A stretch of 64,000 nucleotides of DNA. Origin: Euprymna scolopes. Lineage: Eukaryota. The notes below the pieces were generated by a model. It was given only the letters and a program-made list of their open reading frames with translations. It was not told where the DNA came from and did no database searches. Shown here piece by piece: positions 1 through 64,000 of this stretch; the first letter of the stretch is position 1, and the number at the start of each line of letters is the position of its first letter. The translations under genes and the position numbers were made by a program. The stretch lies in the NCBI GenBank assembly GCA_053919585.1, contig CM132806.1; one strand, given 5' to 3'.

Positions 1-1100
1 TATAGAAATAAAAAGACACACTAATGGGTTGAATAAGGGGTCAACTAGTTCTTAAGATTGGAAGAGTTAAAGTGTCAGTGGATATTTATTGTAATTTTTG
101 AAATGGTTGTAGAATTTTTGTGGGTGTCGTTTTTCTTTGGTGGGTTTTTCTCTGAATGCGTAGTCATTATACGGTATATACATTACAATTGAAATGATGT
201 AGGAAAAATAAAATGATAAGTAAGATGGTTGGCTTAGTATAAATTAAAATTTTAGAGAGGGGACCAAAATAGCAATTACGTAAGCGGGTATTTTTGTAAA
301 GTTTTTACATATGTGATGAGCCGAAGAGGAGATTTTCTTTTTTCATAAATTGCTTTTTGTTTTTTTTTATGATGCCGATAAACTTTCGCAAGAAGAGTAA
401 CTTGCTAGGGAGTTGACAAGCACTAGAGGTGCCCCTATTAGAAAAATAAAGATTGGAACTTGCGTATTCTGTGCTTTTTAACGCATGCCGCATGTAATGG
501 TTTCGAACAGAGGATAAGTCTCGGCACAATAAATTAAAAAGGATCGCATTGGATGGATACGAGATTCCTTATGATAAATAGGGCTATGAGAGTCTAAAGT
601 CTATTCACATATAGCATAATAAATTGAGAGAAAAGTAAAATATACCGTAAGTACGTAGGAAGATATTACATTGTATTTTTTAGAGACGCATGAATGGTGG
701 ATACCTCTGCTAGATGTTGGACGCTTCTGATGGAAAAAAAAGACAAAAATCACAAAAATCGAGCCGTAAGGTAGAATTTAGTGCGCAAATACAAATGTTG
801 TTGCAAAAGTGTTAGTTAGTTAAGAGTGATATTTTCTAGATCTTCAAGAAGTTCCAAGAGTCCAAGCAAGAAATCGAAGCGAATCAGTGGATGAAAGGTA
901 TATCTTAAACTTTGGAAACCAACCACAAAGATAAATGAGTTTGAGAATGTCCCAGAAAGATAAGGTAGTTAAAAAAACAACAAAGCTCTAATTAATAAAA
1001 GAACCATACGGAAGAAAGGATCAAGGACATATTTGGACGAAGAGTCGTCGATTTCGTTAAGAGGTAAAATGAGAGCTCAGTTTACGGCATAAGGCTGACT
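1..1100 (-). mobile_element. Heavily decayed Penelope-like element (RT region) remnant
   Basis: Frameshifted minus-strand peptides in PLE order: LDPFFRMV (~MVSFDV), FHQKR (~YxQxxG), LDSHSPIYHKESRI (~SxHPxxxK), RHALKS..SSNLYF...KFIGIIKK, YFGPLSKIL (~PYxGxxS). Recognised by eye only. Confidence 0.4.
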
Positions 1101-1526
1101 GGATGAAGCAGCTGACGTGAGTTATAGATTGTACTACTCTACACACAAAAAGAATAAACCAGAGATATCAGATAGAGAGTTTGGTCTAAAATAATAAAAT
1201 TTAAAGTCAGTTGGAAAAGGGCTGACTTGATAAAAAAAAAGGTTTCGTTTTTTTTTGTTTTATTGTGTCTGATCTTTCTTAGCCAAATCGTCATATAGAT
1301 ATAGAAAAAATGTACAAGAATTTTAAAATGCGTACATTTTTTGAAAATAAAGATAGGAGGAATGTTAGAGAATTGATCGAGGAGGAGAGAGGGTGGTGTG
1401 TAAATTATATTGAGACGCATTGACCGGAAGTAAGGATCAGCTGATCGGATTGCGTGTGAGTCACGTGATCAGGTAAGTTGAATCGTGGAGATTTGGTTTG
1501 GACGTAGAAGGCGACGTACGGCTTTA

Positions 1527-2240
1527 TGTTATATGATAAGGACTGCCCCCTTTTCATGTAAGTAAAAATTTGGGAATTAGCTAAATGTAAATATGAAATA
1601 GGATAGTCAAGGATTCGAACTTGCGAAGCTAGATTGGAATTGAGAATTCCAATCATAAGTAAAAATAAATACAGAATGTTATTGAAAATAAGGAATGTGG
1701 AATTATCATTGTTTAGCTCACACAGAATAGTTAGATATCTGTTTATTGAAAAAGGAATGTAATGATGAATTTTGTTTCTGATATAAAAACGAAAATTAAA
1801 ATAAGGTATTTAAAACCGGACAATGGAAAATGTTATTTGTAATGGGGGTTCCAAAAATTAGGTTAGAGGGTCGGCTTTGTCAGAAACATGTGCATAACAA
1901 TGCATGCTTAAACACGGAGGCATGTTGTGCCATGTGTTTTCATATGCACGTGCTTAGTAATGCAGTGACGTCATGAGGTATAAATTTAGTTAGATAAGTC
2001 AGAATCAAAATTAGTCAGCTGAGAAGCCAGAGAAGGGAGTCAGATCAGAGAAGCAGAGTCAAGCCCCATCCCTGGGAACAATAGGTTTTCGAGATAACCA
2101 GGTAACAACTTTGACTTCCTGAAATACAAAATCATGTCCGACTGGTCGAGGAAGAAATAAACGTATCATCATGTGGTTTTGTATCTGCGTCTTCGTGTTG
2201 TTATTCAACAGAAGATGTATTGTCTATTTCTATTATAATA
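1527..2240 (+). mobile_element. Solo LTR, family A
   Basis: Starts TGTTAT; shares the taggatagtc..attcgaac block and the gtcttcgtgt end block with copies at 14.5, 27.6 and 57-58.6 kb; GTGACGTCA-TATAAA at ~1965-1985 and AATAAA at ~2156. Confidence 0.65.
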
Positions 2241-2800
2241 ACTCTGTGAAATTCATCATCTCAAAAATAGGTAAGAAATATATGTACCATTGTTTATAGA
2301 AACATTCCCATTCACAGAACTGTGAAACGTATAAATGCCAAACGCAGTATCTCTCGGTATATATATCTATCTAGCTATATATCAAATCTCCTCTCATTGA
2401 ATTACAGGTTTGGCGATCCTCTCTTTATATGTACCCTGTCTGCTCTTATATATACAGAACTGTCTCTCTTTTTATATATACCTGTTTATATATATATATT
2501 TAAATATATAAGCCGTAATCTAAATAAGAACACTGTAACATACTCTCATATTTGGTACCTTCTAAAATAACACTTAAAAGATAACATTGAAATTTCTCCT
2601 TCCCTTCACTGGGAGGGACTGAGTTTGTAGAAACGAGACCAAGAGTACCACGCAAGCCAGAGGTTCACTTAAAACAAATGCATCGTGTTGGAGTGAATGA
2701 ACCTTCGTCCAAAACAGGTACCGTCTCCCCTTCAAGACACGAGATGTTCGAGATAGACCAACATCCAAGACGCAGAAGGCATGTTGAAAAATACATGTAC

Positions 2801-2831
<31 letters not shown>

Positions 2832-2876
2832 GCACACACACATACGCACACACACACGCACACACACACACACACA
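2801..2876. repeat. (CA)n microsatellite
   Basis: Read directly; explains ORFs 2574-2891, 2665-2877 and 2678-2887. Confidence 0.95.
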
Positions 2877-4698
2877 ATGGCCTATGAACATATCATTAAA
2901 TAAACTGGGCCACTAGACGATCTCCTTTATGATACAACGTAACAATATGGTCGAACAATAACTTGGGTGCCATTCTCTATATTATGCCTGCTGTAATTAA
3001 AAAAACCGCTCGGCAAATAGAAAAATCCAACTTAACTGTTGCATATAACAAGTGCCACAAAAATATAATGTTTACTGAGGGACTGCATGAGTGTGTTCGG
3101 GTGTTAAACTTATCAACACAGTAAATAAAACGGGGCAAATAACATTTTATACATAGTTCTTTTGAAAAAAAGACGAAAGGGAAACATACTTTATCTCCTT
3201 GTCTTTCGCTCACTCAGTGGTTATCACACTACAAGTCATACATCTTTCAATTTATAAACCCATAACGACTTAATTATAATTTGCATAACTTTATTCCATG
3301 ATTGCCTCTCTCGGAGTAATACGTATTTCCCTAGAGTCTTACATCTTCTAAAGATTGGCACACCGGATGTTGTCGTTGACTTTAAGAGATTGAACTCCAG
3401 TTAGTAATGTCATTGACTAAGTAACTCTCCTGGTGTTTGTGTTTGGAATATATAATACATCATTACTTTATTCTTTTACTGATATAAAGAGGTAAGTCCT
3501 TACTGTTTAGTTAAACTGCATTATTTTTTTATTCTAAAATAAAATTCTAATTCAGTTGTTTATTTTACTGATCTTAATTTTAAGAGAATTATTCCATTAT
3601 TTTTAACTCCAACACATTCTGCTGCAATTTCAATACATTCCTTTTGTTATCGAAATATGCAATCTCAAAACAACACATACAATACTATATGTTTAGGACA
3701 GGTTGGCCAGTTACTGTAATTGACGATCCAATCCTTATCAAATTCATGGCGGTAAGTGATTGAGAAGCATGGATCACCTAGGGATAATACGAAACTCACC
3801 GATATACGATACGAAATATATGTAGATTTATTTACATACAAATGCATGAGAAATAATAAAGAAATAGAGAGTATGAATTGATTGAGGAGAAAGTAACATT
3901 CCTTGCTGTTTGTATTTGATGATAGGCTGAGGGTTAGTCAGGAGAGCTGGTTGGCTGGCCATGCCAACGAGGAGTGCGATGATTTGTTAGGAGTCCAACG
4001 GAAAATAGTGAGAGATCTATAAAGCAGGAAGTAACCTATCTACCTTTGCCTTGTGGTAGCCAGGCCGGTGTCACCGGTGTTGAAGGGCGATAATCGAGTT
4101 ATCTGGGTTTTTTTTTACGGTGTTCAAGGTCGTAGATGTCCGAGAAGGACTGTTTAAACGGCAAACGAACACGGTTCGATCATAACGACAACACCGGTCC
4201 CCTAGCGCGTTTAGAGAATCTAATATTCAACATCAGCCTTTTAAAGAGATGTTCATCTGCACGCATAAAAACGTTTAGTATATATTTTCTAATGTTAGTG
4301 TGACAATGACTATGTTTGTTGAACTCTTAAACATCCCTTAGTCAAAGTGTCACAGCGTGTTTCTGCATGTTTAAGCAAGTCACATACATTTAAAGGAATT
4401 ATATTAACGGGCGTATTCTGGTGTTTACAGAACACATCTTGGCGCTCATAAAAAACATGCGGGCGCTCTCTGATTTACAAGTAATCCATCAATAAGCACA
4501 GCTATTTCTAACGTTTTTAGTGAGGAGGATTTTGTTAGTTCTCTCGCATCGTATAAAAAGGCCAACCTCCAACAAATCCTAAGTGCTTTTGAGGGCGTAA
4601 GCTAATGTGAAACGTACATTAATGCAAAAACCTTGGATTTGTAGGCCAAAACAACTCGAAAATATGTCTCTAATTCTGTTAATATATATTTTCGATAT

Positions 4699-4707
<9 letters not shown>

Positions 4708-4750
<43 letters not shown>

Positions 4751-4847
4751 CAGTAAAACACGTATACATATTTTATTACTAGCAGGAATTGTTACATTAC
4801 AGTGATGATTGCATAAACATGAAAAACTAGTGTATGTAAATCAAAAT

Positions 4848-4894
<47 letters not shown>

Positions 4895-5702
4895 TTCAAG
4901 CCTCTCTATATTATTGTTGTTTATTCAAAAAAAATCCTATGGTCTTGGCTTTTCGTTATATTTATTTATGAATTATTTGTACATAGAAAAATAATATTAA
5001 TTGCAATAAAAGATTACATAAATTGTTTAAATGCTAATTATTTTTTTAAATATTTATATATACAAATATCGTGTTAAAAAACATGGAAAACGGGAAATAA
5101 AACGTCACTAGTGAAAAAGTTGCTATGGGAACTACAGGGCAATTAGAAGAAATCGTCCTTATAAAACGTCAATGTTGGAAAAGTTGCTATTGGAAACCAG
5201 CAGCAAATCAGAAGTAATCGCCTCTTACGTTTCTTACATATTCTGAAAATGTTTAATCACCAGTAATTTTATTATACCTGACGAAATAACTGTGAAAATG
5301 TTTGTAATTTGGTCTCAAAATGAGTGAACGGTGAAACTTTAAAGCCGTTCTAAAGTAAGTAAACCTGACACTCAACCATATGTTCAAACAGGTAGTGTTG
5401 AATGGTGAGATCTGTTCGTTCGTCGAAATGCCAAATTTTCGAAATCATCAGTGCAATTTGTAACGATTGACGCCGGTCGGAGATTCGAACTCGGTAATGA
5501 AGCCATCTCTGACTCTATTAGCAAGGAACAAACCCACACGGCAACAATTAACGCAAGAGTTACAGTTACAAGTTAAATATTTCTTTTTAAATATGAAGAC
5601 GGTGATAGAAATCTAATTATTATGAAATCATGATCTGCGCTTTAGTGACTGATTTTTAACGTCAGCTTAGAATGCTCAACAATAAGAACCCATTTCTCAT
5701 AA

Positions 5703-5772
<70 letters not shown>
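4708..5772. repeat. Cluster of (TA)n microsatellites (~4708-4746, 4853-4892, 5705-5772) plus a ~65-bp diverged tandem duplication (5097-5228)
   Basis: Read directly; ataaaacgtca...aaagttgctat..gaa..aatcg occurs twice in tandem. Confidence 0.85.
5380..5550 (-). mobile_element. tRNA-derived SINE remnant
   Basis: Minus strand has a Pol III B-box GAGTTCGAATCTC (~5480-5492) with a degenerate A-box region upstream. Confidence 0.45.
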
Positions 5773-5775
<3 letters not shown>

Positions 5776-6263
5776 TGCATAATTGTCTTACAGGATGGAT
5801 AATTACCCAACGAATAAAAATTCACTATTATTTAAGCATTAACGGAAACAGATATAAGAACTCACAGAACGTCCATACCAATAGAGGTAGAGGAGCTTTT
5901 AGTGATTAAGCTGATCATATAAACTACTCATTTAGGAAAAAGCGACCGACAACACAGAGAATATGGTTGGATGTATCTAAAGAATATAAGTGTTATTGGC
6001 GACTTGACAAAAATAATTAACCGATAAACAAACTCCATCATAGGAATAAATATATACACTATAACCACAAATGAGCAACAAATGAGACCCCAGTTATTAT
6101 TTGCTGTGCATACTTACATACGAATGAACTCTTCTATTACTTATTAATACTGCTCCTATCTCGAGATAAGATGATAGTGGTCCAAAGAGTGGGTCGGAGC
6201 GATGGCAAGAGAAAGTAAAGTCAAAGAACCGGTTATCCATATTGAATGATACCAAGATTTAAA

Positions 6264-6264
6264 A

Positions 6265-6343
<79 letters not shown>
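6264..6343. repeat. Compound (ACT)n(AAT)n microsatellite
   Basis: Read directly; explains the poly-L/poly-I ORF 6246-6485. Confidence 0.95.
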
Positions 6344-6345
<2 letters not shown>

Positions 6346-6934
6346 AAAATCCTTTTATCCAACTCCCGACTTCAGCTGTATTATTCACCATTCGTTCTCT
6401 TTCTCAGCTGCACCCCAAAAACAACACATTCTCTGCTTTCCATTCGTCATTTTCACAGCCGTCACTGTCATTATATGCAAATTAATGTCATATCTAAATT
6501 AATGAGCAGTCTATAGACGAAAGTTCTTCTTTTGTCTTTCCCTCCTTGTTTCTGTCACCCTACTTGATAGACAGACGTTTGTGTAAGTCACGTTCTGCAT
6601 TATTTTAGCTACACACATATTACGTTTTCGTTATAAAGAAAATATTCGACCACATATAAGTTTTTCTTAATCATCAGACGTCGTTGATACAAGTCAAGTA
6701 TATTGCATGAGCAGAAAGCGCAGAAGAAAATGAACCAATAGACTAAAGTTTAACATTAGAACCTAGCACAACCAAACAGATTTTGTAAAAAGAAACAAGG
6801 CATAAAAATAAACTAAATCTATTTAAATACATATTCCCAATCTTAGCATAAAATGCAGGCGTAATAAAAGCAGAAAAAAGCAAGATTTTGGCAAGTTTGA
6901 AGCCATAAACAATTTACTATATAACAATATACAA

Positions 6935-7423
6935 TCTATATATCTATAAAAATCAGAATGTGTGTGAGGATACTTCTCAACCTAATTACTCAATGAATTT
7001 TAGATTTACAAAGTTTAAATGTTGTATATAAAAAGCAGTTAATTTTTTTTAATCGGTTATCATCCAGAAAACGGGCATCTAAGAAGTCACAATTGAAACA
7101 TTAGTACGTGGAAGTCATCGGATTTTTGTTTGGCAACTCCTTCACGAAAGCGCATGCGTGACTGTGAAACGTGACATCTGCTGTCTATTAAGAATAAGTA
7201 GGTTTGAAACACTTTGTAAATATCGTGCCAAGCTGGTCGAAGGCTTATCGTATTTGATTCACTGTCTTTGGGTATTGTGTTCGATCTTAGCTCGACTATT
7301 TTTTAATTACAGGAACGTTAGAACAAATATAATACTCCCATGCACATATCACAGTTTTTGTATTAATTGAAATATAATATTTATGCATATTTCATGACCG
7401 GGCAACGCCAAGCACCTTGCTTG
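6935..7423 (+). mobile_element. Non-autonomous Helitron
   Basis: A|TCTATATATCTATAAAA 5' end; degenerate 3' hairpin CCGGGCAACGCCaa then CTtG|T; same termini as 36725-37148. Confidence 0.7.
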
Positions 7424-7499
7424 TTTATAATAAATGTTCGAATTGATAACCATTTTCTTAAAAGTGTTTTAATTTGGAAAACACAAAACATGGAGAGTA

Positions 7500-9068
7500 G
7501 ATAATATACGGAGGATGCTTTATCGGCAGCTCCTGTAACTCTCGCTTCTCCTAATTTATAACTTAATTTTCATTTACCATGAGTGATTTTTCTGATAAAG
7601 GGAGAAGAAAAAGCTGCATGCTATGTCGGCATTTTTTTGTTTTTAACGAGTAGTCGACTATAATGTGGGGAATGTTCTGTTTCTATGTCTATCCTTGTCG
7701 CCATACCACTTATAAGGGTACTGGAGGTAAAAATTTTAACTGGGCTGACGTTACCCGCCTGATAGTTAGAAACACGAACCTTGGATTAACCACTAAGTAG
7801 GCCGTCCTATCAGCATGTACAACATACGGAGGCTGTTTTGTTGCCGTTTGGATTCTGGACTATGCAGTCGTTTTGTTGAGGCTTCTCGATGCCACATTAC
7901 TATTTCATTTTTATTGCTTCACCTTATAAAGCCTACAACAAAAAATTAATCCCTTCTTTTTCTCCCTTACTTTCCTTTCTGACCTGCTCTAGCCCAGCCT
8001 GTCGACCTGTTCCTAAAATCTCAAACTCTCTGATGAAAATTCTCTTACGAAAATACACGATTACACCCAGAAGTCCAACTTCCAACGTACAGGTCAACGT
8101 CCATGTCTTTTATTCAAACATCAGAAGCTTACGTTCCAACCTTTCAAAGGTAAAAAACTGATTACAGGAGACCAAACTAAGCGAAACAGGCATTGAACCG
8201 AGTATTTCCTGGATGAGTTCCTAATTATAGGATACTCCCAAGATCGCCATTGGCATGAAATTTGTGCCTACATTAACGATGGCTTTTTATTTCGTAGAAA
8301 CCCCTAAGGAGAAAACCCCACATTTCCTTACATGTGGTTATATTTGCCTTCTATTATCCCCACAACAGCAGGGTTACTATCTTTTTGAGCATATCTGAGA
8401 AAATTGACCACACTTTGTCTGCTCATCCATCGGTTAAATTTCACGTCTGTGGAGATATCAATGTTCACAATATTAAATGGTTATCCCACTCATACAAAAC
8501 AGATTAGTGGAGATTCTGTCACGATTACTTCATTGCTTATGACATAACTCATATTAGTCAACAATCCACTCGTGTGTCCGATACTGAACGTAAGTATACA
8601 AGTCTCCTACACCGTTTTCTAACAAAATACCCTGAACTATGTTCATCTTCATTCTGTATTCACTGGATCTTCCGATCATTCGGTTGTATCAGTTAAGATA
8701 AACACAAATGTTATGTCCTCTAACGTACCCCTCCATCGTACAGTATATTGATACACTATGACTAACATGGATAGCTTCCTTACATTTGTATTAGATCTAT
8801 CTCTGCGTTCCATGTTTAAAAAGAATGCGACCTCTATACTATCAGACATGAAAGAATGATTACTTGTGGAACTCTGTTCCGTCTGCTTGCTTCCCACCGG
8901 ACTACAACTTGGATATCTTAAAGTCCAACGTTAACAAATTCCAAATGAACCGTCCCCTTAAGTAAACACTTCATCAAATCTCCACACTAACGTCATGCAC
9001 CTGCAATAACCATTATCCCTGAGTGACTTCCGGGCCTTGATAAGTGGTGATCACTGTGTAAAAAAAAA
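7500..9068 (+). mobile_element. Internally deleted CR1/L2-like LINE (5' UTR, APE endonuclease, last RT codons, 3' UTR, polyA)
   Basis: APE motifs FYSNIRSLRSN, GDINVHNIKWL and GSSDHSVV, joined at ~8855 to LWNSVPSACFPPDYNLDILKSNVNK, then the 3' UTR and an A-tail; 5' part homologous to 29410-30220. Confidence 0.8.
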
Positions 9069-9079
9069 TACTTATAATG

Positions 9080-10365
9080 TATAGGCCGCCTAAAGACGAA
9101 AGGTACATCAGAGATGCTGGTGAAGCGCAAGCTTGACATTATTGCTGATGCAGGAGTTTCTCTGAAGCTGTGCGTACTCCAGATGGCCCCTAAAAAGAAC
9201 AGAGCGGATGTTTCTACTAGAGTGAGAAAGAATTGGCTCGTGACCAAAAATAAATATGCTTATGCAGTGTCTGATCTTGATAATTCTTGGGTTCAAGAGT
9301 TGCAAGATCTGCATCATATGGGGGTAGATAAGACGTTGTACCTGGTGAGAAAAATCGACCCGAGTGTACTGAAGGAACAAGTAAAGAAAGTGGTAAGGAC
9401 TTGCAAAAGTTGTCAGTCAATTGATCCTGCTCCAAGAACGCACGAAGTTGGAGACTTAAGAGTTACTGTGACCTGGGAAAGAATGTCGGTAGGTGTAGCC
9501 CATGACAATGATCGAATGTGGCCCTGGGCGTTTTGCATTATGGAAAAGGCTGCGAGGTAAAACAGCCGGTGAAATAGCGGCAGCCCTCGGCATGGTGTCA
9601 CGGGAGCAAGGTCCGGTGGAAGAGCTACTAACTGATAACGGTGCCGCATTTAGATCGTTAGCAGTGGCGAATGTACTTAAGAAAGGGGATATGTGTCAAT
9701 TTTCCACAGCTTCCTATAGACCCAGTGGCAATAGAATTGTTGGAAAAATCCGCCGGACAATAAAGGCAGTGGCAGAGAGAAGAAGCAGTTCGCCCGATAA
9801 GCTGTCTACTGACACAATATGTCGCCTACATCGGGGCAAGTGAAACACAGGATTCCATGCCTGCCAATATTCACGTAGTCCTAGAGGGGTTCCGGGATTT
9901 TTCCAGCAAGCAGGGAGACACGGGCAACAGGTACCATCAAACTCGGGGATCAAGTATGGGTGAAGCCTCCAAGGGCATGATGTACAACATTGGAGCAGAA
10001 GACGTGTAACCGGGAGTAATACGAGCAACAACATTGCAGTAGACAGAGTAGCAAGACATATTCTGGATATCAGACATGTAAACTGAATCAGTGGAAAGTG
10101 ATGTGCAGCAAGAGAGTGATGAAACACCTCGGAGGCTGAGTAAGAAAAGACAGCCACCACCTTGGATGAGGGAGTAGAAAATGTGAACTAGAGATCAGGG
10201 GGGCGTTTTGTCGTAAGTTAAGGAAACAGAAGTGTTACCACGTGTGTGTGTGTGTGTCTGTCTGTCTGTCTGTCTGTCTGTCGGGCGAGGTAGGGCGATA
10301 AAGAGAGAAATTAACGATTGCGCCTGTGGTTTTATAAGCTGTGGTGTTCCGAAATCTTGCCACAC
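9080..10365 (+). mobile_element. Gypsy LTR retrotransposon 3' remnant (RNase H end, integrase, PPT, short 3' LTR)
   Basis: NRADVSTR; HHCC LHHMGVDKT...CKSCQSIDP; core ELLTDNGAAFRS and YRPSGNRIV..RTIK; purine tract ~10191-10203 followed by TGT...ACA at ~10209-10365. Confidence 0.85.
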
Positions 10366-10849
10366 ACATGCAAATGCGTAAAATAAGCTATGTAAAAGCA
10401 GCTGAAAGTGTTAAGAAGTATGATTGTGTCCTTTTACGATTATTAGGACTATTAGTATTTGGAGGGCCGTGTTAAAAAGATAAGCCTAATAGATTTTTTG
10501 CACTTAAGTGGCTATGACCTGTATTAAAAACGATGTTGAAGTACAGTACACACCATAAGAGATGTTCAGTGACAGTGCGTTGCCTTATTTATCGAAACTA
10601 AAACGAAGTGGTGGAAAAATGCTCCCTAGTTCTGTATTTAAAAGTGTTTTGTCGTAGAAAAATCACTTACACCATTAATATCTAATGGCAATTTCGCATT
10701 GCAAGCAGTTTTTTGAATAAATAAAAAAACAGCATTTATTTCTTTTTTTATTGCTTCAGTTATCACATGCTTCATTACCGCAACAAGGCACACTTTCGTA
10801 CAGGTGACTATTACGTGGGATATATTTTGCAAGGATACTATGTAGGGAG

Positions 10850-13400
10850 TTAAGCAGCAGGATGTTGTTTACATTATACTTCAAATACTGTATGTCAGTA
10901 CAGTCAGGGAACGAGAGAATTCCAAAGTCTATCAGTATGAGGGAAGAAACTCTTAGTAATAGGCTTTCTGCCATCTGGGAATCGCTACTGTGTATAGGGT
11001 GGAATTTACCTTCTTGTTTTTTGGAGGGGGTAATTTATACAGAGGGGGTACAAGGGCCTGTAGTTTGTCGGAGCACCTAAATACTTGTAAAAACAGGCAG
11101 AGGAATGAAATATTTTGTCGATAGGGAAGAGGGCTTAGTCTAGTGTACAGTACGGGACCTATCAGCTTGGCGACTGTCTTTTGAACTTTGTCTGAAAGTG
11201 AGAGACGATTTCAGCAAAACTGTGACAACAATACGCTATAAATAAACAAATGGACGATTCCCTCAGGCATAAGTAACTTTCTAGCACCGTAGCGAGAGAG
11301 CCTGTTTCTTGTCAGCAGCTTTGCCAATATCCTCAATGTATTCGTGATTATTGATGTTCCATAGGTAAGTTAGGCTGAAGAGTTTGAACTTTCAGGTAAT
11401 GCATCATTAGTCATGGCTATAAGTGGTTGAGAAGCATCTATTTTTTCCCAATTCCACTAAAGACTGGATGTTTTTCTCTAGCGTTTCCGCCATTGTTTTA
11501 GATGTGTTCATTCGTTTCGCCTCCGTGTTTGTTATAGAGTGTGGTAAATATACACCTCTCGGAAACATCTTTATCAGGGAGTTTATTTATGGATATCATG
11601 AATAATAAAGGTCCAAGAGTCGCCCCTTGAAGCCCACCTGCATTTATATCATATTGATTTTAGGTACAATCGTCGGCAACCTGGATTCCTATCTTATTAA
11701 AAAAAATAATTCTATCAATTATTTGTACCGTAATTCTATACTATGTGATTTTCATCAGTAGAACATCGTGTTATACTCTGTGAATGCTTTAGATATATCT
11801 AGGTTTACGGCCATATCATCTCCTGCGTTATCCAGCAAATGACATATACATTCAGAGATTACAGTTAGTATATCTGCAGTAGAATACGCTTACCGAAATC
11901 CATACTTTTAGTCGGACAGAAATTTAGAAGTTGTGAGTAGTAAACTAGAGCTTGATGAATAAATGACAACGATTTTGGTAGAAAGAGGGAGGAGACTAAT
12001 TGGGTATTAATTTAATGGATCTTTTTTTTCACTGAAATTCTTGTAAACTGGTACTAAAGAAGTAGTTTTCTAACAGTTAGAAAAATAAAATTCGTTTAGG
12101 GTTTTATTGGAAAGTTTACAGAGACTGGCGTAACGTAGGTCCAGCATATTTTGTATTGTATAGCCGGGATGAAATCAGGCGCATACACTGTTGATTTGTC
12201 TAGGTTTTTTTATGATATCATGTACTAAAGAAAGGGTAATTTTCAGATAATCTAGTGGGGGTTCTCTCCGCAAAGGTAAATCTGGGAGGAAGTGGTTTTC
12301 TGGGTCTAAATTAGAGTGTGAGGCAAACCGACTGGCAAGCAAGTTAACCTTCTAGGTTCCGTGCAAACAACTTCACGGTTATTAGATAGTAGATGGATTG
12401 ATGATTGCCTATTATATACTATATTGTTATATATTATATAGCATATTGTTATATATTGTATGCTATATTGTTATTGATCCTCCAAAAATCACGAGTTACT
12501 AATCCCTGCGCTTCAATGTGTTTTCTGGTGGTTTCGGTATATTCTCTCTTAGCTGTCGCTATTTCTTTCTTACAATTACTTCTAGCTTCTATAAATTTTT
12601 GTCTACGTGTACTGGATTTATTTCGCGTAAATATGCAAGACGTATGCCACCTTTGAACTATGAAAGGGTCGCAACTAGAAGTAAACCATTAGGGGGAGTG
12701 AAGTTTCTATAGAATTTCCGTGTGGAGACGTGCGCTTTAATTGCCGCTTTCAACTATTAAAATTTTCTGCAGAGAGAGAAAATGGATTTCCGCATGGAGC
12801 ATCCCGTATTTGATTTCTTCCGGCTTCTCAGTAAGATTTATTGCAGTGCCTTGTCATTTTCAGTAATGGCTTTTTCACTTGGGGTCTTGGGTTTAGAATG
12901 ATGTCTATCATTATCACAGAGCGATCGGGATTCCCGAGAATGTTACAAAATGCTCAAAAACTGCGGTCAGTAATAAGTCAAGAAGTGAGGTTTGCTGGAA
13001 GACGGGTCGAAAACATTAGTTTCTCTGTCAGGGAATGAGATTAAAAAGTTATGTGATGTTACCAACGGGGCCTATGGAACTAGAGAAGCAAATGCAAGTA
13101 TTGTAATAGATAGTAAAGTCGCAGAATACTTGAGCATTAATGGCTAGAAGAAGTGTGACATCTATGCTGTAAGAGACGATATTTATTAGAGTTGAGGGAA
13201 GCGCAGGAGAGAAAATGTAAGTAACTAACGATATATTTTCAAGTTAGTCTAAAGCACAGGAAGGACTGGACGTCTGATTTTGTCACGGGTAGGATGTTAC
13301 GAATATACATACAAAATCCCTGCATGTGTCTGTCAGAGTCCTTATGACATAATGTAAAATAACCAGACATGTTAATATGATAATACGTGGCTTAGTGGAG
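10850..13400 (-). mobile_element. Decayed CR1/L2-like LINE (EN-RT)
   Basis: Minus-strand motifs SDH, LSD*KYGFR*AYSTADIL, AVNLDISKAF, NAGGLQGATLGPLLF, SFFPHTDRLWNSL, with many stops and frameshifts. Confidence 0.8.
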
Positions 13401-13454
13401 GATGCCCTTTTCTCTTCCCTGCAATCTCTCTCGCACAGAAGAGAGTTGTGAGCC

Positions 13455-13840
13455 TGTCTTTGGTTTATTGTTACTTCCAATCTCTGGTCCCCCCTCGCCA
13501 ATCTTTCACGATATACACCTGTCTAACTGAAACCACTGTCAATAATTTCCCCACTCTTTATCTGTACAAAAAGCAAAACGTAGATTCCATGAACAAAGCT
13601 TCTTTCTTAGAACTGCACGCCTGTGGAACTCTCTCCCGTTTGCCTGTTTCCCACCTGACTACAACTTGGATGTCTTCAAGTCCAACATAAACAAATTTCT
13701 GATGAACAGCCCCCTTAAGTAAGATACGTTTTCAAATTTCCAATGCAAACGATATTATCCCATTGATTACTGTACACGCAATAACCCTTATCCTCGAGTG
13801 GCTTCCGGGCCTTGATAAGTGGTGATTACTATGTAAAGAA
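13455..13840 (+). mobile_element. CR1/L2-like LINE 3' end
   Basis: LWNSLPFACFPPDYNLDVFKSNINKF plus a 3' UTR closely similar to 8860-9068. Confidence 0.85.
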
Positions 13841-14421
13841 AAGAGGAGTGTTAGTTAGCGCTAAGATATTCGGCGTGTTTGCTAAGAGAAATGCGTTTAC
13901 ATAGTTTAAGTTAGTTCTATGTCCACCGATATTATATTTGCATATATTATATCAAAGCTTTAAATAATCTTTATAGTACTTTGTTTTTGAAACCAGATGA
14001 TGGCACCGCCATGTACATAATCTTTAAACGGATGTTATTAATTATAAATGCGGCAGTAGTTGTTCTATCGACCGAAATGTTTTATAAATATTTCACTTTT
14101 ATTTTTCATTCTTTACGCGATATTAGTTCGATTTGCATTCCCTGGGTTATTTGTTCTTTGTATTTTCCAGATTTTGTAAAATTCCAGTCCACCGTTAGTT
14201 TCACATATGCTTTGGTAAACATTAATGGTGAAATGTGTTTTATTCGCTTTTCGTGGTCACGGGCTATAAAATCGATTCTCATTTCGCGGAAAATACGTTC
14301 TGTAAAGTTAAGAAACTCAATTTTTTAATGGATGTTTTTTCCGTCCTAAACTAAATCACGTGCGTGAATGGATGCAATTAAAAAAAAGCACTTGAGCGGT
14401 TTTCAAGAAATTGTAATTCTC

Positions 14422-14497
<76 letters not shown>

Positions 14498-14498
<1 letters not shown>

Positions 14499-15107
14499 GT
14501 TACATGAAAGGGCTGTCCCCTCCTGCTGGAAGTAAAAGGAGAGACTAGATAAGTGAAAATCACATTAGAAAAAGGCTAGAATCGAACCCTGTACGCAGTG
14601 GATAATTGAAATCCTTGGAATGTTAATTGTTTTAGGAATAGCTAAATAATATATATATATATATATATATATATGTCGAAAAAGAAAGCGTTCTCAATTC
14701 TATTAGAATAACTGCATATTAAATATGTACGTAAAAAGAATGGACAATACGAATTAAAAATGATTGTTTAGAAATAGGTTAGATATTTAACAATTAAAAT
14801 TGAGAAGTCTTTGTTTGCCAAAAGTGTGTTTGGATAAACGTATGTAAATTCCCGTGAAAGAGTAACGTTAGGAGCCACACTTTTGACGTTAGAAACAAAG
14901 GAGATTTTTCAATATAGGAGTCAAGGGTTCGAAGTTGGTTAGAGTCAGTCCGATGAGGATCAGATGATCGGAGCAGATCACATACAGTGTCAGTTGGAGA
15001 GTGGGAACCCGTTAGAGGGGAAGGGAGAAAGGTAGACCCTGTAGTCGAAAAGGCTTGAATTCCTCACATCACCAATCAATTGGTATATAAAAAAGGCAAT
15101 TTATAAC
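14498..15107 (+). mobile_element. Solo LTR, family A
   Basis: TGTTAC...ATAACA termini; shares the tagataagtgaaaat..ttag..tcgaacc block with the other copies. Confidence 0.7.
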
Positions 15108-15194
15108 ACGACCTAGACTCCGGTCTCCCTAAGTCAAAGGTCGTATCGTGGTCAAACAAGGCCAATATAACATGATGAAGACTGTGGTGTTCAG

Positions 15195-16087
15195 TGTTAC
15201 AAGTGATAATTCCGATTTCGAACCGTCCAGGGAAGCTCAATAGTGCTGTCTTGCTCAATTCTACAATGACGGGGTTGGTGTGCGATTTCTGTATTCCTTG
15301 TCTCAATAGATGCTCTCAGGTAAAAACAAAAATTGAAAATAAAATTAAAAACAAACAAAGTGCACAATTCAAGTTTCTAATAATCCGCGCGTTGCAGGTC
15401 GTAGTTCGCCGGTGCTTCGTTGGTTGTTCCTCTCTCCTGTGTGCCGCCTCCTTTAAGAAATTACTCCAATTGGCATCATTCATTAACGAATTCCGTACGC
15501 AATAGATAATAGGCCGCGGACTATATTTTTGGGCTTTCGTTTATAAAGATCAATTATTAAATAACTTCTGAATACAAAGAAAATACTATTTTATAGGAAT
15601 GAAAAGGAAAAATATATGCAATGTATTTTTTCTTTTAACAAACAACCTGCTCAAATCTGACTCAAACGGACATTTTTTCTACAATCTATTCTCTTCCTTT
15701 ACTCTCTTATTCTGCCGACTAGTAAACGGAGGCGGGGCGCGGGTGGATAGTGGATAGACCTGACTTTAAACTTCAAGCGGTATTTTCTACTCTCGACTGC
15801 GAAAAAAAAAACGTTTTGCGCTCACTCTCTTAGGGAGGTAACAGTGTGGGTTCTGGGAAGTCTGGGTCGCTCATTCAACAAATCTTTCTTCATTTCGTCA
15901 AAATTGGATTCATCGTGATTGTCTAAATTGGCTGAATCACTTCTACACATAAATTAGGTTATTTTTCCAACGAAATTAAATTGTCCATACACGTTTATCA
16001 CGCGGAAAAATTCTAAAAACTTTGATCCCAATGTAATATCAAAGACAAAGAAATACTATTCAACACCATGTAACGGTTCCCGTCACA
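15195..16087 (-). mobile_element. 3' LTR (family B) of env-bearing element, copy 1
   Basis: Minus strand begins TGTGACGG and ends GTAACA; collinear similarity to 53110-54212 (ttccgattt.gaa.c, atgacgg.gtt, A-run-cgt, cccgtca blocks). Confidence 0.6.
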
Positions 16088-16569
16088 AAACTATATTATT
16101 ATTAATGTTATGATCCGTCTCCTAATTCTCGAATATATACTTTTTCTCTTGTATTTTGCGTCTTCAATCAAACAATTTGGATCAGCAAAACCATTGGTTA
16201 GTGCGCTGGATTGTTCACATAATAAAAAGGCTTTAATTAAGGTCTATTACTGATGTAATTTTCAACCATCACTTGTGGTCGGGTCGTATGTGTCCCCTTA
16301 GCTCACGCAGATTCCAAAGCAAATATTTGAGGCTAACGCGTCCACTTGTCTCTCGTTTCCTATGCTTAATCTGCATCGTATTTTCTTTAGTGACTGGCAC
16401 ACAACGTCCAACGGTACCTCATGGCTCAGAAATATAAGATGGTTTGTACAGGCTTTTTCATCTACAAAAGAATACACGTTCATGCAACATACACTAACAA
16501 GACAAAACTCATATGCTTGTGAAAGAACGGGTTATCCAGGTCCGTGGGGCTCAGGGTTCTCACCTCAAC

Positions 16570-17390
16570 TTAGGCGGTATCCAAGTCTGCCTCTGCTTTG
16601 GTTGGGGTCATTTCGGCTTTAGGTGAGCTTTGATGAAGCCCATCATCGATATCGGTGCAGGCAAGCTTAAGGCTTTTCTGACTGTCAAGCTTTCCCACAC
16701 ACCACATCGCTGCAATTTGAACCGTTGTCATATTTATCCCACTTTCCACCACTTTTGCCGTATGGTAGGTGACCCTGATCATTTAAATACCTTCTCACCT
16801 TGTCTGCGATCTACTCATACTCGGTTTTACATTATTTATTTCTTATTTTTAATATTTTTGACAATTCGATCCTGTTATCGACACATGATCAGACAACCTC
16901 ACTTCTCATTTGGATATCACCCTCTACTGTATCTGCGATGCTTTGATCTTCTTCCTGTAGGACTTGTAATTGACTAATTATGATATTAACACCATGGTTT
17001 CTCACTGTCTCCATCCTCGTAATATTCAATATCGAGAGTTACTCCGTATATTCCTGACCCTCTTTTTAAATATTTTATTCGTAGTTTAATTAACTCTTTC
17101 TTCTTCGGCGACCACGCTAAATAAAGCCATTAAGGCCTCGCCTATTATAGAAATCTCCGCCCTATTCTGTTTGCTTTTCAATCTTTTCAACCTCCCCAGA
17201 CGATAACGTTGTTCGACCCAAAACCAAGGGGCTATTAATTCAAGCATATTTCTCTACATCCTTATAAGTACTAGTTAACTGATATTGTATTGATTACTCC
17301 GCGATACTCCGGGTCAATTTCTAAATCACACAGTCAGGCCAATAACCTGTTTAATTGCGTGATCATCACTGTACTAGTTTTCTTAAAAAC
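16570..17390 (-). pseudogene. env: env / baculovirus-F-like class I fusion protein remnant, copy 1
   Basis: Manual translation: KRLKSKQNR|AEISIIGEALMALFSVVAEEE (basic site plus fusion peptide, 17175-17098), then LSILNITRMETVRNHGVNIIISQLQVL (heptad region), then TM-like INMTTVQIAAMWCV and tail SPKAEMTPTKAEAD, homologous to 54917-55144. Confidence 0.7.
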
Positions 17391-17486
17391 TAATAACAAT
17401 TCATTTATAATTCATATAATCATGTAATTTCCAAATAAAAGAATTCGCAATATTTTTGAAAACGAAACGACAACTGTAACTTGTGC

Positions 17487-20400
17487 AATACTTTTATGGA
17501 CTAATAATATTTAATGGACTGATAATACTTTTATTGACTGATAATGTTTTTATGGACTGATAATACTTTTATTGACTGATAATACTTTTATAGACTGATT
17601 ATATTTTAAGGACTGATAATACTTTTATGGACTGATAATGTTTTTATGGACTGATTATATTTAAAGGACTGAGAATGCTTTTATAGACTGATTATATTTT
17701 AAAGACTGATAATACTTTTATTGACTGATGATGTTTTATGGACTGATAATACTTTTATGGATTGATTATATTAAAAGAACTGATAATACTTTTATTGACT
17801 GATGATGTTTTATGGACTGATTATATTTAAAGGATTGATAATACTTTATAGACTGATTATATTTTAAGTACTGATAATAATTTTATTGTCTGATAATGTT
17901 TTTTATGGACTGATGATACTTTCATGGACTGATAATGTTTTTATGGACTGATTATATTTTAAGGAGTGATAATACTTTTATAGACTGTTTATATTTTAAG
18001 GACTGGTAATACTTTTATAGACTGATTATATTTAAAGGACTGATAACACTTTTATAGACTGATTATATTTTAAGGACTGATAATACTTTTATTGACTGAT
18101 AATGTTTTATAGACTGATAATACTTTTATGGACCGATAATGTTTGTATGGACTGATTATATTTTAAGGACTGATAATACTTTTATAGACTGATTATATTT
18201 AAAGGACTGATAATACTTTTATTGACTGATAATGTTTTTATGGACTGATAATACTTTTATAGACTGATCATGTTTTTATGGACTGATTATATTTTAAGGA
18301 CTGATAATACTTTTATAGACTGATGATATTTTAAGGACTGATAATACTTTTATAGACTGATTATATTTTAAGGACTGATAATGCTTTTATTGATTGATAA
18401 TGTTTTTATGGACTGATAATACTTTTGTGGACTAATAATGTTTTTATGGACTGATTATATTTTAAGGACTTATAATACTTTTATATACTGATTATATTTT
18501 AAGGACTGATAATACTTTTATTGACTGATAATGTTTTATGGACTGAAAATACTTTTATGGACTAATAATGTTTTTATGGAGTTATTATATTTTAAGGACT
18601 GATAATACTTTTATAGACTGATTATATTTTTAGGACTGATAATACTTTTATTGACTCATAATGTTTTTATGAACTGATTATATTTTAAGGACTGAAAATA
18701 CTTTAATATACTGATTATATTTTAAGGATTGATCAGACATTTATTGACTGATAATGTTTTTATGGACTGATAATACTTTTATTTACTGATAATGTTTTTA
18801 TCTACTGAATATATTTTAAAGACTGACAGTACTTCTATAGACTGATTATATTTTAAGGACTGATAATACTTTTATTGACTGATGATGTTTTATGGACTGA
18901 TTATATTTTAAGGACTGATAATACTTTTATAGACTGATTATATTTTAAGGACTGATAATACTTTTATAGACTGATTATATTTTTAGGATTGATAATACTT
19001 TTATGGACTGTTTATATTTTAAAGACTGATGATATTTTATAGACTGATTATATTTTAAGGACTGATAATACTTTTATGGAATGTTTATATTTTAAAGACT
19101 GATAATACTTCTATAGACTGAATATATTTTAAGGACGAATAATACTTTTATAGATTGATTATATTTTAAGTAGTGATAATACTTTTATGGACAGGTTATA
19201 TTTTAAGGACTGATAATACTTTTATAAACTGATTATATTTTAAGGACTGATAATACTTTTATAGACTGATTATATTTTAAGGACTGATAATACTTTTATT
19301 GACTGATGATGTTTTATGCACTGATTATATTTTAAGGACTGATAATACTTCTATAGACTGATTATATTTTAAGTACTGATAATACTTTTATGGACTGATT
19401 ATATTTTAAGGACTGATAATACTTTTATAAACTGATTATATTTTAAGGACTGATAATACTTTTATAGATTGATTATATTTTAAGGACTGAAAATACTTTT
19501 ACGGACTGATTGTATTATAAGGATTGATAATATATTTATAGACTTATTAGATTTTAAGGACGGATAATACTTTATAGACTGATTATATTTAAAGGACTGA
19601 TAATACTTTTATAGACTGATAATATTTTAAGGACTGATAATACTGTTATAGACTGATTATATTTTTATGGACTGATAATAATTTTGTGGACTGATAAGTT
19701 TTTTATGGACTGATTATATTTTAAGGACTGATACAAATTTTATAGACTGATTATATTTTAAGGACTGATAATACTTTTATGGACTGAATATATTTCAAGG
19801 ACTGATAATACTTTTATAAACTGATTATATTTTACGGACTGATAATACTTTTATATACTGATTATATTTTAAGGAGTGATAATACTTTTATGGACTGATT
19901 ATATTTTAAGGACTGATAATACTTTTATAGACTGATTATATTTTAAGAACTGATAATACATTTATAGACTGATTATATTTTAAGGACTGATTATACTTTT
20001 ATAGACTGGTTGTATTTAAAGGACTGATAATACTTTTAAACACTGATTATATTTTAAGGACTGATAATACTTTTATTGACTGATGATGTTTTATGGACTG
20101 ATAATACTTTTATGGACTGATTATACTTTTATAGACTGATAATGCTTTTATAGACTGATAATGTTTTTATGGACTGATAATACATTTATGGACTGATAAT
20201 ACTTTTATGGACTAATAATATTTTATAAACTGATAATACTATTATGGACTGATAATATTTTATGGACTGATTATACTTTTATAGAGTGATAATACTTTTA
20301 TGGACTGATAATACTTTTATAAACTGATAATGTTTTTATGGACTGATTATATTTTATGGACTGATAATACTTTTATAGACTGATTATATTTTAAGGACTG

Positions 20401-20889
20401 AATATATTTTTATAGACTGATTATATTTTCAGGACTGATAATACTTTTATTGACTGATGATGTTTATGGACTGATAATACTTTTGTTGACTGATAATACC
20501 TTTATGGACTGATAATGTTTTTATGGACTGATTATACTTTTATGGACTGATAATACTTTTATGGACTGATAATACTTTTATGGAGTGATAATATTTAATG
20601 GACTGATTATATTTAAATGACTGATAATACTTTTATAGACTTATTATATTTTAAGGACTGATAATACTTTTATAGACTAATAATATTTTTATGGACTGAT
20701 AATACTTTTATGGACTGATAATACTTTATGGACTGATAATATTTTTATAGATTGATAATGTTTTTATGGACTGATAATACTTTTATGGACTGATAATACT
20801 TTTATGGACTGATAATACTTTTATGGACTGATAATATTAAATTGACTGAGTATATTTAAAGGACTGAAAATACTTTTATAGACTGATAA
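17487..20889. repeat. Satellite array, block 1 (19-bp GGACTGATAATACTTTTAT and 18-bp AGACTGATTATATTTTAA; 37-bp dimer)
   Basis: Read directly; roughly 180 monomers; no ORFs in the track. Confidence 0.97.
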
Positions 20890-21201
20890 ATCACTGAAAA
20901 TAATAAACCCTTTATGAATTGATTTCGACAAAATTGTTTTTTTATGTCTTTTAATTCTTAGGCATGCTTATATCGCTGAAATATATATAAAATGAAATTG
21001 TAAATATAATGCATTTATGAATTAAAAAAGTATTATTTTCAAATTATTCAATTTTTATATATCAACAGTGCTTGTGAAAACAAGGTTTCAGATTTCCATA
21101 CATTTAATCAATTAAATGAATAATGAAAGGGGAATTTGAATATCGACGAATATTCTAAGTCTAGAAATTAAGTTATATGAAACACACACTAAGTAAAATC
21201 T

Positions 21202-24200
21202 TAATGTTTTTATAGACTGATAATACTTTTATGGACTGATAATACTTTTATGGACTGATAATGTTTTATGGACGGATAATACTTTTATGGATTTATAATT
21301 CTTTTATGAACTGATAATGTTTTATGGACTGGTTATATTTTAAGGACTCATAATACCTTTATAGACTGATTATAGTGTAAGGACTGATAATTCTTTTATT
21401 GACTGATGCTGTTTATGGACTGATAATACTTTTATTGACTGATGATGTGTATGGACTGTTAATACTTTTATGGATTGATAATATTTTATTGACTGATAAT
21501 CCTTTATGGATTGATAATATTTTTATGGACTGATAATACTGTTATAGACTGATAATACTTTTATGGACTGATAATATTTTTATGGACTGATAATATTTTA
21601 TGGACTGATTTTATTTAAAGGACTGATAATACTTTAAGAGACTTATTATATTTTAAGGACTGATAATACTTTTATAGACTGATAATGTTTTTATGGACTG
21701 ATAATACTTTTATGGACTGATTATACTTTTATATACTGATAATGTATTTATGGACTGATTATATTTTAAGGACTGATAATACTTTTATAAACTGATTATA
21801 TTTTTAGGACTGATAATATTTTATAGACTGATTATATTTTAAGGACTGGTAATACTTGTACGGACTGATTATATTTTAAAGACTGAAAATTCTTTAGACT
21901 GATTCTATTTTAAGGACTAATAATACTTTTATAGACTGATTATATTTTAAGGACTGGTAATATTTTATAGACTGATTATATTTAAAGGACCTATAATACT
22001 TTCCTAGACTGATTATATTTTTTATGGACTGAAAATACTTTTATGGTCTGATAAAGGTTTTATAGACTGATTATGTTTAAAGGACTGATAATACTTGTAT
22101 TGACTGATGATGTTTTACGGACTGATAATACTTTTATGGACTGATAATGTTTTTATGGACTGATAATACTTGTATGGACTGATAATACTTTTATGGACTG
22201 ATAATGTGTTTATGGACTGAATCTATTTAAAGGACTGATAATACTATTATAGACTGATTATATTTTAAGGACTGATAATATTTTTATTGACTAATGATTT
22301 TTTTTTGAGTGATAATACTTTTATGGACTGATAATACTTTTTAGACTAATAATGCTTTTATAGACTGATAATATTTTATTGCTGATAATACTTTCATGAA
22401 CTAATAATACTTTTATGGACTGACAATTTTTTATGAACTGATAATACTTTTATGGACTGATTATACTTTTATGGACTGATAATACTTTTATGGACTGATA
22501 ATATTTTTATTGATGGATAATACATTTATGGACTGATAATACTTTTATAGACTGATAATGTTTTAATGGACTGATATTACTTTTATGGACTGATGATGTT
22601 TTTATGGACTGATAATACTTTTATTGACTGATAATGTTGTTATGGACTTATAATATTTTATGGACTGATAATACTTTTATGAACTAGTAATGTTTTTATG
22701 GATTGATTATATTTTAAGGATTGATGATACTTTTATAAACTGATTATATTTTAAGGACTGATAATACATTTATAGACTGATTATATTTTAAGGACAGATA
22801 ATACTTTTATGGACTGATTATATTTTAAGGACTGATAATACTTTTATAGACTGATTATATTTTAAGGGCTGATAATACCTTTATAGACTGATTATATTTT
22901 AAGGACTGATAATACATTTATAGACTGATTATAATTTAAGGACTGATAATACTGTTATAGACTTATTTTATACTTTCATGGACTGATAATACTTTTATGG
23001 ACTGATAATGTTTTTTGGACTGATTATATTTTAAGGACTAATACCACTTTTATAGACTGATTATATTTTAAGGACTGATAATACTTTTATAGACGGATTA
23101 TATTTTTAGGACTGATAATACTTTTATATACTGATTATATTTTAAGGACTGATAATACTTTTATAGACTGATTATATTTTAAGGACTGATTATACTTTTA
23201 TAGACTGATAATGTTTTTGTGGACTGATAATACTTTTATGGACTGATAATGTTTTTATGGACTGATAATACTATTATGGACTGATAATGTTTTTATGGAC
23301 TGATTATATTTTTGGACTGATAATACTTTAATAGACTGATTATATTTTAAGTACTGATAATACTTTTATGGACAAATTATATTTTAAGGACTGATAATAC
23401 TTTTATAGAGTGATTATATTTTAAGGAATGATAATACTTTGATGGACTGATTATATGTTAAGGACTGATAATACTTTTATAGACTGATTATATTTTAAGG
23501 ACTGATAATACTTTTATAGACTGATTATATTTTAAGACTGATAATACTTTTATAGACTGATAATTTTTTTATGGACTGATTATATTTTTAGGACTGATAA
23601 TACTTTTATAGGCTTATTATATTTTTAGGACTGAAAATACTTTTATAGACTGATTATATTTTCAGGACCGATAATAATTTTATAGACTGAAAATATTTTA
23701 AGGACTGATAATAATTTGATTGACTGATTATATGTTAAGGACTGATAATACTTTTATACACTGATTATATTTTAAGGACTGATAATACTTTTATGGACTG
23801 ATTATATTTTATTGACTGATAATACTTTTATAGACTGATTATATTTTTTGGACTGATAATACTTTTATAGACTGATTATATGTTAAGGACTGATAATACT
23901 TTTATGGACTGATTATATTTTAAGGACTGATAATACTCTTATAGACTGAATGTATTTTAAGGACTGATAATACTTTTATAGACTGATTATATTTTAAGGA
24001 CTGATAATACTTTTATGGACTGATTATTTTTTAAGGACTGATAATACTTTTATAGACTGATTATATTTTAAGGACTGATAATACTTTTATAGACTGATTA
24101 TATTTTAAGGACTGATAATACTTTTATAGACTACTTATATTTTAAGGACTGATAATACTTTTACAGACTTATTTTATTTTTATGGATTGATAATACTTTT

Positions 24201-26455
24201 ATAGACTGATAATGTTTTTATTGACTGATTATATTTTATGGACTGATAATACTTTTATAGACTGATTATATTTTAAGGACTGATAATACTTTTATAGGCT
24301 AATTATATTTTTACGGAATGATAATACTTTTATGGACTGATAATGTTTTTATCGACTGATTATATTTTAAGGACTGATAATACTTTTATAGACTGATTAT
24401 ATTTTAAGGACTGATAATACTTTTATTGTCTGATGATTTTTTATGGACTGATGATATTTTATTGACTGATAATACTTTATAGACTGATAATGTTTTTATG
24501 GACTGATAATACTTTTATGGACTGATAATGTTTTTATGGACTGATTTTATTTTAAGGACTGATAATACTTTTATAGACTAATTATATTTTAAGGACTAAT
24601 AATACTTTTATTGACTGATGATATTTTTTGACTGATAATATTTTATGGACTGATAATACTTTTATAGACTGATAATGCTTTTATAGACTGAAAATACTTT
24701 TATAGACTGATAATGTTTTATGGACTGATAATACTTTTATGGACTGATAATACTTTTATAGACTGATACTATTTTATGGACTGATAATACTTTTCTGGAC
24801 TGATAATGTTTTATGGACTGATAATACTTTTATGGACTGATAATAATTTTATGGACTGATAATACTGTATGGAATGATAATACTTTTATGGACGGATAAT
24901 GTTTTTATGGACTGATAATACTTTTATGGACTGATTATACTTTTATAGACTGATAATGTTTTTATGGACTGTTTATACTTTTATGGACTGATAATGTTTT
25001 TATGGACTGATAATGTTTTTATGGACTGATAATATTTTTAGGACTGATAATACTTTTATGGACTGATAATGTTTTTATGGACTTATTATATTTTTAGGAC
25101 TTATAATACTTTTATAGACTGATTATATTTTAAGGACTGATAATACTTTTATTTACTTATGATGTTTTATGGACTGATAATACTTTTATGGATTGATAAT
25201 ATATTATTGACTGACATTACTTTTAAAGACTGATAATGTTTTTATGAACTGATAATACTTTTATGGACTGATAATACTTTTATGGACTGATAATATTTTT
25301 ATGGACTGATAATACTTTTATGGACTGATAATGTTATTATGGACTGATTATATTTTAAGGACTGATAATACTTTTATAGACTGATTGTATTTTTAGGACT
25401 GATAATACTTTTATAGACTGATAATGTTTTATGGACTGATAATACTTTTATGGACTGATAATACTATTGTGGACTGATAATGTTTTTATGGACTGATAAT
25501 ATTGTTAGACTAATTATATTTTAAGGACTGATAATACTTTTATAGACTAATTATATTTTAAGGACTGATAATAACTTTATAGGCTGATAATATTTTAGGA
25601 CTGATAATACTTTTATAGACTAATAATATTTTAAGGACTGATAATACTTTTATAGACTGATAATATTTTTAGGACTGATAATACTTTTATGGACTGATTA
25701 TATTTTTAGGACTGATAATACTTTTATAGACTGATAATATTTTAAGGACTGATAATACTTTTATAGACTGATTATATTTTAAGGACTGATAATAACTTTA
25801 TAGGCTGATAATATTTTAGGACTGATAATACTTTTATAGACTGATAATATTTTAAGGACTGATAATACTTTTATAGACTGATAATATTTTAAGGACTGAT
25901 AATACTTTTATAGACTGATTATATTTTAAGGACTGATAATAACTTTATAGGCTGATAATATTTTAGGACTGATAATACTTTTATAGACTGATAGTATTTT
26001 AAGGACTGATAATACTTTTATAGACTGATTATATTTTTAGGACTGATAATACTTTTATAGACTGATAATATTTTAAGGACTGATAATACTTTTACAGACT
26101 GATTATATTTTAAGGACTGATAATACTTTTATAGACTGATAATACTTTTATAGACTGATTATATTTTAAGGACTGATAATACTTTTATAGACTGATAATG
26201 TTTTTATGGACTGATAATACTTTTATGGACTGATAATATTTTTATATACTGATAATGTTTTTATGGACTTTTTTTTATTTTAAGGACTGATAATACTTTT
26301 ATAGACTGATTATATTGGTAGGACTGATAATACTTTTATAGACTGATAATGTTTTTTGGACGTATAATACTTTCATGGGCTGATAAGACTTTATGGACTG
26401 ATAAAATATTTAATGACCGATTATATTTTAAGGACTGATAATACTTTTATAGACT
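21202..26455. repeat. Satellite array, block 2 (same 18/19-bp family)
   Basis: Read directly; roughly 280 monomers. Confidence 0.97.
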
Positions 26456-27289
26456 TATAAGCATAATAAATAAAGTAGCTAGACGAACTCTATTTTTCAA
26501 AGCTTATAAAAATCTTTAAACCCTTTGTTAATCTTTTCTCAATCAATTGAAAGTTAATACCTTTGAAAAAACAACACACACATAACAATCTTAAGTGCTA
26601 TGGCGTTCATTGTCTAAATACCTGTGAATACAAGAATAATAAACGTAATTTTTTATAATCCCAAGTTTTTCATCTATCGCCACTCAATGATCTTAGATTA
26701 ATAGAAAGACATGGACTACTGACGCTAGTTTTGATTTAACAATCTGCTAATCTTTATCGTTTCAGGTACGATTGGTGACTTCCATCCTGTGCCCCACAAA
26801 TGTGTGGTAATCAAGCACACTTTAACAACAATATTTGAACTGGTAAACACGTAGAAGTTCCCAGTAAAGTATTTTTCTTGAGGTGTAATACAGTGCTAAA
26901 TCCTATGTACACATGTAGAGCGATTGCACTCTCTACGCAGCGCTTGATAACATTGGACACAATTACGTATTGTCAGAATCACACCCTGAGACCACCAGAG
27001 TTTTAGGGAAGTTAGTTATAATACACAGGTGAATTGGTACGAACTGTATGAAAGCCATTATTTTTCTTGACGTATTTCTTCATTTTCAAAATAAATGCGT
27101 TATTGAGAATTTTAATATGTGATATGATAAATAGCATCTGCTCAATATAATGAAATGTATTTATGCTTATTTTGTATTGAAGTAACTCAGCAGTTTAATC
27201 TAGTTTGAAAATAAAGAAAGTAAACATAAATAATGGTTAAAAATGATTTTGCTGTCACCATTATAATCATAATTGTTTCGCTCTTCATC

Positions 27290-27510
27290 ATGATTCATCG
27301 TTGCGGTGTGCCAGATGGATCTCTCATGTATGCATGCTATGAGCAGGAGACAGTCTGAGAAAATGTGTACGATTCTTTGCATATCGGCGTCGCCCCGAGT
27401 ACATAACCCAATTTGTGCAAAGTGTGCCGTATTTTGGCCACTTTGCTTCGGCCCAGTTGAGTGTTACCCTTTTTCCGGGCGACTTAAGAGCGTGCCGGGA
27501 AAACTTCTTC
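27290..27510 (-). mobile_element. LINE 3' end with C-terminal zinc-knuckle region (I/Nimb-like group)
   Basis: Frameshifted VTLN..RSKVAK..TLHKLGY...GDADMQRIVHIFSDC matches the WxTLNRxR..LHKWG..CxCG..QTxxHIxxDC C-terminus. Confidence 0.55.
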
Positions 27511-27604
27511 GGTGATATTAATAAATAATTTACGCATAGTGATGTGTGTGTGTTTGTGGTGTAACTTACCAGTAACTTATCAGAAATTAAGTGTTCAGTA
27601 CGTG

Positions 27605-28005
27605 CGTTACAGGAAAAAGGGCGGTCCATTCCCATGTAAATAAGAATAACATTAGATACGTGAAAATGAGATTAGGATAAGCTGAGACTCGAACCTTGTA
27701 AGCAAGGTTAAGAAATAGAATGTTAGAAATCGGAATGTGTAAAAATCCTATTGTGAAAGTCTATTATAAATAGTTAGATATTGCTTATATCGTAAAAAGC
27801 ACTGATTGTTCATACTTTTATAAAACTGAATATTGAAAATGTCAGCTAAAAAAATGAACAATACAAATTAAAAATGTATTGTTAAAAAATAGGTTAGGTA
27901 AAAATCGGTCAGTTGAGAATTCATTGTTGTCAAAAGTGTGTAAGGAAAAACGTGTTCGTAGCCACATGAATTGGTCACGTTTTGGAAACATACTTCTGAC
28001 GTCAA
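27605..28005 (+). mobile_element. Truncated LTR, family A (5' half)
   Basis: High similarity to the reverse complement of 58230-58593 (gagattaggataagc..ctcgaac..tgtaagcaa). Confidence 0.75.
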
Positions 28006-28499
28006 GATATGTATCTCTCCTCCTCTCTATATCTGTTATAAGAAATATAAAAAATGTGCTTACATGTCTTCTCTATTCGCTCTACATCTCATCATCATCG
28101 TTATATCCATTATATGTATTGTCCCAATATGAACCCCGTCATCCTTAATACGTACTCTATGCAACACTTGTTAAGTTTTATAAAATAGTGACCCTCACCT
28201 TAAAATAAAAAATATGCAAATTGTTTCGTATAGTTTGTCTAGTATTTTTCTAGTTGTTCATCTGTAACTTAGAGAAATATTTAAACGAAAACTGAGTGTT
28301 AAACTGAGGAAAGGCGTTTAGAGATTTGTGTTGAAGAAATTAATTGTAAAAAACAGTTTTGTAAAGTAAGTCTTAGTGATAGGGTTGCAATTAGTTTTAA
28401 GGAGCAGAAGACATCCCCGGCTCCATCGAATGATCTCCTAAGGTCGTTTACTTTTATCTTAGTTCTTCTTCCATGATGTTTTTGATCATACAATTTTTC

Positions 28500-28800
28500 T
28501 CTTGGATCGGAAATGTAGTGCCAAACAAATTCATTCTAGAATATCACCCACATGTGGGACACCTATATAGCGACTTTGTAGCAGATGTTCTAACTGCTCT
28601 TTCTTTTCTGATATTGCGTTTACTTTCTTCAAAGTCTGAGGATTTAGCTCTATATGCCTTTTTGTGGCTTGCGGTAGGCCAGGAACATCTCCTTGTAGTG
28701 TTTCTTTTACACTAGTAAGAATACAAACCGAACATTCTCGTCAAAGTCCGCATTGCCTAGTCGCTTGGGCAAATCATATTTTACCAAAGCATCCATTTTA
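28500..28800 (-). mobile_element. RTE-like LINE 3' remnant
   Basis: LPKRL...; FEESKRNIRKERAVRTSATKSLYRCPTCG*YSRMNLFG resembles the RTE C-terminal C2H2 finger. Confidence 0.55.
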
Positions 28801-29409
28801 AAGTAACCCCATAAGCACCGAGAAAAATTAATTTATGTATATACTATTAACTTTTTTTCCTCTCTCATTTAATTTAAGTTTTTCTTTTTTTGAGATGTTC
28901 CAACTAAAAAGATTTTTTAAAGAGTTCGAACACTAACTCGCTTGGATATATGTTAACTATGGTGGTCTGCCCTATTCAATTGGTTTAAAATAAAATATTA
29001 CTATTTGAATATCGCAAATCATTTATTCAAAATGATGCTATTTATAACTACTCTCTCCTCCACACTAAATCTGCCAAATAAATCTACCCGTCACGTCTAC
29101 ATTTAACAGAAGCCACTCTCACTAGTAGAGTTTATGCTGCCGTAAAGTGATTCACTAACGTATGTATTTGAAATGTGTAAGACTATTTTAACGAAGTCAG
29201 CTATTTTAAAGAAACTATGCTAAACGTTTCTGTGCCCCAAATATTTTGGACAAGTAACAATCAACGAAATATTTTATTCATGGATTAATTTTTTACGTTG
29301 TCTTATTTCAGCTCGTATGAGGTTAACTTATCTTTGTTTCTTTTTAAAAAAATGGCTATTGAACTTATATCAAGTACAATCCTTAGTTGTTGTTTATGGA
29401 AACGAGATC

Positions 29410-30220
29410 ACGCATTGTTCATGCGTTGTCGACAGCCTCTGCTAACCTCGCTTCTCTTTATTTGTACCTCAGTCTTCGTCTCGGATAGCGATATTTCTGG
29501 CAAAGGGAAAAGAGGCACAACACTAGTTCGGCAGTCGCTTGGTATTCTTTTTTCTTACTATTTTATCTTCATGTTCATGTCACTAATAAGGGTGCTGGAT
29601 GTAAACTGAAGGTAAATTGGGCTGACGTTATCTTCCTAATAGACAGAGGCCTGTACCTTGGATTAACACTTCAAGAAGCCGTCTTATCAGCAGGTGATAA
29701 GTACTGAGGCTGCTGTATTACCATTTGGCGAATGGATTCTGGATCATGCACTAGTTTCTGACGGAACTTCTCGATGTCGTATTCGTAGGTAATATTACGG
29801 CATAACTTTTTCATGGTCTAAAAATATTTCTCCGCCTTCTCTTTCTGCCTGTCGGTATGTCTGTTTGTCTCTCTCTCTATCTATCCATCTATCTATCTAT
29901 CTATCTATCCATCTATCTCTGTCTATCTCTGCCCCGCCTTATCCATCTCTACCGATCTTATCAGCAAATCCTCATATCCGATCATGAAAAATCTCAAAAA
30001 GCAAAACAAAAGTAAACTCAGAACTCCCACCTTCAACGGAAATCCCCACTACTAGATTTACTATCAGAGGTCTACGTTCCAACGGCCCAGAAAATCCAAT
30101 TACAGGAGACCAAACAAAAACATTGCTAAGGCTGTTTGTATCTGGAATTAGACCGACTGTTTCCCTTCGTAATCAAAGTATACTCTGACTTTACATCCAA
30201 ATCAGACCTCTAAGATCGTT
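29410..30220 (+). mobile_element. CR1/L2-like LINE 5' end (5' UTR and start of endonuclease)
   Basis: Collinear with 7500-8250; contains IRGLRSN and LQETK. Confidence 0.75.
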
Positions 30221-30656
30221 TTGACGAAGGATTAGTCGTCGTCGTCGTCGTCGTCGTCGTCGGAGACATCGGAGTTGTATTTGTTAATCTGTTTAAGAAT
30301 AATCTTAATTTAAAAATTGCATATATTTGGGAGGTAAGCTCTCCAATATATAAATACATACACAATGCGGAATTTTAAAACACCACTAATGTACACGCAG
30401 TGTGTCTCATGGTAAAAGGAGGCAGCTTTCTTGATGTTTGTTTATTGTCGAAGTATTATCTATTTCTTTTCTCCTCCCTTCCTCTTTAGTGTTGAAGGTC
30501 GACTGAACACATGGAATAAATAATTACAACAATGAAGTAAAATAGAACAGATATATATATATGTTATTTTAATTGGAAGTCATTAAGAAGTATATTATTT
30601 ATTAATTTATTTATATATTGCGGACTATTCTATTATCCTCATCTTTCTTAGTTGTA

Positions 30657-30704
30657 TTTCACGACGTTTCGTTCAACTATTCTTTTGACCTTCGTCAGGT
30701 GATT
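30657..30704 (-). ncRNA. Minimal (Penelope-type) type I hammerhead ribozyme motif
   Basis: Minus strand UCAC-CUGACGA-A-GGUCAA(aagaauag)UUGAAC-GAAAC-GUC-GUGA: core boxes present, 4-bp stem I, stem II with one mismatch, stem III reduced to palindromic ACGU. Confidence 0.6.
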
Positions 30705-31809
30705 ACCGCGACTGGATAGAAACTCCGAATCTCCTAACTGCATTCTCAGCAATCACTGCCATCCATAGTTGTTTTCGTCTCACAACGTTTTGGCAAAGTA
30801 ATCCAATTAAATCATATTTAGATCTCTTGATGTCATGAAGGCAGCAACGTCGCCGGCGGCGGCGGCGACGTTGGCGGCGGTGGCGATAAAGAATCGGCAA
30901 GCTACTGTGAACAATTATAATATACATTCATACGCACATACAATCATGGAGTTTTATATGTAGAATAAAGGTGCGTGTTTCCAATTGCAATAATCATTAT
31001 TCTATTGTCAGCTCAGTCGTAACAATTTTTTTTTTTAATGTTTCTATTTACATTGTAGATGAAGGGGATTTCTATTGCCAAGACATGCCTTATCTTAACT
31101 TATATTTATATTCTATAGCTCGTCTATTAAATAGATACTTATTAGCCGCAGTTTGTACTCAGGTTTCAAGTGATCTATATTAAGTAGCTACTATATCTTT
31201 CTTTCGGTTAGATGCATAAAAGTACTGTCGATTTTCTTTACATGAAAACAATTAAAACACATTTCGAATGGTACGTAAACCTTTTTATCCTAAAAGTTTT
31301 TCAAATTTATTATTAATCAACAAACCATATTTAATCTTTGCTGAACCTTAGTAGTGTAATCTACACCCCATACTCACTCATACCTCCATTCAAAACTTAT
31401 CACATCTTCAAACTTGATATGCATTCTCTTTGATAATGACTCTATCAATCCTAATTATCTTTGCGAGGCATAAAAAATACATGGATTTGAAACCAGGAGC
31501 GGGGATAACCCTCTCGGTGTTGATGGACCCGTAGATCTGATCAGATCATCCATCTACAAGAAAGAACACTTCAATATGAAAAACTATGCCTCTGGCCTCA
31601 TACGTCTTGACACCAAAGGAGGGAGGGATAGATCTTGATTCATTTACGACAGCTTATCAAAGTTGGTGACACGATCAAATCACTCGTTCGCAAACCCAAA
31701 CTGCCCCAAAAGTATATAGGCTCTGCAGAATGTCCGGCTTCAATACTCCTTATTTGCATATTAGACATAAACACAATTCCGGTAACTGGGACTTATTAGT
31801 TACTAGTAC

Positions 31810-32094
31810 TAGCGGGGGTACCCGGCGTTGCCCGGGTGTTTGAAGGTGTGTGTGGTGTTAAATAAAAAAGAACCCTGGGGGGAGGGGGTAGGATCGCACC
31901 CGAAGCCCTGAGACGAAGTTTGAATATAAAATCGCCCAGCCAGAATGAGTTAGTGAAAGATGTTTGAATTTATTTAAGTGATAACCAAATTGACAGGTGC
32001 GCGCCCGGAAGTCGTCGAGCGTTACGACGACGACGACGGCGTCAATTACCAGGTTTGTTTGTTATAAGCGAAGTAAAAAAAGAAAACATATAGA
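31810..32094 (-). mobile_element. Non-autonomous Helitron (3' end clear, 5' end uncertain)
   Basis: Reverse complement reads CCCGGGCAACGCCGGG..CTAG|T, the same 3' end as at 37148. Confidence 0.7.
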
Positions 32095-32433
32095 TATGAC
32101 AAGAATTTTGCTATATTCTAGAGTTCAAAATTTTATTTATCTTTTTCCAATATTTTTTATTACCCAAATCAGAAAATAAAGTTGATAATTTACAAATCAA
32201 TGTTTGTATATCAGTTTTTGATATTTCCGTCAGTGATCTCTTAGGAAAAGAGAGAGTTCAATACCACAAGAGGAGACTTATCCGGATAAGACCAAGGTCA
32301 ACAACTTTTATTGGAGCTTATACAATAGGACAAAAAGAGTATGAAATGAAGTCACAAAACTATATATTGGTAGATATAGAATAGATTATTTATTGAATAA
32401 TGGAATACAAGCAAAATTTGGGGGATATAAGGG

Positions 32434-32483
32434 ACTCTTTATGCCAGGGCATTTCGAAGTCTAATGCTTCTCATCAGAAGAGT
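32434..32483 (-). ncRNA. Canonical type I hammerhead ribozyme
   Basis: Minus strand ACUCUU-CUGAUGA-GAAG(CAUUAGA)CUUC-GAA-AUGC(CCUG)GCAU-A-AAGAGU: all core nucleotides present, perfect stems I (6 bp), II (4 bp, G10.1-C11.1) and III (4 bp); AUA cleavage triplet. Confidence 0.88.
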
Positions 32484-32549
32484 AGAGAACGTGCTAGGTA
32501 GCATGGGAAAGATGGGACGTCTATCGTAGGGTTCATTAGGGACGAAAAA

Positions 32550-32950
32550 GATTAAGAGGAATTATAGAATGTTGGGTGAAGATTTATTGAATTCTAAATA
32601 AATAAGGAGAAGTTGTTATATATAGTATGATATATAAGATTGTATATGGTCTTTAACATAGTGTTGAGATTAAGGGGTATATGTATTATGGTTAAATTGG
32701 GGTTGTATTGTTGCTGCGTGGTAATTTATTTTAACGGTTTGTGGTGTGTCTATTTTCTATGGAGTTGTAATTTGGACTGGCGCAACCTAAAATGCAAATG
32801 ACGGCTATAAAATCGCTTATAATTTTTTTTGGGGGGATTAAATGTTGTAAAATTGAAAGGTAATATGCGGCAATATTTTTAAGTTTCTTCTGTTATGATA
32901 TAGGGAGTATGATTATAAGGGGGCGGTCGGAGATGAGGATGGCAATGGCT
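32550..32950 (-). mobile_element. Decayed Penelope-like GIY-YIG region upstream of the hammerhead
   Basis: YKRFYSRHLHFRLRQ (~YIGxTxRxLxxRxxEH) and FSLFI*..LHPTFYN (~ESLxIxxxxPxLN), in the same orientation as the hammerhead. Confidence 0.4.
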
Positions 32951-33164
32951 ATGAGTTCGTTTAACTTGATGCAAAAGGTTAAGGTTACATATAGATGGCA
33001 AGGTGGAAGAGTAAGGAAACCATTACTACTTATGAGAGTGGTAAAATATACCAAATAATAGTAGGGTAATTATAATAGTACGAAAGATGATAGTAATGAA
33101 AATTATACTAATAGTAGTAATAATAGAGATGAAAATGACATAGAAATAAAATTGAAGATAAAAT

Positions 33165-33342
33165 AAAGATAAAGATAAAGACAAAATTAAAGATAAACAT
33201 TAAAAATTGAAAATAAACGTTGAAAATGAAAGAAAAACATTAAAAATAAACATTAAAATTTACAAATAAACATGAAAAATATTATTTTTAATGTTTATTT
33301 TTAATGTTTATTCTTAAGTTTGTCTTTATCTTGATCTTTATC
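33165..33342. repeat. AT-rich inverted repeat built from short (ataaacattaaaa) units
   Basis: gataaagacaaa..ataaacattaaaaa is mirrored by tttttaatgtttat..tttgtctttatc. Confidence 0.7.
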
Positions 33343-33352
33343 TCGGCTGGCA

Positions 33353-33711
33353 TGTTGTATATTATGACGCCCAGTAGTTGTTATTCGGCTATACTCTTCT
33401 CACGCACTTTCTATCGGCACATCCGATCGTCGTCAGGAGCGATTGCTGTTGTTGTCGTTGTCTTTTTTTAAGGTATATTTAAAGTTAGTTTTGTTTTTAT
33501 TGGTTATACATGTGGGTGCAGGATGGGTAAGGCGAATTATTTTTGTTTCTAATATTGATTTTCTTATTTTATATTTTATTTAACAGTAATTGACTTTAAA
33601 CATTTATTGACAACATAAAATATCGCTACTGACAACGATCAGATGTACTGACAGAAAGCGCTTGAGAGAAATATGGCTGAACGACAACTACTGGGCCCTA
33701 TAATTACAACA
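33353..33711. mobile_element. MITE with ~90-bp imperfect terminal inverted repeats
   Basis: 33353-33443 pairs with the reverse complement of 33622-33711 (TGTTGTA...TACAACA). Confidence 0.85.
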
Positions 33712-34176
33712 TTCAAATAAAAATAAAGACGACCGCTTGGCGAATTGAAAAGATATCCAACTAAATCGCAAAATGAAGAACTATGTCGTGTTCAATCAGA
33801 TGTGCATTTATATATCTATCTATCTATCTATATATCTATAAAAACAGAGATGTGTGTGCCACAGACGATTTCTGATTGGTTAATCCAATAATCACATCTC
33901 CTAAAAAACAATCGTTTCTACGCTCTTACCTTTACCATAAAATATTATGGCTTTATTTATTGTCCATCTTGGAAGGGTGTAATTTTTTAATAACTTCTTA
34001 TTTACAAATAAAAAAATACGAAACTATTATACCAAACTAAACTACACGAAACGCGCACACACGCACACACACACGTTCACTACCGTCACGTTGTTATGGC
34101 AACCAAACCCGCTGACTACACAGTAAATGTGATTTTCTTCATTTTCTCATTTTACTCGTGGTCTTAAATTTATTTC

Positions 34177-36041
34177 GGGTTTGTATTACTGTACACATAG
34201 ATTCGAATAAGTTGCCAAAAAACAAATATATAACAAATAAATGTTATCAAAGGCAAGATAAATTACTTTTCTACCAAACTGGATATATTTTTCGTGTTTT
34301 TATTCAATTTAACATGTTTATTCAGCTCGAAAAGCATACAGTGTTTACCGATGTATTGAAAAATTCAAGATGGCGGCCGATTCTCTCTTTAACACGGTAA
34401 GTTTGGAAAAAGGTGTAATAAATAAAAAACCGGTTAAAATACTGTTAAAAACTCGCTCAATATATGTTACCGTGACATAGGTTGACATATATTCGGCGGG
34501 TTTTTAATAGTATTTTGTATAGTTTTTTATTTATAACACCTTTTCCCAAACTTACGGTGTTAAAGAATGTGTGAGACGCCATCTTGAATTTTCCAACACA
34601 TCGGTAAACACTATATTCTTTTCGCGCTGAATAAACATGTTAAATTGAATAAAAACACGAAAAATATATCCAGTTTTTATCGGTTTTTTACCTTCTCTGC
34701 AGAAGTACAAAAAAACGGAAGGTACTTTTACAGAATGTTAAACTATTCTTTCGAAGAAATTTAGCAAGAATACCTGTAAACCAGGAAATCGGTAAAATGT
34801 CATCATGGATGAATACTTGTCTATTATAATTTCTACCCTTGACAAAAACTTAGCCATAACAAAAAAGATTTATTGTTCAGATTGTTTTTGAGATTGATTT
34901 CTAAAAAGATATTTTATAAATAAAATCGACTTTAAAATTAAAGACTTAAATTACAATAATTGAATTTAAACATTCTTATTTCAATATTTGGCACATAACA
35001 CCTGCAAAAATGATCACAATGTCAGGATTTCATTTTATTTCAGAATCGATGGCAAATTGTGTAGATTGATATCTCATTATATTAAATACTAATATTTAAC
35101 ATTAGTTTATCATTTAAGCCGATAAAAAGCCCCCTTTTTTTTTTCGAGTCATAAAAGGATTTGGAGTTTCCTAATCAACCTTTCGGGTGCAGTTGCACGC
35201 TCTCAAAATAACTAAAGTGTTGGATTTAAAAAAATTGGTTCATTAAAACTAAACAGGTTTAGTTTAAAAAAAAAAAAAATAAATTTTTTAAATCGCTTTG
35301 GTAATTAGATATGTCGTATGGTTATCCCTAATCGCTGAATAAAACCGCTAACGAGTTGAATGATTACGACATAAAATTAAACTCGGGTTCCTGAAACGGA
35401 AACTTCGTTTGTTTTTGTTTTTTTCTTATCAATATATTTACATTGTTATTTTGTTTTCATTTTCAATCATTCGAACAGTTTTCTTTTTCAAGTAATCCAA
35501 GTTACAAAATTCCCACTGTTTACTATGCTAAAATCACAATGACTAATGTATACCTATTAACCCTTATCCTTGAGTGACACCCATGTAAAAAAAAAAAATC
35601 ACTCGAACAGTTTTCTTTTTATAATGTACAGTTTTAAAAGTTTAAAAACGATATAGTTTTTACTTCAGGAAAATTAATGGGTCAGTTTTTACGATGTGCC
35701 CTGTTAAAATACTGTTAAAAACTCGCTCAATATATGTTACCGTGACATAGGTTGACATATATTCGGCGGGTTTTTAATAGTATTTTGTATAGTTTTTTAT
35801 TTATAACACCTTTTCCCAAACTTACGGTGTTAAAGAGGGTGTGAGACGCCATCTTGAATTTTCCAACACATCGGTAAACACTGTATGTTTTTCGAGCTGA
35901 ATAAATATATTACATTGAATAAAAACACAAAAAATATATCCAGTTAGGTAGAAAAGTAACTTATCTTGCCTTTGATAACATTTATTTATATATTTGTTTT
36001 TGACTATTTTTTCGAATCTATGTGTACAGTAATACAAACCC
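34177..36041. mobile_element. Foldback element: ~290-bp inverted arms with a duplicated centre and right arm
   Basis: 34276-34676 is a ~400-bp hairpin; 34433-34676 is directly repeated at 35703-35945; 34177-34430 is the inverted copy of ~35790-36041 (mirrored ORFs 34158-34400 + and 35822-36058 -). Confidence 0.9.
35489..35598 (+). mobile_element. Tiny 5'-truncated CR1/L2-like 3' end with polyA and ~22-bp target-site duplication
   Basis: taacccttatccttgagtg..tgtaaaaaaaa matches 13780-13840; flanked by tca(t/c)tcgaacagttttcttttt at ~35467 and ~35599. Confidence 0.7.
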
Positions 36042-36062
36042 ACGATATGAATACTCACGTTG

Positions 36063-36126
<64 letters not shown>

Positions 36127-36724
36127 GAGATTATAGCAGTTAAAAAACATTTTTAAAACACACACACACCTTTTTCAAAGTGATCAGAAATCGTATAAAA
36201 GTAAAAAGGGTAAATTTTTACTTACTTTCCAACTTAATCACCTTTAACGTGACTTTTACCGTTTTTTTTAAATGGAATTCATTTACCGATACAAAAGAAA
36301 TGATAAGTAAATAAATCCATAAATAAATATTATAAATGGTTTATTTTAATACTTGCCAGGATGCGGAGGAAAATGAATGAAGGGGGAGGGGAATAAAATA
36401 AAAACATTTTGGAAACAGAGTAAGTTTGAAAGAATTGCTTTGCACAGAAAGAAATTAATGAAAAAATAAAATTAAATTTCTTTTCTTTCTTGATTTTTTT
36501 TTAGTTTTTTATGAAAAAGGAAGTCAAAATTAAGACTATAAAAAACAATTTTTATCAGGAGCGAACCTCAGTCGTCAGGTCTGTAAAAAAAAGACGTGGA
36601 ATAATAAATGTTTTCTAATACAAATTGTTTTTACTTATGTGTCCATTTGTCTCTTTGAAGTTCGTTTGTTTAATATATCGGTTTGCAATATAATTTTGTC
36701 ATTCTGTCAGACTCAAATTTTAAA

Positions 36725-37148
36725 TCTATATATCTATAAAAGTGAAAGTGTGTGTGTGTGTGTGTGTGTGTGTGTCTGTGTACATTTCCCTACGAAATAA
36801 CTCTGTCAATTTTTAGTCTACAGACTCGAAATTTGATATACAGGGTACTGAGATTTGGAAAAATCTATGTGATCGGTTTTTAGCCAGAAATTTGGCGATT
36901 AAGGGGTCAAAGTTCAACGATTTGAGCTTTGAGAACTCTACCAAACTTCTCCGACAATTTTGGGTCTACACACTTGAAATTTTAGATATAGCTTCCGTGG
37001 ACATGGATCTAACTTAATAACTTGATTTGAGCCCACAACAATAAATTTTCAGGGGTCATAATAGGGGTCAAAGTTTAAAAAATTACCCCCTTTTTTTTGC
37101 TCAGCATACACCTCCAAACACCCGGGCAACGCCGGGCACCCATGCTAG
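36725..37148 (+). mobile_element. Non-autonomous Helitron (complete termini)
   Basis: A|TC 5' end, (TG)n, 3' hairpin CCCGGGCAACGCCGGG, CTAG|T; collinear with 51921-52388. Confidence 0.88.
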
Positions 37149-37876
37149 TACATATATATATATATATGGGTAAATAAATAGATAGATAGATAGATAGATA
37201 TGACATTTAGTAAATTAAAGTGTTAATTTACAATATATTTGTCAACCCCATCTGCTAGTAGAATAGTAAACAATAATAATTCGATTTTATCATTGATTAT
37301 TAATTATTTTTACTCTAATTTTTGGGAAATCTAATGTGTTTTGATGATTATAGAAGTAATTGTTTTCTAAATGAACTAAAGTGCTATGTTATATTAAGTT
37401 TAGAGCTCAAGATGTATACTCGATATAATGCAAAGTGATTTAGATTTCTGCGAGCAGTATAATTATCATTTTCTGCATAATAATAATGAAAACGTACACA
37501 TGAAAAATCTAATGCCTGACGATATAAAAGATGTCGTGGTCTAATATTTGTATATACAAGTATTATAAGCCTCTTTAAGAAACTTACAATTGAACCGTAT
37601 TGGTGAATTAAAAATATAGAAGCGAATTGTCGCTGTTTGATTATGACAATCCCGTGTACATTGTTTCAGAAACACCTTAATATATTTCCAGAACACTTTA
37701 AGAAACACCTTAATATACTTCTATTTAAATGAAACATTATAGTTGGTCTTGTTGAATTCGTTTGAACCCCGAGAATAGCAGTAATTATCACTCCCTAATT
37801 GATGTTTTCGAAAGTGTAAAACACTATTGTCTATAGACATAAAATATTAATATCTATTGTGAAAGTATAGTTAGAC

Positions 37877-37921
<45 letters not shown>

Positions 37922-39063
37922 ATATATATGCAATTGTTAGTGCTCAATGATATAGTTGAGTATGATATTTGTTAGAGATACGTTGTGTTCCTCTTATAGA
38001 ATGTTTCAAGCTATTTTTCTCATCTAGAAAATGCGACATTACAACCTTCAAGCTTTATGTAGTTCTGAGTTTTAATGCTTCATTAACGGACAAAGAATTA
38101 ATTCAAAACAAATATGCTAACTAAATCGTATTTTCTTCAGGTATAAATCGACAATCTTTCTGCCGAACTCAGGGATCTGCACAAAATTCCGAGAAGAACT
38201 GTTTATTTAATCCACGGGGATAGGAGTCTCTCGTTCTGTAAGCAATGACTGCGTAGGAGTTTCAAGTAATTTATGTCCCAAGCACCGATCCATTGCGTAG
38301 TAGATGTATTTGTAAAATCCAGTTGCAACTTACATCTTGTGAAGATTGAAGCTAAATCGTTAAGGCAGGAAACAGAATACAATTTCAAATTACTTCGGAC
38401 TTCTACCCAGACTGGCTTGTCAAAATGAGAGCATGCTACCTTCGTGAATAGAATAAAGGATTTCGCTCTGCGCAGATTCACAAGTTCGACAGAAAGATGC
38501 AAGAGTTCGACAAGATACACACGTAGGTTGCATCGATCAAAGCATTGTGAAAAAAAAACTCAAGAACATTAGTCATAAGAATCCAAATATTACGAATAAC
38601 CAATTCTCATCTTAAAAAAAAAAACGTCGAAGGCAAATATACTCAAATTTGCCCAGTTAATAAAAAATAGAAGATAATTTTCTTGACATTTATTTAGTAA
38701 ATGTAGATACATCTTATAAAATCGCCAATTCAAGTCTTCATCTTATGCGAACGTGTAATTAAGTAAATATTCGATTGATAATTGTTCAGTAGCCTTTACG
38801 CGTAGGTGCGGCACGTTCAAATTCAAAAATACCTTTGATCGGTATCGATTAGAAATTATTAATTACTATCATCAAAAATATTTCAATAACATTTTCCCAA
38901 TTTTTGTAGGTGGAGTTCAGTTCGATATTTTAATTCGATATGTAATTTTTAGCGTCAACAGACACTTGATTCGTACAGTATAATAATTATTATCTGGGAT
39001 CCACATAAAAACAATATCATGTGCCCATGGATATTTGTTTGTCCGCCCAAATAAATAGAAATC

Positions 39064-39216
39064 NNNNNNNNNNNNNNNNNNNNNNNNNNNNNNNNNNNNN
39101 NNNNNNNNNNNNNNNNNNNNNNNNNNNNNNNNNNNNNNNNNNNNNNNNNNNNNNNNNNNNNNNNNNNNNNNNNNNNNNNNNNNNNNNNNNNNNNNNNNNN
39201 NNNNNNNNNNNNNNNN
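39064..39216. other. Assembly gap (N run)
   Basis: Read directly. Confidence 1.
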
Positions 39217-39239
39217 TTACTCGTAGGAGTCCCAATATT

Positions 39240-41450
39240 AAGGTGAAAGTGTCCTGATGTTCACCACGAGGGGGTTAAGCTGCGAGTGGGCTCTTTTCCC
39301 GGTAGCAGAAATTTCTAGCTTATATAGGGTTTGACGGGTCCATATTATCATGACTATAGGGGTGTCAACTACTCAGAACACTTCCCTCCGAAGATTTATT
39401 TCCCCGGAATATAATTTTTATTTCTCGGGGTTACCTCCACGGGGTCCGTCCGTTAACTTTTTCTGCCGGAACGACATATATCGCTACTAGTTTGAGGGTG
39501 TTTTTTTATGCGAGCAATGTGGTCTTCCTACCATGTAGACTATACGACCGATCATGTTCTTGATTGATTATTGGTCCAAAAGAGTATTATTATCTTTGTG
39601 CATCTGGAAGAATATTTTCTCTCCCGGCACGTAATTTTTCTTGGGAGCAGTTGTCTTTGTGGGTTTTTCTTTTTTTGGCAATATATTTTCAAAGACTGGA
39701 CGTATTTTTCTCGTAGACACATCACTTCTGCCGGATATATCTGGGATGGTGCATGTTCGTTAGGCGACATGCAATACACCTGAAGAAATTGTTTCAATCC
39801 TTTTTCGGATGGAGTGTTATTTGCCTTCTTCAAAGCCCTCTTCAAAGGTGTCCACAAATCTTTTAGCCTGTCCGTTTGACCTGAGGTTGTTAGTCAGAGT
39901 TGTGATGTGATCGACTTGGAAGTCCTCCATGAACTCTTAAAGCCCCTGGATGTAAACTGAGTGCCGTTATCTGACACTAAACAGTCGTCCACTCTGAATT
40001 TGCGAATAACTCATGAAGAGTTTTTTTTTTTATATTTATAACTCAGTAGTTGGGGTTTGCACCTAAAGACTTAAGGTCACTTAGAGAAGCTGCCAACTAT
40101 TATAAGGTAGTACTATCCATGAAGTGGTCCCGCTTAGTCCGTGTGTGTCCCTGGTGATTGAATTGATAGTGCTTTACCATCCTCTGCATACTTTCACGTT
40201 TTCTTCAATATCGTTATCCATGTTTTTTCTAACGTATGAATGCATGAAACTTTTCATTCTGGTAATGCCAGGGCGTCTTGTGTGAAAATCATTTAGGATT
40301 TTCTTTTGACAAGTTTACTCTTTCCCTATATAATAATACATACTTGCTTGTTAGAAAACCTCTGCTGCTTTTCATCAGTTTGCAGTTTTCTCTTCGTTTC
40401 TATTATAAAATCGGTTCTCCATATTCTAGGCATAGATAACGGGGTAACTCAGGTTTGTTTTGGGATTTTTCTCATGTTTGGCTTTCGCTTGCTGTTTGGT
40501 GAGTAAGATTTTTTATACTTTGTACCTTTCTAATGTCTTCTACACCTTCCTCTTCTATATATTTGGAGTTTTGGTTCTCAGAGATGATTGTTTGGCATTC
40601 CTCATCCAATTGTTTAAGGGTTATGTTTTGTTCGATCTCCAATCTGTAAAGTTTCCGGTGCATGAGTTCAATGTCGTTTGTCGACACTAAGCCTTGAATA
40701 GATATCAGGATTTAAAGTTGTCGGTCCTCAATGACGATAGTTCGACGTTGTCACAATCTCCATTTACGACTAAAGAAAAGGTGGTGTAATCATGGTTTTC
40801 TTTGCGAGTCAGGTCAATATATCTCTTTTATGAAATAAACTGATTTTTAGAGAGTATAATTCCATCAAAGATTTCATTTCTCGTCAAAGGACAATTCACT
40901 CGTCTTTTTAAGGATGATGTAGTTAAAGAACTGATTATGCTCTACAGCTCTCAATTTTTGTAATAAAAGACGAAACATCAGCTGCTCGTCCCATGACTTG
41001 CAATCAATACTGCATTCGTCACCAAATCTGGCAAAATAGGTTTCAAATATCCAATCCTCTTGAGGACGATAGTGAAATCATTCTAATGCTGACCAATTCG
41101 CGGTTTATGAAAAAAAAAACAGTTTGCTCTGATTCATTTCTCTATAAATTTAGTTAATTGTTCCAATTTTTTTTCTTTGCCTGTAACTGTATTTTCAGTA
41201 TTTTTCGCTGAATTTCCTTCTTTCCCTTTCTTTTCTTTTCTTCTTCTTCTTCTTCTTCTTCTCTTCTTCTTCTTCTCTTTCCACTTCTTTTTCTCTTCTT
41301 CTCTTTTTCTTTTTCCTGCTTCTGTTTCTCTTTTTCTTTTCTTTATCTTTCTTCTTCTTTTCTTTCTCTTTTTCTTCATTCTTTTCTCTTCGAAACTGTA
41401 ATTCCAAACTCATTATGCTGTAAGTGTATCATTGCAACTAGTTACCTTGA
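39240..41450 (-). mobile_element. Internally deleted Gypsy LTR retrotransposon (gag and integrase remnants)
   Basis: K/E-rich gag-like N-terminus from 41413; HHCC ILNDFHTRRPGITRMKS...VKVCRG; core LVSDNGTQFTS and RSNGQAKRFVDTF.KRALKK; no recognisable RT. Confidence 0.8.
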
Positions 41451-41619
41451 ATATTCTTCTATTAAGAAAACATAATAACTAAAAAATAAACCCACGAAAA
41501 TATACCAAATTAATATTCACAAAGAGAAAAAAAATCATGCGCATGTTCAATTTGCTACAGAGATCATAAAACACTTAAGAAGTCATTTTAATTCTCAGTC
41601 GATGCGTCAGTCAGCCTTC

Positions 41620-42230
41620 TTATAATACCGCACGGTTTGTGCAATTAGGTTTTGAGTCTAGAATTAGGACGATTTCTATCATTATCACAGCGTGATCAGT
41701 ATTATATGGAATGCGATATGGAGAAACTACGTGTTATGCTACCAACTTCGTGTGTGTAAATTTGAGAATCCAAGCCATTTACTGTGGATGTCACTGAAAT
41801 GACCAAATACATGTACTGGTGGGCTGGTATCCATGTTGTCAGAAACTTCGTTCATTAGAGTAAAATACTGGGTTGAAGGAGAGAGGTAGAGAAAATATAA
41901 GTAGCTAATATTATGTTGCATGTTAAGTCAGAAGCATATAAAGGTTTGGTGTTCTAATTCATTTTTTTCTATTGTCTAGGGGAGGGTGTTTCGAACATAG
42001 ACTCAAAGTTCGTGCCAATGTCTGTCTGAGTCCTTACGGTATGTGGGATAACCAGGCAGGTTTATGTAGTACGTGGGGAATTGAGAAACGTTGGTAAGTT
42101 TTGCTATCGCTAAGGTATCCGGAATATTTTCCAGAAGAAAATAATTCAACATCATCTAATTTATTTCGTGAATGCAAGCCTACAGGGAGAAGGCGAATTA
42201 GTTTTCTTTGTGTAAAACCTGGTTTAATCG
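41620..42230 (-). mobile_element. CR1/L2-like endonuclease remnant
   Basis: GHFSDIHSKWL (~GDFNVHHxxWL); SDH region similar to 12890-12930. Confidence 0.6.
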
Positions 42231-42813
42231 TAATTTTGATTCAACTGCAGTTTTTATTTTATTTAAGAGTTCCAGGTAAGTGTGCTGGAAAGTGGATACC
42301 AAACATGAAACAGAAGTAGATCATCCGCTGACTCCTCACATATAGGATTGTAATCCCGCGACAGCCCCAAACAAACGGAGATGAGTGCAGGCTCCTTTCC
42401 ATGCGCGACATGGTGTGTCGAGCAGCGAGGAAGCGCACAAGCGTATGAGTCGCGCCTACCTGCGGTTAAAAACGAACCCAGGAGATTTCGATTACAAATC
42501 AAATCTAATGAACTACACCCATCTTACCCCAAAGTGACAATTTAGTTTCGCCCAACGGCTATGAAAAGAACGAGCCGATACGTGATTTGGGAGGGGTTGA
42601 AATACACTGCTTTCATAACGTGTCTCGCGTTATTGCGTTTCGTATCGTAGCGTGTCGATTCGGCGAGATGGTTCGGTCCTGCTTGGGAACATGTGTGTTG
42701 ATTCAACGGTATTTGTTCATCGTGTGGCGTGTCGATTCAGCGGTGTATTCGGAGTTGCGTGGACAAATTTGTTAAGGACCGTTCCATCACTTGTGAAACC
42801 ACACCCACCCACC

Positions 42814-42868
<55 letters not shown>

Positions 42869-42872
<4 letters not shown>

Positions 42873-43460
42873 CTGAATGTTTGTGCGTGTGTCTATATGC
42901 CTGGTCACAAATAGGCTCCTAGATGGTTGAATATTATAGAAAACTGATCACATATAATGATAGAAGATGTATCGAGACTCAGGAATTGGTATGGTTGATT
43001 TGGCAGAACGGTAGTTCATGAAAATTGTGGGCCTGCGTTCGCGCCTGGTCCACAAAATATGGAAATAAAAAATTTAAAAATTAAAGAAAACGTTTACAAC
43101 TGTTTTTGATATAGATATACATAATAATACTTTGATAAATATGTTTCAACTTAAATAGGGATGGTATAATAAAATTGTGGGGGCTGCGTTCGCGCCTGGT
43201 CTCAATAGAATGGAAATAGGCACAAACTTTAATAAAGACTTTTCATATCTATCTACGTAAGTATACTTTGATAATTATGTTTCAGTTTGAAGAAATATGG
43301 TATAATAAAATTATTGGGTGTTCGTTCGCGCCTAACCTCCATAGACTGGAAATATGTCACAAAGTTTAACAAGGTTTTTTTAATATAGATCCACAGAATA
43401 TTATGATAAGTGTTTCACTGTAAACAGGTATGGTATACTAAATTATGGGGTTTATCTATT
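42869..43460 (+). repeat. Helitron-like 5' start followed by three to four tandem units of ~135-150 bp
   Basis: aaaattgtggg..gcgttcgcgcct recurs at ~43021, 43171, 43307 and partially at 43440. Confidence 0.7.
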
Positions 43461-43559
43461 TTATTTTTACTTTCGTCATATTTTGCTTTGGTTTTGATAC
43501 CCCCAAATTCGAAGCTATCTCTTTACAACCCTTCCTTTTCATAACCTATCATACTTTCA

Positions 43560-45048
43560 TAAATCAGAGTCCATCTTCTGTAGGCTGTTTTTGAACCCAG
43601 TCACTCAATGATGAAGCTGATGAAGACTAGCTTTGGCACTATAGGCATCTCCAACAACGCCAATGCCAGACATAATTCTTTTCTGACCACACCAGAACTT
43701 TCACGTCGGTCAAAAGAGTTAAAAAGTCAGTTTGATATGGAAGCTGAAAGAATCACAGAGCATCATGAGCTTGGAAAAAGTGCAGTCAAGAAGGCACATG
43801 GTACAGTTGGCAAGATCAAGGAAGCCATGGAAACCCCTTTACTATAAATGGAAAAAGCTGTACAATGTGATCATTAATGTCTACATGCCAGATGAGTATG
43901 CAACACAGATATTGATTGTTGATGTCATTGGACAGAAATTGTATACGGATTACGTGTCAGAGCGGATCAATGGAGATGTAAGACTCTGTGCCCCTGGGGA
44001 GAAAGAGAAAAACAAGATGTTACTTTCTGGGAACAAGAAGATTACAGTGAAACTCAGAGACATAAGTGTTGCTCTGAAGGAAACCGAGGACCTGTTTGCG
44101 AAGCTTAAGGTATTTTCCAGGTCAAACCGACCATCAACCAGGAATGTGCGATAAGAAACCATGAATTCACTCTGACACCAAGAGCACTGTTTACTCCTGA
44201 TGCAAGAATGCTGCTATTCCACAACAAGTCCAAGTTAATCAATCTACTTGAGAAGATGACAAGAGAAGACAGTCACTTCAAGCTGGAAGTTTTACTCGCC
44301 AGGATGCAACGGGTACAGGATTTACAGAGCCCACATCTACTGATCGGCCAAATCGGAAGATAGCACTGGTAGATGGCATGGTGCTTGTGCAGAAGCTGTG
44401 TAAGAGACCAGCGACGCTAGTGATAGTCAAGGATCTGAGTAGCTGCTTCAATGAGAGACTGATGCAAATAACACGAGATTATGATGAAATCATCCTCGTT
44501 TTTGGTACATACCGACCAGATTCTCTAAAGATTGCAACCAGAGAAAAACGAAGACAAGGAAAAGTTTCAAGTCAGAAATGGCACTAAAATCAAACCCATT
44601 CCAATGAGGAGGTCTCTCTCTCTTTTTCTCTCTCTCTATGACAAGACGAAGGCTGATCTTACTGACTATCTTGCTGCCCAAATTCTAGAGTACAACAGAG
44701 AATCATCCAAGCTGATCATCACATCCGCTTCTGGATACACTAAATCAACAAAGACCTGGTCTTTGAAGTAAATAACCATGAGGTAGCAGGCATGCAGCTG
44801 ATCTACCAGGCTGTGCTGGCTTCACAGCGAAACCCACCTGATAAAGAGTTAGTATTTTTCTCCCCAGATACGGACGTTTTAGTGCTAGTCAAAACAAACC
44901 ATGATCTATTCCTGAAAACACGTCTATTTTTATGGCCTGTGGGGTTATACAAATTTAATCACTGTAGCTAGCTATTGGAACAGAAAGAGCAAGAGCTTTA
45001 CTAGACTTCCATGCGTTCACTGTGGCCTACACACAGGGGTGTTCTCCC

Positions 45049-45095
<47 letters not shown>

Positions 45096-46080
45096 AGACA
45101 ACCTGGCTGCAGATCTACTTCAAAGCAGATGCATATATTGCCAATGCTCTGCAAATGCTTATGCATGAAGCACAAGTGACAGAGGGAATGCTGTCAATAT
45201 TACTCCTTTGTATGTGCAGAATACTCGCCAAAAGGTATCAACATAAAACAGTCCCTGAACTTCGATGGAATCTGTTCTACAAACATAGTTCAGAAAGTGA
45301 CAGGCTCCCTCCAATACCTGGAGCTCTAAAGCAACATATTTTAAGAGTCCATGTCCAAGCAAAGGTATGGGAACAAGTAGCCATTGCTCTACAGATTTCA
45401 CAACTGAATCCCCTGGAAAATGGGTACTTCAAACAATTGGATGGCATCCTGAAACCAATGACCACAAATGTCCTCATAGCCTCCAAGGCCATCCTTGAGA
45501 TGTTCCTGCAAGTCTAAAGACTTAGCCTGCACTAACATCTGTCAGTGCAGCAGCCAGTCCGAAAACGATGAAGATTCCCAAGCTGCGATGTATGAAAGTG
45601 ATGTTGGTGATGATGTTGATAATTATGATTATGCATACACTATGATCAAACATCTAATTATGTTTAAAATAGTTGCACAAAAATTCAAAAGTTACAGTTA
45701 AATGACATTTCAATATAAAGAACTATGCTTTAGTGTCTGACTAAATTCCAGGATTAACTTTTTTTTACCAATATGGTGGATTATGTGTTTCAATGGGGGT
45801 GGGGTTACAGAAGATGAAATGATAACTTGGACTATTGACTTCCTTGACACTGAAAATGTAGGTTTAGCAGTTAAAATCAGTGTTCCAACTTATTTAGAGG
45901 CCGAGCTCTTACAAAACATATATCTTACGGCAGCGATTTTGTAAATTAGATATGGCCGCCACATACGCATCTGGGCAAATGCAAACGTTGATTTTTCTGA
46001 TTCCTGAGACTAAAACCTGTCCAATAATGTATTTGTTTGCAAATCTCCTAAAAGTTCCCACAAAATCACATTATGAACCT

Positions 46081-46085
<5 letters not shown>
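43560..46085 (+). mobile_element. AcademX-like DNA transposon, decayed 3' half (XPG/FEN1-like domain, Cys-rich finger, right end)
   Basis: Motifs ALVDGMVLVQ, ILVFGTY, NHEVAG, FSPDTDVLVL, FHAFT, RLPPIPGALKQHILRVHVQAKVW, RCSCKSKDLACTNICQC; right terminus ...CTA (TAG on the opposite strand). Confidence 0.7.
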
Positions 46086-46160
<75 letters not shown>

Positions 46161-47649
46161 CCATACTCAAGACGGTAAGTGAAGTAAAAAAAGTCGTAAT
46201 TGTTTGTTTTTTCACGTCAAAGAAGACGTCATAAAACTGGAATTTATTTTGGTGGAAGAGTTGTAAATGAACAGGAAGCCTTGAACAACAAAGAGAAACA
46301 GCAAGAACTGTGGCCACTGATTTCGATCATTCTTAACAGCTCATATACACTGAGAATCTCTAACCTCTTAAACTTCTGTCTTTACTTTCAATTATTATTC
46401 TAATGTTTTTGTTCTGCGTATCTGTTAGGTATTGTTTGTATTGTTTAAACACATAATGATTAAATGCTGTATTTAATGTGTGACTGATTTGCGTCAGACC
46501 GTAAAGTGATTTGCTAAGTCCCCACGTGGAACTTTTTATATTTTATAATAAATCAATATGGAGGGGTACTATAAATTTCAAACTCTATTCGGGAATTTAA
46601 ATAATAATTTTTACGTTCACTTAATGGATGTTTAGGTTATATCGCGATGTGATTTGCAATACATTCTTATTGTGGTTAGATTCGTAAGCATTGAAAACAT
46701 AGAATAATATTCTGAGCGTATCCTTTAGCAACGAACCTACCGTTTTACTGTTCAACGTCTTACGCTGCAATCTTTTGTAAAGGTCCATCGAAAAGAAATG
46801 GAATGTTTATCCTTTCGGAGAGGCACTACTTACTATGTATTAGTTTCTGTTAAAACATCTATTTCGCTTTTCACTGCTTGTTCTATTGCTGGCGACGTTC
46901 TGAATAAATTGCTTATTTAAAGCTATTAGGCGTATTATACATGGAATAGCAATGGTCGACATAATAATCTTCCAAATTGTAGATACAAAAAAATCGGATC
47001 GCCCACTACTTCGTTTTTAACAAAGTATTTATTAACGTTCGACTTAAACATCAGCATCATCGCTATCATCATTATCAATACTCTTGTCCTCGTCCACGGC
47101 GATTTCATTGTCGTCGTTTGTTTTATGGAGTTTGGGAAATATTTATTCATCCTCTTCATATGATGGATTTTCGTCTTTGAAAATAAACGTGCCCATGAAC
47201 TTTACACATCGAATTTTTTAATTTTATATTTCTCTGGAAAAATACTTTAGTAAACTGGGCAGTTTTTATCGTACCCAAGAAATATACCTCGACCGGTTTT
47301 GATATGTATTTTGCGTTTCGGATCTAAAATGCGAAGCAAGTATTACCAAATATATACATTCTGCTAAAAGTTCGCTTTCCACCGAAGAAACGTTCATATA
47401 TGAAACGGTTGTGATGGTTGGTGAAGGTGGTTATCTTTATCGACCAATCGACCACACACTGGCTGCTTCTCTTCATCCAATCAGAATTAAGCTGGGGCCT
47501 TTCAGCGCCAACATTTTTTATTTGTTTAATTTTAATCAAATGTGAATAGAGAATATCAGCGACACCATTTTTTTGGTTGTTTTATTAGCTATTTTGGAAT
47601 ATTTTACCATCTTTTCAAAGTATGTTAGGATGATAACGGCCGAGGGAAA

Positions 47650-49000
47650 TAAGCGTATTAGTATTTAGATAAGTGGGCATTACTAGGAATTAAAACGGGA
47701 AACTTAATGAATCATAAATATGGAACTTTAAACCAAAAGGAGATTGAGGCGCTCAGTAAACATGACGCTTACACCTAATGGTACTAGAAGCATACACTCT
47801 GAAATCTAAAGGATTGAAAGAGAAAATTAACAAAGGGCACCTGCAAAGCACAAGGAAACTCTTCGAAACTATACACTAGAAATTAAATAATAGGAATAAA
47901 CACTGGGGCAGTATCGCTAATAAAGTACCCTGGACCTTTAATAGGCTGCAATACAGAAGGACTTTACCACTTTGATCAAAAGTAATGCCAAAGCACAATG
48001 GTTTATATCTGAGAGACGAACTTGACCGACTCTATGTGAAAACAAAATAGGCAAAAGGAGGCCGATAAACGTGGAAGACAGTGTAGAAAGTACAAAAAAG
48101 ATTTCGGAAATTACACAATCAGAAACATTAAGATATATCACCGCAGCGAGTGACTCCATCAAGAAAAACAATACAGAAAACGACCAAACCAGAAACAAAA
48201 ACAACAAAAGAAAAATGGAAATAGAAAGAGATTCACTAACGATTCGTCAGAATAACAAAAGAAGAAACTCGTGAAAGCACCTAGATTTAGCTAAGAAAAT
48301 TACAAATAAAGAAGGAATCAGAATCACTATTGCCAGTCAAACGAAAGTAGGGTCAGCCACTTTATATCTAAATTAGATAAAATACAGGAAAACAGTAAAT
48401 ATACGCTCCGTGGACAAGGATACGTAACAATGAACCCCATAATAAGTGAATGCAGTAAACTATCCCCAATAGAATATAAAACAGACACAGCTGTTTAGAA
48501 AAGGAAGTGCATTGGAAGTTCTGTCACGACTATATCTCGAATATACAGACAAAAGGTTAAAACAAAATCCGGTGACAGTACACGAATAAAAACCCACAAA
48601 ATCCCTTTGAGGCATGAAGATACAAGTAGACAAATTCCTCCAAGCAAGCGGCTTAGACAGCATAATAATGAAAAAAAAGGAAAGTAACTGCCAAGTTGAA
48701 GATTTTCCGCCCCAGCAACTACAGAGTGAAAATCAACAAGTCAGAATATAGTCAAATAAATAAGAGAAAATTGCCTCAAACTGAAATGAAATATGAAACA
48801 TGAAGAAAATCAATATAATACTAATAATTGTCGAAGCACAATGGATAAATAATCAAAAAAAGAGAAAGGCGAAAACGGAGACTGAGTCTATGAAACGGAT
48901 AGTAATGCATAAAACAACTGACATTTTAAGGAAAACTTGAGGGAAGAAAAAATCTACAAGAGCCACAAACGCCAACCGGAATTATAGAATACTAGAAGTA
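47650..49000 (+). mobile_element. Decayed RLE-type LINE (R4/Dong/NeSL-like)
   Basis: Collinear with the reverse complement of 58740-59940 (INT.AV..I.Y and DF.xPxxxRVK motifs). Confidence 0.6.
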
Positions 49001-49599
49001 GGAATAAAAATGTTGCAATATAGAAAACTGAAACGACAAAATTGTAAATTTACTCCCCTAAATGTAAGCATTGAGTGACACTACAAGAAATAGTCGCTCA
49101 ACGTCCATGTGGCGATACGCCATGCTAGGGGTGAACGTGATTAAAAACAGTACAACTTAACCGGCTAGGGAGTAAAGTGCCTTCCAGCAAATTAGTTTCT
49201 ACAATTTTAAAGTTCTCGAAGATAAAGTCACATGGAGATTAATAAACCTGAGAATAAAATTCTAAATCATTAGTTTATACAGTGACTGTGTTAAGATTAC
49301 TAATAGAATAAAATCAGACATAACCAAACAAAGCAAGTACTACATTATTCACGTATACGTATAAGTATTTTTTATTTTATCTATTAAATGAAATCGGGTA
49401 GATTTTTTTCAGGTCAGAAAAAGAAAGAGAAAGCTTACCCCAATTACCAGTAAATGACTTGATTCGAAGAAATTAGGAACTCACGATATTTAGAAAATTC
49501 ATAACAGTATACTAAATATCAACAATAACTCCAATAGCCATTAGGTAGTGCGCATAGTCCCCGAGAAGGTTAATATGCTTTCCCGATGGTTCGCCTTTA

Positions 49600-51170
49600 A
49601 CTCCTTCTTAGACTCAACGAAGCACTTTCTCCCAAATTTCCCTTTGTGGACAAAAGCTAAACTGAAAATCATACATTCTCATGTTCATATAATCAAAAGT
49701 CTGGACATTGCGAAGACTTCTGAGCATGACCTCACCCCTGATATACTATTAAAATATGCTCCTCTGTTGAGGTTACCTTCGTTCTCTCTAAATTCTCCAA
49801 CAAACATCTTACCGAATCTTGCTTCCCCGACTGCCGGAAAATTGCTTCTGTTTTTTTTTTCATAAATTAAACGACATTAGCCTCCTTCCCCGTATCGCCA
49901 GAATTTTTTAGTCCTTAATCAATCAAACACTAGTTCACCATCTTATAGATTATAAACTTCTTTCCTACCGAGAATATGAATTTGGACATGCATATTCTAC
50001 TAAAGATATTCAAACTCTAATCTCTGAACATATATACACGTCACTAGATGAGCAGAAGATGATAAGACAGTAGCAATAGATATATCTTCACAGCATTTGA
50101 TAAGTTCTGGCACAAAGTTCTTCACGGCATTACTGAACGAATACTTTACATAATCAAATTATTCTTAAACAAAACATCCAGGTTGTTCTTGATGATCGTA
50201 CGCTAACAAAACATATAATATAAATGTGGATGTGTTATGTGAGTCGAGGTTTGGATCTTTATTATTACTGATATTCATAAAATACCTCTCTGATAAAATT
50301 GTATACAAGATGGATATATTTGCTGATGACTCTACACAGATACGAGGGAGAAATGAATGTACACATATCTAAAAGATGGCTGTAACTATAAAGAAAGATC
50401 TTGTCTATCGTGGAATGGCGACTTAAATGGATTTAACATCTAATGTTACTAAGTTTCTTCTCTAAACCCTAACCCTAACACCCTCTCAACTGCTGATTGG
50501 CATATCTAATAATTCGCTCCATAATATCGCTTCACTCAAACTCCTTGTCCTAATATTCACATGCAATATGCGGTGAGAAGAAATTCACTGAGATCACTGA
50601 TGTGGAAAACAGGGATCTCTCTACCGTACTAGAAAATTACTGACACTCGGAAGTATCCTTTATCTCAGCAAAGCAATAATTCCGTCGTGCATGAGATAAT
50701 GTTGCCTCAGCTGAGCTGATACATCTGTCACTAGTCTCTCGCTTTTAGACTTGGCCAAAAAATGACCGATCTAATAGGCCCTGCAATATCAACCAAAGTC
50801 CAACCTCTGTTCTCTCGTTGAGAGTATGCATCCTTGTGCCTGTTTTACAAGTTATTTGTTAAGGTAAAAAACTGAAAACACTCGCACTCCTTCACCGTAA
50901 ATACTCCCGCTTAACCAGTCAAACACGAAACCTCTACACATAAACTGTAGAAATTCCTAAATGCTAGAAATCCTTATACTCTAATGGGCCCTTTTCCTCT
51001 AATTTATAGATTTGGGAATTTTCTTCCGGTGATTTGCTTCCTTGATTGTACTGACATGCAGAAGTTGAAGTGCAACAACCATCTCGCTGCATCATTCTCT
51101 TCATGATAATCTGGTTTTAAATATTAGCGCTTTATGTCCTAGTAGCAGTGTTCTACATAAACAGGTTGTT
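49600..51170 (+). mobile_element. Decayed CR1/L2-like LINE RT and 3' end
   Basis: AIDIS..AFDKFWHK, IFADDST, GSLYRTRKLLT..SILYL; parallels 60320-61170. Confidence 0.75.
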
Positions 51171-51920
51171 TTTTATGTAAAAATTATTAAAACGAATATT
51201 TTAATATACTCAGTAAGTGATATGTGAGAGATTACACGGAACTTAACTCATTGGCAAAAATAAATGTTAATTAATCATTATTTCTTATTGTATCGTTGGT
51301 TTTATTTTTCTGTTACGCTCAATTCTATTGATGCATAGTTGTTACATTTTGCATGATTGCGCAGAATTTAAGACGAATATGTATATGTGTATGTGTCCGT
51401 GTGATAAAATATATTCATCATATATGTGTGTGTATGTGTGTGTGTGATCTTGTCAGTATGCGTGCGGAAGTCTTTATCAAACTCCTCTATGAATATTTGG
51501 TCTATAGGCCTGAAATGTGATATATTTAGATATTTAATAAACGTACGGTTTTGTTTTTATCCGGTAAAATAGAGCCAATGCAGATAAAATTAAAACCGCC
51601 CTTGATCTTGTATAAGTCGACTATACCCGCTTTTCTTCGCATGCGCTAATTAAATGTTTACGATTAAACAACGTTATTTTTTGCAGCTTTTGTATGCATA
51701 TGGTTTTAGGTCATATGCTAATGAATAATGCTGAAGATTTAAACTTTTGGTTTCGATATGCGTGATAAGTCATGTTGTTTATAATTATTCAAAATCACAA
51801 CAATATATTCGGTACAATGTAATAATCGATAGAGAATTGGCTCTATAATAACTATGAGATCTGCCTTAATTTAAATATAATATTTAAGCATATTTACGAC
51901 CAGGCTGCATGCTAGTTATA

Positions 51921-51927
51921 TCTATTC

Positions 51928-52000
<73 letters not shown>

Positions 52001-52388
52001 AGAACGTGTGTATGTATGTGTGTACATTTTCTTACGCAATAATTCTCTTAATTTTAAGTCAACAGAATCGAAATTTGATATACAGGGTACTGAGTTTAAA
52101 AAAAATATTTGTAATCCGTTTTCTGTCAGAAAGTTTTCTGTTAAGGGGTCAAAGTTCCATGATTTGACCTTTGGGCACTCTACCAGACTCCTCCACTATT
52201 TTGGGCCTAAACACTTCAAAATTTAGATATAGGTTCCTTGGACAAGGATCTAACTTAATAACTTAATTTGAGTCCAAAACAATAAATGTTAAGGGGTCAT
52301 AATAGAGGTCAAAGGTTAAAAAATTGACCTTTTTTTTTGCTTAACATAGACCTCCAAACACCCGGGCAATGCCGGGCTGAAATGATAA
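51921..52388 (+). mobile_element. Non-autonomous Helitron, followed by (ATT)n at 52391-52459
   Basis: Collinear with 36725-37148, including the CCCGGGCAATGCCGGG hairpin. Confidence 0.85.
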
Positions 52389-52390
52389 TA

Positions 52391-52460
<70 letters not shown>

Positions 52461-53109
52461 CAATATTGGGGGGGATTAGTGTTTGAGTGCTTGGATTTTG
52501 AAGATCACTTAAAAAATTCTAAATTTTTTTGCAACCCCCATATAAGGTATATCATACACTTTCTTGCTGATCTAGTCGAAAAATAAATTGTTACCTCTCC
52601 TTACGCCATTAATCGAACTCTCTTAACACCGACATACACATCATTACGTTTGCTGTCCAAAACAGAATTTTCTTCGTGTAGGCATTTATTTATTGATCCT
52701 CTGCTAGACAGATTATTGTTTATGTATGCTTGAATAATGTTTCATCATTATTTACATACTAGGAACAGTCACACAGGCTTTCATTAAAGATTTCTCTTTT
52801 TGACAATAAATTGTGATACTTTCTGGAGTCTGAGCCACAACAAGTATCCCCATATTTTTAGTACTCTCTGTCTCTTTCGATAATCGTCGCAGAGAAAATG
52901 TGCGTTACCGCAATAGGCGCTTACCAATGATTCTTCATTGAGAGCGACCACTGATTATCTCTGAAATTTGGGTGGCAATAAGCCTCCCCCATATCTCAGT
53001 ATCTTTCGGAGGTCTGGCTAGTGTTTTCTCACCTCGGCTTTTCAATCTTTTTTTATCATTCCATATTTTTTATTATACGGTGAAGAACAAAGTGTCCCAC
53101 GTACATAAG

Positions 53110-54212
53110 TACAGTCCTAGATGGTTCCGATTTTGAAACAGCAAAGAAAAGTCAGTAGCGTGGTTGTGATCACTTATACGATGACGGAGTTTATGCGTGA
53201 TTCCTGTTATCCCTTGCTTCAACAATGGTCCGTATGATAAACAGCAACAAAAAAATAAAAAAATTGAAAATTAAAAAATATTGGAGACCAATAAATGAAC
53301 TACTCAAAGTCTTCAGAAAAATATGAGTGCTGCAGTTCACAGTATAGACCGGCGTTATGTGTGCTGTCCCTTTTCCTGTTTCGTTTGTTATTAGAATCAC
53401 AAGTTCTGAATGCAATGATTAAAAAAAAACGCCAGTCTTAATTCTTGTTTTCAGAAAGATTAATAACTAAAGAAAATTCTGATTAAACTATTTTCTATTT
53501 TACAGCTATATAAAATTCTATGTGATTTCCCTAAACAACGCAGTGTGTGTGAATAGTTCGCGCAGAAAAAAAAAAACGTCTGTGACGACCGATTGTCTCT
53601 CTCTTCTCTCTTCTCCTTCTTTCGGTCAATGAGTGAGGGGTGTAGTCTGAGTGTTGAGGAGGTCAGACTCAACTCAATTCAACTCTTAACTGGCAAAATC
53701 CCCTTTCTGTACATTTCCTTATAGTAAGATACGCAGTAATTCTTGACGAGGTTCGAATTTTTATGCACAGAGTCCAAACTGAATCACCCCTGAGAATATT
53801 AATTAAGTACATTTCCATAATAGGTTTCCCACACCGGCCATATCTAAAATCTTGATCTCGAGTTCATATCCGCCCTGGAAAACACTCAAGTTTAGACAAA
53901 ACAATCTTACTACTACTATACGTTATGCAAACGTTCCCTTTAAAAATATACTTATGAATTATTATTACCTCTTCTTAACAAGCAAAGCTGAATTTATTTT
54001 TATTTCTTTTCAGTTTGCGTCACTAACTAAACAATATGAATCAGCAAGGCAACAGATGATTGCCCGGGATTGCTTACATAATAAAAAGCTCAACTTTAGT
54101 TCTGATTTAAACATTACTCATGTAATTTTTGACCATCACAGGCGGTTGAGTCAGATTCACCATCTCTGCCTATCCTACTTCCAAAAGTAAACGGATGAGT
54201 CTAACCCGTCAA
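53110..54212 (-). mobile_element. 3' LTR (family B) of env-bearing element, copy 2, with candidate PPT at 54217-54226
   Basis: Minus-strand CTATAAG followed ~25 nt later by CCAGTT (TATA/initiator-like); purine tract GAGAGAGAAA precedes it; similar to 15195-16087 and to 56221-56775 plus 58594-58740. Confidence 0.6.
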
Positions 54213-54916
54213 TATGTTTCTCTCTCGTAACTGACCCATCCTTATTTAGCATGGTAGCTTATTTAATCACTGACAGACAATGTACAAGCATACCTCAGCG
54301 CTTAGCAGCGTCAGCAATATGCACAGGGTATTTCTTCGACTATCAGTCAACCTACAAAAGAATCAAAGTTCATGCAAGGTGCACGAATCGTGCAAAAGTT
54401 CGTATATGCCTATACAAGAAAATATTATATAAGTATTCTGGTCTAGTCTCTTATTAAATCAAACATTCATTTCTAATTACACGCTTTCTACATAGTTTTT
54501 CTTTTTGACATTATCTCCCTTTGGACCATTGTCTGATATGCGGTTAAACGTTAAGTTCAATAATAGTTCGTCCAAAAGTTCCTACAATACAATTATTCAA
54601 TTCATGTCTCGGCAAAAGCGCATGCAACCAGTCTCTTAATATATTTATCGATTATATCCCCTTGGCCCGTTGTCTCTTACAGGGTCAAACTTTTTTTTTT
54701 CAGTGCAGCTCTTCCAGTTCAGTTTCCGGCACAAAAATACAATCATCCTATGTAGGGACGACCATTCGCTTTTTTATGATTCTATTATGTTTTGGAATTA
54801 TCCCACGGTAGTTCTACTGGGGTAAAAGTTCACATAGGGTAATCTCTCGATTGATTCTCTTGTAAAAGAAAACTAAAAATTAAAGCCAATTTTATATATT
54901 TCGTTAGTTCATCTCC

Positions 54917-56100
54917 TCAATTGTTGGTATTCATGGGGTGTTCTTTTACTTGAGTGGCACCGAAGCCTGCATCCGCTCTTGTTCGGGTCATCTCGGTTTT
55001 AGGTGTGTTCTGACGAGGACTGTCTTCGCCGTCGGAGCAGGAAACCTCAAAACGTTTCACACTGTCGGCCCTTTCCTCTCGTTTTCTTAAAAACCAGATT
55101 ACCGCTACCAACATCGTAATCAGAACCGTTATCATGTTAATCATATTTTATGCGACTGTTATCCTCTAGGAGAATACTTTTTCCTCATTAACATCCATAC
55201 CTTCTATCCTAGTCCGCAATTCTCTCATATTCACTCTATTCCTTTGCGTTAACATTTCAAGAAATTCGAATTTTTGATGGACACTCTCAAGACCACCGGT
55301 CTGACACCTGTCAAGCTCTTATCAGCTAACTGGCATAACCATATCGCTAGCCAGGTTGTGCTATACATTTCAGCTCTACCCAGTAACTTGCGTCCGATCT
55401 CGCTTAGGTGTGGCCAGAGGGGTGGGGACACATCCAATAGTGATTTACTATCGTCCAGTCTGGCCCAAATTTCGAGGACTTCAGTTCACGTCTAGAGTTC
55501 TTTTCTCCGGACCAGTCAGTCTTAAACGTTCAGGTTATGTTAGCCGTATCTTGTCTAGCATCTTTCGCAACTGTTCGAGGCTTATAAGTAAGTGTCCTAA
55601 CTCCACGCTGTTTAACTTCCCCCTTATACGTTCAGTCCACATAACTCAGGACTGTTCATTCGACGTTATCTAGCTCAACACATGCAACTCGTGGAAGCAT
55701 TCCTGCAACAATAGTTTTTTTTTCTGGATCTTTATTTTCTTATTATCCCTTCACACAGAATCTGCATCTGGCAAATTATAGTATTAACACTTTCTCGGTT
55801 TTTTTTTTGTAACTCAAAGCTTCGCAATATCCAACAACGAGAACCTCCTATGCGTGCTAATCAACTGGTGCTTTACCTCAATAAACTTGTCCATTGTTAC
55901 GTCGCAACTATCGCTCAATTTCTTATGGGGTTCTAATTTTAATATGTCCACTTTTCTCATGTGTTTGAAGCTTAATATCTAAACATTAAGAATGAGAGTT
56001 TTAGAGCTAACTTCGTTTGTTTATATTAATTGCCTACTGACTACACGCTGAGTGAAAACATCTTAAATACTAGATTGATCGCTAGTGACATCGCCATTAC
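54917..56100 (-). pseudogene. env: env / baculovirus-F-like fusion protein remnant, copy 2
   Basis: Signal-like MIGCVMAMSLAINLVF; FSLLDIAKL*VTK/NRESVNTIICQMQIL (aligns to the copy 1 heptad region); LNSVELGHLLISLEQLRKMLDKIRLT*PERLRL (~GxLxPxLISPxxLxxxLxxIxxxLP); TM MITVLITMLVAVIWFL and tail TPKTEMTRTRADAG. Confidence 0.7.
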
Positions 56101-56775
56101 GCACCCTATCATAAAACTTGAAACGCAACTCTAGCAGTGTAGTTTGATCGATGCCCCCCCCTCGGCGAGTGTAGATTATTACGCCCAAGACCTTTAACCA
56201 CCGGCCATTGCATGCGTTCTCGTTAGCGTGTAGATGTATCTCTTCACTCAGAGTTCAAGTGCGAGGGAGTGATCATAAAACCTTTTCTTTGAAAGAATTA
56301 TTAAACTTCAGGAAACAGCTCAATATCAATTAATTCCGAATTGTTCAAAACATAACAGAATTCACTAAAAACCAAAATGTCAAAATCAAGGTAACGTTGC
56401 GAATCTTCGGTGATAATTCTATTTCAATTTACCTCGATTTGATAGACGGAGTCAAATCAAAATCTGACAACGACGTTTTGGTTTTCCTTCTCTTTTTCCT
56501 TTTTTTCTATTTTAGGCAAGCTGGTTTCTCTTTCCTTTTCTTGTTTTTGTTCAGATTAATTATTTCCAAAATATTGATTAAATTATTTTCTATTTTACAG
56601 ATATATAAAAATATATGAGATTTTCATTTTTTTTTTCAATAACTTAGCGTTCGTGAACAGTTCATTCAAAATAAAAAAAAAAATTGTCACAACTGATTTT
56701 CTCTGTTTCTCTCTTCTCCCTCCCCCTTTTCTTTCGGTCAGTGAGCGGGGGTTTAGCGTGAGTAAGTGGCGGTAT

Positions 56776-56957
56776 TGTTGTGTAGTGATATTTCATATTA
56801 AAGGAGAGACGGGGACATATATTGGGAAAACACAGATAAAGGATATAACGATAGTGATGATGAGGGAGAGAGTGACATTTATACAGTTCTGGGACGCTTG
56901 GGACTTCATATAGATACGGAATGGGGATATATACATTTGTTGCATAGGGGGCCGTAT

Positions 56958-57013
<56 letters not shown>

Positions 57014-58593
57014 TCGTGACATTCATATTGATGAGGGGAAGATACATGTATACAAATATTACAGAGGCGGAGAAAAGAGAGAATACATTTATACCTTTTA
57101 CTGTTCTGTGGATTTTCCTTCTTTTAACATATATTAGAGTTTGGAGAGATTGATCAGTTCTTTAACACCGGAGAGGACAGTCATTACTTAGATGGAGAGG
57201 GGACACGTTTTTAGATGGGGAGGGGGGCACATTACTTAGATGAGTTATACACAAAGTTCATTATAAAGATGAGTGGGAACAATGCTCATATAAATTATTT
57301 CACATTACATTCAATTTGGCAGAAAGGCGACACGAAGACGGCAGTTAGTAAAATATGAGATGTTCTATTTGACCGGTCAAAATGATGATCACATCCAGGA
57401 ATTCAAAGTTGTTTCTACATGATTAACACTTTCCGCTACGTTTCTAAATAGGGCATCATCTGATTCGATCCGGACTCGATTCGACTCTAGCTCCTATATT
57501 GCGAATTCATTTCCGCCATGACGTCATACGTGCGACCAAAAATGTGATCGACTCACGTGACCTGAACATGCGTGGTTCGCCATTGTTTCCAAACCATTTC
57601 TGCAGACAAAAAATTTTTACTAACCTATTTTTCGACCTAACTTATTTTTCAATATGTTTTTAATTTGCAATTTTCGTAAGATGACCTTATTTTAATTAAG
57701 TTTTCATAAAAAGAATTGAACAATAAAAATGCTTTTTACTACAACATATCTGAACTATGTCATGTTAACTGAACGATGCTAAATTCCATCTCTGAATCAA
57801 TTTCTGAACCTTGCTTACAAGGTTCGAATCTCGGTCTATCCTAATCTCACTTTTACTTATCTAATGTTTTTCTTACTTACAAGAAAATGGCTGTTTTCTT
57901 GTAACACAAGTTCTTTACACAGAGGAGAGGAAATACATAATTTCATGGTCATTACAAGATGATTAACAGATTATCTTTTGAGTGTTAAAAGATGACACAT
58001 GGCAACAGTAACAAACCCCAATGATTATTCTTTATTCATTGGACCACTCGAAGGCTGATGACGTCAGAGAATTCAAATTTGAGATTTACATATTTTAATG
58101 TTCTTTATTTCGCTTCCAAAAGACTGACTCCAACTCAACCGAAATCAACTTCTCTCAACTCTACTCTTCTTTTGACTCCCCTAACTGACTCTGTAACTAA
58201 CTATAACTCCTATATTGAGAATCACCCTTTGTCTATGACGTCAGAAGTGTGTTTGGCAAACGTGACCAATTCACGTGGCTATGTATATTTTTCCAAATAC
58301 ACTTTTAACATCAAAAGAATTCTCAACATATACGTTTAACCTATTTTTAACAAGTTATTTTTAATTTGTATTGTTCATTCTTTAGCTAACAATTTAAATA
58401 TTCAGTTTTCTAAAAGAATGAACAATAAACAATATCTAACTATTTTAATCGAATTTAACAAAAGACTAATTTCTAACATTCCAATTCTTAACATTGCTTA
58501 CAAATGTTCGAGTTCCGGCTTATCCTAATCTCATTTTCACCTATCTAATGCTCTTCTTATTTACATGGAAGTGACCAGCCTTTCCTTGTAGCA
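56776..58593 (-). mobile_element. Long family-A LTR (TG...CA, GTAT duplication) containing a second family-A LTR
   Basis: GTAT at 56772-56775 and 58594-58597; family-A sequence at 57950-58593; (AG)n at 56959-57009. Confidence 0.6.
57259..57906 (-). mobile_element. Nested solo LTR, family A
   Basis: Minus strand starts TGTTAC; flanked by aaagtt and caagtt (6-bp duplication with one mismatch). Confidence 0.7.
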
Positions 58594-58739
58594 GTATGAC
58601 TATACTCAATTCAACCCTCCAACTGTCAACTAGCAAAACCCCTCCTAGCACAACTTATAGTAAGAAAACGGGGATAGTTTGGACAAGGTTTTAGTTTCAT
58701 TCAGCCAATCCACCTTCATAGCGTAAAAAAGTGAATTCG

Positions 58740-59940
58740 CCCTGATAGGCTGCACCAGATGTGTATTATCTTCTCTCCATGAGGTGTATTACTCTCCGGA
58801 TTCAAGGAGTTTCCTCAATAATCAGCTGTTTTCATTGTTCTCATTCGCTCTATCTTTCCAGCCATATTTCCGATTTTAATTTCTCCCATTCTTTTTTCAA
58901 AGTTTTTCGAGATTGTTCCTAGTGATCCTACTGTTATAGATATTATCTTTAGTTTCTTCATCATCCATATTCCTTCCAGCTATCGGGCTAGCTCTGTGTA
59001 TTTGCTCAGTTTCTCCTTTTCTTTTATATTCACCCTGTGATCAGCTGGAACAGCAAAGTCTACGATTTGACAAGACTTTTCGTTTTTTGTTAATTATTAC
59101 AATATCCGGTCTTCTTGCTTGGATAGGCTTGTCTTTGTATGCCCATGTGCCATGAGATTTTGTGATTGTCGTTTTCAAGTGCAGTTGCTAGCTTATGTTT
59201 GTACCATTTGTCTGTGAGTTCGAGATGTAGTTGTTTGCATAATTCCCAATGTACTGTACTTCCCACTTGGTCGTGCCTATTCTTGTATTCCTTTTGGAAT
59301 AGTTTGCTGCATTCGCTTATTATATGGTTTATCGTTTCGTCCCTTTGTCAAGAGAGTGCCTTTGCTGTTTTCGTGTGTTTTGTCTATCTTTTTTTTATGT
59401 AATTGGTTCTTATCGAACTATCTTGTGCTACAGCAATTAAGGAATCAGTTTCTCGGTTTACGTGTCCTTTCTCCATCCATGCCCAGTGTTTTCGTTATTA
59501 TCGTGTTTTGTCATCTTTATGAATCTTCCATGTAGTTGTTTCTCTTTCCATTTTCTTTTCTCGTAACATTTTTTGTCTCTGTGTGTTCTGTTTTTTGGAT
59601 TGTTTCCCTGTCTCCCGCTGCTATAAGTATCCTTTCAGTGTTCTGCCTCATGTATTAAAAAAAAAGTTTTTATCGTTCACACAGCCTTTTATACTAACGG
59701 CCGTCTTTCCTTTACACGTTGAGTCGGTCAACATCGTCCTTTGGATGCAGTGCATTATTCATGGTAAAGATTTTCGAGCTGTTTCAATTCTTCTTTAGTC
59801 CCCCGTATGAACGGTTCAGAATATCTTACTAATGATACTGCCCATATATTTATACATTTTATTAGGTTTCTGCTATATAATACAGTTTCTAGGTGTTTTC
59901 TTGTTTTCTGAAGTATTCTTTTCCAATCCTTTCTCTTATA
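58740..59940 (-). mobile_element. RLE-type LINE 3' part (R4/Dong/NeSL-like)
   Basis: RRPDIVIINKK..SCQIVDFAVPADHRVNIKEKEKLSKYTELA...ITVGSLGTI is a PD..D restriction-like endonuclease region. Confidence 0.8.
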
Positions 59941-59944
59941 TTTT

Positions 59945-61180
59945 TACATTTTTTTTATTACATTTTCACCCCAAACAAGGCAAATAGTCACTTTGCTGTA
60001 GGGGGCTACTATCAGGGGCAAAATCTACCGGGTACTATGTAGGGTTTTGGGAAGCAAGATGTCGGTTCATGTTACACTTGAACTTCTGCATGTCAGTACT
60101 GTTGGGGAAGCAGGGACCTGGAATGGAATTCCAGAGTCTAGCGGTTCTGGGGAAGAAACTATTGGAGTAGAAAGATCTTTTACATCTAGGGATCTCTTCA
60201 GTGTGGGGGTGGGATTAAGCAGCCTGTCGAGTTTGTCGATGGTGCTCACGTTGTGGGGGCACGAGTGATTGCAGTTCGTCAGAGCATTCATCACTAAAAT
60301 ACTTGTAGATGGGACAGAGGCTAAAGCTTAGATGCCAGTTCAGAGCCTATCAGATTTACGACTCTCTTTGGAACCTTGTCAAGGAGAGAGAGACTAGTAG
60401 CAGATACACAAGCCCAAATGTGACAGCAATACTCCATACATTGACGAATGGTGGCCTTATAGAGGAACAGGATACTTTCGGGTGTTAGTAGATTTCTAGC
60501 ACGGTAGAGAGAGCCAACCTTTCTTGCAGCGGCCCTAGCAATGCCTTCAACGTAATTGTTCCAACTCATATTTCCTGTGAAAGTTAGGCCAAGGAGTCTG
60601 AAAGATGTACTCTCAGATAAAGAGTCGTTCGCCATTTCTATATGTGGTAGATAGGGTTTCTTGTAGTTATTGAATGAAACTAATTTAGTCTTGGCGGCAT
60701 TGAACGTGACCCACCATTTTGGTCCCCATTCCACTACTGACCGGAGGTCTTCCTCTAGTGCTTCTGCCATTTCTTTAGAAGTATGTTTATTCGTCTTCCT
60801 GCCGTGCCTGCCCTAGAATTTAGAGTCATCAGCATATATACCCATCCCAGAGGCAATTTTGTCGGGGAGATCATTTATGAATATCAGGAACAATATAGGT
60901 CCAAGGATAGACCCCTGGGGCACTCCCGCATTTATATCATATTGTTTAGACCGTCTAGGACAACTGGATTTTTCTCTTATCTAAGAAGGATTTAATTATG
61001 TTAAGTATTCTACCAGTGATACCGTATGATCTAATTTTCCTGAGGAGACCCTCATGCCATACTCTGTCAAAAGCCTTAGATATATCTAGAGCTCCCGCTC
61101 TGCCCTCCATCGCTTTGTCCAGTGAATGGTATATGGTACATACGTTCAGTTGCATTGATGTCGCGTACGTCATATACCAA
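59945..61180 (-). mobile_element. CR1/L2-like LINE, 5'-truncated RT and 3' end (best preserved copy)
   Basis: ALDISKAFDRVWHEGLL, GVPQGSILGPILFL, YADDS, FNAAKTK, CMEYCCHIW, SRLWNSIP; frameshifted. Confidence 0.92.
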
Positions 61181-61523
61181 GAATTTTATTTAAATAATAA
61201 ACGCAAAATATAAACTTAGGAATATGCCACATATTTGCATAATAACATATATTTACAAAATAAAATAAGATACGGACTGAACACGTTTGAAGCCAAAAGA
61301 AAAATTCCGCGTTGCAGTTATTTGGCTTTAAACGTATTCAATACGTATTTTATTTTATTTTCAAATTTCACTCAACGGCTCTAATGGTTATAAACAAAAA
61401 AAAACTACCCTATATTTTTACATATTTTAATTAAAAGTTCGTCACCTCCAAAAAAATATTATATTTAAAAAATATTCTCGACAACAAAACATTCCGCTCC
61501 TATTTCAGTTCTGTTTAATTATA

Positions 61524-61600
<77 letters not shown>

Positions 61601-61779
61601 CAGAAATAGGAGTTTTATCTAAAGTAGATATTAGAGGAAAGTTTCTATAGTAAGCTTTAGTTACTGGATCGGAAGTCTCACTCCAAAACCAACCTTTTCG
61701 TAAGCAAAATTAAATGTTCAAATGTAGTTAAATATTCATTCTTTTGCATGATCCACAGATGAGTATCCCTAAAAAGACA

Positions 61780-62776
61780 TAAAAAAAGAGACGTGCAACG
61801 AAGGAAGAGACGAAAATTGCTTAGCATTAAAGAGACAAGAAGTGGTTACGACGAAGGAAAATACATAGTTAACATGAAAGAGACGAGACGTAGTTAGCAC
61901 GGAAGAGATGATAATATATTACCCGGAAACAGACGAGAAGTGGTTAGCATGAAAAGGGGGAAACGTTTCTAGCATGCATGAACATTATATGGTTAGCATT
62001 TTGGTTGGTCATTTTTGTTTTACGGTATATCAACCCTGTTCAGATTATTTAATTCCGAATCCAAAGATTCGGAAGAAAAACATTTTAACGGAATATATTT
62101 GTTGTTTTCAAGTCGGTTTCTATTTAACTCATAGTTGTGAGTCTAACAGATACTACCACTCCGGGTCAGAGCGGACGTGGGAGCAATGGCAATTAATGGG
62201 TGGCTCCACACTCCCCAAAGCCCGCGAGCTGGGGCCTCACCACTGGATATAGTTTAAGGTAATACCCAGGGCCGTGGTTACCATGAAATAGACGAGTCAT
62301 TACTCGCACGAAAGAGATAAGGCATTGTAAGCGCAATAAAAACGAGATGTTGTTAGCAGGAAAGAGACAAAATGTGGTTAGCTCGAAAGTGAAGACCTAG
62401 TAAGCACGAAGGAAACGAGACGTGTTTACCACGAAACATGAAATTTATTAGCACAAAAGAGACGAGACGTGGTTAGCAAAAACAGATGAGGCGTTGTTAG
62501 CATGGAAGATCCGAAACGTTCGTAGCACGTAAAAGACAGGATGTGATTAGCAGAAAAGGGGCAAGATGTAATTGATGCGAAAGAGACAAGATATTATTAG
62601 AACGAAAAAAAACAAGATATGGTTGGCACGAAAGTAACACAATGTAATTAGCACGAAAGGCAAAATGTGGTTAGCACGGACGAGAGGATATTTGTTACCA
62701 TGGAAGAGACGAGATGTGATTAGCATGAAAGGGATGAGACGTGATTAGCACGAAAGGAAAACGTTGTGTTTTACAT
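61780..62776. repeat. Degenerate 24-25-bp minisatellite (gagacgagacgtggttagcacgaaa), interrupted at ~61990-62275
   Basis: ttagca recurs every 24-25 bp. Confidence 0.85.
61995..62272 (-). mobile_element. SINE-like insertion
   Basis: GC-richer unique block (actaccactccgggtcagag..gggagcaatggcaat) interrupting the minisatellite; resembles invertebrate SINE bodies from recollection, not searched. Confidence 0.5.
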
Positions 62777-62909
62777 NNNNNNNNNNNNNNNNNNNNNNNN
62801 NNNNNNNNNNNNNNNNNNNNNNNNNNNNNNNNNNNNNNNNNNNNNNNNNNNNNNNNNNNNNNNNNNNNNNNNNNNNNNNNNNNNNNNNNNNNNNNNNNNN
62901 NNNNNNNNN
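62777..62909. other. Assembly gap (N run)
   Basis: Read directly. Confidence 1.
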
Positions 62910-63629
62910 GAAAATTCGTCAATTGAAAACTAGATTATTAAAAGTGCTCAATAAGAAAGACAGCAACCTAACTTGATCACAAGCTATTTTGGCTCTATTA
63001 TTACTAGGGGTTTTAGGCAATCTGAAATTTCGATAATCCCCGAATTTAGTGGCGCGGCAATGTACACTCGGATAATGGAATAGTTTGAATATCTATAGTT
63101 GACTATTGAATTGTGCGAAATAACCAAGTTAGGGCGAGTCCTGAAACTACGATAACTAGGTTTGGCGCGGGAACATATCGACAGATTTCTAAAATAAAAA
63201 AAAAACATAGAATGATTTCTTTCAGAAATATTGTTGTGAAGGTATAGAGATTTTTAAACAAGTTGTTGAGAAGAGTGAAGTATAATTTGATTGGATTTTA
63301 GAGAAATGTCGGCGTAAAATTATGCAGAGGAAACAATTACAATCTTACTCAGATTTTTGAGAAATGCAGTAGCATTCCAGCTGGATATTTTTTAGAAATA
63401 CTGTCGTCAATTTATGGAGAATAGCAAAAATGCGAGTACGATGGATTTTCTAGATAAAAAGTCGTCGCTTCTAGATGACGAACTTAAAATACTATTCGGT
63501 TAGATTTTATAGAAGAAACTCGACGTTTATAAATGAAGAATTTAAAATGTGATTCTGTCAACATTTATGAAAATGTCGTTGCTTTTAAATAAGAAGTTTT
63601 AAATACAACTGATGCCGATGATTTTATTA

Positions 63630-63960
63630 TTTAGCGTAGTCTAACCCGAATAGTTTCTGCTTAACTGTGTAGTGAAGTATAGCTTTTTGCTTAACCGAGT
63701 AGTGTAGGTTGGTTGTGTGTTTGGCTGTGTAGTGTAGGTTGGCTGTGTCGTGTAGTGTGTGCTCGCTGCGTGCTTAGCCGAGTAGCGTGGACGAGATCCG
63801 TGCTTAGCCATGTAGTGTAAATTAGTTGTGTACTTAGCCGCGTAGTGTGAGCTAGCTGTGTGCTTAGCCGAGTAGTGTTGGCTTGCTGCTTGCTCAGCCA
63901 TGTAGTGTGGGTTATCTGAGTCTAGCCATGTAGTGTGAGCTAGTTGTGTCTAACTGTCTA
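63630..63960. repeat. 30-bp minisatellite (tagtgtgagctagctgtgtgcttagccgag)
   Basis: Read directly; gives the 10-aa periodic ORF 63641-63901. Confidence 0.85.
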
Positions 63961-64000
63961 ATGTATGGGCACATGCCTTTCGATCCAATATACGTTTACT

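Follow-up and report, generated by a model that had tools for sequence, protein, structure and literature searches.

In a 64,000-nucleotide stretch of the Euprymna scolopes genome (assembly GCA_053919585.1, contig CM132806.1; hereafter the window), two partly matching direct repeats enclose a broken membrane-protein reading frame on the minus strand, and neither gag nor pol was detected between them. These features support an LTR-type element that carries an env-like remnant and has no gag-pol at the locus. In the reading that we favor, to which we give an even chance, the locus is a decayed member of an old LTR-type family present in many copies, its open reading frame (ORF) is the broken remnant of a likely F-type envelope gene, gag-pol was likely lost by a private deletion or recombination at the DNA level, and the copy is possibly chimeric. 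Feature coordinates are collected in Table 1.

Table 1. Features of the element and of its second copy (window coordinates)
Feature	Position	Strand	Remarks
Second, diverged family copy	15195..17037	-	left repeat, 3' region, anchor and tail, one upstream block
Left repeat, read as 3' LTR	53108..54211	-	inner limit suggested by the PPT-like run
Left outer block, putatively U5-like by position	53108..53441	-	common to second copy, not to right repeat
Left twin block	53442..53795	-	contains TATA-like words near 53500-53515
Frame with few stops, antisense to env; possible second ORF	53807..55495	+	unexplained
PPT-like purine run	54214..54229	-	11/13 purines, just outside 54211
env-like ORF remnant, broken, multi-copy core	54917..55850	-	frame breaks near 55810, 55515, 55320
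Predicted membrane anchor	55088..55144	-	followed by basic patch and tail to stop at 54917-54919
GHL block, one stretch matching F-type envelopes	55514..55615	-	profile of natural F-type envelopes
Junction zone, leader/env core	55851..56197	-	hydrophobic stretch 56109-56065 in another frame
PBS-like word, tRNA-Leu type, 2-base gap	56198..56207	-	by-eye comparison with the tRNA-end table of PMC13524379
Right repeat inner block	56221..56537	-	length and position as left outer block, not alignable to it
Right twin block, first piece	56538..56775	-	blastn and shuffle test
Insert, later: microsatellite and two related short repeats	56776..58593	.	splits right repeat
Right twin block, second piece	58594..58745	-	ends at LINE-like fragment

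Two Direct Repeats That Match in Part

The preliminary description had two diverged direct repeats flanking about 2 kb. That pairing holds over a twin region of ~350 bp, where 53442-53795 matches 56538-56775 plus 58594-58745, and no such match was demonstrable over the outer ~330 bp or over 53800-54212. Within the twin region, 53442-53652 aligns to 56538-56763 at 70.7% (E 2e-24 in blastn; it scores 186, and no shuffle exceeds 42), and 53667-53760 pairs with 58604-58697 (score 60, best shuffle 30), which places both right-hand pieces in one repeat split by the insert at ~56776-58593. In the aligned columns of the twin blocks, identity is 78% and 74% (K2P 0.26 and 0.32, respectively), and the repeats agree in length (688 bp on the left, 707 bp on the right). 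The short repeats of the insert also occur, inverted, at 27591-28130 and 14501-14921, and no target-site duplication longer than 5 bases was found for the insert. The outer end of the right repeat is lost at ~58745, next to a fragment that, from its translation, we take to be LINE-like.

Comparison of 53108-53441 with 56205-56537 yields z of 2-3 against shuffles, where one of six controls reached 1.9; 11-50 of 536 real decoys score equally high in seven of eight scoring schemes and 368 in the eighth, and a two-copy profile does not recover the pairing. The same left outer block matches the second copy at 15193-15530 with z of 10-16. Furthermore, the ~410 bp at 53800-54212 have no partner in the right repeat. 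In PAT and Ngaro split-repeat tyrosine-recombinase elements, a terminal block has an inner copy; a split-repeat layout of DIRS/PAT/Ngaro type was not found here, neither outer block matching 53800-54900 on the same strand.

The PBS-like word lies directly after the inner LTR edge, and the hydrophobic stretch falls within the next 100 bases. The preliminary description saw no clean PBS; the candidate word at 56207-56198 carries a 2-base gap, and within one mismatch, the 10-mer occurs at two other places in the window. A purine run similar to the PPT-like one lies at the homologous position of the second copy (16341-16363), and the run says little by itself because several others lie nearby. In keeping with the reported absence of gag-pol, tblastx with 66 pieces of DNA from upstream of natural env genes found no pol remnant in the element. 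An unrelated integrase-like scrap near 9500 of the window appeared in the same search. No copy with gag-pol beside this env core was encountered, and a helper or parent is postulated.

A Broken Reading Frame with One Envelope-like Block

The membrane anchor and tail described earlier are borne out: the anchor (55144-55088) reaches a KD19 of 2.45, attained by 0.16% of 1848 stop-free control 19-mers, and the 56-codon tail that follows is stop-free. The GHL..ISLEQLRKML words are also present. The presumed signal-like N-terminus is not confirmed, the hydrophobic stretch at 56109 being in a different frame from the anchor and in a zone that no other copy covers, and the proposed heptad region shows no significant periodicity (P 0.05-0.77 in all four segments). 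Stops number 20 over the 448 codons of the main frame; the ORF zone shows no significant shortage of stops (39 of 300 shuffles had as few), and the anchor-tail zone alone does (8 of 300). The main frame has no RX[KR]R cleavage motif, and neither copy matches F profile positions 1-20, although decay could hide both a furin site and a fusion peptide. A look-alike of both in the second copy near 17100, picked by eye, found no support in profile and position tests. From GHL block to anchor the distance is ~151 codons, compared with 307-317 in insect Env-F. Acceptor-like sites at 56048 and 55979 carry no weight, since about two such sites per kb occur anyway.

The GHL block scores 3.8 and 4.7 bits, above all 492 real decoy frames and all 300 shuffles, and aligns to F profile positions 134-167, its expected place. 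Across 36 loci, it is the best match at the expected place in nine (0-3 for shuffles), and three other pieces are so in none. A profile of baculovirus F proteins only does not match the ORF, pre-cleavage and post-GxL profiles find nothing above decoys, and the full-length insect profile was set aside because microsatellite frames outrank its anchor match. This one block lends modest support to a putative F-type origin.

HMMER comparison, from which the preliminary description looked for an envelope match, returned only two weak, unrelated Pfam rows for the six frames of both copies, and Pfam found no family in the minus frames of 53800-56541. With the ORF as query, phmmer against 1.84 billion proteins gave no match at E 0.001, PDB sequences none at E 10, and word-index protein searches scored 0 of 1594 and 0 of 72 candidates. 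Viral and metagenome contigs yielded no related loci, Rfam over 52800-59000 and ARAGORN each returned nothing, and four peptide words are absent from seven text supplements of PMC13524379, which do not include the bait sequences. Single-sequence folding reached a mean pLDDT of only 35. In polyA RNA, no reads fell on the locus (two runs, ~12% of each, without a positive control, and hence uninformative).

Between the two copies, differences at the three codon positions (0.32/0.29/0.35) show no third-position skew, and 6 codons are synonymous against 4.8 expected (P 0.34); neither the minus ORF nor the antisense frame shows a sign of selection. Judged by its sequence, the copy is probably inert today. 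The plus frame over 53800-55500, a span chosen after the stop-poor frame was seen, has 12 stops against a shuffle mean of 22.9, a count as low as in 1 of 1000 shuffles and in none of 38 real decoys. A word-index protein search with this frame scored 0 of 213 candidates, and the ESM Atlas gave no usable match to a 127-codon stretch of it.

Other Copies and the Junction Upstream of the env Core

The second copy begins with TG at 15195, is collinear with the left repeat over 15205-16527 (69% over 1183 columns), is without ~400 bp of the ORF, and is ended by a 37-bp satellite (17487-26460). Its upstream block at 16971-17037 matches 55769-55842 above all 200 shuffles and all 436 real controls. Farther upstream, 55850-56230 finds no match in the second copy (score 22, equaled or exceeded by 181 of 200 shuffles), and the junction zone finds no match in 17040-17490. 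No right repeat was found beyond the satellite; a candidate at 27058-27250 was rejected as chance, as real controls score higher. Deletions are common in the family, since this copy has its own 400-bp loss and no match to 55850-56230.

In the DNA run, the best blocks of the env core are found on 13-17 other contigs, and 56225-56383 of the right repeat inner block on about two. Mean other-copy equivalents are 0.19 over 55854-56224 and 5.8 in the env core, and depth at 55854-55959 and 56066-56171 shows this locus only. Parts of the upstream zone do exist elsewhere, given small extra depth at 55960-56065 and 56172-56460. None of the joints listed (15 of 18) crosses the junction, and 14 link collinear blocks inside the ORF. 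This gap in coverage weighs little, because within the ORF, too, depth drops to single copy over short bins (55271-55323), and because the contigs are short. The short spacing between anchor and GHL block is common to at least three copies, this locus and two or more others; two contigs leave room for no more than 38 and 87 additional bases between the anchor-side and GHL-side blocks, with contig records tied to joints inferentially, by depth and end coordinate.

Discussion

The history that we favor would start from a Ty3/gypsy errantivirus-like ancestor with gag and pol as well as env-F, in a lineage that shortened env yet presumably continued to spread. After insertion, a deletion, or recombination between copies of two subfamilies, may have brought a 5' LTR and its PBS next to the env remnant and 3' LTR; thereafter, the short-repeat insert would have split the 5' LTR, and the LINE-like fragment replaced its outer end. 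A non-autonomous family of short LTR elements whose sole cargo is an env-like gene in shortened form, possibly with an antisense gene as well, copied in trans by a gag-pol helper, is a possibility that we hold only tentatively. It would account for a short ectodomain common to at least three copies, a 2-kb interior between PBS-like and PPT-like sites free of any pol trace, and the stop-poor antisense frame, and it has a precedent in TelKA2n of a rotifer (PMC5408684). Such a family is harder to reconcile with a junction zone that is nearly single-copy, with a second copy that differs upstream of 55850, with outer LTR blocks that are not twins, and with two ORFs that carry no sign of selection. 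Its fuller version we think unlikely: an old animal family of ~3.5-kb LTR elements, free of gag and pol, that a helper multiplied to dozens of copies and whose only cargo is a compact F-derived membrane protein, its cysteine-bearing ectodomain shorter by ~155 residues, together with an antisense gene that overlaps it and belongs to no known family.

The preliminary description also proposed a reverse-transcribed copy of a spliced env RNA; such a copy, of an errantivirus RNA packaged by a full-length virus and then integrated, now seems very improbable. Drosophila errantiviruses do make env from a spliced RNA joined to a leader exon (PMC12992720), and at this locus an LTR is followed by the PBS-like site, a short leader, env, the PPT-like site, and a second LTR, which fits. 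However, a single reverse transcription yields identical LTRs, and here the outer blocks are unmatched, 330 bp being unalignable, which disfavors this origin. The room between leader and GHL block is also too short, ~200 codons from the PBS-like site against the ~260 needed by insect Env-F (open stretches ahead of the cleavage site in insect loci most commonly run to 123-146 codons, with ~130 more to the GxL motif), and the cleavage motif of the whole env exon to be expected is absent from the main frame. That the ORF is no env remnant (for instance, captured host or accessory membrane-protein sequence, or a shadow cast by the antisense frame), or that the repeats are not LTRs, is quite unlikely in our judgment. 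The empty Pfam, protein, PDB, and word-index searches, the low fold confidence, and the fact that the plus frame and not the minus frame is significantly stop-poor would agree with a non-env protein; the GHL block, which in two tests outscored every decoy and fell at the correct profile position, and the strong C-terminal anchor with its tail argue for env, as do the TG start, the PPT-like and PBS-like sites, and the failure to find a split-repeat layout for LTRs.

If the locus is the decayed family copy that we favor, it matters little, as another worn relic of an env-bearing retroelement, from a family without a detected relative in the databases searched. Should all of the family turn out to have the short form, the element would rank as an invertebrate satellite, retaining an envelope-derived gene and borrowing everything else, and would offer a natural test of why env is retained or trimmed in elements unable to replicate alone; a ~3.5-kb satellite family, if real, may have provided its helper with envelope function or interfered with it.

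Comparison with Known Systems

Env-keeping non-autonomous elements and bare LTR-env-LTR layouts have already been published, and the literature searched, mostly outside subscription journals, yielded no account of an invertebrate family that is strictly env-only. Metazoan Ty3/gypsy errantiviruses with an F-type env (PMC13524379) resemble the locus in their flanking LTRs, an env-like ORF at the 3' end, a C-terminal anchor, common tRNA-Leu priming, which is the type of the PBS-like word here, and an F profile match like that of the GHL block. Unlike them, the locus is without gag, pol, or a demonstrated cleavage site or fusion peptide, and from GxL to anchor it spans about half as many codons as the insect Env-F loci that we measured. 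Certain Drosophila lineages retain gag-pol with worn env-F fragments (PMC12992720); these retroelement revertants of errantiviruses share with the locus an apparently family-wide shortened env between the pol position and the 3' LTR and no sign of selection, but they keep gag-pol, which the locus does not.

Among 1532 gene-bearing elements in cattle, 82 are LTR-env-LTR (PMC3879100), a class of decayed ERVs with the same bare layout as the locus, but they are vertebrate retroviruses. The sORF2 of MDG1-group retrotransposons (PMC11952523) likewise encodes a membrane segment with a basic patch and tail behind it; it is a short stand-alone ORF in gag-pol elements, whereas homology between copies here extends far upstream of the anchor. 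TelKA2n, a non-autonomous LTR family in the rotifer Adineta vaga, is like the locus in having retained env, lost pol, and come to need a helper, but it retains part of gag and pol and was amplified with env whole, whereas the env of the locus is broken (PMC5408684).

The Env-like Reading Frame

The minus-strand ORF of the element (~53108-58745) is likely to be of F-type envelope origin, judged from one block and the overall layout. Natural F-type env genes were gathered by a fusion-peptide motif (15 viral and 105 metagenome loci), and Pfam Baculo_F was confirmed on both of the two fetched loci tested. Against two profiles covering the 190 residues that follow the cleavage site, one built from 32 metagenome sequences and the other from all 46 distinct ones, the GHL block (55615-55514) scored 3.8 and 4.7 bits at profile positions 134-167, above 492/492 real decoy frames and 300/300 shuffles, a rank somewhat flattered because the profile region was picked after a first weak match. 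The same place is occupied by a GxL motif 129-132 residues after cleavage in eight natural F-type sequences. In the reverse test, the GHL block had its best match where expected for 9 of 36 loci, themselves related, against 0-3 for 25 shuffles. Three other pieces gave 0/36 each, a baculovirus-only F profile found nothing, and plain searches with the ORF (Pfam, PDB sequences, phmmer, a word-index protein search, viral and metagenome contigs) were empty.

The main minus frame carries 20 stops in 448 codons. Its predicted membrane anchor (55144-55088) is strongly hydrophobic, at a level reached by 0.16% of 1848 control 19-mers, and leads into a basic patch and then an open tail; anchor and tail are as originally described. 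Two other proposed features fared less well: the signal-like stretch is hydrophobic but lies outside the main frame, and heptad periodicity is not significant. A cleavage motif is absent from the main minus frame. In agreement with the proposed lack of gag-pol, tblastx brought up no trace of pol within the element, while it did detect an integrase-like scrap near 9500.

Antisense to env, the plus-strand frame of 53800-55500 has 12 stops, where shuffles average 22.9 (1/1000 shuffles; 0/38 real decoys), for a span chosen after seeing it. It is the fewest-stop reading in both copies over aligned 53801-54420 (2 and 5 stops per 168 codons). Taken alone, the frame of the second copy, a diverged relative within the window, is not significant (82/1000); synonymous changes in the plus frame are not enriched between copies, and database searches were empty. 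The frame may represent a gene antisense to env, or it may be due to chance.

Terminal Repeats and the Second Copy

The two direct repeats described earlier are only partly alike, and the wider limits first given for them are borne out only partly. Positions 53442-53652 and 56538-56763 are 70.7% alike (E 2e-24), and a second match joins 53667-53760 to 58604-58697 (score 60, with shuffles reaching 30 at most). With K2P of 0.26 and 0.32, this twin-block pair is old. Since the two matches fall either side of it, an insert at ~56776-58593 splits the right repeat. The total lengths are close (left 688 bp, right 707 bp), and for the outer block 53108-53441 the right repeat offers a counterpart similar in length and position; however, they cannot be aligned with each other (z 2-3 over shuffles, one control at 1.9). 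For this pair, 11-50 of 536 real decoys scored equally in seven of eight schemes and 368 of 536 in the eighth, and the density of matches per 100 bases is the same as in an unrelated control. The outer block does match another insertion in the window (z 10-16), and no right-side partner was found for 53800-54212. Because the LTRs of a single insertion are identical at the time they arise, the unmatched blocks point to a chimera, later replacement or uneven decay. The best-kept twin-block words (53468-53520 and 56564-56612) are TATA-like on both strands and also hold a plus-strand splice-acceptor look-alike; a second look-alike, ending at 54013, is absent from the second copy.

The second copy begins with TG at 15195, and 15205-16884 is collinear with 53120-55284 (68-69%, same orientation). 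Its next matching block, 16971-17037, corresponds to 55769-55842 (above 200/200 shuffles and 436/436 real controls), so that ~400 bp of the ORF are missing. Upstream of this block no match to the element was seen (score 22; 181/200 shuffles equally high), and a right repeat, sought beyond the satellite, was not found. In both copies a purine run adjoins the same CA boundary (54211 in the element) on its outer side. This favours a minus-strand element whose 3′ LTR is 1.1 kb long, though further runs of this kind are present nearby. Although no clean PBS had been noted, a TGG word at 56207 agrees at 10/12 letters, with a 2-base gap, with the tRNA-Leu end among those listed in supplement 1 of PMC13524379. 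It would be a weak PBS, as the 10-mer recurs within one mismatch at two further places in the window.

The window is AT-rich and microsatellite-rich, with a 9-kb satellite, and is taken to be part of an animal genome; the six sequencing runs containing it all bear a single organism label.

Features of the element and its surroundings
Feature	Position	Strand	Description
Second copy	15195-17037		diverged; has lost 400 bp internally on its own; truncated by satellite
Insert in right repeat	~56776-58593		short repeats also present elsewhere in window
Short repeat family	56776-58593; 27591-28130; 14501-14921		two tandem copies inside right repeat; inverted at the other sites, near both ends of second copy
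Satellite	17487-26460		37-bp unit of 18/19-bp halves, ~240 copies; begins just inside second copy
Stop-poor frame antisense to env	53807-55495	+	also fewest-stop reading in second copy; no database match
Palindromic element	34177-34676		~400 bp, 85% arms, MITE-like; partial inverted copy at 35700-36041, 1.2 kb off
Diverged tandem arrays	61800-62760; 63630-63950		25-bp and 30-bp units; beside assembly gap
Presumed LINE-like fragments, first family	58746-60000; 48160-48680		several copies
Presumed LINE-like fragments, second family	60030-61090; 10830-12360; 49560-51080		several copies
Integrase-like scrap of another LTR element	~9400-10100	+	tblastx match
Integrase-like scrap of another LTR element	39500-39970	-	spotted by eye in translation

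Family Structure

Family-level questions were addressed with the second copy and contigs of one DNA run, X1 (region 54900-56460, 80% likeness threshold, single-copy depth 16.5). Matches came from 81 contigs, 56 of them <90% alike, and summed depth peaked at 186-235 in four ORF bins. At the best places 13-17 contigs carry an identical differing base, and these common bases mark private decay of the element in an old family. Taking summed depth as a rough proxy, the mean number of other-copy equivalents comes to 5.8 for the core, to 0.19 at 55854-56224 and to 1.3 at 56225-56460. Among the 15 joints listed of 18, 14 connect ORF blocks in collinear order, the remaining one falls within the right repeat, and none crosses the proposed leader-env junction. 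From the GHL block to the anchor the locus has 151 codons, against 307-317 with 6-8 cysteines in eight insect Env-F. This span is short in other copies too, because two contigs, which were assigned to joints from their depth and end coordinates, leave room for ≤38 and ≤87 bases beyond those of this locus between the blocks on the anchor side and the GHL side. Codon-position changes between element and second copy (0.32/0.29/0.35) show no third-position skew.

Origin of the Element

The preliminary interpretation, an env-only element copied from spliced RNA or mobilised in trans, is supported in part: an F-type env remnant is likely and no pol was found. A copy of spliced RNA is nevertheless unlikely, as it needs twin LTRs, where the LTR blocks are unmatched, and a whole env exon; ahead of the GHL block such an exon would take up ~260 codons, and there is room for ~200. 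It is also unlikely that the ORF is something other than env, or that the repeats are something other than LTRs. A short family mobilised in trans is a tentative alternative, for which TelKA2n is a partial precedent, going by an extract of PMC5408684.

We give about an even chance to a deletion or recombination relic of a family with a worn env. The lineage would have eroded its env-F, leaving a short remnant before the 3′ LTR, and a private deletion or recombination would account for the loss of gag-pol, for a junction present in single copy and for the LTR blocks that do not match.

Some 290 stretches with the F-type fusion-peptide motif are present in metagenome contigs; many of them lie within long open frames resembling env, and they could readily be drawn on for the diversity of errantivirus env. 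According to an extract of PMC12992720, errantivirus lineages repeatedly eroded env-F while retaining gag-pol, with fragments left before the 3′ LTR. Such erosion fits the short env common to copies, the absent selection and the extra deletion of the second copy. Decayed elements commonly show a bare LTR-env-LTR layout, with 82 of 1532 elements in the cattle table of PMC3879100.
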